Part shown: positions 1 to 64,000 of the stretch, piece by piece
Position numbering within the stretch: position 1 is the first letter of the stretch
Layout: each line of letters begins with the position of its first letter
Source of the DNA: an uncultured virus (IMG/VR IMGVR_UViG_3300021400_004213)
Lineage: Duplodnaviria; Heunggongvirae; Uroviricota; Caudoviricetes
Reading direction: 5' to 3' (one strand)
IMG/VR virus record: IMGVR_UViG_3300021400_004213
DNA length: 64,000 nucleotides
The notes under the pieces: model-generated
Seen by the model: only the letters and a program-made list of their open reading frames with translations
The model's database searches: none
Told to the model about the DNA's origin: nothing
Translations under genes and position numbers: made by a program

Positions 1-207
1 GGCTACATTCAGAAAAATCCTATGACAGGTAAGCGCTCTGTCGTTCTGATCGGCGCATACGACCCGCTCAAGGTTGTCTTAACAGACATTTTCGAAGAAC
101 ATCCCGACAGAGATCCTTACGAAGTCTTCTGCTCCTATTCGTATCAGACAGACATTAACATCCAGTTAGATCTTCAGCACTGGGTTCGTGACGAATATAA
201 GAAATAA
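1..207 (+). CDS. hypothetical protein, probably 5'-truncated by the window edge
   Basis: Frame is open from position 1 through the 22..207 ORF. Confidence 0.45.
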   Translation, partial: GYIQKNPMTGKRSVVLIGAYDPLKVVLTDIFEEHPDRDPYEVFCSYSYQTDINIQLDLQHWVRDEYKK

Positions 208-218
208 TCCATAGCCGT

Positions 219-440
219 ATGGCTCCCAAAAAGGAACATACGGCCTATTGCCGTATAATCAAGAAAGGAGCCACTATGGAAATTAAAGTGAATGACGACA
301 CATATCGTGTCATTTCTACCAAGCCCATATCAAACACTGATATTGACAAGATCAAAGATGCTATTCTCTTACGAGAAGCGCAGAAAACGCAGAAACCAAA
401 GACTTCGTCTAAAAAGTTCTGCGTAATCATCAAGAAATAA
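219..440 (+). CDS. small basic hypothetical protein
   Basis: Co-oriented ORF between the upstream gene and the SNF2 helicase. Confidence 0.45.
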   Translation: MAPKKEHTAYCRIIKKGATMEIKVNDDTYRVISTKPISNTDIDKIKDAILLREAQKTQKPKTSSKKFCVIIKK

Positions 441-465
441 AGAACAGAAATGGAGTTTAGATACA

Positions 466-1893
466 ATGCAAACAAATCAAATGAAGATACCTCTTCATGA
501 TTATCAAATCTATGCAAAAGATTTTGTACTCCAACATCCATATTGTGGTCTGTTCTTAAAAATGGGTCTCGGCAAAACAAGTATTGTCCTCGAAGCCTTA
601 TGGGAATTAAATCCCACCGAACATGTCCTCGTTGTTGCCCCTAAGACCATTGCCCGATGTACATGGGTCAATGAAATTGACAAATGGCAAATGCCATTCC
701 GTACGCAATCACTGGTTGTAAACGAACGTGGCAAACAACTGACACGAAAGAAACGTGACGAAATTTACGATACGATTTCTTCTGCACCACCCACGGTGTA
801 TTTCATAAACCGAGAGATGATAAATGACTTATATAAACGCTTTCCAAGCACCAAGAAGTCAAACATCTGGCCGTTTAGAACCATTATCATTGACGAAAGT
901 CAATCTTTCAAATCGTATAACTCAGTTCGTTTCAAAACGATGAAAAAGATCAGACCTTGGGTTTCTCGTATCGTTCTACTCACGGGCTCCCCTGCCCCCA
1001 AAAGTCTTGAAGACTTATGGGCACAAATCTGGATCCTTGACATGGGCAGACGATTAGAAACAACCATCACGAAATATCGTGAACGGTATTTCAATCCAGG
1101 GATAATCGTAAACAATTACCCTGTAAGTTGGAAACCAAAGTGGGGTGCTGAAGATGAAATCTACGATAAAATCTCTGATATCGTAATTTCCATGAAAAAT
1201 AAATACATTCAGCTACCACCACTAACATTTAACCCTGTTACTGTGACAATGGATGACGAAGCGCAAGCTCGTTACAAAACACTCATGAAAGAGAGTGTAC
1301 TGGAAATCAACGGTGAAACCATTGAAGCCGTTAATGCTGCCGTCTTATCAGCAAAGCTGTCACAGATGGCAAGCGGTGCAATTTACACCAACGCAAAAAC
1401 GGTAACTTATGAAACTATTCACACAAGCAAAGCTGAAATGTGTGAATATATCATCAATAATACGCCTGACAACGTCATTATTGCATATCATTTCAAAAGT
1501 GACCGAGAGATGATTATCAATCATCTAAGCAGCGTCGGAATTACCGCTATAGACTTTGACGGATCGCCAGAAATGGAACGAGCATGGAACGAAAAGAAAA
1601 TTCCTGTGCTACTCCTCCAACCCGCATCCTGTGGACACGGCTTGAATCTTCAAGAAGGAGGACATACCTTAATCTGGTATACGCTTCCATGGTCACTTGA
1701 ACACTACGAGCAAACAAATGCTCGTATTTATAGACAAGGACAAACAGAACCTGTGATTATCCATCAATTACTTACCAAAGGAACGATTGATACTCGCATC
1801 CTGAAGGCTCTCAGACTCAAAGACATGAGTCAAGAAAGACTCATTGCGGCTGTTGAAGCAACTGTAAATAACGAACCAGACGAAACAATATAA
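466..1893 (+). CDS. SNF2-family (SF2) helicase, phage/mobile-element type
   Basis: MGLGKT Walker A, IIDESQ, LTGSP, GHGLNLQ, QTNARIYRQGQ. Confidence 0.9.
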   Translation: MQTNQMKIPLHDYQIYAKDFVLQHPYCGLFLKMGLGKTSIVLEALWELNPTEHVLVVAPKTIARCTWVNEIDKWQMPFRTQSLVVNERGKQLTRKKRDEIYDTISSAPPTVYFINREMINDLYKRFPSTKKSNIWPFRTIIIDESQSFKSYNSVRFKTMKKIRPWVSRIVLLTGSPAPKSLEDLWAQIWILDMGRRLETTITKYRERYFNPGIIVNNYPVSWKPKWGAEDEIYDKISDIVISMKNKYIQLPPLTFNPVTVTMDDEAQARYKTLMKESVLEINGETIEAVNAAVLSAKLSQMASGAIYTNAKTVTYETIHTSKAEMCEYIINNTPDNVIIAYHFKSDREMIINHLSSVGITAIDFDGSPEMERAWNEKKIPVLLLQPASCGHGLNLQEGGHTLIWYTLPWSLEHYEQTNARIYRQGQTEPVIIHQLLTKGTIDTRILKALRLKDMSQERLIAAVEATVNNEPDETI

Positions 1894-1910
1894 TGGAAAG
1901 GAGACGCACT

Positions 1911-2183
1911 ATGGAAATCAAAACCATTAATCGTATTTACGATGATAATGGTGTGGAATGTTGCGAAGGTGACACAGTGTTAATCCAAACACAAACGATG
2001 GATGACATTGCACAAGCGTCCATAGACCAAATCATGACAAACATGGCGGTCTTCATCATAGATGATAGAGCACTCGGCTACATTCCATTGAAAGTACGTA
2101 AGCAAGATGTCAAATACATCACGCTATACGCACGAAAACCATCAGACAAAGATAAAGAGAAAAACAAAAGTTCCAGATATTAA
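1911..2183 (+). CDS. hypothetical protein
   Basis: GGAAAGGAG RBS precedes ATG at 1911. Confidence 0.6.
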   Translation: MEIKTINRIYDDNGVECCEGDTVLIQTQTMDDIAQASIDQIMTNMAVFIIDDRALGYIPLKVRKQDVKYITLYARKPSDKDKEKNKSSRY

Positions 2184-2188
2184 AACAT

Positions 2189-2228
2189 AAAAAAAATGCC
2201 GTCCAGCGAAATGCTGAACGGCATTATT
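2189..2228. terminator. intrinsic terminator between convergent genes
   Basis: AATGCCGT...ACGGCATT stem with an A-tract on the left. Confidence 0.7.
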
Positions 2229-2248
2229 AGTATCATCAGTTACATCGA

Positions 2249-3139
2249 TTAACCGCGACCAGGTGCTTCACTACCTGCAGTTGTGGTAAAAGCTGGAGCA
2301 TCGCCAGGTCTCTCATCAGGGAAACGAATGATATCGCCTTCATAAATCAGGTTCGGATCCTTAATACCACTCAGCTCAGCCAGCGGCATATAATCATTGA
2401 ATCCATACCTATTGGCGATACGGCTCAACCAGTCACCCTTGACAACAACGTAGTATGGCTTTCCGTTCTCATCGAGCTGCAAACCTTCAAGCAGGTTGCC
2501 GTTCTCATCGAACCACCACTCACCATGATCCTCCGTTGCAGGCACTTCAGCAGGCGGATTCTCATCCGTCGGAGGACTCTGAATATCAGGTTCCTCTACA
2601 TAAGGCGTCTGCGGAGTCACATTATCAGGCTCGTTCTCTGGCTTCTCTGTCGGCAGATCTTCAATATATGGTGTCTTCGGCGTACCGTCCTCATTGAAGA
2701 AATATGCACGACGAGCAGGATCATAAACTTCAGTTGTCGGGTCATCAACAAGATTACCATCCGCATCAACGGGCAGACCATATTCGTCATAACGAATATT
2801 ATTCTCATTCATCCACTTAATCTGCTCAGATGCATACGTAATCTCCTCCTTCTGCGGTTCAGTAGCAGGCTGAGTTGTCTCAACGGGTTCCTGTACAGGA
2901 GGCGGCGTTGTCTGATCTGTATTCGTAGCAGGTGGATTACTTGCCTCATTGGCGGCATTACGTGCCGCAGCGATTTGCTCCTCGCTTTGACGATTCATTG
3001 CATTAATGGCAGTATACGTACCTGCAACTGACAAACCAGTAACTGCTGTAACTAAACCTACACCAAGACCTACAAGCAAACGATTCGATGCTTTCTCATC
3101 CGCTTGTCCCATAGGTGTTCTTCTCTGTCTATCGCTCAT
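2249..3139 (-). CDS. membrane-anchored LysM-domain protein
   Basis: N-terminal TM helix, Pro/Glu/Thr-rich linker, C-terminal YVVVKGDWLSRIANRYG...IKDPNLIYEGDII LysM. Confidence 0.85.
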   Translation of the reverse strand: MSDRQRRTPMGQADEKASNRLLVGLGVGLVTAVTGLSVAGTYTAINAMNRQSEEQIAAARNAANEASNPPATNTDQTTPPPVQEPVETTQPATEPQKEEITYASEQIKWMNENNIRYDEYGLPVDADGNLVDDPTTEVYDPARRAYFFNEDGTPKTPYIEDLPTEKPENEPDNVTPQTPYVEEPDIQSPPTDENPPAEVPATEDHGEWWFDENGNLLEGLQLDENGKPYYVVVKGDWLSRIANRYGFNDYMPLAELSGIKDPNLIYEGDIIRFPDERPGDAPAFTTTAGSEAPGRG

Positions 3140-3252
3140 ATCGTGAATGTTCTCCTTTCCAAATGATTGTGGAATTCTTTACAATATTACTTCCCGTGAA
3201 ACGTGTGCACGGAACAGATCCACAGGATTGCGTAACAATCAGAACTACAAAC

Positions 3253-3281
3253 ATATTAACACATAAATCAGGATTTTACAA
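3253..3281 (-). promoter_or_regulatory. sigmaA-type promoter for the LysM gene
   Basis: TTGTAA-17 bp-TGnTAATAT on the minus strand. Confidence 0.55.
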
Positions 3282-3337
3282 GAATTTATTACTCAAAAAT
3301 TTTCTTCAGAAAAACACCATCAAATTAAGAAAATCGC

Positions 3338-3366
3338 TTGATTTATCAGCCTGTTTGTGGTATGAT
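3338..3366 (+). promoter_or_regulatory. sigmaA-type promoter with extended -10
   Basis: TTGATT-17 bp-TGnTATGAT. Confidence 0.7.
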
Positions 3367-3679
3367 AATAACACAGAATAAAACAAATTGCAAGACCTAC
3401 ATTAAAAATTAATCTGAAGGTCTTTATGAATTGAAAGGTGGTGATTCCAATGGGCTACTAATCACTGTATAGATAAACAAAACATCAGATGTCTCATGAT
3501 GAACTATACAGTTATAAATACCTGAAATTTTGATTTATTGCGCAATACATCAAAGATTTTGAGACAAAGCATCAGCTTTGTTCGTCCAGAAACGAAAATA
3601 TGGAATCGAAATATGGAAACAAAGTGTAGAACAGAAATTTTAACAAACCAAAATATGGAAAGAAAGGAAATTTAGAATT

Positions 3680-4573
3680 ATGCCTAATACTATTCCTGTA
3701 CAGCGTACAGTCCAGAACCGTGACCTTACTCCCAACACCAAAGTTATGGTGCGTGGTAACATTGAATTTTCTCGTCTGACCAAGATGGTCGATGGCGAAG
3801 CCCTCGAACAGGCTAATCAGCGCCGTGTCGCTCTTGGCATGCAGCCGATCAACAAGCCCTATACTTCCGTCACCCTGACAAACGCCCGTATCGTTCCGAT
3901 GAAGGCTGGCGTAAAGTCTCCTGAAGAGATTTATGTCGAAGAGCGTTTCTACAAGAGACAGGGCGACCCCGCAGGTGCTCCGTTCCACTATGCTTTTGAT
4001 AACAAGAGCAAGTTCGGCAATACTTTCTACATGGAGGAGCTGAAGGACGGTAAGACCGAATGGAACCAGTTCCAGCCTGATGGCGAACTTGCCAATGGTC
4101 TTGATGTTACCCTGCTGATGGAAGTCTTCCAGCCGAAGGGATTCGCTCAGAAGGGCCTCGCAATGCGTGGTGTTATCCTTCACGAGCCTGCTCGTTACTA
4201 TCAGCCTGCAACCGACCCCGATTTGGCGGCAGCTGGTATCATCATCAATAGAGACCCGTCTCTGCGTAATGACGCAAATACTGCTACTACTGCTCCTACC
4301 ACTCCTGCTGCTCCTGCGGCTGATACCATTCAGGTATCTGCACCTGCCGCAAATCCCTACGCTTCACAGCAGGCAGCTCCTGCAGCAACACCTGTTGCTC
4401 AGCCCGAACCTGACGGTCCGTGGACTTGCCCGAACTGTGGCACACTGAACCCTGCGGGTCAGATGTTCTGCGGCGGATGTGGCACTAAGAAGAGCGCACC
4501 TCAGCCTAATGTTGGCAATCCATACGCTCAGGGCGGTGGCATTCGTTACGACGGGAACGAGCGCAACTACTAA
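3680..4573 (+). CDS. putative ssDNA-binding-like protein with C-terminal zinc ribbon
   Basis: Beta-rich N-domain, Ala/Pro linker, WTCPNCG...FCGGCG zinc finger. Strong codon bias and adjacent to a primase. The SSB role is inferred. Confidence 0.5.
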   Translation: MPNTIPVQRTVQNRDLTPNTKVMVRGNIEFSRLTKMVDGEALEQANQRRVALGMQPINKPYTSVTLTNARIVPMKAGVKSPEEIYVEERFYKRQGDPAGAPFHYAFDNKSKFGNTFYMEELKDGKTEWNQFQPDGELANGLDVTLLMEVFQPKGFAQKGLAMRGVILHEPARYYQPATDPDLAAAGIIINRDPSLRNDANTATTAPTTPAAPAADTIQVSAPAANPYASQQAAPAATPVAQPEPDGPWTCPNCGTLNPAGQMFCGGCGTKKSAPQPNVGNPYAQGGGIRYDGNERNY

Positions 4574-4604
4574 TATAATTGACCATTAGGTCATACTGTA
4601 TCGG

Positions 4605-4636
4605 GGCCCTGGGGATTATATCCTCAGGGCTTCTTT
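4605..4636 (+). terminator. intrinsic terminator-like hairpin
   Basis: GCCCTGGGGA-TTATA-TCCTCAGGGC followed by TTCTTT. Confidence 0.6.
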
Positions 4637-4662
4637 AAATTAAACCGAAAGGACACGCCGAT

Positions 4663-5637
4663 ATGCAAGATCCATATCCAAAATTTCGAAATCATTCGTT
4701 CATCTCTACAATTGCTGGATTGAAGAAATGGACTGTGTCCACGAAAGACAAAATGCCTATCGACATGCGTCAACTTATTGATAGACATAAGCTATGCGGT
4801 GCAATATTCAATAACGAAGCGTCTCTCGTATCCTTAGATACGCTCCATGAAACATTACCATCTGCAGCTAACTATGCTTTCTACTTGGACGTATTAAATG
4901 ATAAATTTGCTGTTCTTGATATCGAGCCAAAATGTCCCGACGAAGAAAAGCAAAAATTAGCAAAGCTACCAGCAATTTATAGAGAAACATCCATGTCAGG
5001 TAAGGGAATTCATCTTATATTCCCTGTTCCAGACTGGCTTCTTGAAAAAGAGCCTATGGCTCGTCAGAAAGTGGTCTTCAAAGAAGAACATGGTTGGTAT
5101 GAAATACTTCTCAACCACTATGTCACTTTTACAGGAAATCAAATTCCCACACCAGCCGATGTATCGACTGATCCAAACGACTTTTTCAATTTCTTCTCTC
5201 AAATGGCATCAGTACAGACAATCACTGTGAAAGCCGAAACAGATGTTGAAGAAATAGAAAGCGTCGATACCTTTTATTCCAAACAGATTTTAGAAAAACT
5301 GTTGGAACACAAGAAAGACTACAGAAAGAAACTTGAAGACTTCAACAACGACTATTCCAAATATGAATTTGGATACATAGCGTTTGTATATCGCAACCTC
5401 ATGGGCTTGCTCAATGTTGATCTCATCAAGAAAGAACACAGCTATACTGACTCAGAAAAAGCATGGTTCTTATATCAAGTTGCAATGGATGCACTTCCCC
5501 ATCGCCCCAAACATGAGGAGATGAGAAGTGGTTTACCATGGCTTCTGTATCTTTCCCGTGAAGTGATTGCTGTCAACAATGCAGAATCACAAACACCCAA
5601 AAAGAAAGGTAAAAAGAAGAAAGGAGACAACGAATGA
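4663..5637 (+). CDS. archaeo-eukaryotic primase (Prim-Pol) family protein
   Basis: VLDIE (motif I) and ETSMSGKGIHL (motif II). Confidence 0.75.
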   Translation: MQDPYPKFRNHSFISTIAGLKKWTVSTKDKMPIDMRQLIDRHKLCGAIFNNEASLVSLDTLHETLPSAANYAFYLDVLNDKFAVLDIEPKCPDEEKQKLAKLPAIYRETSMSGKGIHLIFPVPDWLLEKEPMARQKVVFKEEHGWYEILLNHYVTFTGNQIPTPADVSTDPNDFFNFFSQMASVQTITVKAETDVEEIESVDTFYSKQILEKLLEHKKDYRKKLEDFNNDYSKYEFGYIAFVYRNLMGLLNVDLIKKEHSYTDSEKAWFLYQVAMDALPHRPKHEEMRSGLPWLLYLSREVIAVNNAESQTPKKKGKKKKGDNE

Positions 5638-6416
5638 CTTTCTCTGAGAATATATCGGACATTCTGTCCTTTGCAAATATGCAACCAATTCTCATCCTAG
5701 CCATCATTGTAGGCGTATGTGCCATCCTCCTATTTCTGCTCAGTGAACGAAATCGAATGATCGCTTCCGAAGCAGCAAATAAACTCAAAAAGATAACACA
5801 AGATGAGAAAACAATAAAGGCCATATCCGAACAATATGATGTCCATTCTTCGAAGAACATCATGCATGCGGAATACGAGAACCTTCAGAAAACGGCTGCG
5901 AAGCGCAAATGGCTTACCGCCATTAGCATCGTCACAGCTACGTTTATTATGCTATCAGCACTTACGATCTTCGCTATCGTTGATACCTATACAACAGCCA
6001 AAAAGCACGCTTACATGGGTGACTTAAATGTCACAGCAAGCAGTTTATGGCGAGGAATCAACGGTTCGCCAATTGAAAGCGAACTACCCGAAAATCTAAG
6101 TAAAGCAATCGTGATTTACTATCGTTTTGGTTGTCCAGATTGTGAAGCAACCTATCCAACACTTTCAAAAACGCTATCTGCTTACACAGACGTATATTGG
6201 GTTTCATCACGATCTGACCAAGGTGTTGCATTAAAAGAAAAATATCCTATCGAAGTTGTGCCAACAGGCATCTACATCAAAGATGATGGGACATATTTGA
6301 CTTACATCCTATATCAGTCCACAGCCGATGGACCTGTACTTGACACAACAGAATTACAACACCTCATATCCGCAGCAACATATGACCGCGGACAAAATAA
6401 AGATAAAGAAAACTAA
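5634..6416 (+). CDS. membrane protein with thioredoxin-like CxxC domain
   Basis: Two TM segments, YYRFGCPDC, and a VPT cis-Pro loop. Confidence 0.7.
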   Translation: MTFSENISDILSFANMQPILILAIIVGVCAILLFLLSERNRMIASEAANKLKKITQDEKTIKAISEQYDVHSSKNIMHAEYENLQKTAAKRKWLTAISIVTATFIMLSALTIFAIVDTYTTAKKHAYMGDLNVTASSLWRGINGSPIESELPENLSKAIVIYYRFGCPDCEATYPTLSKTLSAYTDVYWVSSRSDQGVALKEKYPIEVVPTGIYIKDDGTYLTYILYQSTADGPVLDTTELQHLISAATYDRGQNKDKEN

Positions 6417-6511
6417 AACCATACATCAAACAAAGCGAGAGAAAACTCAAAAGATACTGATGTGTCTGCAAGTTTTCTCTCTAATATTATATTCTGAAAG
6501 GAGGAATCACC

Positions 6512-7117
6512 ATGGGAGCAGGAAATGTGAACGTATCACTCAATGATGGACTGTTCTATGTACACTACGATTCCGTGAACGTATACAAAAACAAACGTGA
6601 TAAATCCATCATCTGTCAAAGAAAAGACATTACCCGTGGACAAGAGAAAGACTTCGTGTTCGACATGGGACTCTCCCAGCAGAACTACGATGTATGGCTC
6701 GAAGCATTTCGTCAGAAACTGATGAAACGTTATCCAAGTTATCGTAGAGTTGATAGATATAAGAAACGTGACCAAAGGATTGTCCTCGAAAACGACATGT
6801 TCTTCGTTGCCATTGAAGACAACGAATGGGGATTTGCCGTTGAGCTAATCGCTCGCACCAAATATCCGTATCCACAGTTCCAGAAACATCTCTTCCCACA
6901 CTTCTTCAAGGGGATGAAAGAGACCCTTCTGAGTCTCACGGAAACCATCTACATTCGTAGCGGTTCATGGACAACCCAAGCTGTCACAAAGGACAACATG
7001 GACGCTGTTGACCAGCATGTCATGGCATCTCGTATCGTTCTTGACCCTACCGTCAAAGCCGTAGGAGGATATAATGCAACAGACGCTCAGCGAAAAGTAC
7101 AGACCGACAACAATTGA
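6512..7117 (+). CDS. hypothetical protein
   Basis: GAAAGGAGG RBS, 201 aa. Confidence 0.7.
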   Translation: MGAGNVNVSLNDGLFYVHYDSVNVYKNKRDKSIICQRKDITRGQEKDFVFDMGLSQQNYDVWLEAFRQKLMKRYPSYRRVDRYKKRDQRIVLENDMFFVAIEDNEWGFAVELIARTKYPYPQFQKHLFPHFFKGMKETLLSLTETIYIRSGSWTTQAVTKDNMDAVDQHVMASRIVLDPTVKAVGGYNATDAQRKVQTDNN

Positions 7118-8282
7118 TGATGTCGTCGGACAAGAACGCATTGCTGGAACAAATGGCATCGTTCGTAGAATGTTAGACCAAAAAAATATCAGGTCATGTA
7201 TATTCTATGGTCCTCCTGGAAGTGGTAAAACCACCGTTGCACGCATCATTGCTGAACAAGGTGGTTACCCCTTCGTAGCATTAAATGCTACGATCGCCAA
7301 ACTTGACGATATTCGAAAAGCTATCGACAAGAAAGACGAAGATGCACCATTGTTATTGTATTTGGATGAAATCCAATACTTCAACAAAAAGCAACAGCAG
7401 TCGCTTCTTCCATACATCGAAAACGGAAGCATCATCCTTGTTGCCTCTACAACAGATAATCCATATTACTGTTGTTATGACGCACTACTCTCACGTTGCA
7501 CCGTGATGGAATTCCATCCAGTGCCATTAGATGCTGTCGAAAATCGACTTACCGACATTTGCAATGCCGAAGGTCTCGACATCACTAAAGAAGCTATACA
7601 CTTCATTGCGAGCAATTCAGCAGGCGATGTTCGCCGTGCCATCAACTTCTTAGAAGTCAACATATTGCAAGCAAACGGAACGCAAATCACAAAAGAAATG
7701 ATTCAGCAAAATCAACCTGCTGTATCCATGTCTGGATTTGACTTGCATGATGATGATCACTACTCACTCATGTCTGGACTCCAAAAGTCGATTCGTGGTT
7801 CCGACCCTAACGCCGCCGTCTTCTACCTCGCAAGAATGCTTGAAGGTGGTGACATACTGTCTCCATGCAGACGCTTACTCGTCATTGCACACGAAGACAT
7901 TGGACTTGGCAATCCTGATGCAGCAGCGTATGTACTCGCTTGCACCGAAGCAGCCAAACAACTCGGTATGCCCGAAGCAGCGAAACCTCTCACCAATGCA
8001 GTCATCTTCCTTGCCATCTCAAGGAAATGTTGTACGGCAGAAAACACCTACAATAAAGCTGCAGAAGATGTCCATAAAGGACTCGGTTCCGAACCGCCAA
8101 AATTCATGCGATTGGCCAGTGCAAAGGGATACTTATATCCACACAATTACCCTGACCATTGGGTACGTCAGCAATACTTGCCAGACGACCTGAAAGACCG
8201 CATTTATTATGAACCAGGCGACAATCCGTTTGAACAAAACGCAGCCGCTTACTGGGCTGGAATTATGGCGAGGCGTAAGTAA
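7074..8282 (+). CDS. rarA: replication-associated recombination protein A (RarA/MgsA AAA+ ATPase)
   Basis: LSEKYRP, GPPGSGKT, DEI, SGLQKSIRGSD, EDIGLG, YLYPHNY. Confidence 0.92.
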   Translation: MQQTLSEKYRPTTIDDVVGQERIAGTNGIVRRMLDQKNIRSCIFYGPPGSGKTTVARIIAEQGGYPFVALNATIAKLDDIRKAIDKKDEDAPLLLYLDEIQYFNKKQQQSLLPYIENGSIILVASTTDNPYYCCYDALLSRCTVMEFHPVPLDAVENRLTDICNAEGLDITKEAIHFIASNSAGDVRRAINFLEVNILQANGTQITKEMIQQNQPAVSMSGFDLHDDDHYSLMSGLQKSIRGSDPNAAVFYLARMLEGGDILSPCRRLLVIAHEDIGLGNPDAAAYVLACTEAAKQLGMPEAAKPLTNAVIFLAISRKCCTAENTYNKAAEDVHKGLGSEPPKFMRLASAKGYLYPHNYPDHWVRQQYLPDDLKDRIYYEPGDNPFEQNAAAYWAGIMARRK

Positions 8283-8354
8283 CCTTTCGTCTCGCCTTTA
8301 TTCTCTACCGAGACTGTAGCTCGAAACCCCGCACACAAACGAAAGGGGGCAAAA

Positions 8355-8735
8355 ATGAATTTCACTACAACCATAGGTCGTATTCATTTTTCACTTGATA
8401 ACATCAGCTCAGCTCTGAATCCATATACAAACGATCCAGATACACTTTACGAACATGCCAAATTGGATGTCAGAAAGAATGGACTCCATTCTCCTGAATA
8501 CGAAATTGAATACAATTTACGAACACTTGCATCCCTTCAGGATGAAGCAAAAAATTTTCCCAATTTGTACATCGTAATCTCTCCATCATACGACAGATGG
8601 GACCTAAAAAATATGCCCGAAAAGGGTATATTCGATATAGTAATTCACGATGAGGTCGTGTATAATGCCATTGAGCCGAAATTTGTCTTAGCATTCCTTG
8701 CAGGACTACGACATGGCACCAAACTGAACAATTAA
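8355..8735 (+). CDS. hypothetical protein
   Basis: GAAAGGGGG RBS. Confidence 0.6.
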   Translation: MNFTTTIGRIHFSLDNISSALNPYTNDPDTLYEHAKLDVRKNGLHSPEYEIEYNLRTLASLQDEAKNFPNLYIVISPSYDRWDLKNMPEKGIFDIVIHDEVVYNAIEPKFVLAFLAGLRHGTKLNN

Positions 8736-8750
8736 AGGAGAGAAACCCGC

Positions 8751-9545
8751 ATGAAAACACTTATTGTTGGACGGACGTCCACAGGCAAAGATAGCCTGAA
8801 AGATATTTTAATCAATACATACGGATGGAACTTCGTAAAGTCTACGACAAATAGACCGAAACGTACCGAAAACGAAGACACACATGTCTTCTTATCCGAT
8901 GAAGAAGCAAAAGCCGTACCTGATGAAGATAAGGTCGCAAAGACCGTCATCAACGGATACGAATACTTTGCTTCTCGTCAGCAAGTCAACGATGCAGATG
9001 CATATATTATCGACCCAGAAGGTGTCTATATGCTTCTTCGCAATATGCCTGAAGAATGGTTCATTATTGTCTACATGCAGCCCGCAAGTGCTGATGTACA
9101 GGAAGAGATGGCTCTTCGTCGTTCCGACGATCCTGAAAAGGAAATCAAAGTCTTCCATTCCAGAAAGGAATCTGAGGATGCACAGTTCACACTTTTCGAA
9201 GAAAAGATGAATAACGGTATAAAACTTGCCGACAACTGTGACACCATTCTTTCCTTCACCAATACTTACAAGTACAAAGACTTGGAAGATTTAGCAATCA
9301 GCCTTGAATTTAGGCGTAGATTCCACAAGAATATTCGTCCGATGATTCAAGACCTTATCGATACGAACATCATGAACCATGATGAGAACGGAAATCCGAT
9401 TCTCACCTTCTCAGACAATACACCAATTGCCATCCCTATTGATGGACTTGCTGAATATCTCTATGAGAACGAAGCAATGCTCGGCAACATGACGAAGCAT
9501 TGGCTTCAGCTTGCAAAGAAAGAGGCACCTGACGATGAAGGATAA
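8751..9545 (+). CDS. guanylate kinase-like nucleotide kinase
   Basis: GRTSTGKD P-loop, STTNRPKR..E, GYEY. Confidence 0.75.
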   Translation: MKTLIVGRTSTGKDSLKDILINTYGWNFVKSTTNRPKRTENEDTHVFLSDEEAKAVPDEDKVAKTVINGYEYFASRQQVNDADAYIIDPEGVYMLLRNMPEEWFIIVYMQPASADVQEEMALRRSDDPEKEIKVFHSRKESEDAQFTLFEEKMNNGIKLADNCDTILSFTNTYKYKDLEDLAISLEFRRRFHKNIRPMIQDLIDTNIMNHDENGNPILTFSDNTPIAIPIDGLAEYLYENEAMLGNMTKHWLQLAKKEAPDDEG

Positions 9546-10257
9546 ACCTATCATAGCAGGACTCCAAAAACTCACATTGCTCGATTATCCAGATAAAATG
9601 GCTGCCATATTATTCCTTCCAGGCTGTAATATGGCATGTCCATTCTGTCACAACAGTGAACTCATTCACGGACAACAGTCTGAAATCGATTATGATGACG
9701 TTATGGCGTTCCTAAAGAAACGCAAAAATATGCTCGACGGCGTAGTCATTACAGGTGGAGAACCAACCCTTCAAGACATCACGCCTCTACTTCAAGACAT
9801 CAAAAATCTTGGCTACAGCATAAAAGTGGACACCAATGGTTCCCATCCAGAAGCAATCTACAAATGGCTATCCGCCAATATCGTAGACTATCTTGCAATG
9901 GATATTAAAAATAGCCCACTTTATTATGCAAGAACATGTGGCACGTCAAAGATCACACCCGAAACAATTGACAAGTCAATGGTTTATCTAAAACATTCTA
10001 ACATTCCTCATGAATTCAGAACAACAGTCACACCGTCATTACATGACGTTGAGGACATTGAAACAATTGCCAAATGGATTGGCAAAGAAGAAAACTTTTT
10101 CATCCAACCATTCGTCAAAAGAGACACCGTTCCAGACCAGTCTTTAATTGAGCCTTCTGACCAATTTTTACTCGACTGTTTAAGAGCGGCTAAACCTCAT
10201 GTTTTTCATGCTGAAATCAGAGGAAGAGACCTGCCTTCGAACATTTTGACTAATTGA
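9535..10257 (+). CDS. nrdG: anaerobic ribonucleotide reductase activating enzyme (radical SAM)
   Basis: LLDYP, GCNMACPFCHN, TGGEPT, DTNGS; directly upstream of nrdD. Confidence 0.92.
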   Translation: MKDKPIIAGLQKLTLLDYPDKMAAILFLPGCNMACPFCHNSELIHGQQSEIDYDDVMAFLKKRKNMLDGVVITGGEPTLQDITPLLQDIKNLGYSIKVDTNGSHPEAIYKWLSANIVDYLAMDIKNSPLYYARTCGTSKITPETIDKSMVYLKHSNIPHEFRTTVTPSLHDVEDIETIAKWIGKEENFFIQPFVKRDTVPDQSLIEPSDQFLLDCLRAAKPHVFHAEIRGRDLPSNILTN

Positions 10258-10282
10258 CAACTACCCTATATAACTATATAAT
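10254..10282 (+). promoter_or_regulatory. consensus sigmaA promoter for nrdD
   Basis: TTGACA (10254-10259)-17 bp-TATAAT (10277-10282). Confidence 0.85.
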
Positions 10283-10322
10283 AATAAGAAAAAAATTTGA
10301 CCTACAAGGAGGAACACCAATC

Positions 10323-12740
10323 ATGTATCAGATCGTAAAACGAAACGGTACTATCGTACCTTTCGACTTAAATAAGATTGTTGTCGCCATCGGTAAAGCA
10401 TTCACATCCTTAAACAAGGACGTTCAGCCTGACGTTCTTCAGCTTCTCGCTGTTCGTGCCGTCGCCGATGCCGAAAAGAAAGCAAAAGACGACAAACTTG
10501 CCGTTGAAGACATTCAGGACTCTGTTGAAAAAGTCCTGTCTGAAGCAGGTTACTTTGACGTTGCTAAAGCATACATTCTGTATCGTCAGCAGCACGCCAA
10601 TATTCGTAAAACCCAGAGTACTCTTCTGAACTACCAGAAGGTAGTCGATGACTATCTGAAGATTGCCGACTGGCGTGTCAAAGAGAATTCCACCGTTTCT
10701 TATTCTCTTGGTGGATTGATTCTCGGTAACTCTGGTGCTATCACAGCCAACTATTGGTTGTCTGAGATTTATGACAAAGAGATTGCCGACGCACATCGTG
10801 ACGTTAGAATGCACATTCATGATCTCTCCATGCTCAGTGCCTACTGTGCTGGTTGGAATCTGAAACAGCTGATTGAAGTTGGTATTTCTGGCGTTGGCGG
10901 ACGTATCGCCTCCAAGCCTGCATCCCATCTAAGCACTCTGTGCAACCAGATGGTCAACTTCCTCGGCATTATGCAGAATGAATGGGCTGGCGCACAGGCA
11001 TTCTCATCTTTCGACACCTACCTTGCACCGTTTGTCAAGGTTGATAACCTCGACTTCAAACAGGTCAAGCAAGGCATTCAGAGCTTCGTCTTCGGTGTAA
11101 ATACACCGTCACGTTGGGGCACACAGGCACCATTCTCCAATATTACATTGGACTGGAAGGTTCCTGATGACCTGAAAGATCTTCCTGCCATTGTCGGTGG
11201 CAAAGAGATGGACTTCACCTATGGTGACTGTCAGAAAGAAATGGATATGGTCAACAAGGCATTCATTGAAGTCATGATCGAAGGCGATGCCAACGGTCGT
11301 GGATTCCAGTATCCTATTCCGACCTATTCCATCACACCTGACTTTGATTGGTCAGATACTGAGAACAACAGAATGCTGTTCGAGATGACTGCGAAGTATG
11401 GTATCCCGTACTTCTCCAACTATGTCAACTCTGACATGAAGCCATCTGACATTCGTTCGATGTGCTGCCGTCTGCGTCTTGATCTCCGTGAACTTCGCAA
11501 GAAGACAGGCGGTTTCTTCGGCGCTGGTGAATCCACAGGCTCTATCGGTGTCGTTACACTGAACCTTCCGAGACTTGCTTACGAATCCAAATCTGAAGAA
11601 GAATTCTACAAGAATCTTGACGCTCTGATGGATATCGCGGCACGTTCCTTAAAGGTGAAGAGAAATGTCGTATCCAAACTGCTCGATGCTGGTTTGTATC
11701 CTTATACCAAGGCATACCTTGGCAACTTCAATAACCACTTCAGCACTATCGGCATCGTCGGTATGAATGAAGCAGGACTTAACGCCTGCTGGTTGAGGAA
11801 GGATATGACCCATCCTGAAACTCAGAAGTTTGCCATTAATGTTCTGAATCACATGCGTGAACGTCTATCCGACTATCAGGAACAGTATGGCGACCTTTAT
11901 AACCTTGAAGCAACTCCTGCGGAGTCTACAGCTTATCGTTTCGCTAAGCATGATAAGGAAAAGTATCCTGACATCATCACAGCAAACATGAACGGTACAC
12001 CGTACTACACCAACTCCACTCACCTGCCTGTCGGCTACAGTGAAGACATCTTCAGTGCCCTCGATATTCAGGACGAACTGCAGACACTTTACACCTCTGG
12101 TACCGTATTCCACGGCTTCCTCGGTGAAAAGCTTCCAAGCTGGAAATCTGCTATGGAATTGGTGAGAAAGATTGCTGAGAACTATCGTCTGCCATATTAC
12201 ACCTTAAGTCCTACTTACTCTGTATGTATGGACCACGGCTATCTGACAGGCGAACAGGACACTTGTCCGTATTGTGGCAAGCCGACTGAAGTCTACAGCC
12301 GTATCACAGGTTACTATCGTGCCGTTCAGAACTGGAACGATGGTAAAGCCCAGGAATTTAAGGATCGCAAGACCTATGATATTGGCCACAGTCATATCAC
12401 CCACCATGGTCCTCTGAATAGTCTTCCGTCCGATGTCAAGAAGACACCTGAACATACCTGTGATGAGAACGGATGCCACATTGACTTTAGCAAAGCAAAT
12501 AACAATGCAAAAGGAACGAATACAGCAGGTCTTCGACTCGTCACAACAAAGACTTGCCCAAAGTGCAAGATTATTAAAGAGTTCCTGAACGAGAATAACA
12601 TTCCATTCGAAAATATCTTCGCAGAAGATAACATTGACTTTGTTCAGAATCTCGGTATTACCGAGGCACCTACGTTGATCCTGCCTGACGGTACCCTTAT
12701 CACAGGCATTGGTCATATTAGAGCTCATTTCACAAAGTAA
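10323..12740 (+). CDS. nrdD: class III anaerobic ribonucleoside-triphosphate reductase with ATP cone and C-terminal glutaredoxin-like domain
   Basis: AGGAGG RBS at 10307; IVKRNG ATP cone; SMCCRL; YSRITGYY glycyl radical loop; C-terminal TCPKC...TEAPTL. Confidence 0.95.
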   Translation: MYQIVKRNGTIVPFDLNKIVVAIGKAFTSLNKDVQPDVLQLLAVRAVADAEKKAKDDKLAVEDIQDSVEKVLSEAGYFDVAKAYILYRQQHANIRKTQSTLLNYQKVVDDYLKIADWRVKENSTVSYSLGGLILGNSGAITANYWLSEIYDKEIADAHRDVRMHIHDLSMLSAYCAGWNLKQLIEVGISGVGGRIASKPASHLSTLCNQMVNFLGIMQNEWAGAQAFSSFDTYLAPFVKVDNLDFKQVKQGIQSFVFGVNTPSRWGTQAPFSNITLDWKVPDDLKDLPAIVGGKEMDFTYGDCQKEMDMVNKAFIEVMIEGDANGRGFQYPIPTYSITPDFDWSDTENNRMLFEMTAKYGIPYFSNYVNSDMKPSDIRSMCCRLRLDLRELRKKTGGFFGAGESTGSIGVVTLNLPRLAYESKSEEEFYKNLDALMDIAARSLKVKRNVVSKLLDAGLYPYTKAYLGNFNNHFSTIGIVGMNEAGLNACWLRKDMTHPETQKFAINVLNHMRERLSDYQEQYGDLYNLEATPAESTAYRFAKHDKEKYPDIITANMNGTPYYTNSTHLPVGYSEDIFSALDIQDELQTLYTSGTVFHGFLGEKLPSWKSAMELVRKIAENYRLPYYTLSPTYSVCMDHGYLTGEQDTCPYCGKPTEVYSRITGYYRAVQNWNDGKAQEFKDRKTYDIGHSHITHHGPLNSLPSDVKKTPEHTCDENGCHIDFSKANNNAKGTNTAGLRLVTTKTCPKCKIIKEFLNENNIPFENIFAEDNIDFVQNLGITEAPTLILPDGTLITGIGHIRAHFTK

Positions 12741-12760
12741 CTTTTATTCATCCCCTCTTT

Positions 12761-12800
12761 AGAAGCGGCAGGAGCAAAAGCTCCTGTCGTTTCTTTTTTT
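12761..12800 (+). terminator. rho-independent terminator after nrdD
   Basis: GCGGCAGGAGC-AAAA-GCTCCTGTCGT followed by a T-tract. Confidence 0.85.
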
Positions 12801-12806
12801 CATATA

Positions 12807-12835
12807 TAGACATTTGCTCATTTATCTGCTAAAAT
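12807..12835 (+). promoter_or_regulatory. sigmaA-type promoter with operator in the spacer
   Basis: TAGACA-17 bp-TGnTAAAAT; CTCATTTATCTG box at 12817-12828. Confidence 0.65.
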
Positions 12836-12898
12836 AAATACGATATAAACACCGATAACACACAATATTATCGGTTAACCGATAAAGGAGATGCAGCA

Positions 12899-14554
12899 AT
12901 GGCTATGAATGATATCAGATTATGGCATGTTACCGCTCTCTGGCAAAGGAAAGATGCTCATCTCAAAAAAGAATTCATTGCATCTGCACCAACCAAAGAA
13001 GCAGCGATTAAATCTGCAGAAAGCAGATTACCGATTAATATTCGCAAAGCCGACGGATACAAAACATCCGCACGTGATTTAGGCACGATCAAAGATAATA
13101 AGATTTGGTTCAGTTCAGATGTCACGTCTAATGCCGTCATACGAATCGATGATCCGTTAGTTACATCAGAACTTATCGATTTATTCACTCTCTTATGGGG
13201 ACAAGAAATTGGATGGAGATCCACCAATCAATCTGCCACAGAAAAAGATAAACTGATTCTCAACAGATTGAGAGATGATAAAAATCGAAGAGAACTTATT
13301 CCACAATGGGCGGACGAATGCCTTCAGTTTCCTGAAACTGATACATCCGACTTTTTCCGTACTAAACTTTCCGAATATCTTGGCTCTGATGTAAAAAACA
13401 TGGAAGATATGATTCCAGTCAGTGATGACGAATACGACATGATTATGTCTAATGCTCGTGATAAAGCAAATGCTATTATCAACGAAGCACGTCAATCCGC
13501 AGATGACATCAGAACACAACTTGCCGAAGAAACAGCAAACTTAGCAAAAATCGCCGCTGCGTTAACGGGCCAAATGTCATGGAGAAACGTAACATCAAAT
13601 GTAGCGTCTATTAACACAGACGTTGTTGAAGATAAAGAAGAAATTCCACAGGATTCAGAACCAGAAACTGAAACATCCGATATTATCGTCGATGACGAAA
13701 CACAGGATGATGTCATCGAAACAAATCCCGATGACAATGACGATAGTGATAACATCAATATCGACAATACTGAACCTGAAGAAACGACAACTGATACACC
13801 TCTTGATAACACAGATACCGAGGATGACATACCAGTTGACGAAAATGTCGAAAGCCACAAGGAAGAATCCATCGACGAAACAATCGACAATTCAACAACC
13901 GACGATACACCACCAGAGGATGAACCAACAAACATCCCCGATGACAAAGATAACAAAGAAGATAACATAGAAGATTCCAATAAGTCTATAGAAGAATCCA
14001 TCGAAAATAAAAACGATACGTTGGAAGAAAACAACGAAGAGGAAGAAGCAGATGATGAACCATCTGCAGCCGACTACTTTGATGACTTCCCAGATTGGGA
14101 CGAATTTGACGAAACGCCAACACAAGAAGAGTTCCACATCTATCACGATGAAGATTTCGAACCATCTATCGATGATCTCATCTCCCCTTCCGATAACACG
14201 GAAAATGAAGATGCGAACAATGAAGTTGAAAACTCATCAGAAACACTTATTTCAGAACAAAAAGCATATGAAATTCTTCTATCGTTTCAATCAGACATTT
14301 TGATGGAAGCCCTTGATGATCTCACAATCATGACCATCGACAAAGGGCGTAAAAAGAAACAAAACCATGATCCTGCAAAGAAGACACTCAATGAAGCATA
14401 TCCTCTTACACCAGATATGTCTGAAGCAGATAAAGTCGCACACTTAGTCAAATTCATTGACTCATGTGATGACAAAAACGGAATGCCTGCTACTGTATAT
14501 GTCTACACTAAGTACACCATTCCAGAAGATACAGATGATGAACCATTCACCTAA
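12899..14554 (+). CDS. hypothetical protein with long Asp/Glu-rich disordered region
   Basis: AAGGAG RBS; coiled coil, then roughly 220 aa of D/E/T/N low-complexity sequence. Confidence 0.8.
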   Translation: MAMNDIRLWHVTALWQRKDAHLKKEFIASAPTKEAAIKSAESRLPINIRKADGYKTSARDLGTIKDNKIWFSSDVTSNAVIRIDDPLVTSELIDLFTLLWGQEIGWRSTNQSATEKDKLILNRLRDDKNRRELIPQWADECLQFPETDTSDFFRTKLSEYLGSDVKNMEDMIPVSDDEYDMIMSNARDKANAIINEARQSADDIRTQLAEETANLAKIAAALTGQMSWRNVTSNVASINTDVVEDKEEIPQDSEPETETSDIIVDDETQDDVIETNPDDNDDSDNINIDNTEPEETTTDTPLDNTDTEDDIPVDENVESHKEESIDETIDNSTTDDTPPEDEPTNIPDDKDNKEDNIEDSNKSIEESIENKNDTLEENNEEEEADDEPSAADYFDDFPDWDEFDETPTQEEFHIYHDEDFEPSIDDLISPSDNTENEDANNEVENSSETLISEQKAYEILLSFQSDILMEALDDLTIMTIDKGRKKKQNHDPAKKTLNEAYPLTPDMSEADKVAHLVKFIDSCDDKNGMPATVYVYTKYTIPEDTDDEPFT

Positions 14555-14574
14555 ATAGTAAAACCAAATAAAAC

Positions 14575-14614
14575 AAAATCTCACACCTTGCTATTATGCA
14601 AAGTGTGAGATTTT
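14575..14614. terminator. bidirectional terminator
   Basis: AAAATCTCACAC...GTGTGAGATTTT between convergent genes. Confidence 0.7.
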
Positions 14615-14710
14615 CAATTTTAAGCACATTTTTATGAAAATATGAAAAACAATACGTTTCAAACCGAAACTTGGCTCTCCGTTAAAATTTGGCGCATAAA
14701 AGTCTATATT

Positions 14711-15331
14711 TTAGTATCTAATCCACTGATACAAATATACAAATCCCCTACGGGATATGACGCACAAAAAAAGACAAAACAAAACAATCGTCACTAAAAG
14801 CCACGTCTCGGACTTCTCTCCCGCTTTATACAGTTTCAAAAAATGACCACGTGCCACAAAAGCTCCATTCGGATACTCTCTATACTTCGTAAAAGGATAC
14901 CAGAAACATACACCTGCTGCCGACACAGCATCTAACACTAGATGAAGACCGTATCCTATTACAAAAAAACGAAACACAGGCACATATATCGAAATAAATA
15001 TCGGTATAATCAACGCCCATGCACTATGTGTCCATGTTCTATGTTTAATCGGTAAATGTAAATGACGACCTAATAACGAATCTTTAGAATCTATATCTGG
15101 CATCAAACTACCCAACCATAACATGATTGCAGCCGCAAGCAAATATGCAGGAAATGATAACAACAAGCCTTTATCAAGATTCAACGATAAAGGCTCAGGA
15201 AAACCCAAAGATAACAATCCCCTGTTCATACGGGAAATAGCGTCAGATGATGACGCAGCCAAGGCGGCACAACATGTCGTTCCAGCTATCGTTATCGAGG
15301 CATTTACAATCACATGGTTTTTTCCCATCAT
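14711..15331 (-). CDS. YdjM-like membrane metal-dependent hydrolase
   Basis: MGKNH, LMPDID, HRTWTHS, HLVLD. Confidence 0.8.
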   Translation of the reverse strand: MMGKNHVIVNASITIAGTTCCAALAASSSDAISRMNRGLLSLGFPEPLSLNLDKGLLLSFPAYLLAAAIMLWLGSLMPDIDSKDSLLGRHLHLPIKHRTWTHSAWALIIPIFISIYVPVFRFFVIGYGLHLVLDAVSAAGVCFWYPFTKYREYPNGAFVARGHFLKLYKAGEKSETWLLVTIVLFCLFLCVISRRGFVYLYQWIRY

Positions 15332-15558
15332 GGCAAACACCACCAACTTTTATTTTTTCGACATTATAACACATAAATCAATAAAACAAAACACTACATA
15401 AACTAAATTTACATAAATAAATAGCCCGCCCAGCGAATACGTCACACTGGGCGGCGAGATACATTACGCAATTTCCAATTGCTAAATGCTAAATACAAAA
15501 AGCATAATAAAACAAAAAGAAACGGTATCAAAAAATTACCAGAAAGGAAACAAAAATT

Positions 15559-16773
15559 ATGAAATTCAACGACATTCTTATGAAACTCGTTGACGCTGAC
15601 ATCGAGAATGGTCTTATCCCCATGCTCCTGGGAGAGCCTGGTATCGGTAAGTCCAGTTGGGTTGAAGCCCTCGGTCAGCGTAACTGCACAGCCGTATTTG
15701 TGCTTCCCTGTAACCAGCTTGCTGATAAAGCCGACCTGACAGGCGCTCGTCTTGTTCCCATTGAAGGCACCAACGAATACAAGATGGTATTCTATCCTCA
15801 CTCTGTCATCATGGATGCCATCATGTATGCAAATGAGCATCCGCGTGAACAGCCGATTCTGTTCATGGATGAGTTGAATCGTACCACACCTGACGTTACG
15901 TCCGCATGCCTGTCCATTCCTACTCAGCGTAAGATTGGTGACAAGCGTCTTCCGCAGAATCTGCGTATCATTACCGCAGGTAACGACAAGGGTAACATTA
16001 CTTCCCTTGATGAAGCCAGCATTTCCCGTTTCGTGCTGTACAATGTCGCTCCCGACGTCGATACCTTCCTCGGTCTTGACACAAATCTGAACATCTTCGT
16101 CAAGCAGGTACTGCTCGACCATCCCGAAACCATCTTCTGCAAGAAAATCCGTGCCGTCAGTGGTTCTTCCACCGACGTAGATGAAGATGATGAAGTCGAT
16201 ATCGACGCCATCGTTGACGATGCTGAAGAAATGAACCAGATTGCGACTCCTCGTACCATCATGGGCGTCTCCAAGTGGCTGAATAGCTTCAGCAACACCG
16301 ATCTCGTAGACCTGCTCACCGACACCCGTCAGATTGACGGCGTTGAAGTGTCCGCTCTTCAGGAAGCCCTTGAAGGTCACACAGGTAAGACCAGCTTCAC
16401 TGCTTTCCTGCTCGCTGAGATTGCATCTAAAGTCAGCACCGTAAACAATCAGAGTAACTCTATCAATGTCACGAAGCCTCAGTGCTACGACAAGATGAAG
16501 GCTTGTCCCGATATGGGCGCGCTGAACGACTTTGTCGCCGACATGAACGACGCCGAAAAGTCTGGTTGCCTCGTCTACAGCCTGTACGAAAAGACTGATA
16601 ACAGCCGTTACATTCGTGTTCTGGCTCCCGCCACTGACGTGATCGGCACGCCTGACATGAAGCTGCTCATGAACCTCGCAGCAAACGACATGCTCGATGA
16701 GGGCAACAAGGACGCTCTGATGAAGTGTTCTTGCAATATCAGCCAGACTCTGTCTATCATCCTGAACACCTAA
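15559..16773 (+). CDS. MoxR/dynein-related AAA+ ATPase
   Basis: GEPGIGKS, LFMDELNR, ITAGN, SRF, TPR. Confidence 0.85.
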   Translation: MKFNDILMKLVDADIENGLIPMLLGEPGIGKSSWVEALGQRNCTAVFVLPCNQLADKADLTGARLVPIEGTNEYKMVFYPHSVIMDAIMYANEHPREQPILFMDELNRTTPDVTSACLSIPTQRKIGDKRLPQNLRIITAGNDKGNITSLDEASISRFVLYNVAPDVDTFLGLDTNLNIFVKQVLLDHPETIFCKKIRAVSGSSTDVDEDDEVDIDAIVDDAEEMNQIATPRTIMGVSKWLNSFSNTDLVDLLTDTRQIDGVEVSALQEALEGHTGKTSFTAFLLAEIASKVSTVNNQSNSINVTKPQCYDKMKACPDMGALNDFVADMNDAEKSGCLVYSLYEKTDNSRYIRVLAPATDVIGTPDMKLLMNLAANDMLDEGNKDALMKCSCNISQTLSIILNT

Positions 16774-16805
16774 TATCACCTCTCGACGAAAGGAGAACTA
16801 CAACA

Positions 16806-18464
16806 ATGAATATTGTTAATCAGAAACCTGTAGTTCTGACACCCGTCTACAGTGATAACATCAAAAAGGACTACGACCCCGTGGGCCTGCTGAAGCAGAC
16901 CATCGTGGAACCTTTGTTCACACCGCTGCTTCCAGGCTCACCCGTGAGTATGTCTGCCAACAACAAACCTATCACAGAGGACGATATCACCGATTTAATC
17001 GTTCGCTGTTGTGGTGAACAGGTTGATATTGTTGCAGAACAGTCTGCGAAAACCATCCTCGGTCAGACACTCATGACATATAACGCAAAGACGAACATCG
17101 GCGTGTCCGAACTCTTTGTCGTACAGTCTGCTACAGCAGAAAATCTGCCTGAGCCTGACAGCAACGTAGTCTATACTCCTGCAGCTGATGTCATTCCTAC
17201 AGCAAGACAGTTCCTTGCAGGAACTTGCTCATACGACAAGTTCTTTGCATCCCTTGCCTACTACGCAAGACCCGAAACCCTCGGATTCTACTTCGTTAAC
17301 GAAGTGGCATTCACAAACTTCATTCAGTGGTTCACTCAGCAGATGGCTATGCTCGGTAGCGTACTTACGCCCGACGTAAACAAACTTGCCGCTGACTTCA
17401 TGCAGCTGACGTTGCCTGGACTCACCGAATCGTTGCTGCTCCGCAATAACGACACAGACGGAACAGATCCGCTGTGCTTCCCTCGTTTGATTACGAACCT
17501 GCTGATGCAGTACACCAACGTAGCAGGACCTGCCGAATATGGCGTATTGCCATTCAACGTTGGTGAACTTATCAACCCTAAAACAATTGTCTTTGTCAAT
17601 GTTGAAAAGCATTCCCGTGCAACCGCAAGACAGGTTGCCGATGAATGGAAACTTATCAACAACTGTCTCCAGAAAAACCAGCGACCAAAGATGATTTCCA
17701 ATAAGTCTCTTCAGAGACTTACCGCAGTCCAGAGAAACATGCAAAAGATTGCCAGCATGGCAGCCACCGCAGCGGCTAACCAGTCGATGCAGGCTATGCG
17801 TGCCGCAAATATGCGTTTCTCTAAGACCAGACCCACTACGGTCAATATGACACGAGTCATCAAGAAGATTCTTGACAAGATGGCGTTCACGAACAAGTCC
17901 ATGAACATCTTCAAATCTGTCAAGACTTCGTTTGCAAAACCGAACCGTAGAGACCCCGATGATTACAACAAACAGGGCAAAGTTATCTCTACAAGATACA
18001 AGCCCGACTTGCATCTGTACATCGACACATCAGGCTCCATTTCGGAGAGAGACTATGAAGATGCCGTCAAGGCATGCATCGCAATGGCGAAGAAACTCAA
18101 CATTAACATGTACTTCAACTCTTTCTCTCACATTATGAGCCAGACTACAAGACTTCATCTTGAAGGCAAATCCAAATCTGCCATCTATGAAGAATTCCGT
18201 CGTGTACCGAAGGTCAGCGGCGGTACTGACTACGAACAGATTTGGCACTTCATCAACAAGTCGAAGAAGAGGTGTCGTGAACTGTCCATCATCATCTCCG
18301 ACTTCGAATGGACAGCAAGGTCTGCCTATGTCAGACATCCGAAGAATCTCTACTACATCCCTTGTTCAACTATGAACTGGGACTACATCACACGTGAAGC
18401 AGAACATTTCTGCAAGTCCGCGCTTCATAACGAGCCGAACATCAGGAACCACGTTCTCTTCTGA
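16806..18464 (+). CDS. VWA (MIDAS) domain protein, probable MoxR partner
   Basis: YIDTSGSIS, GGTDY, IISD; AAGGAG RBS before ATG 16806. Confidence 0.8.
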   Translation: MNIVNQKPVVLTPVYSDNIKKDYDPVGLLKQTIVEPLFTPLLPGSPVSMSANNKPITEDDITDLIVRCCGEQVDIVAEQSAKTILGQTLMTYNAKTNIGVSELFVVQSATAENLPEPDSNVVYTPAADVIPTARQFLAGTCSYDKFFASLAYYARPETLGFYFVNEVAFTNFIQWFTQQMAMLGSVLTPDVNKLAADFMQLTLPGLTESLLLRNNDTDGTDPLCFPRLITNLLMQYTNVAGPAEYGVLPFNVGELINPKTIVFVNVEKHSRATARQVADEWKLINNCLQKNQRPKMISNKSLQRLTAVQRNMQKIASMAATAAANQSMQAMRAANMRFSKTRPTTVNMTRVIKKILDKMAFTNKSMNIFKSVKTSFAKPNRRDPDDYNKQGKVISTRYKPDLHLYIDTSGSISERDYEDAVKACIAMAKKLNINMYFNSFSHIMSQTTRLHLEGKSKSAIYEEFRRVPKVSGGTDYEQIWHFINKSKKRCRELSIIISDFEWTARSAYVRHPKNLYYIPCSTMNWDYITREAEHFCKSALHNEPNIRNHVLF

Positions 18465-18560
18465 TACCGTTTCTCTCCAAAGGGACAGGGCGGGTAATAC
18501 CCCCAACCCGTCCTGTTTCCTACGGAACCATTCATCAAAAAATTAAAGGAGAACTGCCAT

Positions 18561-20411
18561 ATGGGCATCAAAAATTTCACAGGGCAAGACCCTGATAACA
18601 ACAGCAATAGTGGTGGTCTTCCTCCCACAGGCGGAAATGGCGGCGGAATGCCAGCCATCTTTCCTGGTATGGATATCCCTGGCGCACTCGACCCCATGGA
18701 AATGCTGATCAACTACAATGACGAGTTTAAGACCGCTGGTCCAACTCTCTATCGAGAGGAAGTTGTTCAGCAGACACTCAGCGTTCTTATCGGCAAGAAC
18801 AAGCCCAATGCATTGCTTGTCGGTCCTGCTGGTGTCGGTAAAACAAAAATCGTCGAAGACATCGCCTATCGTCTCGCAAACGATGACCCGCTTATCCCTG
18901 ACAAACTGAAAGGTCTTATCATATATGAACTTCCATTATCAAACGTCGTTTCAGGAAGTTCCCTTGTCGGTCAGTTGGAAGAAAAGGTTCTCGCTGTCGT
19001 AGACTTCATCGAAGACCCAAAGAACAAAGCCATCCTTTTCATGGATGAAATCCATCAGCTGGTATCTTCCACTTCACCTACGTATCAGAAGGTCGCACAG
19101 ATTCTCAAGCCTGCCCTTGCCAGAGGCAAGATGAAGGTTATCGGCGCAACCACTACACAGGAAGCCAAGGATATGATGGACGACCCTGCATTCAACAGAC
19201 GATTCTCTAAGATCATCGTCGATGAATTAACCAAGGCTCAGACGGTTGACATCCTCATCGCAGCTAAAGCTGGCTTCCTCGCACATCACAATCATCGCAT
19301 TGCTCTGAATGATGATATTCTTCAGACCGTGGTTGAACTTGCTGAGCAGTACAAGCCTGCTGGCAGTCATAGACCTGACAATGCACTTACACTGCTTGAC
19401 AGAACCATTGGCGATGCTATCATCAACCGCAAAAAGCAGGAAATTCTGCTCTCGAAAGACCCTAATCAGGCAACGGCTTTGGCTGCGCTCAAAGCCATCA
19501 AGCAGATTCCTGTCACAGAAAAACAGATTCGTCAGACAGCCGTCAAGTTGGCTACTGGCAACAGCAAGCCTGATACACTTGACATTGATGCGCTGAAACA
19601 GGCACTTTCTGCCATTAAGGGACAGGATACCATCATCAACCAGTTGATTCTGGAACTTCGCAAGCATGAGATGAATCTCCTGCCTACTACTCAGCCTATG
19701 ACGCTCCTTTTCATCGGACCGTCAGGTGTCGGTAAGACAGAAGTTACAAAAATCATCGCACGTGCAATCACAGGTTGTCCGCCTATCGTCCTCAACATGA
19801 CGGAATATAATTCCGCAGCATCTGTAAACCGCATCATCGGTTCCCCTGCAGGATACGTCGGAAGTGACTCTCATGCTGAGCTTCCTTTCGATGCTCTCGA
19901 ATCAAACCCGTATCAGATCATTCTGCTTGACGAGTTTGAAAAATGTGACGATGCCGTCAAGAAACTGTTCATGCAGGTCTTTGACGAAGGATATCTTAAA
20001 ACAAATAAGGGTTCCACAATCGACTTCTCACGTTCGATTATCATCGCAACGACCAATGCTGGTCACGATGTTGTCGAACAGCCTCTCGGCTTTATGAGCC
20101 GTATGGCAACACAGAACACCAAAACAGCCGTAAAAGATCTTACAGGCTACTTCGATATTGCTCTTCTGAACCGATTCAAGGACAGAATTACGTTCAATGC
20201 GATCAGCAAGGACGTTTATCGTGAAATTATCATTGCGAAATATCATAAAGCATTGGCTACCATTCGTGCATCCAAGCAGCGTGTTACGCTTCCCGATGAT
20301 ATTCCTGATGACGTACTTGATAAAATCGTCGAAGAAACTTACGTTCCTGAATTCGGTGCAAGGCCCGCAGCTAAAGCAGTCGAAGATTTCATCTACGGAG
20401 AGGTGCTGTAA
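18561..20411 (+). CDS. Clp/Hsp100 double-AAA+ ATPase lacking the N-terminal domain
   Basis: GPAGVGKT/MDEIH/GATT; GPSGVGKT/GSPAGYVG/LDEFEK; PLGF loop; FGARP. Confidence 0.9.
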   Translation: MGIKNFTGQDPDNNSNSGGLPPTGGNGGGMPAIFPGMDIPGALDPMEMLINYNDEFKTAGPTLYREEVVQQTLSVLIGKNKPNALLVGPAGVGKTKIVEDIAYRLANDDPLIPDKLKGLIIYELPLSNVVSGSSLVGQLEEKVLAVVDFIEDPKNKAILFMDEIHQLVSSTSPTYQKVAQILKPALARGKMKVIGATTTQEAKDMMDDPAFNRRFSKIIVDELTKAQTVDILIAAKAGFLAHHNHRIALNDDILQTVVELAEQYKPAGSHRPDNALTLLDRTIGDAIINRKKQEILLSKDPNQATALAALKAIKQIPVTEKQIRQTAVKLATGNSKPDTLDIDALKQALSAIKGQDTIINQLILELRKHEMNLLPTTQPMTLLFIGPSGVGKTEVTKIIARAITGCPPIVLNMTEYNSAASVNRIIGSPAGYVGSDSHAELPFDALESNPYQIILLDEFEKCDDAVKKLFMQVFDEGYLKTNKGSTIDFSRSIIIATTNAGHDVVEQPLGFMSRMATQNTKTAVKDLTGYFDIALLNRFKDRITFNAISKDVYREIIIAKYHKALATIRASKQRVTLPDDIPDDVLDKIVEETYVPEFGARPAAKAVEDFIYGEVL

Positions 20412-20476
20412 TACAGCCCTCTTCCGTCAGATGACGGAAAAAAATTCACTATAACAAAAATTAAAAGGAGATAACT

Positions 20477-23248
20477 ATGCCAATTCTTTTGAACGATCTC
20501 CAGAACACCGCGCCAGTCGTTAAGACATACAGTCCGAAATTCTTCGACAGTAAACTGACAGGCAAAGGTGGAACTTCTGCTGGATTGCTCTCTGCAAGAA
20601 ACAATCCCCTTTCCATTGACCCGACCGTGACGACATCTCCGTCTGATTACGAGACCTACAGACGTAACTATCGTGCGGGACAGACTACACTCAATCGGAT
20701 TCCGATGAATCCGCTGACCACACAGAGCTTACGCTACATGGACAGCGTAGAACGTCCCGACCTTAAGGACTTGGTCAAAATCGGCACGCAGAAAAATGTG
20801 GAGCTTTATATGAATATGAAGGCCCAGACCATTTCCATTGAAGAGACCACGGTACCCGATCCGTGGGGCGGTCCGAGCCAGACAAAGCGTGTGTTCACAG
20901 CATCTTATATCATCACTCTGTACTATGTACAGGATAGCACTAAGACCACACACGCACAGACGAATATGCTTCATGTTCGCCCAACGCGCAACTACTACAT
21001 CAACATCTTCCTGACAAATCCTTTGCAGGAAATGCAGTTCGATATCGCACAGCAGTTAAAATCCAATGGCTGGACAATTGACAATCAGGCCATTGTCGAC
21101 TACATCGTCAATTATGACCTGTATGACGCTGTTTGCGAAAGAAGTGAAGAATGGCAGACTTACATCGATAAGACGCTCGACTCATTCTTCACAAACATCC
21201 ACGACCACTATGCAAACGATTCTACCGCTATGCATTACGTGGAAGATCAGGTCAAGTACATCATGTCTTACAACATTCCGCTTGATCTCTACAAGAGCAT
21301 TTACGCCTCGATTGCCAAGAACTTCGGAGCAACAGATGCAAGACGGATCTGCAAGCAGAACCTGAACTTGCTGTTATCTGATACGCTGAGCAACCTCAAC
21401 GCTCACAAGACGCAGATTAACGGCTTCACGCCGACCACACAGTTGGCAAACCTGCCGTCCAGCATCAAGCGTTTGTCTAACGAACAGAAAAAAGCAGTCA
21501 TGTCTACCGAACCGCTCATCCTTGTTCAGGCTGGTGCAGGCACGGGTAAGTCTACGCTTATCCTTGGTCGAATCGACTACTTGGTTGACTCAGGCGTTGC
21601 TCCTGAAGATATCACGGTACTGTCCTTCACTAACGCTGCGGCAGACCACATCACGGATAAAAATCCGAACGTCCACTCCATGACCATCGCTCGCATGATT
21701 CATGAGATTTACACAGCAAACTTCCAGAATCATGAACTGTCGTCTCTGGATACTATCATCAATAGTATCGACATCTACTTCCCGCCGACACCTGGTGTTT
21801 CCACACCAAACGGTATCAACAGGAACATCGTAGATCAGTTCCAGCGTAAGCTGAAAGCTATGGTCAAAAATGATACCAACAACTTTACCGAGATGAATAA
21901 CTTCATCGAGGAAAACTATGATGATGTCATGGCTATCCTTGATACAATCAGCCAAACGTCTCTGGAACTGGAAATTATCATCTGTTACCAGAAAATCGAC
22001 ACGTTCGTTGAACCTGCATCTATTGCCAGCAAATTCCTCATCATTGACGAAGTGCAGGACAACTCGATTTTCGAGTTCGTCTATACGCTGAAGTATGTTG
22101 ACAAGCATAAGGAATCCTTGTTCATCGTTGGTGACTGCTCTCAGACACTGTACGAGTTCAGAGCTTCGAATCCTCGTGCGCTTAACATTCTGGAAGGTTC
22201 GAACACGTTCGCAACTTACCAGTTGAATGTCAACTACAGAAGCAATCAGGAAATCCTTGATTTCGCAAACATTGCTCTGCAGAACATCGAAGCAAACCAG
22301 TATGCACAGATTCAGTTACAGGCCAACTCATTGGCACAAGTAACGGAACAGTCATTCCTCGACCATGTGGAATTCAACTATCATCAGATGATGAAGATTA
22401 CGGATTTCCATCAGGAACTGCCTCAGATTTTCAGCATGGAAGTGCGTCCTTACATCGAAAGATGTCTTGCTCGTAACGAGCAGGTAGCAGTCCTTGCGTT
22501 CACGCGAAATGACGTTGCCGTCATTAAGCAGATTCTTGAGAATCAGTATCCTGGCACCACATGCGTCAGCCTTGTTCCGAAGAAAATGTACAACACGACT
22601 GTCATGTCTAGCTTCATCAAGAAGTATTGGAATGACATCAAGTTTGCTCCGTATCAGAATATCATCAACATCATTCACAGAGAAATTATGGCTCGCTTGA
22701 CATATCTCGTTTACAACGACAAGCAGGCTGCGCCTCGCATCTCTCAGATGTTAAATGATTGGGCAGCACAGGAAGGTCCGAAAATTCAGACCTGGATCAA
22801 TCAGTGCAAGAACGGTCAGTTGACCGAAACAGAACTCCGTGATCTTGTCATGGATAACATGATCAAGTACGAAATTAGCACAAACGCCATCAAGCAGTCG
22901 CTCTTGGCTGTAGAAAATCAGCTGGCAAAAGCCGATGGCGCCGCTGACAATGCCGATTTCGTCATCTCCACAATTCACTCTGCGAAAGGATTGGAGTTCC
23001 AGAACGTTATCGTCCTGTATCGTAACGAAAACCAAATGGAAGAAGACAAGAAACGTATGTATTACGTTGCGCTCACCAGAGCAATGCAGTCTGAATACAT
23101 CTTGGCATACGATACGATGGCTTCGCCTCAGATTCAGGCCGACTACGTAACTGTGTTGGAGCACTTGCATGCAATCGCTCCTGCACAGAACAGCCCGATT
23201 GATATGCTTGCTGCAAAGAGAAAACGCAGTAAGCGAATCAAGATTTAA
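20477..23248 (+). CDS. UvrD/PcrA-like SF1 helicase with long N-terminal extension
   Basis: AGAGTGKS, IDEVQD, VGDCSQTLYEFR, NYRS, TIHSAKGLEF, YVALTRA. Confidence 0.9.
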   Translation: MPILLNDLQNTAPVVKTYSPKFFDSKLTGKGGTSAGLLSARNNPLSIDPTVTTSPSDYETYRRNYRAGQTTLNRIPMNPLTTQSLRYMDSVERPDLKDLVKIGTQKNVELYMNMKAQTISIEETTVPDPWGGPSQTKRVFTASYIITLYYVQDSTKTTHAQTNMLHVRPTRNYYINIFLTNPLQEMQFDIAQQLKSNGWTIDNQAIVDYIVNYDLYDAVCERSEEWQTYIDKTLDSFFTNIHDHYANDSTAMHYVEDQVKYIMSYNIPLDLYKSIYASIAKNFGATDARRICKQNLNLLLSDTLSNLNAHKTQINGFTPTTQLANLPSSIKRLSNEQKKAVMSTEPLILVQAGAGTGKSTLILGRIDYLVDSGVAPEDITVLSFTNAAADHITDKNPNVHSMTIARMIHEIYTANFQNHELSSLDTIINSIDIYFPPTPGVSTPNGINRNIVDQFQRKLKAMVKNDTNNFTEMNNFIEENYDDVMAILDTISQTSLELEIIICYQKIDTFVEPASIASKFLIIDEVQDNSIFEFVYTLKYVDKHKESLFIVGDCSQTLYEFRASNPRALNILEGSNTFATYQLNVNYRSNQEILDFANIALQNIEANQYAQIQLQANSLAQVTEQSFLDHVEFNYHQMMKITDFHQELPQIFSMEVRPYIERCLARNEQVAVLAFTRNDVAVIKQILENQYPGTTCVSLVPKKMYNTTVMSSFIKKYWNDIKFAPYQNIINIIHREIMARLTYLVYNDKQAAPRISQMLNDWAAQEGPKIQTWINQCKNGQLTETELRDLVMDNMIKYEISTNAIKQSLLAVENQLAKADGAADNADFVISTIHSAKGLEFQNVIVLYRNENQMEEDKKRMYYVALTRAMQSEYILAYDTMASPQIQADYVTVLEHLHAIAPAQNSPIDMLAAKRKRSKRIKI

Positions 23249-23336
23249 TGACATAAGCAAAGCGGCATCGCCGATAAACTGACGGTGCCGCCACGCATGC
23301 ACTTTATCTTTATCAACTAAAGGAGATCACCCAACA

Positions 23337-23771
23337 ATGAATGCAAATATCAACAGAGGTGATATTTTCTATATTACAGAAGACCCATCCAAGTCTGCTA
23401 CAGGTGCTGAAATATGGGCAGACAGACCAGGTCTCGTCATTTCCAATGACGCACTAAACAAAACATCGAACTGCGTCGAAGTAGTTTATCTTACGACCAG
23501 TCCAAATAAACGTCCTGCGCCAACGCATATTGCCGTCAAGTCTGGCAATAAGATGGCAATGGCAATGTGTGAACAAATTCATACAGTTGACAAAGCACGA
23601 CTCACAGACTTCATTGGGTCTATCACCGAAGACGAAATGATGGATATTGAGGGAGGCATCTTATTCTCCCTCCAGATCAATCGAGGACGAAATCCACAAG
23701 GGATTTTCAAGAAATATCAGAAAATGCTCGAAAAATATCCTGAACTCAAAGAAGCATACGATATTCCGTAA
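23337..23771 (+). CDS. PemK/MazF-family endoribonuclease
   Basis: RGDIFY, RPGLVISND, LTTS, CEQIHTVDKARL. Confidence 0.85.
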   Translation: MNANINRGDIFYITEDPSKSATGAEIWADRPGLVISNDALNKTSNCVEVVYLTTSPNKRPAPTHIAVKSGNKMAMAMCEQIHTVDKARLTDFIGSITEDEMMDIEGGILFSLQINRGRNPQGIFKKYQKMLEKYPELKEAYDIP

Positions 23772-23825
23772 TTACTGTCAGACCGAATTCATCGGTCTGA
23801 CTTTCTTTAACAAAGGAGTCCCGAT

Positions 23826-24224
23826 ATGACAAAACATAATCAAATGACACTCGATGAACTCAACGATCATCTCACAAACGTCATTAACGCACGAGAATCA
23901 TATCCTGAAGATAGTCTCAATAAACGAGCTATCGCTTTAAATAACGACTATCTCGAAACAACCAATGCCATTACAATACTTACGCAGCTTATTGCTGACG
24001 TAAAGGCATGGATTTCCGACGACATTCATCGCAAAGAAATCTTTACCGACATTAAAATCTGCTGTGAAGATGACAACATCGATGCAAACGATACGATGAA
24101 TGAAATCATCGACGAGCGATACACCATCGACATTTGCAATCAGTTCCTTGACGCCATGAAAAATAATTATCAGCTCTGCTATGCAGGCTGGACAAAAGAT
24201 GGCGTAACATATCCTATTTCATAA
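23826..24224 (+). CDS. hypothetical protein
   Basis: AAAGGAG RBS. Confidence 0.6.
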   Translation: MTKHNQMTLDELNDHLTNVINARESYPEDSLNKRAIALNNDYLETTNAITILTQLIADVKAWISDDIHRKEIFTDIKICCEDDNIDANDTMNEIIDERYTIDICNQFLDAMKNNYQLCYAGWTKDGVTYPIS

Positions 24225-24227
24225 CAC

Positions 24228-24268
24228 AAAAAAGCCGAGATCTTATAGACCTCGGCTTTCCTTTTTTT
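24228..24268. terminator. bidirectional terminator
   Basis: AAAGCCGAG...CTCGGCTTT flanked by A and T tracts. Confidence 0.75.
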
Positions 24269-24269
24269 C

Positions 24270-25418
24270 TTATAGACTAAACGCTCCTGTAAACAACTTG
24301 ACGATATCATTATACGTCACATAGACCAACAAAACCATCAACAACACCATCCCAGCCGCATTGATAGCATATTCCACTCTTGCAGGAACTTTACGTCTAA
24401 ATAGACCCTCGAAAATACAAAGCAGGAATCGACCGCCATCCAATGCAGGCAAAGGAAACATATTCACAACACCCAAGTTGATAGAAATCAACGACAACAT
24501 ATACAAAAGGAAACTCATCGTCGCAGCGAAACCTGACATCTCACCAACAGCTGATGTAATAACTGCCGTAATACCAACAACACCACTCATGTCATTCAAT
24601 CCAGCTTGACCTGTCGCTAACAGATGGAACGTATCAGCAACACTATAAAACATATATCTAAACGAATCCCATGAGTATAGCATTACATTACTGAATGTTT
24701 TATCCACAGGTTTCTCTGTCAAATTCATACCGATAAGACCCGTCTCAGGATCTTCGACGACCCATACGGTCATCGGTTCATTATCACGCAAAATATGCAA
24801 ATTGAAACCATCTTTTGTTTCTAAGGCATGTGTTGCCTTATACTCCGCATAATCCATCCACACCAACGTTTCACGATCATTAATGCCAGTGATAATATCA
24901 CCAGGCTGTAATTGAGCCACTACAGCGGGGGAATTAGGCTCCAAACTTTCAATTTGGATAACATCCAAATTTGCGAAAAACGTGATTGAAATCAAACACG
25001 CAAGAGCACCAAGGATCACATTAAAAATTGGACCTGCTGCATAGATTATCATCTTCTGCCAAAAAGGCTTTGCAAGCAACTTTTGGTCATCTGTCCAATC
25101 CGTTTTGTAATCAGCAGGCTTTACAAAACGAAAGCGTTTTTCTTTATTTTGTTCAATCGTTTCAACGGACGTACCTTTTGCAGACGCTTCGGCACTCTCC
25201 TCTCCATACATCGCACAATATCCGCCAAACGGAATGGCTCGTATAGACCAAACGGTATCTCCCTTTCTCTTCGAGTAAAACGACGGTCCCATTCCGATTG
25301 AATACTCCACAACACCAACGTGGAATAATTTTGCTGCCACCAAGTGTCCAAATTCATGAAAACTAATGCAAAGCAAAATCACAAAGACGGAACCTAAGAT
25401 TCCAAGAACATATAACAT
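24270..25418 (-). CDS. RseP/RasP-like M50 intramembrane metalloprotease with PDZ domain
   Basis: HEFGH, IPFGGYC, AGP..N, NMFPLPALDGG. Start moved to ATG 25418 (AAAGGGGG RBS). Confidence 0.9.
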   Translation of the reverse strand: MLYVLGILGSVFVILLCISFHEFGHLVAAKLFHVGVVEYSIGMGPSFYSKRKGDTVWSIRAIPFGGYCAMYGEESAEASAKGTSVETIEQNKEKRFRFVKPADYKTDWTDDQKLLAKPFWQKMIIYAAGPIFNVILGALACLISITFFANLDVIQIESLEPNSPAVVAQLQPGDIITGINDRETLVWMDYAEYKATHALETKDGFNLHILRDNEPMTVWVVEDPETGLIGMNLTEKPVDKTFSNVMLYSWDSFRYMFYSVADTFHLLATGQAGLNDMSGVVGITAVITSAVGEMSGFAATMSFLLYMLSLISINLGVVNMFPLPALDGGRFLLCIFEGLFRRKVPARVEYAINAAGMVLLMVLLVYVTYNDIVKLFTGAFSL

Positions 25419-25450
25419 GATTCCACATGTCCCCCTTTCAATTAGTAAAC

Positions 25451-25568
25451 AAAAAAGCCCGAACAGAATGTGTAAGACGCACCCTGCTCGGACTTCTCTG
25501 CCCGACAAACTATGAACAATCTCACAGAATGTCTGTGACGTCAATCACCGAGGCTGCGCCTCAATGAT
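25451..25568 (-). ncRNA. structured 5' leader or small RNA ending in an intrinsic terminator upstream of the RseP-like gene
   Basis: Two hairpins, then AGUCCGAGCAGGGUG...CAUUCUGUUCGGGCU followed by a U-tract. Confidence 0.6.
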
Positions 25569-25569
25569 T

Positions 25570-25598
25570 ATTATAACATAAAACATGCCATTTATCAA
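25570..25598 (-). promoter_or_regulatory. sigmaA-type promoter
   Basis: TTGATA-17 bp-TGnTATAAT. Confidence 0.75.
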
Positions 25599-25610
25599 CA
25601 ATTTAAACAA

Positions 25611-26087
25611 TTATTCTCTCGGAGCAAAACCAAGCAATACTAAATCGTCATCATTTGCTAATACAAAATCATCTGATAACTCATATGGACGATAGCCAAG
25701 AGAATAAAAACATGAAGGCCAATACTTCAATGCAAATGCATTTTTACGCAATACGAGTAAACTATATACACCTTTATGACGAGTCATATAATCGGCCAAT
25801 ACATCTCGCATCAAATGCTTACCTCGATGAGCAGGTAACACATACGCTTCTCGAACAGATCGAATACTGTTCGGATGTATAAACCGACCCGCTTTTCCGA
25901 TGATAAGAAAACCAACAAGTTCTCCATTATCAAAGACATTGTGCCACGAACATTCAGATGAATTCAAATAACCTTCAAAATCTTCACGTACTTCATCATC
26001 ATTCTTAAAAGCAGGAACTGTACGAAAACCGTCCAGTTCCATCATATAAGCACGGTACAAAGCTAATTTCTCGTCATACATTGACAT
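25611..26087 (-). CDS. GNAT-family acetyltransferase
   Basis: LVGFLI, AYVLPAHRGKHL, N..ALKYW. Start uncertain. Confidence 0.75.
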   Translation of the reverse strand: MSMYDEKLALYRAYMMELDGFRTVPAFKNDDEVREDFEGYLNSSECSWHNVFDNGELVGFLIIGKAGRFIHPNSIRSVREAYVLPAHRGKHLMRDVLADYMTRHKGVYSLLVLRKNAFALKYWPSCFYSLGYRPYELSDDFVLANDDDLVLLGFAPRE

Positions 26088-26096
26088 AACTATCAA

Positions 26097-26291
26097 TCAT
26101 CCTTTCCGACGCACGCTATTTAACATACGCTGCGTTCTCGTGACGTCTTCAGTAACAGCTACACCAGATTCATACAATTGCTCGACACGCTTCTTATGAG
26201 CGGTAGCCTTCTTACGACCTTCCTGCATTTTCTGTTGCTGTTCAGGAGAAATTGTACGTTTCTTACCGCTATGTTTTCTTCTTTTCGCCAT
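26097..26291 (-). CDS. small basic hypothetical protein
   Basis: GGAGGT RBS before ATG (MAKRRK). Confidence 0.6.
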   Translation of the reverse strand: MAKRRKHSGKKRTISPEQQQKMQEGRKKATAHKKRVEQLYESGVAVTEDVTRTQRMLNSVRRKG

Positions 26292-26336
26292 TTCTGTATA
26301 CCTCCGATATAATAGAGTAGACATTCATCTATCCCT

Positions 26337-26365
26337 ATTATATCGAAAAACCTCTCATAAATCAA
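26337..26365 (-). promoter_or_regulatory. sigmaA-type promoter overlapped by the palindromic operator
   Basis: TTGATT-17 bp-TATAAT; box at 26354-26365. Confidence 0.7.
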
Positions 26366-26368
26366 GAT

Positions 26369-26782
26369 TTATTTGCCAAATTCCACACCCGCATCTTTCG
26401 ATACATCTTCTGACAAATCTACACCAAGAACACGAGCGGCTCTTTCATAACGTGACAAACTATTCTCAGATGACTGTACCACACCAGACTGTTTTGTTAA
26501 CATTTCCTTTGAAGCCATCTCTGTTCCCCATGTCACGCCATGTTCTGCATCCAAAGAAGGCACAGGTAAAGATTTACCTGTACGTTCCAAAACATGAGCA
26601 CCAGCAATACGAGCCTCAAAAGCCGACTCAACAAAATCCAGCTGATCCTCACGAGAACCTTTGGCATACACATCATTCTCAAGACCGCGATTGTATTTAT
26701 TCATAGACATCTGATAATCAACATACTGACGATCTACAGACGGCTGTTGTACAATTCCATTTATATCAAGTTTCTTAGCCAT
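26369..26782 (-). CDS. hypothetical protein
   Basis: GAAAGGAG RBS; C-terminus DAGVEFGK. Confidence 0.65.
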   Translation of the reverse strand: MAKKLDINGIVQQPSVDRQYVDYQMSMNKYNRGLENDVYAKGSREDQLDFVESAFEARIAGAHVLERTGKSLPVPSLDAEHGVTWGTEMASKEMLTKQSGVVQSSENSLSRYERAARVLGVDLSEDVSKDAGVEFGK

Positions 26783-26975
26783 AGCCAAAACACTCCTTTC
26801 AGTCTGATAGTGGAAGCATCATAATATCCTTCTGCTGCTTTCATCTATACTCTAAACCAAAAACCTCAATAATGGAAGAGGTTATTTTTCAAACTGATCA
26901 AAGAAATTCCAAAAGAAAATGGCTCAACATCATAGATGCAGAGCCATTTATTTGAAAATAACAAAACGAAAAGAT

Positions 26976-27743
26976 TTAAACCATGACAGCCTGATAAAGC
27001 AAGCCTAAGATTAAAAGATGCAACGGATAAAACACATAGAAACCATATCTACGAATGGCGTTGCGTTTTTGAATCTTCGTTCCATCATAGAAAAGCATAA
27101 ATGGGATTGCCAACAATGCGCCAGGTGTTCCATACGAAACTGCCACAAACAACGCCACGAACGAGCCTGGAATCCAAAATTGCCAGTCAGGATGTGCATT
27201 CCACATCCAGAACACCAAGCCACACAGCGGCACGATAATAAAGCAATAATCTACGATACAAAACACTGCTGCGATACTTAAAACGCCAATAACCAGCAGA
27301 TTCGCACTTAAATAAAAAGTTTTATCTAACTCTCCTGCTTCATACATCATATGAATCTTTCGCATACACATAATGGTCAGCGAACCAAAAAACCATGACA
27401 ACATGACATTTTGGTACGAAAATTCTAACCATACATGCTTAAATGCAAAATCAAAACAAGGTTCTGAAATCACGGCAAAAATACCGAGTAATAAAAGATG
27501 TTTTGTCATCTTCTTCGTGTACATCATACCTTGAATAAACAAGGTACAGAATATCGGAAAAGCAATACGTCCGATAACACTACGTAACAAAACATATAAA
27601 AACGAATTTTCGCCATACAATGGTAAGACAAAAACTTCACCAATATGATCACATAACATTGCGATACAAGCAATAATCTTCAAGACATCCCTTGATAATA
27701 CTTGTACCTTCTGTGGAATCACTACCGATTTTTTCGTATTCAT
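26976..27743 (-). CDS. traX: TraX-family membrane acyltransferase
   Basis: LKIIACIAMLCDH, GRIAFPIF, SEPCFD, QNV, FYVFYPLHL. Confidence 0.8.
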   Translation of the reverse strand: MNTKKSVVIPQKVQVLSRDVLKIIACIAMLCDHIGEVFVLPLYGENSFLYVLLRSVIGRIAFPIFCTLFIQGMMYTKKMTKHLLLLGIFAVISEPCFDFAFKHVWLEFSYQNVMLSWFFGSLTIMCMRKIHMMYEAGELDKTFYLSANLLVIGVLSIAAVFCIVDYCFIIVPLCGLVFWMWNAHPDWQFWIPGSFVALFVAVSYGTPGALLAIPFMLFYDGTKIQKRNAIRRYGFYVFYPLHLLILGLLYQAVMV

Positions 27744-27752
27744 ATCTCAATC

Positions 27753-27923
27753 TCACATACCAAATACCTTAGACATAACGAACATAAACAGCCTATCAAT
27801 TCCAAAAAAACAGCCACCAGTAATAACTGATAAAACTAATACACGCAACGACGTACCCATCAATGTACCAAACGATGGGTATTTCATATTATTTGCGTAC
27901 CTTGATTTGCCACCACTTCTCAT
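27753..27923 (-). CDS. secE: SecE-like preprotein translocase subunit (56 aa, absent from the ORF track)
   Basis: Hand translation MRSGGKSRYANNMKYPSFGTLMGTSLRVLVLSVITGGCFFGIDRLFMFVMSKVFGM matches the SecE K-x-W/Y-P...T..V...TM...D pattern. ATG is 1 nt after the secY stop. Confidence 0.7.
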   Translation of the reverse strand: MRSGGKSRYANNMKYPSFGTLMGTSLRVLVLSVITGGCFFGIDRLFMFVMSKVFGM

Positions 27924-27924
27924 A

Positions 27925-29280
27925 TTACGGCCTCACTTTCGAAAACAGTACGAACTGATTCGCAGTTCGTTCATGCTTGAACTCAGACATTTCCTTCATA
28001 TAACCAATGTACCGAGCACTACGCTTCTCTACCTTCCAAGTATACCATGTATCATTTACGACAGATACAATAATAATGAGTGATGTTCCAAGAAAACTCA
28101 ATGACGGAACACCAAACACACGACTCATTACAATTGGAAGTGCTGCCAATATACAGAGTCCAAAACAACCTAAGAAATTCAGCTTACCGCCATATTTTTT
28201 CAAATAATTCTCTGTCTCAACGCCAGGAGCCACACCGACAATGACGGCACCTGATTTCTTCAAGTTTGATGCCACTTCAATTGGATTCATATTGACCAGC
28301 TGTGTATAATAACCAAACACAAAGATCATAAAGAAATAAATCAGCAATCCAATCGAAGCCACTGGATCTGAAAAATCCAACCACTTGTTCATATCAAAGA
28401 TACGAAGCCACGCAGCATTACCACCGAAAAGAGATGCAATAATCGAAAATACACTCAAAAAACTCGATGCAAAAATAACAGGTAAAACTGAATTTGGCAA
28501 CATCTTCAACGGCAAAACGCTGTTTTCATATACCAATTCATTATCAGACGTTGATTTATGATTATATTCCAAACGCACATCACGTTCTACATAATTCAAC
28601 CAATTTACAAAAATCAACATCACTAAACTAACAAAGACTACAACACTGACGAAAATCCAGTATTCAGATGATTTTCCTGACACTGACTGTGCTCTCGTAA
28701 GCATATTCGCAATTTCATGCGGAACATTACTTAAAATACCAGCAAGTAGGAACAACGAAATACCATTACCAAACAATTCGTCATCAATATAGTTTCCCAT
28801 AAAGGCAAACAGAATGGAACAAAGTGCCATGATGACAGTGCAAACTAACATTGCAACCCAATCGGTACGTACAAAAACACCATACGACATATAGGTGTTT
28901 AAAATTCCCAAAGAGGAAACAATACTTGTTATAATACTTAACCCGATTGTCAGCTGTTTAATCTTCTTCCGTCCAATCGCACCACTTCTTTGCAATTCAG
29001 CAATACTCGGAATCACAATTCCAAAGATTTGAATAAAAATCGATGCTGAAATATACGGTGAAATACCAAGCCCTGCGATGGATACACGTGACAACGCACC
29101 ACCCGTAAGAATATTCAACACACCAAATGATTCACCTAAACCTGATCCTGCAAAAAATGCATTTACATCAGTGAATGGTAATGGTATACAACATAACAGT
29201 CGATAAATTAGCAAAAACAAAATCGAACCGATCACTCGCTTTGCTAATGATTTTTTCTTCCACTTTCCTGCTACAATCAT
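27925..29280 (-). CDS. secY: preprotein translocase SecY (divergent)
   Basis: IPLP, LGISPYISASIFIQ, GNGISL, PVIFAS, NLKKSGAVIVGVAPG.ET, GTSLIIIVSV; about 10 TM helices. Confidence 0.92.
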   Translation of the reverse strand: MIVAGKWKKKSLAKRVIGSILFLLIYRLLCCIPLPFTDVNAFFAGSGLGESFGVLNILTGGALSRVSIAGLGISPYISASIFIQIFGIVIPSIAELQRSGAIGRKKIKQLTIGLSIITSIVSSLGILNTYMSYGVFVRTDWVAMLVCTVIMALCSILFAFMGNYIDDELFGNGISLFLLAGILSNVPHEIANMLTRAQSVSGKSSEYWIFVSVVVFVSLVMLIFVNWLNYVERDVRLEYNHKSTSDNELVYENSVLPLKMLPNSVLPVIFASSFLSVFSIIASLFGGNAAWLRIFDMNKWLDFSDPVASIGLLIYFFMIFVFGYYTQLVNMNPIEVASNLKKSGAVIVGVAPGVETENYLKKYGGKLNFLGCFGLCILAALPIVMSRVFGVPSLSFLGTSLIIIVSVVNDTWYTWKVEKRSARYIGYMKEMSEFKHERTANQFVLFSKVRP

Positions 29281-29334
29281 ACGTGAAAACTCCTTTTGTC
29301 CGATCAATCTTTAAAACTGCTCGTTTATGAACCT

Positions 29335-29363
29335 ATTATAACACATAGGCCCAACAATCGCAA
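29335..29363 (-). promoter_or_regulatory. sigmaA-type promoter for secY-secE-traX
   Basis: TTGCGA-17 bp-TGnTATAAT. Confidence 0.7.
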
Positions 29364-29418
29364 GCAAAATCCAAATAAAAAAACTTCATTTATGAACCAC
29401 TTTTTTTTCGCAAAAGTA

Positions 29419-29447
29419 TTGACATATGCATCAATTTAATGTAGAAT
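29419..29447 (+). promoter_or_regulatory. sigmaA promoter for the HU gene
   Basis: TTGACA-17 bp-TAGAAT. Confidence 0.8.
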
Positions 29448-29515
29448 AGGAGCATAAAGAAAAGATGGCGGTAATAAGTCAGCCGCCACTAATAAAAAAA
29501 TGGAGGATAACAAAA

Positions 29516-29797
29516 ATGACAAATCTGACAAAAGAACATGTGATTGAAGCTATGGTTGCACAGGAAAAGGGCCTCTCTAAGGCTGCTGCTGACAGACTTC
29601 TGAGACTGACAGCAAAGATGATCAAGGAAGCCGTCGCTGAAGGTGGTCGTGCTACATTCCCTGGTTTTGGCACCTTTGTTGCTGTTGACACCAAAGAGCG
29701 TGAAGCTGCCAATCCTCGTACTGGCGAAAAGATCACTGTTCCTGCAGGCCGCCGTATCAAGTTCAAGGCTGGTAAGGCGTTCAAAGAATCTCTGTAA
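29516..29797 (+). CDS. hup: HU-family DNA-binding protein
   Basis: GFGTF, REAANPRTGEKITVPA, KFKAGK; GGAGG RBS. Confidence 0.92.
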   Translation: MTNLTKEHVIEAMVAQEKGLSKAAADRLLRLTAKMIKEAVAEGGRATFPGFGTFVAVDTKEREAANPRTGEKITVPAGRRIKFKAGKAFKESL

Positions 29798-29819
29798 TTA
29801 TCACTTTACAGATAGAAAT

Positions 29820-29850
29820 AAGGCCGAGTGCATCAGCACTCGGTCTTTTT
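29820..29850 (+). terminator. intrinsic terminator
   Basis: GGCCGAGTGC-ATCA-GCACTCGGTC followed by TTTTT. Confidence 0.85.
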
Positions 29851-29857
29851 CTTATTA

Positions 29858-30559
29858 TTAGCAACAATCCCATGTATAAAACACATCAGAAAAATCCATC
29901 TGTTCTAAATCTTCTTTTCGAATAAAGAAATTCGCAACACCCACATCGCCCCACATGATAATGTCTTTATAAGAATCCATCTGGAACAATAACATATCGT
30001 ATTGTTTGTTACTACCCTTTCGTGGGTCATATTGTGTGAAAAAAGGATATCCTAACAACTTACTACCGCCACCGCTGAAAAAATTATAAGCTTCTTCATC
30101 TTCGATAATCTCCGACTCATCCGCATAATCAGCGAAACGATAATCTGAATATGACATGAACTCTGTAGTCAATTCAAAAGTCATTCGACATGGCTTCAAC
30201 ACAGGAGAATCTTTGTATTGCTTCCAAATCTCAATCCCATCATCTCGTACACACTCGTGATAAACAACCAAACTTCCATTTTCCTTGAACAAACCATAGG
30301 TATTATCCGTTCCAACAAAAAATTGCAACATACCATGATTCGGGAAAATGTCGTTCTCTGGCAACTCAGCAAGATTAATCTGTGCTAAAAACATCAAATC
30401 TGGTGATTCGCCACTATTGGGCCAATAAAATGACCCACCAATCTTACTTGTTCGATAATCACCACTATCATCTTCGATGTATGTGATATCAAACATCGGT
30501 GTTGATGGTAGAATAGACTTCAACTCATCAATCAAAGTTCCTTTCTCTTCAGCATTCAT
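29858..30559 (-). CDS. YwqG/DUF1963-family protein
   Basis: SKIGG, FLAQIN, GMLQFF, LLGYPFFTQ.DPR, WGDVG, WDCC. Confidence 0.85.
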   Translation of the reverse strand: MNAEEKGTLIDELKSILPSTPMFDITYIEDDSGDYRTSKIGGSFYWPNSGESPDLMFLAQINLAELPENDIFPNHGMLQFFVGTDNTYGLFKENGSLVVYHECVRDDGIEIWKQYKDSPVLKPCRMTFELTTEFMSYSDYRFADYADESEIIEDEEAYNFFSGGGSKLLGYPFFTQYDPRKGSNKQYDMLLFQMDSYKDIIMWGDVGVANFFIRKEDLEQMDFSDVFYTWDCC

Positions 30560-30587
30560 ATTGCACCTCTCTATAATTATATTATCA

Positions 30588-31979
30588 TCACCAAATAATT
30601 ATTGGTGTATATACATCACGATTTTTAATTACATTGAAAATATAATCTACTGTTTCATATGGTGTATTAATACACCCATGAGAACCATCACTTACATAAA
30701 TATTTCCACCGTAAGATGAACGCCAAGAAGAATCATGAATACCAACGCCATCCAGCGTAACACGAATAAAATAATGACAGAAAGCACTACCATATGACCC
30801 AGTCATGGTATGCTCTGTATACAAATCAGTAGTACGATACATACCTGTTGGAGTTGCACGAGATGGATCATCACGAGTACCCGTGATAACATTAGCATCA
30901 GCCGTACATACACCATTCTCAATAAACCACAGGTGTTGATCATTAATACTAATTTCAACATATGTATCGCCAAAATCGTTGTCTTCTCCATGCGCAACGG
31001 ATTTATAAATCCATGGCACAGTGATTTCCGCGTTGCGACCAGAGCGTAACGCCTCAATCAGCAGGTCATACAGACCAGCATCATCCAAAAGCCAACCAGA
31101 CAAATGACAAACCGTCCTGTTCTCAGATGACACATCATCCAATATTACCGTTTCGCCTGTAGACGTATGGAAAGTACGAGACTGTCCTCTCGTATTATAC
31201 TTCGTACCGAGAGATATAACATATTCCCGCACCTTATCTTCATCAATCGTAAAACGACCATTCACGACATTTCCAATGTCGTTTAGAACATCTTTCGGCA
31301 CTTGGATAGATGTACCATCACCAAGATCCAATTCAATCTGAGTTTCTTTGAAACTACTTGCCTGTTCTTTTAGATTCAATAAATTTTCATCATCTTCTCG
31401 AACATCGGCAAGCGCATAGCAACCATCTTCTAACAAATCGACATCATATGATGCATCAGCAAGACTTGCAACAATTGCATCTTTCAATTTATAAATATCG
31501 ATTTGCGTTCCTATCATATCAGGAACAATCTGATAGTCTCCATCTTCTGTTTTAACTACATATGCATCAGTTGGTGCTAAATTTCCCGCAGAAACACAAC
31601 CCAAACGACTTACTGCATTCAGCAACGTCGTTTCATTATATGACAACGCATTATCCGTTGTATAATAGCGCTCCGTAAAAAACGAAATAGGCCATATAAA
31701 AGGACTTGTCAATTTCGAAGCAGACTGTAAATCACCAACACGTGTAATTCCGAGTTGATCAAAAGTTGCAACTTCAGTTGCACCATCAGGCATATAAATC
31801 GTAACAATACGATTTCTTGTTCGATTGGTCATTTCAATGGATAAATCCATACTCGTCTTATAAAACACATCTTGCCCATCAATATGGTCACCATATAAGA
31901 AATGCCCAGAAAAAACCAAAACACCAGAGAAATAAACAAAGAGCAGACATACTATTAATATCCACCATCGACGCCTCAT
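30588..31979 (-). CDS. membrane-anchored L,D-transpeptidase (YkuD domain)
   Basis: N-terminal TM helix, YVEISINDQHL, TPTG, GIHD, SHGCIN. Confidence 0.88.
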   Translation of the reverse strand: MRRRWWILIVCLLFVYFSGVLVFSGHFLYGDHIDGQDVFYKTSMDLSIEMTNRTRNRIVTIYMPDGATEVATFDQLGITRVGDLQSASKLTSPFIWPISFFTERYYTTDNALSYNETTLLNAVSRLGCVSAGNLAPTDAYVVKTEDGDYQIVPDMIGTQIDIYKLKDAIVASLADASYDVDLLEDGCYALADVREDDENLLNLKEQASSFKETQIELDLGDGTSIQVPKDVLNDIGNVVNGRFTIDEDKVREYVISLGTKYNTRGQSRTFHTSTGETVILDDVSSENRTVCHLSGWLLDDAGLYDLLIEALRSGRNAEITVPWIYKSVAHGEDNDFGDTYVEISINDQHLWFIENGVCTADANVITGTRDDPSRATPTGMYRTTDLYTEHTMTGSYGSAFCHYFIRVTLDGVGIHDSSWRSSYGGNIYVSDGSHGCINTPYETVDYIFNVIKNRDVYTPIIIW

Positions 31980-32101
31980 AAACGACAACCCTCTTTTCCA
32001 TAAAAGACCTAAAAAATAAGCGCCGCCCCTGTCAAATCAAGAGCGGCACTCAGGCGAACTATCAAGCACAAACATGCCGTCAATCGACCATGCCATGTTG
32101 A

Positions 32102-32437
32102 TTACTCACGATCACTATCGCGAACCTTCTTGTTCAACACGTTAGAAGATGCAAACTTCACGACACGATAGTCACGAACAGCACCTTTCTTTCCACCAAA
32201 CTGAACTGGATGTCCCTTATGAAGTTGTGCGTAAAACGATCCAAATCCAGTAAACGCTACGCGATGACCAGCACAAATTAATTCAATTAACTCGTCAATG
32301 CAAGCCTTAAATACCTCTTCGACGGTATACAAATCACGAACAGTTCCATCCTCAGATGGGTACTGCTCGGCTAGTTTTGCTTTTACATTTTCGAGAAATT
32401 TATCTTTATTGATTTTGTCATATGCTTGTTTATTCAT
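32102..32437 (-). CDS. second, divergent HU/IHF-like protein
   Basis: GHRVAFTGFGSF, VVKFASS..L. Confidence 0.75.
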   Translation of the reverse strand: MNKQAYDKINKDKFLENVKAKLAEQYPSEDGTVRDLYTVEEVFKACIDELIELICAGHRVAFTGFGSFYAQLHKGHPVQFGGKKGAVRDYRVVKFASSNVLNKKVRDSDRE

Positions 32438-32552
32438 AATCCAAATACTCTCCTTATCATACAAAAAAATTTGTAGATAAGCGTTGCTCATTCACACACT
32501 CAATCATGTTTTATTCATAAATGAACAAAACGTTTTACCCTCTTTAACAGTC

Positions 32553-32581
32553 AGTATACAACAGATTTTCAAAAAATACAA
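32553..32581 (-). promoter_or_regulatory. sigmaA-type promoter with downstream operator box
   Basis: TTGTAT-17 bp-TATACT; TTCATAAATGAA at 32514-32525. Confidence 0.6.
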
Positions 32582-32628
32582 CTGGGTTTTGAAAAAAACT
32601 CATATTTATGAGCAGATTTCCAAAAAAA

Positions 32629-33060
32629 TCAATACTCATACTCTTGGTGATCTTTATCGCCAATACCAGTGATGCCAGAAATATCAGGTAAACGACGAAG
32701 GTCTTTACCAAATAAAGCTCCGCCAATATCATTCGAAAGGTTATCCACACCTTTCTGCATCTTATGACGAGTATAAGCAGCACCGCCAACAACTGCGCCA
32801 ACTGCAACGGCATTGGCAATACCAACTTTCGTTAAAAAACCACTCTTATTCGGATCTTCCTCCTCAGCAGACATATCGTCCTCTTCAGCCTTCTTGTTCT
32901 TTGCATCATCAGGTGATTCTTTTTCATCTTTCTTGTTCTTCACATCACCAGATTCATCGTTTTCTTTACCAGAATTCTTCTTATTCTTTTTCTTTTCAGC
33001 GTCCTCAGCTGTCGTTTGAGCCAAAGTCATATCCATTTCGGTTTCATCATACATAGCCAT
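32629..33060 (-). CDS. charged hypothetical protein with C-terminal RRLPDISG motif
   Basis: AAGGGAG RBS; acidic/Lys-rich N-half and one hydrophobic segment. Confidence 0.7.
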   Translation of the reverse strand: MAMYDETEMDMTLAQTTAEDAEKKKNKKNSGKENDESGDVKNKKDEKESPDDAKNKKAEEDDMSAEEEDPNKSGFLTKVGIANAVAVGAVVGGAAYTRHKMQKGVDNLSNDIGGALFGKDLRRLPDISGITGIGDKDHQEYEY

Positions 33061-33083
33061 GATTCAATCTCCCTTCTCACAAA

Positions 33084-33902
33084 TCATTTAGAAAAATCCT
33101 CTAATGCGGCTTCATAATCATCTACAGAAACACCCATATCGTGAATCAAAGGATTATCTATACCAAGTTTTGATAATTTCAAATCATCACTCTTAGTTTC
33201 TGTATATCCTGCATGAGCCAACGCAGCGGCTCTTGCTTCATCATGAATCTCACGTTTCATTGCTTCCCCAGCAGCTTTACGTTCAACCAAATCACCAGTT
33301 TCTTTTCCTGCTGCCACAGCAACCATCGTTTCACGTAATGCGGCATTACGATCTTCCAAATCCACATGGAAGGCATCGTCAGGAGCAGACGGAGCCTGTT
33401 CTTTCAAATCTTCTACATATTCATTATATTCAGCCGTACCCATCTGCAACGACGTTTGCGTCTTTGCATCATTTTCATGTGTATCAAGAGGCTTGAATAC
33501 AATAAACTGTTGCCTACGTTTCTGTTGTTTATCTTTTGCAACAAGTTTCTCAAGCTTCGTCATTTCCTGTACTTCAGCTTGTCTCGTCAAATGCAACTCT
33601 TCCGCTTCTTCAAAATGATGTTTTGCCTGACAATACGGGCAATCCACATCTCGCTCATCACGACCTATATAAAATACGTGACCGCAATTTGGACACAAAC
33701 ACTCAACCAAATTATCTTTGCTCGTATCAACAACATAAGTATCTGATTGAACAGCACGCTTACGAGAAGCATCCTTTGACTTTTGCATAAGACGGAGATT
33801 GCGGTCATCATCATTCGTATCGTTTGAACGGGAACCGCCAAACACATCGACTATATCCAGGTCATCATCCATGACCATAATATCATCGGGAACCATAATG
33901 CC
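33084..33902 (-). CDS. acidic protein with zinc ribbon
   Basis: CPNCG...CPYC. The AGGAGGT RBS suggests a start near 33896-33902; start uncertain. Confidence 0.65.
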   Translation of the reverse strand, partial: GIMVPDDIMVMDDDLDIVDVFGGSRSNDTNDDDRNLRLMQKSKDASRKRAVQSDTYVVDTSKDNLVECLCPNCGHVFYIGRDERDVDCPYCQAKHHFEEAEELHLTRQAEVQEMTKLEKLVAKDKQQKRRQQFIVFKPLDTHENDAKTQTSLQMGTAEYNEYVEDLKEQAPSAPDDAFHVDLEDRNAALRETMVAVAAGKETGDLVERKAAGEAMKREIHDEARAAALAHAGYTETKSDDLKLSKLGIDNPLIHDMGVSVDDYEAALEDFSK

Positions 33903-33969
33903 GTACCTCCTTTCATTTCCCATAATAACACTAAAAACAGCAAAACAAAAGAGGTAAAATATTGATTAA

Positions 33970-34572
33970 TCAGCCAAATTCATCAAAATGATATCCATCA
34001 TCAGGTAAATCATGGTTCGGACCGTCAATACTAGACACATAATTACCACGCTCATCATCATAATAAACATGTCCATCTTTCGTGGCTGTATCCTTCGCTA
34101 ACGCCCTAAAATTTTCTCGATTTGCACGCTTCTCTGCTGCCATACGTTCTTTACGATACGCAGAATATTCATCACCAAGTGCCTGAAGAGTATCAGCCGA
34201 CAAAACATCGTCAACATGATAGACAGCATCGTACAAATTTTCTCTTGCACCAGCAATATTATCCTGATGATTCACATCACCAAAATTTTCGTTATGAACT
34301 AACGAATCCATATATGCAGGCAGACGACCTGCTTCCATATCTTCACGAGTAAATCCTTCACGTTCTAAAACAGCATCATTTAATGCTGGAACTTGAGGTT
34401 CATATTCGGCACGCACCGATTCCTGTGCTTCATAATCATAAAATGATTCTGTTGCGGCAATAACCCTATCGTTAATGAATGGAACAGATGCTGAACGAAC
34501 TTCACCAAATTTACTCATATCTTTATCATATCGATCCACGAATGACAAATCCAATTTATAGCTTTCAGCCAT
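33970..34572 (-). CDS. acidic hypothetical protein downstream of the RNAP gene
   Basis: GGGAGG RBS; C-terminus HDLPDDGYHFDEFG. Confidence 0.7.
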   Translation of the reverse strand: MAESYKLDLSFVDRYDKDMSKFGEVRSASVPFINDRVIAATESFYDYEAQESVRAEYEPQVPALNDAVLEREGFTREDMEAGRLPAYMDSLVHNENFGDVNHQDNIAGARENLYDAVYHVDDVLSADTLQALGDEYSAYRKERMAAEKRANRENFRALAKDTATKDGHVYYDDERGNYVSSIDGPNHDLPDDGYHFDEFG

Positions 34573-34647
34573 CTCAAAAACCTCCCATATAGAACGATTG
34601 CACAGTCAATGACCATTACAGCCATTGGCTGTGCATATCATTACTCA

Positions 34648-37600
34648 TTAACTATTCGGACCATCATTGCCATCTTGCAAATCTTCAGGGCCTTTCACAC
34701 CACTGATATCAGGCAACTCACGATGCATTTTCTTACCATCAGTAGGTGCAGAAGATTTCTCTGTATCCGTTACAGGCGCCTCAGCTGTCTTCGTAAAGTC
34801 ATACTTGAAAGTACTACCCTTACCAGCAGCGGCGGCCTTCGCAGCAGGATCAAATCCAGCAGATGTCGAAACATCTTTACCACGGAACGCCTTTACGTCG
34901 CCTTCACTCTCAACAGAAAGGTCCACCGCACTATTTCTAACATCAATAGTGTTATGTACCATACGAGTATCCGATGGCTGAATAGCCTTCATCTCATCGG
35001 CATGACCATCTGCAGCCAATTGCATATTACGACGAATCTGTTCAGGCGCAAACTGATAGCTCGCAGAACCCTCATACAGATTACGTCCTTCCTGTGCCAT
35101 AGAGTTCAACAAATCACGCGCACGACCATCTGTCTGATAATAAGCAAGCTGGTCAACAGGAGATACATACTTACTGATAACCTGCGGATCCTCGATATTC
35201 AACATACGACCATCTGGACCAACCATAGCATCAGCAACACGCTCAACATCTTCGCGGCTCACAGAACCGCCAAGGTCAAGACCCTTCTTATCTTCATGAA
35301 CTTCCATGAATGTCTTAACCCATTCATCACGGGTAGCCTGAATTGGCTTACCTGTACCTCTATCATAAGCCACACGCCAATGAGGAACGCCCTTATCATC
35401 CGTACTCTTCTCCATGGAATAACCACGCCACAAATTACGGATATCAGCGTTTACTTTATCTTCCAGAATCTGAGCCTTTACTGGGTCATGCTTTGCCTGC
35501 AAAATACCCTGCGTTGCCAAATAAGACAAACGCAAACCCGACTCCAAAGCACCCGCATTCGGTTGCTCAGGTTCAAACTCAGACGCCTTATTACGAAGGA
35601 ACGATACCATTCGCTGCGAAACAGCACCCGCATTACCAGTACAATGTGCCTTGATAGCAGTAGATTTCTCGACATCACGAATATTCTGTTGTGTAACCAA
35701 CTGTTCCTCGGAAACCTTAACACTCTCTGGCAAAATACGTCCATCAGCATCATGGTCAGCCGTAAATCCTGCATACTGCATATAAGAATTCAGCTTACCC
35801 ATACTACCTTTTGCCTTATGGTCAACGACCGTAATCAAAGATTGCATTAAAGCTTCAGGACTCTTAAACGACAATGCTTCAGAGCCAACACCCTTGAATA
35901 CATCCTTCGTATAATCAGACAATTCACGCATCAAGTCCTTATTCTTCTGCATACGATCTTCAGCAGACAAAGATGTATCACGATAAACATCATTGTATTC
36001 ACGCTCTAAACGAATACGACGCTCACGAAGCGTTTCAGGCAATGCATCAACAGCACTCTTATATGCATCAGTTCCTTCGCCGTACTGTGCTTTCAACTTT
36101 TCCAAAGTTTCAGCACGACGCTCATTGTCAACTTCCTCATTGGAAATGACATCCATCGAATCGTTGAACATCAGTGCATAATCACCTTGACGGAAACCTG
36201 CAGATGCATCTTTTTCGCCACGAACACGTGAAAAATCAAGCATATTCTGATCAAACGAGAACAGACGATAGGCTTCTTCCTTCGCAGCATCTGTCTGAAC
36301 AGACTGAATAGCAACAGAGTCACCATCGAAGTCACCATCAAACGAAACAGCAATCGCTGGGTTAACAGCACAACCATGAAGTTCAGGATCAACCTTCACA
36401 TCCATATAACGCATACCATACGTACGAAGCAACGGGTCACGTGCAATCAATACACGGTCACCATCTTTCACACCGAGCTTGTCAGACAAACCAGGTGACA
36501 ATGACACTTGATTCAAATCCAAAGATGGATCTGGTGTCCAAACAGCCGTTGCAGACTTCGACATACGACGTGCCATCACAGAATCACGGAACAAATTATG
36601 TTTCGTATCCAAGATACGAGCATATACATCGTCCATGATACCATTATAATCTTGCTGAGCACTCCTCTGAGCATCAGACATTGCTTTACGACATTTCTCT
36701 TTATCAGCATCCGTTCCAGCAGTTGCCAAGTCAGCCTCAGCCTTCAAATATTTAACACCATTCTCATAAATACGCTGATACTGATTCGTATAATCATGCG
36801 TCATCTTCGTACCATCTTCGAATGTCTGTCCACTACGCAAATGCGAGGACATGACAGGTAACGCATACATTGCATGACCATTACGCTCCACACCTTCAAT
36901 CGGCTCTGTCTTCTGAGAAACACCCGTTTCTGGATTCGAAGCCATCTGTTCCAACGGGAACGGAAGTTCCATGAAACCGCCACGGCTACCAACCGTATCG
37001 GCAAACAACTTACCAAGATCTTTCGATTCAATATTAGCCAATGTTGCATCGTCAGGCATATGGAACGGATATCTCTCTTCGCCATTATGTGGCTTATATC
37101 CAAAACGGACATCACCTGTCTCAGAGAAATCCCAACCTAACGTATTCATATATTCACGAAGATTCGTTACTGCAGAACTGTTCGGACCATAATATTCAGC
37201 CATCATTGCAGGAGCGCCTTTAGCTGTCAACATCCAGCCCTGCTGAGCGGAGACCTTACGGCCTTTACCCTGCTTAACATCATCATCGTCATAACTCTTT
37301 GTATGATCTTCTGCTGTATGATGTGTAATCGTTACAGGCATGTAAGCAATACCGCCTTCCACAACACGATCATCAGACAACTTTAAATCTTCATGAGATT
37401 CAAGACCAAACTTCGCAGCAGCCGCATTAAAACGGCTACATGGTGAATATGGAGACTGAACAATATCCAAAGTTGGATTGTTCTTAAACAACTCAACGAT
37501 ATCCGTCAGTCCACGTTTCTCCGCCTCTGCTGGATCCATATTACGGTCTACAACCAGACCAACGATACTCTTGTTACCAGAGCTATCGCAAATCTTATCA

Positions 37601-40600
37601 CCAGGCATCAACGGACGAAGCTTACCATTCTCATCAAGCTGTTGATATTTCTCCGCCAAATCCTTCGAAATAACAGCACCATCATCGTATGTATAACCGC
37701 CGATAGTCAAAAACGCTACGCCAACACCTTTCAGTTTTGTCGTACCATCTTCTTGCTTAACCATTTCCGCACCAGCAATACCCGAACCTGTCATCAAGTT
37801 AGACACAGCCATCTGCTGACGGTCTGCAGGAATATTCGACGCATATTGCATCTCAGGTGCATACATAATTGGAGCACGACCATTCGGATTATCAGAAAAA
37901 TGAGGTGTACCATCAATATTAACACCTGCACCGACCATGAAATAACGAATCGCACCCTGATTCTTACCAGAACCAGACATAACAGGGTCAAATAACCTAT
38001 CGCTATTCTCAGCCGTGATGGCAAAGTTCTTATGACCCAATTCGTTATACCAATCATGACCATTATCATTCGTCAGTTCATGAACAGACACAAAATCACT
38101 GTTCTTTTCTCTCTGAGCAAAACGATATTCAGCATTAACCGATGATTCCTCAATCAATTCTTTCGGAAGATGACAAAGACGACGGTTTGTTTTAAAAATC
38201 AACTGAAGTCGATCCTCAGGCATATTTGTCATAGCCATCTGGCGCAAATATGTCTCTTTCAAACTCTCCTGCTCACCATTCTCCTTCACTTCAGGTTCAA
38301 TCATAATCTTATATCCAGTAGTATATAAGCCACGATAAGTATTATTAATACTCGTTGTCGTACCTGTATGGAGAACCATATCATCTGGAATAGCAGACAA
38401 ATCTGACGGAACATTCTCCGCAACATTCTGAACATCATAACGAATACGATTTTGAATGTTTTCTACCAAAACCTGTGGCAAACCACGGAAACGATAACGC
38501 TCTTCAATGCTCTGACCTGTACCATCGTCAGGTGCAATATACGCATCGTATCCAGGTGTAAACAACTTATTCTTCGAACCATTATAATGGGTCTCTACAA
38601 GACCATATTCATCAGGTTCAAATACCTGTCCAATCTCACCTTGTAAAGGAACGAACTTATTGACATCAGTGCCAACCGCCACCTGTGCATCATAACGAAT
38701 GACACCCATCTTATCAATCTTGATATCATTCGGATCAACCTTACAAGCCGTCTCACGTAACGATGTTACCATCGTATCAAGCACAACACGTAAATACTCA
38801 GATGTCTTGGCTTTCTCAACCAAAGGCTCTGCAGATGCTTCATCAAAACGAAGAAGCTTATCTTGCATCGTTCCTGTCTCAAAATCATTACCAAGTAATT
38901 CTTTACCAGTAAACTCAAGTGTTCTCATCGCAGAAACAAGATTATCCTTATTTCTCGGAACGCCATGAGGACCCTCCATGAACTGTGCGACCAATGACGG
39001 CGAAAAACGCAAACCATCAGCATTTGGCTCAAACTGACCAAACATCATATCAACACTATCACGAAGATGTGCTCTGATATTCTGTTCAGGTGTACCAACA
39101 TACGTATTCTGTCCAGTCAGACTATTATACGATGTTGGAACAGCACTTAATTCGTCATCTTCAATTTCCGAATCAGATTCACGGTCTTCCGTCAGATTCA
39201 TTGACTCAAACAACTCTGCAAACACAGGATCGTTATCTCTAAAGGTCTGACTACCATCTGGCTGATTTAAAGTCAAACGACCACGAAGCACATTCCAATA
39301 AGTAAGCTGTGCAGGTGCGATCGTCGGATCACCAGACAAATCAGGAATATAACTCTCATTTGGATCATCAGGTTCACCGTTTAACGGGTGATTATGATGT
39401 TCCTCAATCAAATGATCGAGATTAATACGCTGCTCAAAATTATCACGAGCTGACGAAATAGCATCACGCAAGAAATCTTCCGCAGCTTCCTTTGTCTCAA
39501 ACATCAAATGCGCATCGCTATGATTATTCGAACTGTTCAAACCTAAGAACATATTGTTCTTAACTTCACGACCCCTTGCATCACGACGTGTCGGATTAAT
39601 AGGATTCTGAACAGTACCAAAGGAAAACTGCATCTCCAGCTTACCTTCAGGTGAACCCTTCTTCGGACGCATGAAAGTAGTACGTTCGTCTTCATTTCCA
39701 GCACCACGAGCACGGCGCGTACTAATCGTACCGACCTTACCACCAGAACTAGACAAACTAGCAGGACGATCTACACTACGCCCCATCGCATAATCAACCA
39801 ACTTAAGCGTATCATCAATTGATGGTGTATACGCATCTCTATCAGCTTTGGAACGAGCAGTCAAATACAAACTATTGCCATCATTGTAAACACGTCCAAT
39901 ATACAAACCATTCTGACGGTCAGTAGCACCAGGCTGACGAGTATCGGTCAAACGAATAGATACCTTTGTTCTATCAATCACAGCCTTCAACTGACCTGGA
40001 TTCGTATCTGGACGAATCGAATATTGCGTACCTGTTTCGTCCAAATGCTCCAAAATAGCAATCGAACGATCCGTCATCTGACGAGTCATACGACGGTCTT
40101 CAGGAACCTGTTCCATCCAGCGACTTGCTTCACGAAATTCCTTATCAGTCATGAAACCACGCAAACGGGACAAACCCGACGCATCAGCAATTGTCGCCAC
40201 AGGACCAGCATTACGCAATTCATAAACACTCGTACGCTCATCAGCTGGAGCTCGACCTGTACCATCTTCCTTACGGAATCTCATCTGTAAGAACTGATCA
40301 CCACGCTGACGTTCTGCTTCGATAGGCAAATCTCTATCCACGAAAACATATTCCATGCGACCATCACGAGAAATCTGACGTGGTACAAACACATCAGATG
40401 GATTTCGATACAAAATCTCCGTACCGTGTTCCAAAATCGTTTCGCGTTCCGCATAACGCTCATCAAAAGGAGAACAAGGAATCACATTATCCGTGCTGAA
40501 TTTCATACCCTCTGTCTTACGCTTAGCCGCTTCAGCTCCTCGCAAAGCAATACCTGTGACATCGACCCATTCAGCCAAATAACTATTGTACTTATCATTA

Positions 40601-40932
40601 AACGCATCAATATCACTATACGTTGCATTGTTCGGGTCTAACGGACTAAAAACCTGTTGAAAAGCTACACGAACCTGACTAGGACGAATCGTATCCAGCG
40701 TACAAGGAATCTGATTTCCTTCAGAATCTAAAACAGGCTCCCATTGTCCTGACGGACCACGACGATCCTGTGCCTGTTGCCCAACAGCATCCAACCATTT
40801 ATCGTGTAACGCTCTACCTTTTGATGCCGAAATATACTCGCCACCAGATTGGCGAACACCAACATTATAGTCCTCTACCATACGAGCAAACACATATTCA
40901 TTCAAATTTGCATTAACATTAAAAACGCTCAT
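34648..40932 (-). CDS. single-chain two-barrel (beta + beta'-like) DNA-dependent RNA polymerase
   Basis: beta-like: DRQQMAVSNLM, GYTYDDGAVIS, PGDKICDSSGNKSIV, DIVQSPYSPCSRFN, HHTAED, GRKVSAQQGWML. beta'-like: RRMSKSATAVWTPDP, VLIARDPLL, NPAIAVSFDGDFDGD, KAKGS, TGNAGAVSQRM, ATQGILQAKH. Confidence 0.88.
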   Translation of the reverse strand: MSVFNVNANLNEYVFARMVEDYNVGVRQSGGEYISASKGRALHDKWLDAVGQQAQDRRGPSGQWEPVLDSEGNQIPCTLDTIRPSQVRVAFQQVFSPLDPNNATYSDIDAFNDKYNSYLAEWVDVTGIALRGAEAAKRKTEGMKFSTDNVIPCSPFDERYAERETILEHGTEILYRNPSDVFVPRQISRDGRMEYVFVDRDLPIEAERQRGDQFLQMRFRKEDGTGRAPADERTSVYELRNAGPVATIADASGLSRLRGFMTDKEFREASRWMEQVPEDRRMTRQMTDRSIAILEHLDETGTQYSIRPDTNPGQLKAVIDRTKVSIRLTDTRQPGATDRQNGLYIGRVYNDGNSLYLTARSKADRDAYTPSIDDTLKLVDYAMGRSVDRPASLSSSGGKVGTISTRRARGAGNEDERTTFMRPKKGSPEGKLEMQFSFGTVQNPINPTRRDARGREVKNNMFLGLNSSNNHSDAHLMFETKEAAEDFLRDAISSARDNFEQRINLDHLIEEHHNHPLNGEPDDPNESYIPDLSGDPTIAPAQLTYWNVLRGRLTLNQPDGSQTFRDNDPVFAELFESMNLTEDRESDSEIEDDELSAVPTSYNSLTGQNTYVGTPEQNIRAHLRDSVDMMFGQFEPNADGLRFSPSLVAQFMEGPHGVPRNKDNLVSAMRTLEFTGKELLGNDFETGTMQDKLLRFDEASAEPLVEKAKTSEYLRVVLDTMVTSLRETACKVDPNDIKIDKMGVIRYDAQVAVGTDVNKFVPLQGEIGQVFEPDEYGLVETHYNGSKNKLFTPGYDAYIAPDDGTGQSIEERYRFRGLPQVLVENIQNRIRYDVQNVAENVPSDLSAIPDDMVLHTGTTTSINNTYRGLYTTGYKIMIEPEVKENGEQESLKETYLRQMAMTNMPEDRLQLIFKTNRRLCHLPKELIEESSVNAEYRFAQREKNSDFVSVHELTNDNGHDWYNELGHKNFAITAENSDRLFDPVMSGSGKNQGAIRYFMVGAGVNIDGTPHFSDNPNGRAPIMYAPEMQYASNIPADRQQMAVSNLMTGSGIAGAEMVKQEDGTTKLKGVGVAFLTIGGYTYDDGAVISKDLAEKYQQLDENGKLRPLMPGDKICDSSGNKSIVGLVVDRNMDPAEAEKRGLTDIVELFKNNPTLDIVQSPYSPCSRFNAAAAKFGLESHEDLKLSDDRVVEGGIAYMPVTITHHTAEDHTKSYDDDDVKQGKGRKVSAQQGWMLTAKGAPAMMAEYYGPNSSAVTNLREYMNTLGWDFSETGDVRFGYKPHNGEERYPFHMPDDATLANIESKDLGKLFADTVGSRGGFMELPFPLEQMASNPETGVSQKTEPIEGVERNGHAMYALPVMSSHLRSGQTFEDGTKMTHDYTNQYQRIYENGVKYLKAEADLATAGTDADKEKCRKAMSDAQRSAQQDYNGIMDDVYARILDTKHNLFRDSVMARRMSKSATAVWTPDPSLDLNQVSLSPGLSDKLGVKDGDRVLIARDPLLRTYGMRYMDVKVDPELHGCAVNPAIAVSFDGDFDGDSVAIQSVQTDAAKEEAYRLFSFDQNMLDFSRVRGEKDASAGFRQGDYALMFNDSMDVISNEEVDNERRAETLEKLKAQYGEGTDAYKSAVDALPETLRERRIRLEREYNDVYRDTSLSAEDRMQKNKDLMRELSDYTKDVFKGVGSEALSFKSPEALMQSLITVVDHKAKGSMGKLNSYMQYAGFTADHDADGRILPESVKVSEEQLVTQQNIRDVEKSTAIKAHCTGNAGAVSQRMVSFLRNKASEFEPEQPNAGALESGLRLSYLATQGILQAKHDPVKAQILEDKVNADIRNLWRGYSMEKSTDDKGVPHWRVAYDRGTGKPIQATRDEWVKTFMEVHEDKKGLDLGGSVSREDVERVADAMVGPDGRMLNIEDPQVISKYVSPVDQLAYYQTDGRARDLLNSMAQEGRNLYEGSASYQFAPEQIRRNMQLAADGHADEMKAIQPSDTRMVHNTIDVRNSAVDLSVESEGDVKAFRGKDVSTSAGFDPAAKAAAAGKGSTFKYDFTKTAEAPVTDTEKSSAPTDGKKMHRELPDISGVKGPEDLQDGNDGPNS

Positions 40933-41081
40933 AATTTTACTCCTTTCCGCTCCTGCACGCGAATGTCAGGATGCGCCCATTTGGGTCATGATATTGAGTA
41001 AAACGAAATATCTCCGTTTCTTAAATAAGTATAATCGAGAAGGAAAAAGAACGCAAGATACTAAAAAATATATCAGAAATG

Positions 41082-41124
41082 AAAAAAGACACCCTGTTGC
41101 ACGCACTACAACAGAATGTCTTTT
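41082..41124 (-). terminator. terminator hairpin inside the roughly 300-nt leader of the RNAP gene
   Basis: Minus-strand AAAAGACAUUCUGUUG-9 nt-CAACAGGGUGUCUUUUUU. The G-U pairs form only on this strand. Confidence 0.7.
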
Positions 41125-41236
41125 CTCCAAGAAAGAGGTAAAAAACAAAAAAAGAACGACCTGACCTGCGGAACACCACCGCACCACACAAAAAGAAAAC
41201 AAGAATGAGCAATTCTTATCCCTATCTGATAGTCAC

Positions 41237-41265
41237 ATCATACCAAAGAAAATACAAAATGTCAA
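41237..41265 (-). promoter_or_regulatory. sigmaA promoter facing the RNAP gene
   Basis: TTGACA-17 bp-TGnTATGAT. Confidence 0.8.
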
Positions 41266-41389
41266 CACAGATTTATTCATTTATGAACACTTACGATTGC
41301 ATGACAACAAATTGAGCATCAGAGCCAATAAAACCTAGTTCATCCACAAAAAATTTTCAAAATCTACTCATTTATCAGATAGAAACATG

Positions 41390-41418
41390 TTGACATTTGC
41401 TTTCCTACCAACTATAAT
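41390..41418 (+). promoter_or_regulatory. consensus sigmaA promoter for the HTH-helicase operon
   Basis: TTGACA-17 bp-TATAAT, followed by AGACTCA twice. Confidence 0.85.
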
Positions 41419-41470
41419 AGACTCAGAAAGACTCAACTTTACTATATTTCGTTAAAGGAGGTATAATATC

Positions 41471-41680
41471 GTGAAAAATGGTACAAGATGTCCATATATG
41501 ACGACATCCGAATTCGCAGAGCGAATTGGAATCCATCCGCAAACCTTGCGTAAATGGGATAAATCAGGTACGCTAAAAGCACACCATAAAACCGCCAGTG
41601 GTCGCCGCTACTACTCGGAAGAGCAAGCGCAGGAATTTTTAAACGGAAATAATCAAGAGGAAAAAACAGACGCGAGGTAA
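41471..41680 (+). CDS. stand-alone MerR/excisionase-like HTH protein
   Basis: EFAERIGIHPQTLRKWDKSG...GRRYYS; AAGGAGGT RBS. Confidence 0.85.
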   Translation: MKNGTRCPYMTTSEFAERIGIHPQTLRKWDKSGTLKAHHKTASGRRYYSEEQAQEFLNGNNQEEKTDAR

Positions 41681-41722
41681 TCGCAATGATTAAAAAATAC
41701 ACAAGAAAGGAGGTAAATCAGA

Positions 41723-43372
41723 TTGGCACGCACGAAAGACGAAACATTGCGAGACCTTACGACAGCCTACCTTTCGAACATCAACCTAAATTCACCGCCA
41801 GATCCAGCGACTGTTCAAGCAGATATTCTCGACCAAACACAACTTGCGTTTCAAACCGAGAATGCAATTAGAGCCAAGGCCAAGCTGAACCAGTGGAAAA
41901 TTCCAGATAAACTGGCACCAGCCCAAATTGCCGATATTATCATGACGCTCTACCCTGTTGCCAACATCGCTTATGGCAGTATGAATGCAGACCCAGAATA
42001 TGATGTTTTATCCATCTATCAAAATGATGGACCCGACAAAGGCATTTATACATCCAATCAGCAGATGTTTTACAGATTGATTCATCAATACTGTTACACA
42101 CTGTCCGATAAAGAAACAAACGAAACGATTGCTATGCTTCGCAATAATGCACCTCGCAAAACGCGAAACGATAAACGCAATCTCATCGCTGTGAACAATG
42201 GAATCTTTGATTATGATACAAAGACGCTCCATCCATTTGACCCGAACTTGATTTTCACATCAAAATCAAAGGTCAATTACAATCCAAACGCCACCAATCC
42301 CGTCATTCATAACAATGACGACGGAACCGACTGGGACGTTGAATCTTGGATGAAAGAACTCTTCGATGACCAAGAAATTATTGACCTGATGTGGCAAATT
42401 CTCGGAGCGATTATCAGACCGAATGTTCCATGGGGCAAATCAGCGTGGTTCTATTCCAGCACAGGCAATAACGGCAAAGGAACCCTTTGCGAACTGATGC
42501 GTCAGATTGCAGGCGAAGGCACATATGCATCCATCCCACTGGCCGACTTCAGTAAAGACTTCATGCTTGAACCACTCCTGAAAGCATCAGCAATCATTGT
42601 CGATGAAAATGATGTAGGAACATTCGTAGATAGAGCGGCAAACTTGAAAGCCATCATCACAAATGATGTCATTCAGATGAACAGAAAGTTTAAGATGCCC
42701 ATCGCCTTCCAATTCAAAGGCTTCATGGTACAATGCTTAAACGAAATGCCGCGAATCAAAGATAAATCCGACTCATTCTATCGTCGTCAATTGTTCATTC
42801 CGTTCAATAAATGCTTTACAGGCAGAGAAAGGAAATACATTAAACATGATTATCTGCACAGACAGGATGTTTTGGAATATATACTCAACAAAGTTCTGAA
42901 CACAAATTACTACACACTGTCGGAACCTGAAGCATGCAAGATTGTCCTTGAAGAATACAAGGAGTTTAACGACCCAATCCGTCAATTTGTGGAAGAGATT
43001 CTTCCTACATGCAAATGGGATCTACTCCCCTACACATTCCTCTACGACTTGTATCAACAATGGTTCAAAAAGAACGCACCAACAGGTACTATCTCAGGAC
43101 GCAATACATTTATTAACGACCTGAACAAAGTTCTCTACGGAAATCCATACTGGTATCCGATACCTGATAACAAAGCTATCAGACCTGGACACAAAATGGA
43201 TGCTTCAGAACCTCTGATTAAAGAATATCATCTTCAGTCGTGGATGAACCCAACTTATCGAGGTACTGACCCAGAGAAACTGTGTCACCCAGAACTCAAG
43301 AGTAATTATAAAGGTATCTTGCGATACGAAACGAAAGATGATAATACATCAGATAACGATGCCACTTCATAA
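41723..43372 (+). CDS. P4/D5-family SF3 helicase (primase-associated)
   Basis: NNGIFD (D5_N), STGNNGKGT Walker A, IVDEND, QCLNEMP, FYRR. Confidence 0.88.
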   Translation: MARTKDETLRDLTTAYLSNINLNSPPDPATVQADILDQTQLAFQTENAIRAKAKLNQWKIPDKLAPAQIADIIMTLYPVANIAYGSMNADPEYDVLSIYQNDGPDKGIYTSNQQMFYRLIHQYCYTLSDKETNETIAMLRNNAPRKTRNDKRNLIAVNNGIFDYDTKTLHPFDPNLIFTSKSKVNYNPNATNPVIHNNDDGTDWDVESWMKELFDDQEIIDLMWQILGAIIRPNVPWGKSAWFYSSTGNNGKGTLCELMRQIAGEGTYASIPLADFSKDFMLEPLLKASAIIVDENDVGTFVDRAANLKAIITNDVIQMNRKFKMPIAFQFKGFMVQCLNEMPRIKDKSDSFYRRQLFIPFNKCFTGRERKYIKHDYLHRQDVLEYILNKVLNTNYYTLSEPEACKIVLEEYKEFNDPIRQFVEEILPTCKWDLLPYTFLYDLYQQWFKKNAPTGTISGRNTFINDLNKVLYGNPYWYPIPDNKAIRPGHKMDASEPLIKEYHLQSWMNPTYRGTDPEKLCHPELKSNYKGILRYETKDDNTSDNDATS

Positions 43373-43476
43373 AAGAAGTGGCATTCGCTTTATATAACAA
43401 CAAATACACTTACACAAGTTATTCCGAGTGCAACACGGATATAACTTCTTACACACAAAGGAGAAAAAGACTCGTT

Positions 43477-43917
43477 ATGATCAATAAAATTGACATTTTT
43501 GACGGCGAACACGCTTTCCTCAGCAACTTCTATCGTGCTGATGTCGAATTTGAAGGCGTCATTTATCCCACAAATGAACATGCCTTCCAAGCCGCCAAAA
43601 CCTTAGACCCGAAAATCAGACAGGAATTCCTCACCGAATGTCCGACTCCTGGCAAAGCCAAACGAAAAGGCCGCCACGTTGACCTTCGACCCGACTGGGA
43701 AAAAATCAAAGTGAACATCATGAGAACCATTGTGCGGAACAAGTTCAACGCACACCCTACGCTCGCAGCAAAGCTTCTCGCTACGGGAGATGCCACTCTC
43801 ATTGAAGGAACTACATGGCATGACCTCTTCTGGGGTATAGACATTACCACAGGTAAAGGTGAAAATCATCTCGGTCAGATTCTCATGCAGGTCCGAAAGG
43901 AACTTCGTCCTAAGTAA
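43477..43917 (+). CDS. NADAR (YbiA-like) family protein
   Basis: FLSNFY, YPTNEHAFQAAK, LRPDWE, KF, LLATGD..LIE, FWG, GENHLGQILM. Confidence 0.92.
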   Translation: MINKIDIFDGEHAFLSNFYRADVEFEGVIYPTNEHAFQAAKTLDPKIRQEFLTECPTPGKAKRKGRHVDLRPDWEKIKVNIMRTIVRNKFNAHPTLAAKLLATGDATLIEGTTWHDLFWGIDITTGKGENHLGQILMQVRKELRPK

Positions 43918-44049
43918 AACAAAAAAAAAAATAAAACAAAACCTATATACAAAATACACACTGATACAACGAGGGTACTCCACACATACACTCACGTTTT
44001 GTATCGGTGTATTTTTATTACTATATCATTATAAAGGAGATTCTTCATT

Positions 44050-44712
44050 ATGCCTGTCGTACCAAAAGAAGGAGGACCATGGACCCTATTTTGCACAGAC
44101 TGCAAAACATGGACTCCCAATACTGCAAATGTTGAAATGCAAAAAGAAGGATACTTTGCACACAACCATATTTGCGGACATCTCTCAGAAGATGAAGTCC
44201 CAGATGAAAAGTGGCAAGCTATCGTAAAAGAAACAGAAGCTCGCAGAAAGGAAAAGACTATGACACAACCACAGATGTTAAGAGAACAAGTCTTTCGAAA
44301 TGTTCAGCACGATTATTTCATACAAGACGCAATGAACCAAGTCTTAACCTATCTTGAAAGTGAAAATGTTCCTGCCGATCTATTCGAAGGCTGTTTCGAC
44401 TATGACTACTTAGCCGAGCTCTTCGAAGAACACAAAGACTGTAATGTCGCCGACAACGACACCTGGCGAAACATCATTACAGAGTATATCAAGACAAATA
44501 ACATTGACCTTCATGCATCCATTCAGGACTACGAAGTCGTTATTGCTGTCAGCGGAAGATTCCGCACTTCCGTCAAAGCACGTTCCATTGATGAAGCCAA
44601 GAAACTGGGCGAATATCAATTCCAAGAAGCAGACTTCGGCGTTCTTGAAGACTGCGACGGACATGTTGTCCATGTAGAGGACACAGACGGTCAGTATCAC
44701 TATTTCGATTAA
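44050..44712 (+). CDS. hypothetical protein
   Basis: AAAGGAG RBS. Confidence 0.6.
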   Translation: MPVVPKEGGPWTLFCTDCKTWTPNTANVEMQKEGYFAHNHICGHLSEDEVPDEKWQAIVKETEARRKEKTMTQPQMLREQVFRNVQHDYFIQDAMNQVLTYLESENVPADLFEGCFDYDYLAELFEEHKDCNVADNDTWRNIITEYIKTNNIDLHASIQDYEVVIAVSGRFRTSVKARSIDEAKKLGEYQFQEADFGVLEDCDGHVVHVEDTDGQYHYFD

Positions 44713-44722
44713 GGAGGTTTGC

Positions 44723-44902
44723 ATGGACAAGAAAACAAACGGCGCTATGCGCCTCCTCGTTATCAATCTTCGCAACGCTTGTGACCTCTACACACTGTAT
44801 GGTAACGATTCCTCAAAAGAGGAAGACCGTACCTTGCAGTTGACAAAAATCATTGAATTAGGAGACCAAATCAAACGAATTGCCGAGAAGAAAGGAGAAT
44901 AA
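44723..44902 (+). CDS. 59-aa hypothetical protein (absent from the ORF track)
   Basis: AAGGAGGT RBS; MDKKTNGAMRLL...KKGE fills the operon gap. Confidence 0.65.
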   Translation: MDKKTNGAMRLLVINLRNACDLYTLYGNDSSKEEDRTLQLTKIIELGDQIKRIAEKKGE

Positions 44903-44904
44903 TC

Positions 44905-45561
44905 ATGCCTTCAGCAACATCTTCCTCCTTAGCTCATGAACTCTTCGAGGCTGAGCAAAAAAACATATTAGCAATTCGCACCATATCGGACTCTGACATC
45001 GTAACAGATGATTTCGACGAAGATCGAATCATTAATTACCACATAGCGCCAATCACTAAAAACTGGCTCAAAGAGCGGTTTATTTGGTGTGATGGAACGC
45101 TCGATATCCAGCAAACTTACGAAAATCGATTGGTGGACATGTTCTATCGAATCGATCCACAAATGTTGATAACACTCAACAAAGTTATCTTCATTCGATA
45201 TGAAGCAGATATACCCAAAGTTTGCGAGAAAATCCACGCAGACGAAGATGAATGGCCATCCGTCATTAATTTTGATGAAAATAAAGCACTGGGATGCCAT
45301 TGGTGGGCACATAGCTGCGTCATCATCAATGTTTCATCCATCGACAAAACCCTTGCCGAAATGAAACAGGAGTCCGAAAATGACGGATTATACTTCAACG
45401 AAGCAACAGAAGAATGGATTGGAATTGCCACTACTCTTCTTCATGAAATTCGTCATCTCGGTCTATCAAATCCATTTCTGGATATAACTGCGTATCCGAC
45501 TTCCGCAGAATCCGAACAAGAAGTCGAAGCATGGGCTATCGAACAATTCGAAGCCTTGTAA
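44905..45561 (+). CDS. HExxH zincin-like protein
   Basis: TLLHEIRH with downstream E..VE. Confidence 0.6.
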   Translation: MPSATSSSLAHELFEAEQKNILAIRTISDSDIVTDDFDEDRIINYHIAPITKNWLKERFIWCDGTLDIQQTYENRLVDMFYRIDPQMLITLNKVIFIRYEADIPKVCEKIHADEDEWPSVINFDENKALGCHWWAHSCVIINVSSIDKTLAEMKQESENDGLYFNEATEEWIGIATTLLHEIRHLGLSNPFLDITAYPTSAESEQEVEAWAIEQFEAL

Positions 45562-45582
45562 AATAAATAAAGGAGAACCCAT

Positions 45583-45801
45583 ATGAATACCGAAACATTT
45601 GATTCCCACATCTGCCCATACTGCGGCAGCACACGCGTCGGCGTTAAGAAGAGCGAAAAAGTTCGCAGCGTTCAGCGTCAGACCAAATTCTGCCCTAAGT
45701 GCAAGCGTGTATGGTACATTGACTGGCGCAACTTTGAAATGGTTGCAGCAAGTGATGATTCAGGAAATCAACTGTTCAAAGCACCAAAAAAGAAAGGATA
45801 A
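45583..45801 (+). CDS. small zinc-ribbon protein
   Basis: CPYCG...CPKC. Confidence 0.7.
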   Translation: MNTETFDSHICPYCGSTRVGVKKSEKVRSVQRQTKFCPKCKRVWYIDWRNFEMVAASDDSGNQLFKAPKKKG

Positions 45802-45807
45802 TACATC

Positions 45808-46320
45808 ATGTCTATGAATACCTACCCGCTCAAAGAAGACGCGGGCTTCGTCATCGACATCCATACAGGGGCACTCATTGTCCTTATGGATAATATCAAA
45901 CACAACAAATGTTCCGAAGCAGTCAAAAAACTGCTCGAAACAGAAACACCTATGTCCATCATCACTAAGAAACTCATTCCAGATGAAGAGTTCGATGATT
46001 ATTACGATGCACAATATGCTTACGAAATTCTCACCGACGATGATGTTTGCGGCGTCGTATTCGCATCAGAATTTACTGGCGAAGTAACCGCCCTGGATCG
46101 GCAAATCAATCTTGCATTTCCACTCCCATTAGATGAGGACTATCAGGACGACTTATTGGTTTATATCGAACCAAATCACATGCCTGACTATTTCCTGAAA
46201 GCCTATGATTGTGTCAACGATCTTTTAGACGAATATAAAGAAAAATTGGCACCCTATCTTCCTGAAGGATTTCCTATTGAAAGAAATGTTGCTAAAATCT
46301 CTGGTACATATTTCTGTTAA
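45808..46320 (+). CDS. hypothetical protein
   Basis: GAAAGGA RBS; operon context. Confidence 0.65.
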   Translation: MSMNTYPLKEDAGFVIDIHTGALIVLMDNIKHNKCSEAVKKLLETETPMSIITKKLIPDEEFDDYYDAQYAYEILTDDDVCGVVFASEFTGEVTALDRQINLAFPLPLDEDYQDDLLVYIEPNHMPDYFLKAYDCVNDLLDEYKEKLAPYLPEGFPIERNVAKISGTYFC

Positions 46321-46366
46321 AACGGGAGTTTCCCAGAAATCCAACTAAAACAAGGAGATAAAACAA

Positions 46367-46801
46367 ATGATTCACTTTGTTCAGGGCGATATGTTCGCCA
46401 CACCATACGATGCACTCGTAAATGCCGTGAATTGCGTCGGCGTTATGGGTAAGGGACTTGCCCTTACCTTCCGAAATAAGTATCCGAATAACTACACGCA
46501 ATACGCACAAATCTGCAAAAGCAAACAACTTCGCCCTGGACAGATTTTCGTGACCGATATTAACGGTCAGACAATCATCAATGCCGCAACAAAAGACCAT
46601 TGGAAAAACCCATCTTACGAAGAATGGGTTATCAATGCAATCGTCCACATTGCCACGTGGCTTATGTTACACCCGTCCGTAAAGACCATTGCCGTGCCAA
46701 AGCTTGGCTGCGGTCTCGGTGGACTTGATTGGAATCGCATCCGTCCTGTCATGGAAGACGCGTTCTCCGATTGTCCGCAGGACATCTATATCTTCGAATA
46801 G
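46367..46801 (+). CDS. macrodomain ADP-ribosylhydrolase (DarG/TARG-like)
   Basis: GDMF, VNAVNCVGVMGKGLA, TKDHW, PKLGCGLGGLDW. Confidence 0.9.
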   Translation: MIHFVQGDMFATPYDALVNAVNCVGVMGKGLALTFRNKYPNNYTQYAQICKSKQLRPGQIFVTDINGQTIINAATKDHWKNPSYEEWVINAIVHIATWLMLHPSVKTIAVPKLGCGLGGLDWNRIRPVMEDAFSDCPQDIYIFE

Positions 46802-46810
46802 GAGACGCCT

Positions 46811-47515
46811 ATGAATGACCCATTCTACAAACAGGACTTAACTGATGAAGTTTGGCCCTATAATCTCATCTTAGAGGTTAAAACTTGTGCTGGAATACAC
46901 ACAAGAAATGATGACGGCACGCCCGTCATGATTATCAAGGACGAACTTCCATCAGATATCGAAGGCACCATTGCCTATCTTCTCTGCAGACTTACTGACA
47001 GAGAACAAAACATGCTTCTTTGCCGCTATAAGGACGGCATGACACTCGAACAGATTGGTCGTGACAATAACCTCACGAAAGAACGTGTCCGCCAAATCAT
47101 CAACAAGACTATCCGCAAGATGAGTCATGGTGCTGGCAGACGCATGATTACCAGCGGACTTCGTAACTATTTCTATGAAACTATACGAAACGAAATGCAA
47201 TCTGAAATCGACCGTGCAAAGAAAGAAGCCTATGCTAACGGTTGGAACTCAGCCTACACTACCAATGACGGAACAAAAGTCGTACCGAAAATCAATAAGA
47301 TGGACAATGTTTCCATCATAGAATTAGATTTATCGGTTCGAACGTACAATGCACTCAAGCATTACGGCATTTGCACCGTCAAAGAGCTCAATGCACTTTC
47401 CGTTGATGAAATCAAAAACATTCGCAACCTCGGTTCCAAATGTTGTGTCGAAATCTTCAACAAACTCACAGACTGTGGCTACGACACCACAGAAAAAGAA
47501 GCTTTGCTTATCTAA
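46811..47515 (+). CDS. sigma70 region-4 / RNAP alpha-CTD fusion protein
   Basis: LTDREQ...TLEQIG....LTKERVRQI (sigma4) and IIELDLSVRTYNALK..GI.TV.EL...IRNLGSKC..EI (alpha-CTD). Confidence 0.85.
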   Translation: MNDPFYKQDLTDEVWPYNLILEVKTCAGIHTRNDDGTPVMIIKDELPSDIEGTIAYLLCRLTDREQNMLLCRYKDGMTLEQIGRDNNLTKERVRQIINKTIRKMSHGAGRRMITSGLRNYFYETIRNEMQSEIDRAKKEAYANGWNSAYTTNDGTKVVPKINKMDNVSIIELDLSVRTYNALKHYGICTVKELNALSVDEIKNIRNLGSKCCVEIFNKLTDCGYDTTEKEALLI

Positions 47516-47539
47516 ACTAACATACAGAGGTGATCATAA

Positions 47540-47806
47540 ATGAACACGGATATCTCCAAAAAAGAGGAATCCAGCAAAGCACTAACCATCAAAAATACGC
47601 TGTTAGCTATTCTCTGTTTCATTCTGCTCGTAGCGATTGTCGGTGAAATCTACCTTGGTGTTTGGATTCTCAAACATTCTATTGACCTGAATGCCACAGG
47701 ACCCGACTACATTCCAAACGTGCAAATTGCTGCAGATAACTCCACACCAACACCTCACACAGAAAGGACTGCACCAAATGCCGAAATTCAATACCAACAA
47801 GGTTAA
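47540..47806 (+). CDS. small single-TM protein
   Basis: GAGGTGA RBS; hydrophobic helix. Confidence 0.6.
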   Translation: MNTDISKKEESSKALTIKNTLLAILCFILLVAIVGEIYLGVWILKHSIDLNATGPDYIPNVQIAADNSTPTPHTERTAPNAEIQYQQG

Positions 47807-48029
47807 AAACGAAAACCTGCCAGAACTGGTAGGTCAGCTCATTGATATTTTCGAAGACTTCCTAGCCAAAAAAGGCGTCGAAATCGAAAACCCAGAAAAG
47901 GCTGAAGTTGTTGCCGACGGTGAAGATCCCGAAAGCATCTGCATCCTTTACGGAACTGACTATGGTGACCTCCAGTCTTCCATTGAAGAAACACTCATCA
48001 ATTGGAAACTGGCTGAGCCATGGAAGTAA
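47778..48029 (+). CDS. hypothetical protein
   Basis: GAAAGGA RBS before ATG 47778. Confidence 0.6.
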   Translation: MPKFNTNKVKNENLPELVGQLIDIFEDFLAKKGVEIENPEKAEVVADGEDPESICILYGTDYGDLQSSIEETLINWKLAEPWK

Positions 48030-48068
48030 ACCACCATTCTATACCCAGCAAATTAAGGAGAATACATT

Positions 48069-48569
48069 ATGGGCAGAGGATACATCTACGAAGCATCCGA
48101 TAACATCGACTTTATCGGCGGAATGGGCGAAGAAGACTTCTATGAAGATCTATCAGCCCTCTCCGTGGATTACGTTGCTAACATGGACCCAGAAGACCAA
48201 AAGACCTTACGGAAATCGTTTGCTGAACAGCTCAAAAGCCATGGTGCTACTGTGAAACTCATCACAGTTGACCCGCCAGCCGAGTTCCCCGAAGGCGTAC
48301 TCGCCGTGTCGAATCTCAACGACACATTCAAAAAGAACTACTTCTGCGATCGATACAAGGAAATGAAGAAGCTGGCAGAGTCAATCACATTGTCTCAGTT
48401 TGCCATCGATTCTTCTGACCTCACGCTCTACAAGCTGAAGAAGTCCATCTCAGATGACTACGACGATGTCGTATATCTGAACGGTTCGTACTACAACCTC
48501 GACTATTTCATCCGAAATGCCGATGGCAAGAAAACCTATTATCTTGGCAATGTAGTACGCATGCACTAA
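48069..48569 (+). CDS. hypothetical protein
   Basis: AAGGAG RBS. Confidence 0.65.
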   Translation: MGRGYIYEASDNIDFIGGMGEEDFYEDLSALSVDYVANMDPEDQKTLRKSFAEQLKSHGATVKLITVDPPAEFPEGVLAVSNLNDTFKKNYFCDRYKEMKKLAESITLSQFAIDSSDLTLYKLKKSISDDYDDVVYLNGSYYNLDYFIRNADGKKTYYLGNVVRMH

Positions 48570-48588
48570 CTGCAAGAAAGGAGTCACT

Positions 48589-49149
48589 ATGGGTTATACA
48601 ACCGACTTTTACGGAACAGTCACATTCAATAAGCCTGTTACCGACGAAATGAAGACTTTCATCAACAACTTCAGTCACAACCGTCACATGACACGTGACC
48701 CCGAACTCATCAAGCAGATGGATCCCGATTGGGAAAAACATTGCTTCAAGGGCAATCTCGGACCCAATGGAATCTACTACTATCCACCCGACAAAATTCC
48801 TGAAGATAAGATCTCCAGAAAAATGTCATGGGAAAAACCCGATGAAAACAAGATGATCAACAACATGTTTGGACAGTTGGTTGACATCTCCGTCACAGCC
48901 GATAGCCCCGCCAAAGACGTTCCTGGATATTGGTGTCAATGGATCATCAACGACAATAATGAACTCGAATGGGACGGCGGCGAAAAATTCTACGCCTACG
49001 ACCGTTGGATGGAATTCCTCATCAAACATTTCTTCGCACCCGAAGGCTACATTCTTAATGGAGCCATCGACTTTCAGGGCGAAGATCGTGACGACAGAGG
49101 AACCATGTATGTCACAAACAATGTAGTCCATATGGAATACGACGATTGA
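48589..49149 (+). CDS. phage-like hypothetical protein
   Basis: MGYTTDF N-terminus, PGYWCQW, WDGGEKFY. Confidence 0.7.
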   Translation: MGYTTDFYGTVTFNKPVTDEMKTFINNFSHNRHMTRDPELIKQMDPDWEKHCFKGNLGPNGIYYYPPDKIPEDKISRKMSWEKPDENKMINNMFGQLVDISVTADSPAKDVPGYWCQWIINDNNELEWDGGEKFYAYDRWMEFLIKHFFAPEGYILNGAIDFQGEDRDDRGTMYVTNNVVHMEYDD

Positions 49150-49171
49150 TGAAAAGCGAGGGTGTTGTATT

Positions 49172-50905
49172 ATGAAACTTCTACCACACAATAAAACTAC
49201 ACTTGCCGAAATAGAAACATTCGACAAACATAACATGAATTGCTGTGTGGTAAATCCATGCGGATCGGGTAAAACTTCCGTAATGGCAGCTTTTATTCAA
49301 CAGCACCCTCGCAATTCATTTACTATCATTACAAAACAAAAAAATGCAAAGAAATACTATCAAGAAAAAGATAAAGTATTTCAAAAAAATAATGTAAATA
49401 TTGTAACGTATAATAAAATGCTTTCCGACTATCGCAAAAAAAATACGGCACAATATAACACAACCTATTTTCTCATTGATGAAGCCCATTACCTTGGTGC
49501 ACCACAATGGAAAATTGCATTTGAATTCTTACAAAACGAATATAAACCCAGAATCATTGGGTTTACAGCAACACCGCAACGATTTGAAGATCAATTTACG
49601 AAGAATGATATCGTAAAAACATTCTTTGATGACAATCGTGCTGGAAATTACACCACAACCGACTTAGAAGCCGAAGGTGTCTTCGTCAAACCAGAATATA
49701 TATTATCCATATACGATTTTCCAACCCTCATGAATAACATGGTTGTAAAAATAAAAACATCTGACTTAGACGAAGATCAAAAACAAAAATTATACACTCG
49801 ATTAGACACAGCTGGAACAAAATGGCGTAACGAATCTATGCCACAAATAGTATTTCAGCATTACATTCCAAAATATCTTTACAAAAAGAACAACAATCGA
49901 ATTCTTGTTTACGTTTCTAATATCAAAGATTTAGATTCAAAGAAAACTTTCATCGATTTATTATTTAAAACACTATTTCCTAAAAAGCATATTGTTTCAT
50001 ATGTATACACATATAAAAATTCAGAAACAGAACTTCAAAAGTTCTTATCCGACGATGAAAGCACAGACATAAAAATACTCTATTCGATTGATAAAATCAT
50101 GGAAACCATTCACATAGATGATCTACGAATCCTCGTTATGCTCAGACCATCCGTGTCTAATCGAATCATCACGCAACAATTTGGTCGAATCAATAGTATC
50201 ACAAATAAAAAGAAGCCATTAATCATTGACATGGTTGATAACTTATCCGTAATCGATACAAATGGAAATCCAAAACGGGATTACACAAAAACTGCCTTCG
50301 ACACGGAATTACCAACAACCAATCAAAATGTTGGCATATCATTGCCTCATATTGCATACTACGCTGACTTATTTGCTACCATTGACAAGACCATATCCCA
50401 AATCCAACGATACACCTATCGCGGATATACAGGAACACTCACCAATATCTGTAAAATATTTGATATTGATATCAACCAACTCAAAGAGTTGCTAAAAACA
50501 ACAATCGATGTTGAAACAGCATTGGATCAATCTCAAACAAAAAAATACAGATTGACACAAGCAATATTCGACATGTCACCGACAGAACGTCATTTTGAAC
50601 TCACATCTGAAGAACAAGATATGGCTCAAAAGAACCTTAATATTGTTGACACATTCATTCAAAACAACAACATAGACGATGATGATTTAAAACAAGAATT
50701 ATATATGGAATACCTTTATGCAATTCATAAAAATAAATCATCAGATACGCCACTAACAATTCGTATTGCAAACGCCTTACGAAACGAATACATTTACTAT
50801 TGTCGCAATAAATTGAGACATGACGAATTGTACACTGAATTACCGCTTGATTGTATTGACGACGAGCCCTCACATGGACCCATACTTCTATGCCATGCAC
50901 AATGA
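49172..50905 (+). CDS. SF2 (DEAH) helicase-like protein with sigma region-2-like C-terminus
   Basis: PCGSGKT, IDEAH, FTATP.R, QQFGR; AT-rich. Confidence 0.75.
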   Translation: MKLLPHNKTTLAEIETFDKHNMNCCVVNPCGSGKTSVMAAFIQQHPRNSFTIITKQKNAKKYYQEKDKVFQKNNVNIVTYNKMLSDYRKKNTAQYNTTYFLIDEAHYLGAPQWKIAFEFLQNEYKPRIIGFTATPQRFEDQFTKNDIVKTFFDDNRAGNYTTTDLEAEGVFVKPEYILSIYDFPTLMNNMVVKIKTSDLDEDQKQKLYTRLDTAGTKWRNESMPQIVFQHYIPKYLYKKNNNRILVYVSNIKDLDSKKTFIDLLFKTLFPKKHIVSYVYTYKNSETELQKFLSDDESTDIKILYSIDKIMETIHIDDLRILVMLRPSVSNRIITQQFGRINSITNKKKPLIIDMVDNLSVIDTNGNPKRDYTKTAFDTELPTTNQNVGISLPHIAYYADLFATIDKTISQIQRYTYRGYTGTLTNICKIFDIDINQLKELLKTTIDVETALDQSQTKKYRLTQAIFDMSPTERHFELTSEEQDMAQKNLNIVDTFIQNNNIDDDDLKQELYMEYLYAIHKNKSSDTPLTIRIANALRNEYIYYCRNKLRHDELYTELPLDCIDDEPSHGPILLCHAQ

Positions 50906-51137
50906 AGTTCACGATAAAATTGAACAACTCTTTGGCATACTTATGCCAAGACAAGCAGGAATTATCAAATTTCGCTATGGATTCATTGATGGCCACGAGC
51001 ATACACTCGAAGAAGCAGGACTTATGTACGATCTCACAAGAGAACGTGTCAGACAAATCGAAGCAAAAGGTCTCAGAATCCTTAGAAATCCATGGAGAAG
51101 CAAATTTCTCAAAGATTATCTAAACGATTATGCATAG
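50874..51137 (+). CDS. sigma70 region-4 domain, possibly the frameshifted end of the preceding gene
   Basis: LMPRQ..IIKFRYG...HTLEEAG....LTRERVRQIEAKGLRILR. Confidence 0.75.
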   Translation: MDPYFYAMHNEVHDKIEQLFGILMPRQAGIIKFRYGFIDGHEHTLEEAGLMYDLTRERVRQIEAKGLRILRNPWRSKFLKDYLNDYA

Positions 51138-51149
51138 GAGAAAAAAATC

Positions 51150-51884
51150 ATGACAAAACTCCATTTTGACAATCTCGTAGTTGAGGTCACCCGCAAATGC
51201 AACATGCACTGTGCACATTGCATGCGAGGTGAAGCTGAAAATAGAGATCTCAATCTCGATAGATTTGCGTCATTCCTAAAGGATGTCGCATCTATCAATT
51301 CCATCACATTCACGGGTGGTGAACCCACTCTGAATGTTGATGCCATCAATTTCGTTTTGCACATGTGCAAAGCCCTCGAAATACCAGTCTACGAGTTCTA
51401 CATCGTCACCAATGGCAAGGAAATCACATCAAAATTCCTTAACGCCATGATTGACTGGTATGTCTACTGCATCGAATGTGGCGGTGAACCTGAGATGTGC
51501 GGCGTAGCCTTATCTCAAGACCAGTTCCACGATCAAATCGACCCAGAAAATGTCGCTAAACTTCGTGCGCTCTCCTTCTATCGTCCCGATGACAAAAAGA
51601 CACGTAGTTGGAAAAACGGAGGTCTTATCGACCTCGGTAGAGCCAGAGGTCTTGTAAGCGACCCCAAACGTGATCCCATGCGTTATCCGCCTGAAGTGGA
51701 TTTGCATGATGATAATATCTACACCACTGATTCCACCATCACCTTCACGGTAGATGGCGAACTCCTCTTCGATTGCGACTACGAGTACGAATCGACAGAT
51801 GACATCAAAGCCTGCGATTGGAACAACGCAGTCGAAATGTTCACTCGCATGGCAACCGACCCCAATTACACATTTCCTGTGTAA
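51150..51884 (+). CDS. radical SAM protein
   Basis: EVTRKCNMHCAHC, TGGEP, VTNG. Confidence 0.88.
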   Translation: MTKLHFDNLVVEVTRKCNMHCAHCMRGEAENRDLNLDRFASFLKDVASINSITFTGGEPTLNVDAINFVLHMCKALEIPVYEFYIVTNGKEITSKFLNAMIDWYVYCIECGGEPEMCGVALSQDQFHDQIDPENVAKLRALSFYRPDDKKTRSWKNGGLIDLGRARGLVSDPKRDPMRYPPEVDLHDDNIYTTDSTITFTVDGELLFDCDYEYESTDDIKACDWNNAVEMFTRMATDPNYTFPV

Positions 51885-51909
51885 AATCTCAAGAAAGGAC
51901 AAAGAACCT

Positions 51910-52116
51910 ATGGAATTCGAATTCGAACTTTTCATCTCTGATCAGACAGGAGAAAAGATGGTCTTTATCTCTGCTGGTGACGGTGCATCAGGCGCAGAAT
52001 ATCCATATGAGACTGCCGAAGATATCGGCAAAGCCATCACAACATATCTTTCCAACTACTATTCAGAAGCGGTAAAAACCGCTGGATGGGACATGACTGA
52101 ACCCGAGGAGGTGTGA
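51910..52116 (+). CDS. small hypothetical protein
   Basis: GAAAGGA RBS before ATG 51910. Confidence 0.6.
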   Translation: MEFEFELFISDQTGEKMVFISAGDGASGAEYPYETAEDIGKAITTYLSNYYSEAVKTAGWDMTEPEEV

Positions 52117-52118
52117 TT

Positions 52119-52868
52119 ATGCCTATCAACGCCTTTGAAAATACACAAATCAGGAATAGCATTACATACAAAAAGCCAATGCTTAGCAGCTTAAAACGCA
52201 ATTCCTTATGGTACGGAGGAGACGTTGCATCCTTTGAATACAAAGGAAACACCTACACCTTATGTGCCAATGGTGACGTTGTTGCAACGCTCATCATTCA
52301 TAACGATCATGAATCCAGTTCCATCCCTGTACAAGACAGATCCAATCTTGACATTTTTAATGAAATCATGTCAAGATATATTGATACGGACGAAACCCTT
52401 CATAAACTTATGATGGGCTTCAACGTCAATGGTATGGAACTCTCATTACAGAACAATAACTGGTGGGAAGTCTTTGTCGTTGACCAGAAAGGCAATACAA
52501 ACACATTCTGTTGCGATAGTGAAAACTACGACGAAGCACTTTCCGAAATGATTGAAAGTGTCACATGGGCAAGCCCCGTACCACAACTTGACGATGAACA
52601 CATCGTCTACGTCTATCATGAAACAAACGATGACGCACCCTTCGGTGAAATGCTCACCGTTGTTTTCAAGAACCAAAAAGACGCTCGTAACTACTTGCGT
52701 CAACGTGTGGAATCCTACTTCCACAAACCTTGGGCACAATGCAGAGAACTCGTCGTTCCATCAGACGAACCAGAACCTGACAACACGTTCACTACAGACT
52801 ATGTCTGTTATGGACCGACTCATGACGGTTACTGCTTTTGGTCCATCGAAAATCACACCATTCACTAA
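52119..52868 (+). CDS. hypothetical protein
   Basis: GAGGAGGTG RBS. Confidence 0.65.
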   Translation: MPINAFENTQIRNSITYKKPMLSSLKRNSLWYGGDVASFEYKGNTYTLCANGDVVATLIIHNDHESSSIPVQDRSNLDIFNEIMSRYIDTDETLHKLMMGFNVNGMELSLQNNNWWEVFVVDQKGNTNTFCCDSENYDEALSEMIESVTWASPVPQLDDEHIVYVYHETNDDAPFGEMLTVVFKNQKDARNYLRQRVESYFHKPWAQCRELVVPSDEPEPDNTFTTDYVCYGPTHDGYCFWSIENHTIH

Positions 52869-52874
52869 GAAAGG

Positions 52875-53564
52875 ATGAAAGAATATATGGGAACTGTTAT
52901 TATCATGCCCGAAACGGTCAAAGACCCAATTTCACTCATCGGTCGCTGTGCTGGCGTATGCTGGGGTGGTGACATCACCGACCCCAAGAAGAATCTCAAT
53001 CGAGGATTGAGCTGCATTCGTTCCAATCACGGACGCACACTGGAATATCCTGATATCTATGCTATCTTGGATGGCTATTCAGCTCGTGTCATTCGTGAGT
53101 GGTACACACACATCGGTGGTGCTCCGACCCGTCTTCAGGCATCCACTCGCTACATCAACTATGAAAAGCTCGACATGTTCATCCCCGATTCTATCCATAA
53201 CAACGCTACAGCATGGGATGCTTTCATTGATGCCAAAAAGGCAATTCAGAAAGCCTACGGAATCATGCTCGAAGCGGGTATTCCAAAGGAAGACGCCGCT
53301 AACATTCTGCCACTCGGTATGACTACACGAATTGTGGACAAGAGAAATGTTCGTAACGTCATGGATATGTCCCGTCAGCGTATGTGTTCTCGTGCATATC
53401 ACGAATACAGACAGATGTTTAACGACTATCTGAAAGCTCTGTCTGATTACTCAGACGAATGGGCTGACTTCGTTGAACTCGTCATGATGCCGAAGTGCGA
53501 AGCGCTCGGCTATTGCCCTGAGGAACATTCTTGTGGCCGCATGCCCAAGAAAGACGAAAAGTAA
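52875..53564 (+). CDS. thyX: flavin-dependent thymidylate synthase
   Basis: H.RTLE, QASTRY, GIPKEDA..ILP, NVR, RMCSRA..E. Confidence 0.85.
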   Translation: MKEYMGTVIIMPETVKDPISLIGRCAGVCWGGDITDPKKNLNRGLSCIRSNHGRTLEYPDIYAILDGYSARVIREWYTHIGGAPTRLQASTRYINYEKLDMFIPDSIHNNATAWDAFIDAKKAIQKAYGIMLEAGIPKEDAANILPLGMTTRIVDKRNVRNVMDMSRQRMCSRAYHEYRQMFNDYLKALSDYSDEWADFVELVMMPKCEALGYCPEEHSCGRMPKKDEK

Positions 53565-53596
53565 TATCTCGGTAAAACCGAAGAAAGGAACATCAG

Positions 53597-54043
53597 ATGT
53601 CGTACAATATCATCGGATACGGAATTGACATTAGCAAACTGCATCTCAAAGAGAATGCAGCATTCCTCCTCTTACAGGACCACATGCCTGAAATGATCGG
53701 TGAACACTACAATGATATCTGTTCCACCGAAAATGGCGAAGTTATGAGCCTCACACCTGCTACGGCACAGATGTTTGCGGACGATTACGAAAACGAAACA
53801 TATTGCTATCATGGCATTTATGGACTGCTCACTGATATTATCAACGAAGAACGCAATCTGACAGTCTATACCTTCAGCTTTGAAGACAATTGCATCTACG
53901 TGCCATCGCACGTTCCTGCAAACAACAAAGACAAAGCCGAAATGCTCACGCAGGAAGATATTCGCAGACTGCTCACAGCATACATCAGTATCATCACAGA
54001 TGATCCGCTCCACTTTGCCTTCCTTGACATTAACATTCCGTAA
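53597..54043 (+). CDS. hypothetical protein
   Basis: GAAAGGA RBS. Confidence 0.65.
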   Translation: MSYNIIGYGIDISKLHLKENAAFLLLQDHMPEMIGEHYNDICSTENGEVMSLTPATAQMFADDYENETYCYHGIYGLLTDIINEERNLTVYTFSFEDNCIYVPSHVPANNKDKAEMLTQEDIRRLLTAYISIITDDPLHFAFLDINIP

Positions 54044-54067
54044 TTCACCACCAAAAGGAGAACCATC

Positions 54068-54397
54068 ATGCGATATAAGCTTACTCTTGTTCCTGATGAT
54101 ACGAACGAACCTGAGTCCGTTCTCGACATCAGCTCAGCGGGAGAACCAACGATTGCTATCGAGTGTGCCGCAGGCACTCTGCACGCAGATGTTGAGTCAA
54201 GACGCAACACTAATCACAACTCGATTTACATCCGTTTCACACCAAAAGGGGCAACGGATAGTATCGACATTGCAGCCTTAAAGGACAGCGATGATAACGA
54301 TACTGTAAATCTCCTCGTATGGGGTGACATCACGTCAGAAGATCCTGATTTAATCATCCCATTTAGTGCAGACGAAGTATCACAGGTTCTCGCCTAA
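54068..54397 (+). CDS. hypothetical protein
   Basis: AAGGAG RBS. Confidence 0.65.
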   Translation: MRYKLTLVPDDTNEPESVLDISSAGEPTIAIECAAGTLHADVESRRNTNHNSIYIRFTPKGATDSIDIAALKDSDDNDTVNLLVWGDITSEDPDLIIPFSADEVSQVLA

Positions 54398-54401
54398 ATA
54401 C

Positions 54402-54448
54402 AAAAATATCCCACCCTTGTCATAACGACTTGGGTGGGATTTCTTTTT
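54402..54448. terminator. bidirectional terminator
   Basis: ATCCCACCC...GGGTGGGAT followed by a T-tract, between convergent operons. Confidence 0.8.
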
Positions 54449-54454
54449 CTCATA

Positions 54455-55114
54455 TCAATTTGTCAAGACATAACACTGAATATTCGATACAACACCTTGA
54501 TCATCTACATCATAAGTGGCAATCAACTGACCTGAAGAAGTTCCCTTACCACCATAACCAGAAGATACGATATTAATCTGTGCAAAATACGAATAAACCG
54601 TTCCTTTCACATCCATCACAAACGTCTGTAAGTCTGTAAACTGCATGTTGCGTCCATCATCCAACGGATTGCTAACAATCTCGCCAGAAGCATCTCGAAC
54701 CACAACACGATCTACTGCTGGAAAGAACTCTCGTAAAAATTGAGAGTTTTCATCTAAGAAATCATACTTGTTCACAAGATGATTTCTCTGCGATTCATAC
54801 GTTTGAGAACTGCTCCATGTCGTAGCATACTTAAATATATCAGCCGCTATCCCATCATCAACAGTCTTACGCCCAATCTCGTAACCAGCAGGAACAACAT
54901 CCTTATCGACCCTGTTTGTAATATCTTTCTGAGTATCACTATTTGATTCCGATGAAACACTCAATTCATTGATCTCGGCATCCAATTTACCAAGTTCTCT
55001 CGTCCACTGTTGATTCGCAATAGACGTACCAACAAAGAGACCAATGGCCACCAAGACCAACGCAAGCGGAATGCCGAAATTAGACCAAAAAGCACTTGCA
55101 AAAAACTTCTTCAT
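54455..55114 (-). CDS. bitopic membrane protein (possible conjugation-channel accessory)
   Basis: N-terminal TM helix, coiled coil and extracellular domain; in an operon with a PG hydrolase. Confidence 0.6.
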   Translation of the reverse strand: MKKFFASAFWSNFGIPLALVLVAIGLFVGTSIANQQWTRELGKLDAEINELSVSSESNSDTQKDITNRVDKDVVPAGYEIGRKTVDDGIAADIFKYATTWSSSQTYESQRNHLVNKYDFLDENSQFLREFFPAVDRVVVRDASGEIVSNPLDDGRNMQFTDLQTFVMDVKGTVYSYFAQINIVSSGYGGKGTSSGQLIATYDVDDQGVVSNIQCYVLTN

Positions 55115-55881
55115 CAGTCGCTACCTCCTGAATCTTCTGTAGAATCTTTCGAAGAACCAAGTCCCGAAATACCAATCAATTCTTTCACACTATCAACAAA
55201 CTCATCGACTTCGCGATCATCGTCGTTGATATCATCGTTTCCCGTAAATGCAACAGCATTACTACCATACGCAGTCCAATGCAAAGATGCGTACTTAAAC
55301 GAATTTGTCGCTTCGGAATAATATGCCGAAACATATACTAAAATATGATTCACATCATCCGTCAACAACCAAACAACAGGCACATAATCGCTATTCATCT
55401 GCGACGCAACATAGGCTGTCCACTTTACATTACCAACCTTTTCATCAGGCATAAACCATGACTCTCTAAACGCAGAATCCTCAGGAAAATACGGCGCCAA
55501 GCCATCTTCTCTAAGAGAAATGATAGCAGCTTTCGCATCTTCATCCTCATCGAACTCAGAAATACCAATCTTCGATATAAGCTCAGGGTATTTCATCTGC
55601 ATTTCTGTCACCGCATCCGCCGCAGACTTTGCTCGAACAAATACAGCTTTCGTATCATCATCCACCACAGATGATGATGTACCATCATTTGACGAAGTCT
55701 GTGGTTGCTGATTTACAGAATCCATAGTCTGCGATTGACTCTGTTGTGCCAGCCGAAGAGTTTCCATCTTAGCATCACGTGCACGAACATACGCTGATTG
55801 AGATTGCATAAAATACACAGCACCTACAATCAATATCATTGCACTTATGCCAAGAACCACATATTTAATCGTTTTACTCAT
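55114..55881 (-). CDS. bitopic membrane protein
   Basis: GGAGGAG RBS before MSKTIK; TM helix and Ser/Gln linker. Confidence 0.65.
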   Translation of the reverse strand: MSKTIKYVVLGISAMILIVGAVYFMQSQSAYVRARDAKMETLRLAQQSQSQTMDSVNQQPQTSSNDGTSSSVVDDDTKAVFVRAKSAADAVTEMQMKYPELISKIGISEFDEDEDAKAAIISLREDGLAPYFPEDSAFRESWFMPDEKVGNVKWTAYVASQMNSDYVPVVWLLTDDVNHILVYVSAYYSEATNSFKYASLHWTAYGSNAVAFTGNDDINDDDREVDEFVDSVKELIGISGLGSSKDSTEDSGGSD

Positions 55882-55898
55882 AAGTCTCTCCTCCTGCA

Positions 55899-57743
55899 TC
55901 AACTATCACCGCTGGCATTGCCAATATATGCATTTTTCTTAATGCCATTATAACTACCAATATAACGATATACTTTGTATCCTTCGTTATGTCCATAGTT
56001 ACCCATTTCACCAATACCTGGGGAACGCGATTCATATGATGCATGCACCATCTCGCCTGGATTTCCAGGATATTTCTTTTGGACTTCTTCGTTACCGACA
56101 TACATCCAAATATGACCATGCTCACAATGCTTACCACGAGCTTCGCTACGACGTTGTCTCGTTGTTACAAAAATATCACCTGGCTGGAGCGGTTCACTCA
56201 ATGTATCATAAAGACCTAAGTCTTTCCACAATTCTGGATGCGTAGACATATACACATCCTGTGCACTTGTATCACCAACAGGGAAATTATCATCAGCGCC
56301 AGACCACACAACGGCAGTCGCAACACCACGGTCACACGACTGATAAATCCAGTCGCCAGGATACACAGCGTCCTTGACAGCCTTATATAACTCTGTGCCA
56401 TCGTTACCACGACTTTCGTCAATTGTCGGCCATGCATACGCAACAGCCGCCGCTGCAAGTGTCGAATTATCAGCCTGCGGTTCCTTTGGTAAACATTCTT
56501 CCTCTACCGCTTTCTTATGTTTATCTGTCGCCGCAGATACTACAGAACCTGCCATAGTAACCACATCATTTGCAAATCCACTAAATTCTCGTGTAATCGC
56601 TGCAGACTGTGGCGCAAGTGCTGTATACCAATACTGAGCGTATTGTTGTCTCTCAGGAGATTCGTATCTCTCATATTCAGGCGTATTCGATGTTCGTTCA
56701 ACATATCCCAGCCATGCGGCAGCCGCATCACGAACATTCGTCTTTGCCTTTGCATCATTCATGAAAGCCTGAATGTGTGCTTGCCACTCTGCACTACCAA
56801 ATAAATTGGCTAACTGCAGATCCATATCATACCAATGTTTACCAGCATGTCCTCTTGCATACTCAATTAACTCTTTTGCTTCATGCCCTGTCCATTGTAT
56901 CAAACCCAAACCACAAATATAACCCGACGACGGATTACCATATTCAATACAATAACCAGGCATAGATGGATTAGAGAACGTACCAGACTTATACGCATGG
57001 TAAATCGTGTTCAAAACATGAGACTTCATCTGCTCATTCGGAAACTCATTGCCTTCAGGCAACAACGCTGCCTTTTTCGGTCCAATCTGAAATGGTTCAC
57101 TAGAAACACATTCCACCGCGAATGGATCAAAATAACCACTCTCTTGCTGCATGTTACCAAGCATACCAGCACACTGTTCATCGGTCATACCCAATGCTTT
57201 GCCAACAGCCCAAATCTTCTTGGCGTTTTCAAGCATCTGCTCATTCACATCAACTGCAGGGGGTGTCATTCCGCTCAATTTATTCGCTTCATCTACCATA
57301 TCTGCACAAGGATCCCAATAATCCTCCTGCTTAAAAATCATCTGTTGATGCTGATAATTTATAAGACTAATTACACCTGATGAACCACCACCGAGTAACA
57401 AGACAGCTAGAGTGATACTCATAACCTTTTTAGATACATTCATGAATGATGCGGCTTTACCGACACCATCAGACACACCATGAGCAATTGGCTTAATACC
57501 AAACCAACTGTTCTTGACTGCATAGAAAACATTTTTCATTGCACCGCCAGCTGTATTAGCGGCAGAATCTGCAAATTCTTTTGCATTCTTCACAAAATTC
57601 ACATTCTGTTTGGAATATACATTAGTTACATCACGAGATTCACCTTCAGGCTTCACTTCGTTTGGAGAGTTAATTGGAACAACTTTTCTGACAAACGGCT
57701 GCGGAGTATTTCCGCCAGAAGAATCATTTGCTCGCTTCAACAT
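55899..57743 (-). CDS. membrane-anchored bifunctional peptidoglycan hydrolase (lysozyme-like + NlpC/P60-CHAP-like)
   Basis: AGMLGNMQQES, GLGLIQWT, WYDMDLQL; C-terminal SCDRGV, LQPGDI, GHIWMY. Confidence 0.8.
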   Translation of the reverse strand: MLKRANDSSGGNTPQPFVRKVVPINSPNEVKPEGESRDVTNVYSKQNVNFVKNAKEFADSAANTAGGAMKNVFYAVKNSWFGIKPIAHGVSDGVGKAASFMNVSKKVMSITLAVLLLGGGSSGVISLINYQHQQMIFKQEDYWDPCADMVDEANKLSGMTPPAVDVNEQMLENAKKIWAVGKALGMTDEQCAGMLGNMQQESGYFDPFAVECVSSEPFQIGPKKAALLPEGNEFPNEQMKSHVLNTIYHAYKSGTFSNPSMPGYCIEYGNPSSGYICGLGLIQWTGHEAKELIEYARGHAGKHWYDMDLQLANLFGSAEWQAHIQAFMNDAKAKTNVRDAAAAWLGYVERTSNTPEYERYESPERQQYAQYWYTALAPQSAAITREFSGFANDVVTMAGSVVSAATDKHKKAVEEECLPKEPQADNSTLAAAAVAYAWPTIDESRGNDGTELYKAVKDAVYPGDWIYQSCDRGVATAVVWSGADDNFPVGDTSAQDVYMSTHPELWKDLGLYDTLSEPLQPGDIFVTTRQRRSEARGKHCEHGHIWMYVGNEEVQKKYPGNPGEMVHASYESRSPGIGEMGNYGHNEGYKVYRYIGSYNGIKKNAYIGNASGDS

Positions 57744-57784
57744 ACCATTTCTTGTGCCTCCTTGAATCCTCTACAAGTTTTTAT

Positions 57785-57842
57785 AAAAAAATAAAAAGCG
57801 AGTAGTGGAACAATCAAATAACCCTGATGTTCACTACTCGCC
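57785..57842 (-). terminator. long terminator hairpin upstream of the PG-hydrolase operon
   Basis: GCGAGTAGTGAACA...TGTTCCACTACTCGC followed by a U-tract on the minus strand. Confidence 0.7.
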
Positions 57843-58033
57843 TTCATTCACTTTATTTGAGAATACGGAACAATAATGCTCCAAAAATAGGCATTACGTC
57901 CATCGTATAAGTATACGCATTTCCTACGGAAATTAAACAGTATTATATATATCCAACGGACATAACCACGTGAACAATATACTGTTGTAAGAAACAATCA
58001 CCTACCATGCGCATCAATTAATTCTCAAATCTC

Positions 58034-59692
58034 TTATCCATTATTCACATCTGCGCCCGCTTCAGCATCAGCGTCAGCAGCAACCTCAGCCTCAGCTTCA
58101 GCAGCGGCAGCAGCATCTTCATCTGCTGTATCAGCAGCATTCACTGCAGATGCTTCAACAACCATATCCTCCGTAATTTCATTCACAACACCATAGAATG
58201 CAATGTCCTCATTCTCTGCATCACCAATGTAATACAAGAACGGACGATCACAAACAATGTTAATCACATCGAGATCATCATTGTAATCTACAATAGGAGT
58301 AGATGCAGGAGTCTTCTCCTCAGTCTGACAAACACCGCTATGCGTGATTGACGTCTTCGCAATCTGTGAGAACACAGGCTCAAAAGAAGTAGGCAGACCA
58401 GTCAAAATCTCGCTTAAAACATTGCCAATAGGAAGAGCGAACTGAGACAACTTCAACTGATACATAGATTCAACTGTAAACTCTGGCATATAGAAACGCA
58501 CATGTGCTTTCTTAGACGCCAACTCACCGTTCATCAGTTTCGTTACGTTCACATCTTCCAGCTTTACGCCCTTATTAGGCATAACAACCATCACATAGTT
58601 TCCACCCTCCAAATACATGCAATAAGCATAGGCATTACCAAGATCCCAATAAGTCAGACCTTCATCGCGAAGCATAACAGTCTTCACTTCGCTACCGTCA
58701 GCATTATAGAAGATACGATTCTTCGTATCATAAGCTTTCGGTCCATTCTTCCATCCATCTGACAAATACACAACACTTGTCAAATCAATCTTGGTATCAC
58801 CAGTAAAGAATGACGGAGTATACGGAATATACCCATTTGTTGCATCCGAAACAAACCAATTCTTTTCAGTTGTTGCAGAAGGAGAATTCATATCCACCGC
58901 AGTCAAAAGACCATTCAAACGACTATCTGAACCAACAGTTGGCTTCAAAGACTTATCAACCCAAATATGTCTGATAATCTTCATTGTCTCCGTATCATCA
59001 AACTGTAAATAATCACGATTGATATACTTCTTCAGAACAGCCTTATCAGGCTCGCCAACCATTTCTTCCCACATATCCATTGCAGACAGCAGAGACTCGC
59101 CACTAATTACAGCATTATCTGTACCTGCTTTAGACAGCAAAAACGCCTGATAACGATACCCATTGGTCCCCATTGGATCCAGTTCAGCAACAGTAGGAGC
59201 TTCCGTTGTAGGCTCATCTGATTTCTCTTCCACAGATGGCTCTGTCACAGCAGGATCTTCGGCAGGCTCAGTCGTTTCCTCTTCAGTGACTTCCTTTTCA
59301 ACAAGACCCGCTACAGCATCTTCAATGGCCTTTGCCATAGCATCAACAGCTGCCTGCTCTTCAGGAGCCTTACCTCTAACTACAGCATTTACTGCTTCCG
59401 TCACAACCGCAGCAGTTTCATCTGTATAAATGCTCAAATCAGTCGGAACTTTTAACAACGCCGCATCAACCGCCTCATAATTCGCCTCATCGGACACTAC
59501 AGGCTCCTCTGTTGCACTCGGCTGATTCTGACCGTCACGCTCAGCAAGCTGATCCGATGTCATAATGTTGGTCTTTGCAGGTGTCTTTCCACTTTCTACT
59601 ACACCGCCATTATCTGTCGATGACTGTGAGCCACAAGCAGCTAACGAAAGTGTCATTAAAAGAGCCAACATAAGACACAAAACTCGTTTCAT
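58034..59692 (-). CDS. lipoprotein with serpin-like domain
   Basis: Lipobox LAAC; FYNADGSEVKTVML, VVMPN, MPEFTVE, CDRPFLYYI...FYGVV. Confidence 0.75.
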   Translation of the reverse strand: MKRVLCLMLALLMTLSLAACGSQSSTDNGGVVESGKTPAKTNIMTSDQLAERDGQNQPSATEEPVVSDEANYEAVDAALLKVPTDLSIYTDETAAVVTEAVNAVVRGKAPEEQAAVDAMAKAIEDAVAGLVEKEVTEEETTEPAEDPAVTEPSVEEKSDEPTTEAPTVAELDPMGTNGYRYQAFLLSKAGTDNAVISGESLLSAMDMWEEMVGEPDKAVLKKYINRDYLQFDDTETMKIIRHIWVDKSLKPTVGSDSRLNGLLTAVDMNSPSATTEKNWFVSDATNGYIPYTPSFFTGDTKIDLTSVVYLSDGWKNGPKAYDTKNRIFYNADGSEVKTVMLRDEGLTYWDLGNAYAYCMYLEGGNYVMVVMPNKGVKLEDVNVTKLMNGELASKKAHVRFYMPEFTVESMYQLKLSQFALPIGNVLSEILTGLPTSFEPVFSQIAKTSITHSGVCQTEEKTPASTPIVDYNDDLDVINIVCDRPFLYYIGDAENEDIAFYGVVNEITEDMVVEASAVNAADTADEDAAAAAEAEAEVAADADAEAGADVNNG

Positions 59693-59835
59693 AATATATA
59701 GACCTCCATTTGTAATATCGCAAAATAAATGCATGATTTATCCAACATATATAGAATAGCACAGAAAGATTGATTTATCAACATATTATCTAAAAGAGCC
59801 GTGAAAAGAATTATTCACGGCCCTATTTAGCGCAA

Positions 59836-62487
59836 TTACTCTTCAAGGATATCATCTAACAAACTTGATTCAGACGCATCGTCGTCCTCTGGACTCTCCT
59901 CTTCATCATCAGACGTTTCTTCCTCTTCTGAAACTTCTGGAACGACAAGAGTTTCCTCTTCTTGAACTTCATCCTCAAATTCGTCATCATCCTGCTCTTC
60001 ACAAGGCTCTTCATGAATCGTAGCGACTACATCTGCCACTACACCATTCGGATTACCCGAAAGATTAATCATTCGAGTACCCATCGCCTTTCGTGAATAC
60101 ACAGGTACCTTGTCAATCGGCGTCTTAATAATCTGACCGTTATCCATCATGATAACCAAATCATTGGAGATATCCTCCAAAAGGAACGCCTTACTGACAT
60201 TACCAACCTTATCTTCAGCGGAAGTCTTTACGCAACGATTACCACGAGCGGTACGACCCTTAAACACCGTGAAGTCTTCACAACGAACACGCTTTGCATA
60301 ACCCTTTTCCGTGATAATAATCACTTCTTTACCAAGTTCCTGCTTCTGCATAGCGATAACTTCATCACCCTTAGAAAGAGTGATACCCTTCACGCCACGA
60401 GCTTGACGACCCATCGGACGCACCTTCGCAACAGGATATGCTGCACAATAACCGTGCTTTGTGGTCACCATGACATTATCATCATCCTGAACGACCACTG
60501 TACTACGAACTTCGTCACCATCATCCAGCTTGATCATAAACAGACCATTAGAACGTACATGTGGCAGATTCGACATTGATACACGCTTGATAACACCACG
60601 CTTTGTAATCATCGTCAGATATTTATCTTCCGAATACTCATTCTCAGCAATCATGCCTGTGACAAACTCACCAGGCTGCAACTTAGTAAGAATACTTACA
60701 AGAGCCGTACCACGTGACGTTCTTGCCGTCTCAGCAATCTGATACGCCTTCATAGTGTATACACGACCAAAGTTCGTGAAGAAAATAATGTCAGACAGAA
60801 GGCTTGTTGAAATCATATCTTCGATATAATCTTCAGAAAGTGTTGCCACATGACTACCCTTTCCACCCTTCTTCTGCAGACGGAACGTACCAGGCTTCAT
60901 ACGCTTCAAATAACCGAAGTTAGTACGAATAATGACACAAGGTTCGTCTTCAATCAGGTCTTCCATCGTAATATCGGAATAATCGACCTTATGCTGAGTC
61001 TTTCTATCATCTGCATACTTACGACGAATCTCCTTCAGTTCCTTACGAATCTGCTTCAAAAGAACCTTACGGTTACCCAGCAATTCAGTACAACGAGTAA
61101 TCTCCGCTGTCAAATCATTTAATTCATCGACCAACTTCTGATGTTCCAGACCAGTAAGAGCACGAAGTCTCAAATCCAAAATTGTCTGAGCCTGCATTTC
61201 ATCCAGTCCAAACTTATCCATCAACTTCTGCCTTGCATCATCAGGATCTGCACCATTGCGGACAATATCAATGACCTCGTCGATGTCATTTACAGCAAGA
61301 ATCAAACCTTCGACAATGTGCTTACGTTTCTCAGCCTTTTCCTTCTCAAAGACCGTTCTACGGCCAACAACATCCATCTGATGATCCAGATAATAACGTA
61401 ACATCTGAACCAAATTCAACGTCATAGGATGCCCATCAACCAAGCACAGCATATTGGCAGAAAAACTGCTACGAAGCTTTGTATGCTGAAGCAGATTATT
61501 CATTACCAACTCAGGAATAGCAGACCTCTTTAATTCAATAACAATACGAACACCATGACGATTCGTCTCATCACGAACGTCCACTACATCCAGCTTCTTT
61601 TCACGACAATACTTCGCAATATCTTCAACAAGTGTCTTCTTATTGACCTGATACGGAATCTCGGTGATCACAATCTGCGATTTCTTGCCGACCTGTTCAA
61701 TGTCATAGACACATTCCATGTCGACCTTACCACGACCCGTCTCATAGATATCACGATAATCGCGACCAAGAATGACAGCACCTGTCGGAAAATCAGGACC
61801 CTTTACAATGTCCAAAAGTTCAGAAACAGTCGTTTCTTTATCCTTCAGGTCATTCTCAATCATCTGTACCGTAGCGTCAATAACTTCACCCAGATTATGA
61901 GGCGGAATATTACACGCCATACCAACGGCAATACCCATCGAACCATTCACAAGAAGGTTCGGAAAACGACTCGGAAGAACAGACGGCTCATTCTCTGTAC
62001 CATCGAAGTTCGGAACCCAATCTACAGTGTTCTTATCAATGTCACGAAGCATTTCATCGGCAATCTTTGACATACGAGCTTCCGTATAACGGTAAGCAGC
62101 AGGCGGATCGCCATCCATAGAACCAAAGTTACCATGTCCATCTACGAGCGGATGCCTCAGGTTGAAATCCTGTGCCAAACGAACCAGCGCATCATACACA
62201 CTGGCATCACCATGCGGATGGTAATGCCCAAGCACGTCACCAACAGTGGTTGCGCACTTACGATACGCAGCAGAATGGGTGATACCAGCCTTATACATTG
62301 CGTACATAATACGACGATGAACAGGCTTAAATCCATCACGCACATCAGGCAAAGCACGGTCTGTAATGACAGACATGGCATAGTCAATGAAGTTACGACC
62401 CATAATATCAGGCAAACACACCTGTTCATAATGTGGATCATCTTCATTAATATCAAAAAATGTATTCAAATTCTTTTCATTATCCAT
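59836..62487 (-). CDS. gyrA: DNA gyrase subunit A
   Basis: [29 protein letters not shown], GyrA-box QKKGGKG, acidic tail. Confidence 0.95.
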
Positions 62488-62499
62488 ATCTGACTCTCC

Positions 62500-64000
62500 T
62501 TAAGCATCAACATTTGCCAGATGAGCATTATCTTCGATATAACGTCTACGAGGCAATACCGAATCACCCATCAAAGTTACGACCAAATCTTCCGTCTCTT
62601 CAGCACGAATATCATCAAAATATACAGCTCTCATAATACGACGGTTAGGATCCATTGTGGTCTCCCAAAGCTGCTCTGGGTTCATCTCACCAAGGCCCTT
62701 ATAACGCTGAATATTATCCTTACCCTTTGCAGGACCAAGCTTCTTCAAAAGAGCATCCAATTCTTCGTCCGTATAGGCATAATATTCCTTCTTACCTCTC
62801 GTCAGCTTATACAACGGAGGTTTAGCCACAAAAATATGACCCTGTTTAATCAACTCAGGCATATAACGATAGAAGAAAGTCAGAAGCAGAATCGCAATAT
62901 GACTACCGTCAACATCGGCATCTGCCATAATCACAATCTTACCATAGCGAAGCTTGTTGATATCAAAATCATTACCAACGCCAGTGCCAAGTGCGGCAAT
63001 AACAGGCTGAAGCTTATCGTTATTGTAAACCTTACTCGGCTGAACACGCTCGACGTTCAGCATCTTACCCCAAAGAGGAAGAATAGCTTGGAACTTACGA
63101 TCACGACCCAACTTTGCACTACCACCTGCGGAATCACCCTCAACAATAAACAACTCAGTTTCATCCACATTCTTAGACTGACAATCTGCCAGCTTACCAG
63201 GTAATGTACTATTGGCCTCCATCGCAGTCTTACGACGAGTATTCTCACGAGCCTGACGGGCAGCATCTCTCGCCTGCTGAGCCAAAACAGCCTTCTCGCA
63301 AATCGCTCGACCGACATCAGGATGGAGTTCCAGATAAACTGTCAACTGCTCGCCCATAATGGTCTCAACGATACCACGAACTTCAGCATTACCAAGTTTC
63401 TGCTTCGTCTGACCCTCAAACTCAGGCTCCATAACACGACAAGAAACAACTGCAGAAAGACCTTCCTTCAAGTCCTCTGTGGACAAAGACATATCTTTCT
63501 TCTTAAACAGATTGTTATTCTTCGCATAGTTATTCAAGATACGCGTCATTGCAGCCCTAAAGCCTGTAATATGCGTACCACCTTCAGGTGTATGAATATT
63601 GTTGACATAGCCAAGCAAACGTTCCGAATAATCCTTTGTATGCTGAAAAGCAACTTCGACCTTCGTATCACCCTTCTCACCAGAAAGAACGATAATATCG
63701 TCATACATTGGCTCTCTACCCTTGTTCAAGAACTCAATATAACTGATAAGACCATTCTCCGAAGAAAACGTCTCAGTCCGCTCCTTACCTTCACGTTCAT
63801 CTGTCAACACAAGCGTTAAGCCCTTCGTAAGGAAAGAAACCTCACGCATACGTTCCTTCAATGTATCGTAGTCATATTCTGACACACTAAAAATCGATGG
63901 ATCAGGCAGGAAAGTAACTTTCGTTCCATGATCATTCACATCGGCAGTGCCGACACGACCAAATGGAACCGTTATCTTACCCTTGGAAAATTCCATTCCC
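62500..64000 (-). CDS. gyrB: DNA gyrase subunit B (N-terminus outside the window)
   Basis: EGGTH, FEGQTK, LPGKLADC, VEGDSAGG, DADVDGSHI, RYKGLGEM. Confidence 0.95.
   Translation of the reverse strand, partial: GMEFSKGKITVPFGRVGTADVNDHGTKVTFLPDPSIFSVSEYDYDTLKERMREVSFLTKGLTLVLTDEREGKERTETFSSENGLISYIEFLNKGREPMYDDIIVLSGEKGDTKVEVAFQHTKDYSERLLGYVNNIHTPEGGTHITGFRAAMTRILNNYAKNNNLFKKKDMSLSTEDLKEGLSAVVSCRVMEPEFEGQTKQKLGNAEVRGIVETIMGEQLTVYLELHPDVGRAICEKAVLAQQARDAARQARENTRRKTAMEANSTLPGKLADCQSKNVDETELFIVEGDSAGGSAKLGRDRKFQAILPLWGKMLNVERVQPSKVYNNDKLQPVIAALGTGVGNDFDINKLRYGKIVIMADADVDGSHIAILLLTFFYRYMPELIKQGHIFVAKPPLYKLTRGKKEYYAYTDEELDALLKKLGPAKGKDNIQRYKGLGEMNPEQLWETTMDPNRRIMRAVYFDDIRAEETEDLVVTLMGDSVLPRRRYIEDNAHLANVDA

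Follow-up and report, generated by a model that had tools for sequence, protein, structure and literature searches.

The gene at 46811..47515 of this phage DNA encodes a protein (P0001) that an earlier note read as a fusion of sigma factor region 4 (sigma-4) and the RNA polymerase alpha subunit's C-terminal domain (alpha-CTD), which raises the question of what a virus does with such a protein. These two domains are the best-studied DNA-reading heads of RNA polymerase and major contact points for activators. We examined the gene in the window, the 64-kb part (64,000 nucleotides) of a 114-kb contig that was analysed here; the gene content of the phage was judged from the open reading frames of the window.

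Both domain assignments in the 234-aa protein held. The Pfam matches to RNA_pol_A_CTD (PF03118; aa 160-220, E 9.9e-18, 64.1 bits vs a cut-off of 23.8) and Sigma70_r4 (PF04545; aa 58-105, E 2.1e-12, 46.8 bits vs 24.1) lie above the curated cut-offs, and the strings quoted for the two domains are present in the translation (TLEQIG...LTKERVRQI at aa 78-96, LDLSVRTYNAL at aa 172-182 and NLGSK at aa 206-210). DUF7609, 2CompARG (E 0.11) and other weak Pfam matches fell below cut-off and were dismissed. The best PDB sequence matches of the alpha-CTD were C. difficile 7l7b_A (5.1e-10) and B. subtilis 1z3e_B, and that of the sigma part was B. subtilis SigA (7ckq_F). When aa 1-130 were searched separately, all 60 matches listed were SigA/RpoD, RpoS or SigB, with B. 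subtilis SigA best at E 3.8e-8. By sequence comparison, then, the sigma-4 half is of the primary-sigma (SigA/RpoD) type.

The AlphaFold2 model of the protein (mean pLDDT 84.8) comprised a sigma-4 helical domain (47-116), a long helix (117-153), a low-confidence stretch (154-157) and the alpha-CTD (161-229), so that the helical linker previously claimed appears as a single helix. The sigma-4 part aligned with E. coli sigma70 7mkd_L (Z 10.9, rmsd 1.7 Å, 70 residues), residues 47..116 corresponding to 537..610. The alpha-CTD superposed on residues 245-311 of B. subtilis alpha in 1z3e_B (Z 11.9, rmsd 1.8 Å, 67 aligned, 42% identity; model 162.. = alpha 250..), and under this structural numbering the R, N, G and K positions said to be retained were recovered as R177, N180, N206, G208 and K210. 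The two domains, these positions and the linker helix are real and lie well outside what chance would give. Helix-hairpin-helix domains related to the alpha-CTD were also found by structural search in Rad51-type proteins. For the N-terminal WPYNL helix, sequence and fold searches gave no convincing counterpart in solved structures, solved sigmas included. The matches that reached this region, 3mzy_A (model 12..115, Z 9.3, rmsd 3.7), 7lq4_A, 1rp3_A and 1xsv_B (rmsd 8.7), had high rmsd or few aligned residues and scored no higher than those covering sigma-4 only; that the helix is a remnant of sigma region 3 is no more than a lead.

Features of the window that bear on the sigma-4/alpha-CTD fusion gene, in order of position
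Feature	Coordinates	Strand	Details
RNA-polymerase-like single-chain protein, 2093 aa	34648..40932	-	RNA_pol_Rpb1_2 E 5e-9, aa 1486-1557 (Pfam)
SigmaA-type promoter TTGACA-17-TATGAT	41237..41265	-	11/12, with TG; faces polymerase gene
SigmaA-type promoter TTGACA-17-TATAAT	41390..41418	+	12/12; heads the + strand block containing the fusion gene
Macro-domain gene, 5' neighbour of fusion gene	46367..46801	+	Pfam Macro E 1.4e-15; PHROG 335
Shine-Dalgarno AGGAG	46800..46804	+	direct sequence reading; ATG 6 nt further on
CDS of sigma-4/alpha-CTD fusion protein	46811..47515	+	234 aa, no internal stop
W-P-Y-N-L motif, codons 15-19	46853..46867	+	opens helix 17-26, pLDDT about 81-84
Complete sigma region 4 (4.1 + 4.2), aa 47-116	46949..47158	+	Pfam; structural alignment
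Recognition helix T-K-E-R-V-R-Q, aa 89-95	47075..47095	+	equals sigma70 583-589; B. subtilis SigA = TRERIRQ
Single long linker helix, 37 residues, aa 117-153	47159..47269	+	AlphaFold2 secondary structure
Alpha-CTD (helix-hairpin-helix), aa 161-229	47291..47497	+	R177, N180, N206, G208, K210; Pfam; 1z3e_B
ResIII/Helicase_C helicase fused to primary-sigma-like region 4	49172..51137	+	split: 49172..50905 and 50820..51137

The reverse strand of the gene has stops throughout. The AGGAG of the gene overlaps the stop codon of the Macro gene by direct reading, the gap between the two genes is 9 nt, and the pair are probably co-transcribed and translationally coupled, judging from this arrangement. Other genes around it in the window belong to replication and nucleotide metabolism (primase at 41723, helicase at 49172, ThyX at 52875), and Pfam placed a NADAR gene 3 kb upstream. 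RNA-library contigs covered 46303-47038 in three pieces (X17) or parts of the Macro and helicase genes only (X20); DNA carry-over is possible in both, and the gaps in coverage carry no information. A metagenome scan recovered the window's own contig (L103) and otherwise distant relatives only. In a comparison with a contig of ~97% identity that came from a different run, 14 synonymous and 2 non-synonymous changes fell in codons 1-116, and 1 synonymous and 9 non-synonymous in linker codons 117-153. The sigma-4 half is under purifying selection, and the linker is the fastest-changing part of the protein. The gene is thus real and conserved, and its carrier is a large gut phage.

The protein belongs to a family in which a chain of about 200-360 aa carries sigma-4 and, after it, the alpha-CTD. 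Both PF04545 and PF03118 were present in 66/69 sequence relatives; a Pfam re-scan of members found sigma-4 and alpha-CTD in 67/67 and no other domain apart from extra XRE-type HTH domains in 11, and a profile search found both modules in all 150 matches listed. That search reached 2789 clusters at E<=1e-30, an upper bound for family size, because a true RpoA alpha-CTD alone reaches 125 bits (~E 2e-31 by scaling). In a six-frame search of the window, P0001 scored 223 bits against the family profile. Among 177 family sequences, an N-terminal motif specific to the family, [YWF]-P-[YF]-N-L, was conserved at P16 (96%), N18 (95%) and L19 (86%). Its distance to the recognition-helix arginine is 78 residues in P0001 and 64 at the family median, owing to an insertion at aa 26-43, and the R94-to-R177 spacing of 83 equals the family median. 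Family linkers are rich in E, K and L (E 15%, K 10.5%, L 10%).

Relatives were found at 9 distinct IMG/VR loci (10 records, two of them identical), next to integrase, Ant, Erf/RecT, replication-initiator, RusA, ArpU-like activator and terminase genes. The contigs that carry full-length relatives are temperate and siphophage-like, with replication and late genes next to the fusion; at two loci (L082 and L086) the fusion gene was accompanied by an activator gene of its own, matching phrog_36/248. The IMG/VR scan gave no close relatives of P0001 itself. Cellular carriers were sought by scanning genome contigs with the family alignment. The best 80 loci matched the alpha-CTD only, and the longer matches (L046, L050, L063 and L070) were ordinary RpoA of 315-318 aa; the scan was uninformative on this point because it was swamped by true rpoA genes. 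Sigma-4/alpha-CTD fusions are a large, widespread, phage-borne and uncharacterised family. In the literature searched, which included passages of PMC7824862, we found no description of a natural sigma-4/alpha-CTD or helicase-sigma-4 fusion.

Annotation programs would handle such a protein poorly. It passes NCBIfam TIGR02937 (46.3 vs 42.9) through sigma-4 alone, so pipelines would name it a sigma factor, and the name is misleading. Pfam detected neither sigma region 2 (Sigma70_r2), with only 46 residues preceding region 4, nor the alpha-NTD (PF01193, PF01000), and all rpoA NCBIfam models scored far below their cut-offs (e.g. 60 vs 277 bits). Lacking both region 2 and the alpha-NTD, the protein cannot be a sigma factor or an RNA polymerase alpha subunit; it cannot dimerise into the polymerase as RpoA does, and since sigma regions 1-3 are missing as well, nothing ties it into the enzyme.

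What has been kept is the DNA-reading surface. In the recognition helix, the family conserves E91 (92%), R92 (96%), R94 (96%) and Q95 (96%), which by structural alignment are sigma70 E585, R586, R588 and Q589; position 90 (R584) is R in 79%. The alpha R265, N268, N294 and G296 equivalents (R177, N180, N206 and G208) stand at 100, 94, 98 and 99%, the K298 equivalent is K in 64% and R in a further 24%, and the S299 equivalent is kept in 85% (177 sequences throughout). In sigma70 and alpha these residues contact DNA. The equivalents of alpha 259 and 261 are acidic in 81% and 92% of the family, and that of sigma70 R603 is R in 59%; presumably these are the residues that let both domains touch on DNA, as in PDB 3N97.

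In 3N97 (see also 1LB2 and 1KU7) the same two domains form the holoenzyme complex of alpha-CTD, sigma region 4 and (UP,-35) DNA. Both of its protein chains were among the sequence and structural matches to the fusion protein, in agreement with the remark in the earlier note that the domains sit side by side on the -35 and UP elements. Relative to this complex the family has largely kept the DNA-contact positions and the acidic patch/arginine pair; unlike the holoenzyme, it carries the domains on one polypeptide, sigma-4 first, 37 helical residues apart. With SigA/RpoD the protein shares the fold over sigma70 537-610 and a recognition helix reading TKERVRQ vs TRERIRQ. It differs in lacking regions 2-3, in a 4-residue deletion in the 4.1-4.2 loop, in the extra N-terminal WPYNL helix and, in this copy, in lacking the R599/R603 equivalents, where S105 and G109 stand. 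The present copy also departs from the family consensus at K90 (for R), A181 (for C, C269), H184 (for R, R272 of Firmicutes) and C211 (for S, S299). With RpoA it shares equivalents of R265, N268, N294, G296 and K298, all five.

The earlier note had proposed two roles, as a promoter-recognition factor for the phage's own polymerase or as a decoy or appropriator of host RNA polymerase. The first draws on the large protein encoded 6 kb away, whose translation contains SFDGDFDGD and whose PDB matches, to largest subunits, were weak only (best E 1.7e-4). The ORFs of the window included no gene for a sigma region 2 or an alpha-NTD, two sigma-4-bearing proteins are encoded there, and phage multisubunit-type polymerases use specificity subunits of their own. 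The fusion protein could then be a specificity subunit of this alpha- and sigma-less polymerase, possibly together with the helicase-sigma-4 protein, a role that we hold most unlikely. The distribution of the family speaks against it: neither a relative of the 2093-aa protein nor PF00623 was found in any of the five phage records with the fusion (two of them complete at 100%), and the control of the search gave a match in 14/14 genomes. This count leaves the reading weakly supported; it concerns the phages of relatives and does not settle the case of this particular phage. Further points against are that the sigma-4 reads like that of host SigA, that TTGACA is not enriched in intergenic DNA, and that the IMG/VR scan yielded no close relatives of the polymerase catalytic part from which co-occurrence could be judged. 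It is just as improbable that fusion and helicase-sigma-4 make up a 'split holoenzyme', as detachable promoter-finding parts of the 2093-aa polymerase that would supply -35/UP reading and perhaps DNA opening or loading. If true, a virus would have put the promoter recognition of bacteria together again from modules encoded by separate genes.

The second proposal, concerning the host enzyme, fits better, given the primary-sigma type of the sigma-4 and the sigmaA consensus promoters in the window, which indicate that the phage uses the host holoenzyme. Intergenic DNA of the window showed no TTGACA enrichment (7 on both strands vs about 6 expected), and a k-mer search of upstream regions returned ribosome-binding-site words only; without an enriched hexamer or a shared upstream word, no target sites can be named. 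Upstream of the promoter at 41390, an A-rich stretch (about -77 to -62) is in our reading too distant for a canonical UP element.

We tentatively propose, as the reading we favour at somewhat less than even confidence, that the protein is a free-standing -35/UP reader that competes with or redirects host sigmaA transcription. Its four parts would be the WPYNL helix, a complete region 4 taken over from a primary sigma as -35 reader, the helix of ~37 residues and an alpha-CTD reading A/T-rich UP sequence. Such a protein would itself bind DNA, its sigma-4 placed on a TTGACA-like hexamer and its alpha-CTD on A/T-rich minor groove close by, and the composition of the linker suggests that it could dimerise. 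By competing with or redirecting the sigmaA holoenzyme at -35/UP-dependent promoters, it would act in the early-to-late phase of infection. The domains, the retained residues, family membership, phage context and purifying selection on the sigma-4 half are shown; that the protein binds DNA, at which sequence, that it dimerises and which way it shifts transcription are inferred. The conserved WPYNL helix is left unexplained by this model, and the departures of the present copy at K90, S105, G109, H184, A181 and C211 count against it, as does the lack of target sites that could be named.

The outcome may resemble that of T4 AsiA or phage G1 gp67, reached by imitating the DNA-reading heads of the polymerase and not by binding them. 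AsiA-MotA, gp33 and gp67 bind host sigma-4 or the flap and act on the junction of sigma-4, alpha-CTD and UP element. These products of phage early or middle genes aim at the corner of the initiation complex at which the fusion protein would act too; they are unrelated to it in sequence, and it copies the host domains itself. Entries for the gp67-sigmaA4 complex were among the PDB matches to the fusion protein (S. aureus phage G1 gp67, PDB 4G6D; gp67 paper PMC3694059).

A second gene of the window, 1.6 kb downstream, also carries sigma-4, here behind a helicase. Its frameshift in this contig is one extra base near 50876, and contigs from three other runs have one letter fewer at that position; the nearest relative, P0210, is 98% identical and contiguous (654 aa). 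PF04545 was present in 96/114 relatives of this helicase-sigma-4 protein, and residues 675-739 of P0110 share 46% identity with the second sigma-4 of the window. Other phages join such parts in one chain: P0110 and P0074 carry helicase, sigma-4 and then 2-3 alpha-CTDs. P0210, P0110 and P0074 share a primary-sigma-type region 4 with the fusion protein, and the latter two also the order of the domains; they differ from it in an N-terminal ResIII/Helicase_C motor (~360 aa), a middle region of ~300 aa and the absence of the WPYNL motif. None of the three has been characterised, and the pairing of a helicase-sigma-4 gene with the fusion gene in one phage is a new finding of this analysis. Among the five phage records with the fusion, the only match to helicase-sigma-4 was the fusion's own sigma-4, and IMG/VR scans gave no close relatives of P0210 or of the helicase-sigma-4 alignment (A3).

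These helicase fusions could equally mean that sigma-4 is a beta-flap docking module. Under this alternative, which we consider unlikely, sigma-4 would bind the host beta-flap tip, as sigma region 4 and T4 gp33 do, and either push sigmaA region 4 aside or take its place, or stay on the polymerase during elongation, adding a DNA-binding alpha-CTD. This would alter promoter use, pausing or termination in the way of late activators or Q-like antiterminators. Region 4 is complete in the protein (4.1 and 4.2) and of the primary-sigma type, the form that docks on the flap, and in the helicase family, where it is C-terminal and one member lies nearby, sigma-4 is naturally read as a polymerase handle; RapA offers the analogy of a helicase/translocase docked on polymerase. 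In temperate phages the family sits between the replication genes and the late genes, which is also the place of late activators and Q-type factors; this agrees with docking, as does a weak match to phrog_79 ('anti-termination protein Q-like', E 4.5e-4), one of two HTH-limited PHROG matches (the other phrog_36, E 3.3e-4). However, a pure docking module has no need of DNA-reading residues kept at 92-96%, and the surface that binds the flap may be covered by the protein's own N-terminal helix. Nor do the many-headed relatives fit one docking site: these include 3x Spo0A_C + sigma-4 + 3x alpha-CTD, ten alpha-CTDs in a row, and XRE + sigma-4 + alpha-CTD. Stacked DNA-binding heads are better explained by avidity for DNA than by one docking position on the polymerase, and as isolated sigma-4 binds -35 DNA weakly, the -35/UP reader that we prefer would need avidity or a partner.

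Tandem arrays of alpha-CTD and Spo0A_C could also be sponges. The free domain copies would then soak up proteins that target these domains, candidates being Spx-type alpha-CTD binders, anti-sigma factors, defence proteins and ADP-ribosyltransferases of the alpha-CTD arginine; we regard this as quite improbable. Structurally, the alpha-CTD is matched best by that of B. subtilis in complex with Spx (1z3e_B). The adjoining Macro gene and the NADAR gene belong to families that remove ADP-ribose, and T4 Alt/ModA modify alpha R265, the equivalent of R177. Yet this neighbourhood occurs in the window only and was absent from the 9 related phage loci, a protein decoy does not require strict conservation of DNA contacts in both domains, and the partner protein is only hypothetical.

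It is very unlikely that the protein is a general DNA-binding or architectural factor with no specific link to transcription initiation, which might assist in replication or recombination or bring the helicase encoded nearby to DNA. The replication and nucleotide-metabolism blocks of the window, the RecT, Erf and replication-initiator genes beside relatives, the alpha-CTD-only proteins and arrays that exist in phages, and the structural kinship with Rad51-type domains are consistent with such a role. Against it, the primary-sigma recognition helix is kept almost letter for letter, which argues for a specific -35-like target and not for general binding.

A phage family has thus cut both heads from the enzyme and joined them with their DNA-contact residues kept, and current pipelines would mislabel the product as a sigma factor or polymerase subunit. 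Together with the helicase-sigma-4 gene in the same phage, the fusion gene offers a concrete two-gene system for study, and the protein would be a natural tool, ready for use in work on -35/UP recognition. If it does read -35/UP DNA as proposed, viruses would have in it a new means of seizing or silencing the promoters of their host.

The earlier note had read a sigma region 4 and an alpha-CTD in the 234-aa fusion protein P0001, and Pfam, PDB matches and structural alignment bear this out. In the Pfam scan proposed there, Sigma70_r4 (aa 58-105, E 2.1e-12, 46.8 bits) and RNA_pol_A_CTD (aa 160-220, E 9.9e-18, 64.1 bits) exceeded their cut-offs of 24.1 and 23.8 bits; PHROGs detected the sigma-like HTH alone. 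The strand opposite the open reading frame is closed by stops. By PDB sequence search, the nearest solved structures are the C. difficile and B. subtilis alpha-CTDs for the alpha half and B. subtilis SigA for the sigma half. Every one of the 60 PDB matches listed for residues 1-130 is a primary or group-2 sigma; the sigma half, with a 4-residue deletion in its 4.1-4.2 loop, is therefore region 4 copied from a housekeeping sigma and not an ECF- or LuxR-type HTH. Residues 1-46 had no convincing match among solved structures.

In structural alignments of an AlphaFold2 model of P0001 (built on 67 family sequences; mean pLDDT 84.8), residues 47..116 corresponded to E. coli sigma70 537..610 (7mkd_L; Z 10.9, rmsd 1.7 A, 70 residues), residues 161..229 to B. 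subtilis alpha 245..311 (Z 11.9, rmsd 1.8 A) and residues 162..229 to E. coli alpha 250..315; Foldseek matched the model to 1z3e_B (TM 0.88, rmsd 1.0 A). The helical linker proposed earlier was recovered as a single helix joining both domains. By structural numbering, T89-K90-E91-R92-V93-R94-Q95 are equivalent to sigma70 583-589, and R177, N180, N206, G208, K210 and C211 to alpha 265, 268, 294, 296, 298 and 299, positions that we take to be DNA-contacting. The alpha-CTD R, N, G and K positions described as retained were confirmed as R177, N180, N206, G208 and K210.

Among 5.8 billion proteins, a word-indexed search picked out 69 relatives of P0001 at E<=1e-3, 66 of them with both Pfam domains; P0002 and P0003 were closest (93% and 45% identical), the remainder 24-39%. 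A 67-sequence family profile was run against 1.84 billion cluster representatives; the 150 matches listed were all at E<6e-58. The 2789 matches at E<=1e-30 are an upper bound on family size, since a genuine RpoA alpha-CTD alone can score as much as 125 bits against the profile. Pfam, NCBIfam and PHROG hold no dedicated model for the architecture; P0001 passes the cut-off of NCBIfam's generic sigma-70 superfamily model, so automatic pipelines would label it a sigma factor. Weak BFVD matches include 248-257-aa phage proteins titled 'DNA directed RNA polymerase subunit', and ESM Atlas neighbours are clusters of identical architecture, mostly labelled Viruses/Uroviricota, with taxa known for few members. 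Among 301 Clostridia genomes sampled the fusion was found in one, a floor (E<=1e-40; 9 candidates scored per genome). Alpha-CTD-like domains belonging to neither rpoA nor the fusion family were also seen in two Bacillota genomes, at G007:C84:21074-21289 within a 716-aa open frame and at G009:C1:1005806-1006000 within one of 494 aa.

Across 177 family sequences, the N-terminal motif [YWF]-P-[YF]-N-L (WPYNL in P0001) was near-invariant (P 96%, N 95%, L 86%), as were L61, R64, E65, R102, K103, S175, V176, R177 (100%), Y179, N180, C181, L182, R184, R205, N206, G208, S211, E214 and G223; recognition-helix residues E91, R92, R94 and Q95 were 92-96% conserved. P0001 departs from the consensus at K90, S105, G109, A181, H184 and C211. 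The key arginines R94 and R177 lie 83 residues apart in P0001, as in the family median. The distance from the motif to R94 is tightly fixed at 63-64 residues in the commonest forms and is 78 in P0001, where an insertion at aa 26-43 lengthens it. At least 40 additional N-terminal residues were present in 117 of 170 members, and the extension was an XRE-type HTH in 11 of 67 scanned. The relatives P0072, P0073, P0075 and P0104 comprise four longer architectures: three Spo0A_C, a sigma-4 and three alpha-CTDs (1003 aa); ten alpha-CTDs (1031 aa); an SNF2 helicase with three alpha-CTDs (1361 aa); and four alpha-CTDs, a sigma-4 and a HARE-HTH (983 aa). All four pile up promoter-region DNA-binding heads.

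The lineage carrying the fusion gene is widespread: a 4.9-kb stretch around it was found, whole or in part, in 20 public runs from 13 studies, animal gut per the records. Sequence comparison indicates that the gene is under selection. A contig from one of these runs (X2), spanning 46303-51200, differs from the window at 159 positions, 28 of the listed differences falling inside 46811-47269. Counted over codons 1-153, ahead of the alpha-CTD, there were 14 synonymous and 2 non-synonymous changes in codons 1-116 (motif and sigma-4), and 1 synonymous and 9 non-synonymous in linker codons 117-153. The alpha half (aa 166-234) differs between P0002 and P0001 at 5 positions. Contigs from one metatranscriptome library span 46303-47038, which is not in itself proof of transcription.

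P0001 has no sigma region 2 and is thus not a sigma factor; it has no alpha N-terminal domain and is thus not an alpha subunit. The DNA-reading residues of both halves are kept though family identity falls to about 25%. The acidic patch (alpha 259/261 equivalents) is acidic in 81% and 92% of the family, and 59% have arginine at the sigma R603 equivalent; presumably these let alpha-CTD and sigma-4 touch on DNA. On the strength of this conservation across a divergent family, we tentatively favour a free-standing protein that would read -35-like plus A/T-rich DNA and would interfere with or redirect the host sigmaA holoenzyme. The multi-head relatives fit avidity for DNA. A general DNA-binding role seems very improbable.

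The fusion-family profile had two matches in the window, P0001 and the sigma-4 of a neighbouring helicase. The apparently intergenic DNA 3' of helicase ORF 49172..50905 encodes ...TRERVRQIEAKGLRILRNP. P0210, the nearest helicase relative (98% identical, 654 aa), continues past the window's frame break after ...DDEPSH, and a single base is missing at 50876 in contigs from three further runs (DNA libraries in two cases, an RNA library in one). These comparisons indicate that gene 49172..51137 is a helicase-sigma4 fusion interrupted in this contig by a surplus base near 50876, which reflects an assembly error or else a break particular to the strain. The sigma-4 of P0210 (aa 560-650) aligned with the C-terminal 91 residues of B. 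subtilis SigA (E 8.7e-19). At E<=1e-10 the window helicase matches 114 relatives, most of 640-715 aa and 96 with PF04545; the architecture occurs in at least 96 clusters, and the sources searched gave no name for it. P0110 (1034 aa) and P0074 (1075 aa) combine ResIII/DEAD, Helicase_C, Sigma70_r4 and 2-3 alpha-CTDs and rank among the best matches of the fusion-family profile; P0110 matched the window helicase at E 1e-35, with 46% identity between their sigma-4 domains. P0110 and P0074 would form a Rosetta-stone link from helicase-sigma4 to sigma4-alpha-CTD. Sigma region 4 docks on the beta-flap within holoenzyme. The main rival, that P0001 likewise docks on the beta-flap of host RNAP, matches that behaviour and would account for helicases bearing sigma-4; we consider it rather unlikely.

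The earlier note had suggested a promoter-recognition factor for the phage's own RNAP. The 2093-aa protein has an RNA_pol_Rpb1_2 match (Pfam, E 5e-9), a best PDB match at E 1.7e-4 and weak similarity to cellular polymerase largest subunits around aa 1437-1591; a scan of IMG/VR yielded no close relative. Full-length fusion-family members occur in ten IMG/VR records, two identical, so that 9 loci are distinct; their contigs measure 11-166 kb, and the neighbouring genes are typical of temperate siphophages: an integrase (L084); Ant, Erf, exonuclease, RusA and a DnaD-like loader (L086); RecT and a replication initiator (L085); SbcC-like nuclease, fusion, ArpU/RinA-like activator, small and large terminase subunits and portal, in that order (L082); and terminase and portal 3.5 kb downstream (L089). 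The suggested co-occurrence was not seen: a relative of the 2093-aa polymerase or a PF00623 match was present in none of five whole fusion-carrying records (two rated 100% complete), with the control search positive in 14/14 genomes. To judge from these neighbours and records, the family is phage-borne and independent of a phage polymerase. This distribution weakens the idea that P0001 is the specificity factor of the 2093-aa polymerase, the most improbable of the readings considered.

The window looks like a piece of a very large phage, its source contig being 114 kb. It encodes SNF2 and UvrD helicases, a clamp loader, NrdD/NrdG, a ClpB-like ATPase, a D5-type primase, ThyX, gyrase A and B, tail lysozyme and unusual cargo (SecY, M50 protease, TraX, YkuD transpeptidase, serpin and MazF-like toxin); no tRNA genes were found in it. 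The fusion gene sits in a block of like-oriented genes (41471-54043), ordered MerR-type HTH, primase, NADAR, three unknown genes, Macro, fusion, unknown genes, helicase-sigma4, radical-SAM gene and ThyX. From their consensus promoter matches, the polymerase gene and this block look to be transcribed by host sigmaA. NADAR and Macro are ADP-ribose-removing families; these neighbours in the window are the one suggestion of a decoy role for P0001, which is quite improbable, and the neighbourhood was not seen in nine related phage loci.

Positions of window features and of segments in the P0001 model
Feature	Position	Strand	Remark
MazF/PemK-like toxin	23337..23771		cellular-type cargo in phage-like context
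GNAT and DUF1963 genes	within 23337..31988		cellular-type cargo
M50 site-2 protease with PDZ	24270..25544		cellular-type cargo
TraX	26976..27743		cellular-type cargo
SecY	27925..29307		cellular-type cargo
YkuD L,D-transpeptidase	30588..31988		cellular-type cargo
HU-like protein	32102..32491
Polymerase-like single-chain protein, 2093 aa	34648..40932	-	SFDGDFDGD metal-binding motif
Divergent control region	40933..41722	
Terminator-like hairpin	41127-41081	-	in divergent control region
11-of-12 promoter with TG	41265-41237	-	faces divergent polymerase-like gene
Perfect promoter TTGACA-17-TATAAT	41390-41418	+	heads fusion's block
MerR-type HTH ORF, 69 aa	41471..41680		in divergent control region
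NADAR gene	43378..43917	+	same block as fusion
Cys-rich zinc-ribbon protein, 72 aa	45583..45801	+	Cys_rich_KTR E 9.1e-6 (Pfam); three genes 5' of fusion
Macro-domain gene	46367..46801	+	directly abuts fusion gene
AGGAG (ribosome-binding site)	6 nt 5' of fusion ORF	+	overlaps stop of Macro-domain gene
Fusion CDS (P0001)	46811..47515	+	234-residue ORF
Helicase (ResIII + Helicase_C) fused to primary-sigma-like region 4	49172..51137	+	split into two ORFs
Sigma70_r4 ORF	50820..51137	+	E 3.2e-13; different frame, overlaps helicase ORF end
Serpin-domain protein	58034..59734
GyrA/GyrB	59836..63996
P0001 disordered tip	aa 1-9
P0001 confident helix	aa 17-26
P0001 five helices	aa 50-115
P0001 uninterrupted helix	aa 117-153
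P0001 low-confidence hinge	aa 154-157
P0001 five-helix C-terminal domain	aa 176-233

The closest known strategies are those of the phage factors AsiA/MotA and gp33 of T4 and gp67 of phage G1, which reportedly act on the sigma-4/alpha-CTD corner of the initiation complex. In arrangement, the nearest precedent is the alpha-CTD/sigma-4/DNA complex of PDB 3N97, non-covalent there but a single chain in P0001. Full-text literature searches and passages of a jumbo-phage survey (PMC7824862) revealed neither a sigma4-alpha-CTD nor a helicase-sigma4 fusion described from nature. The newly added element is the helicase-sigma4 gene neighbouring the fusion. The fusion itself combines known domains, but its architecture and its family are uncharacterised; the finding is relevant to transcription and phage specialists.
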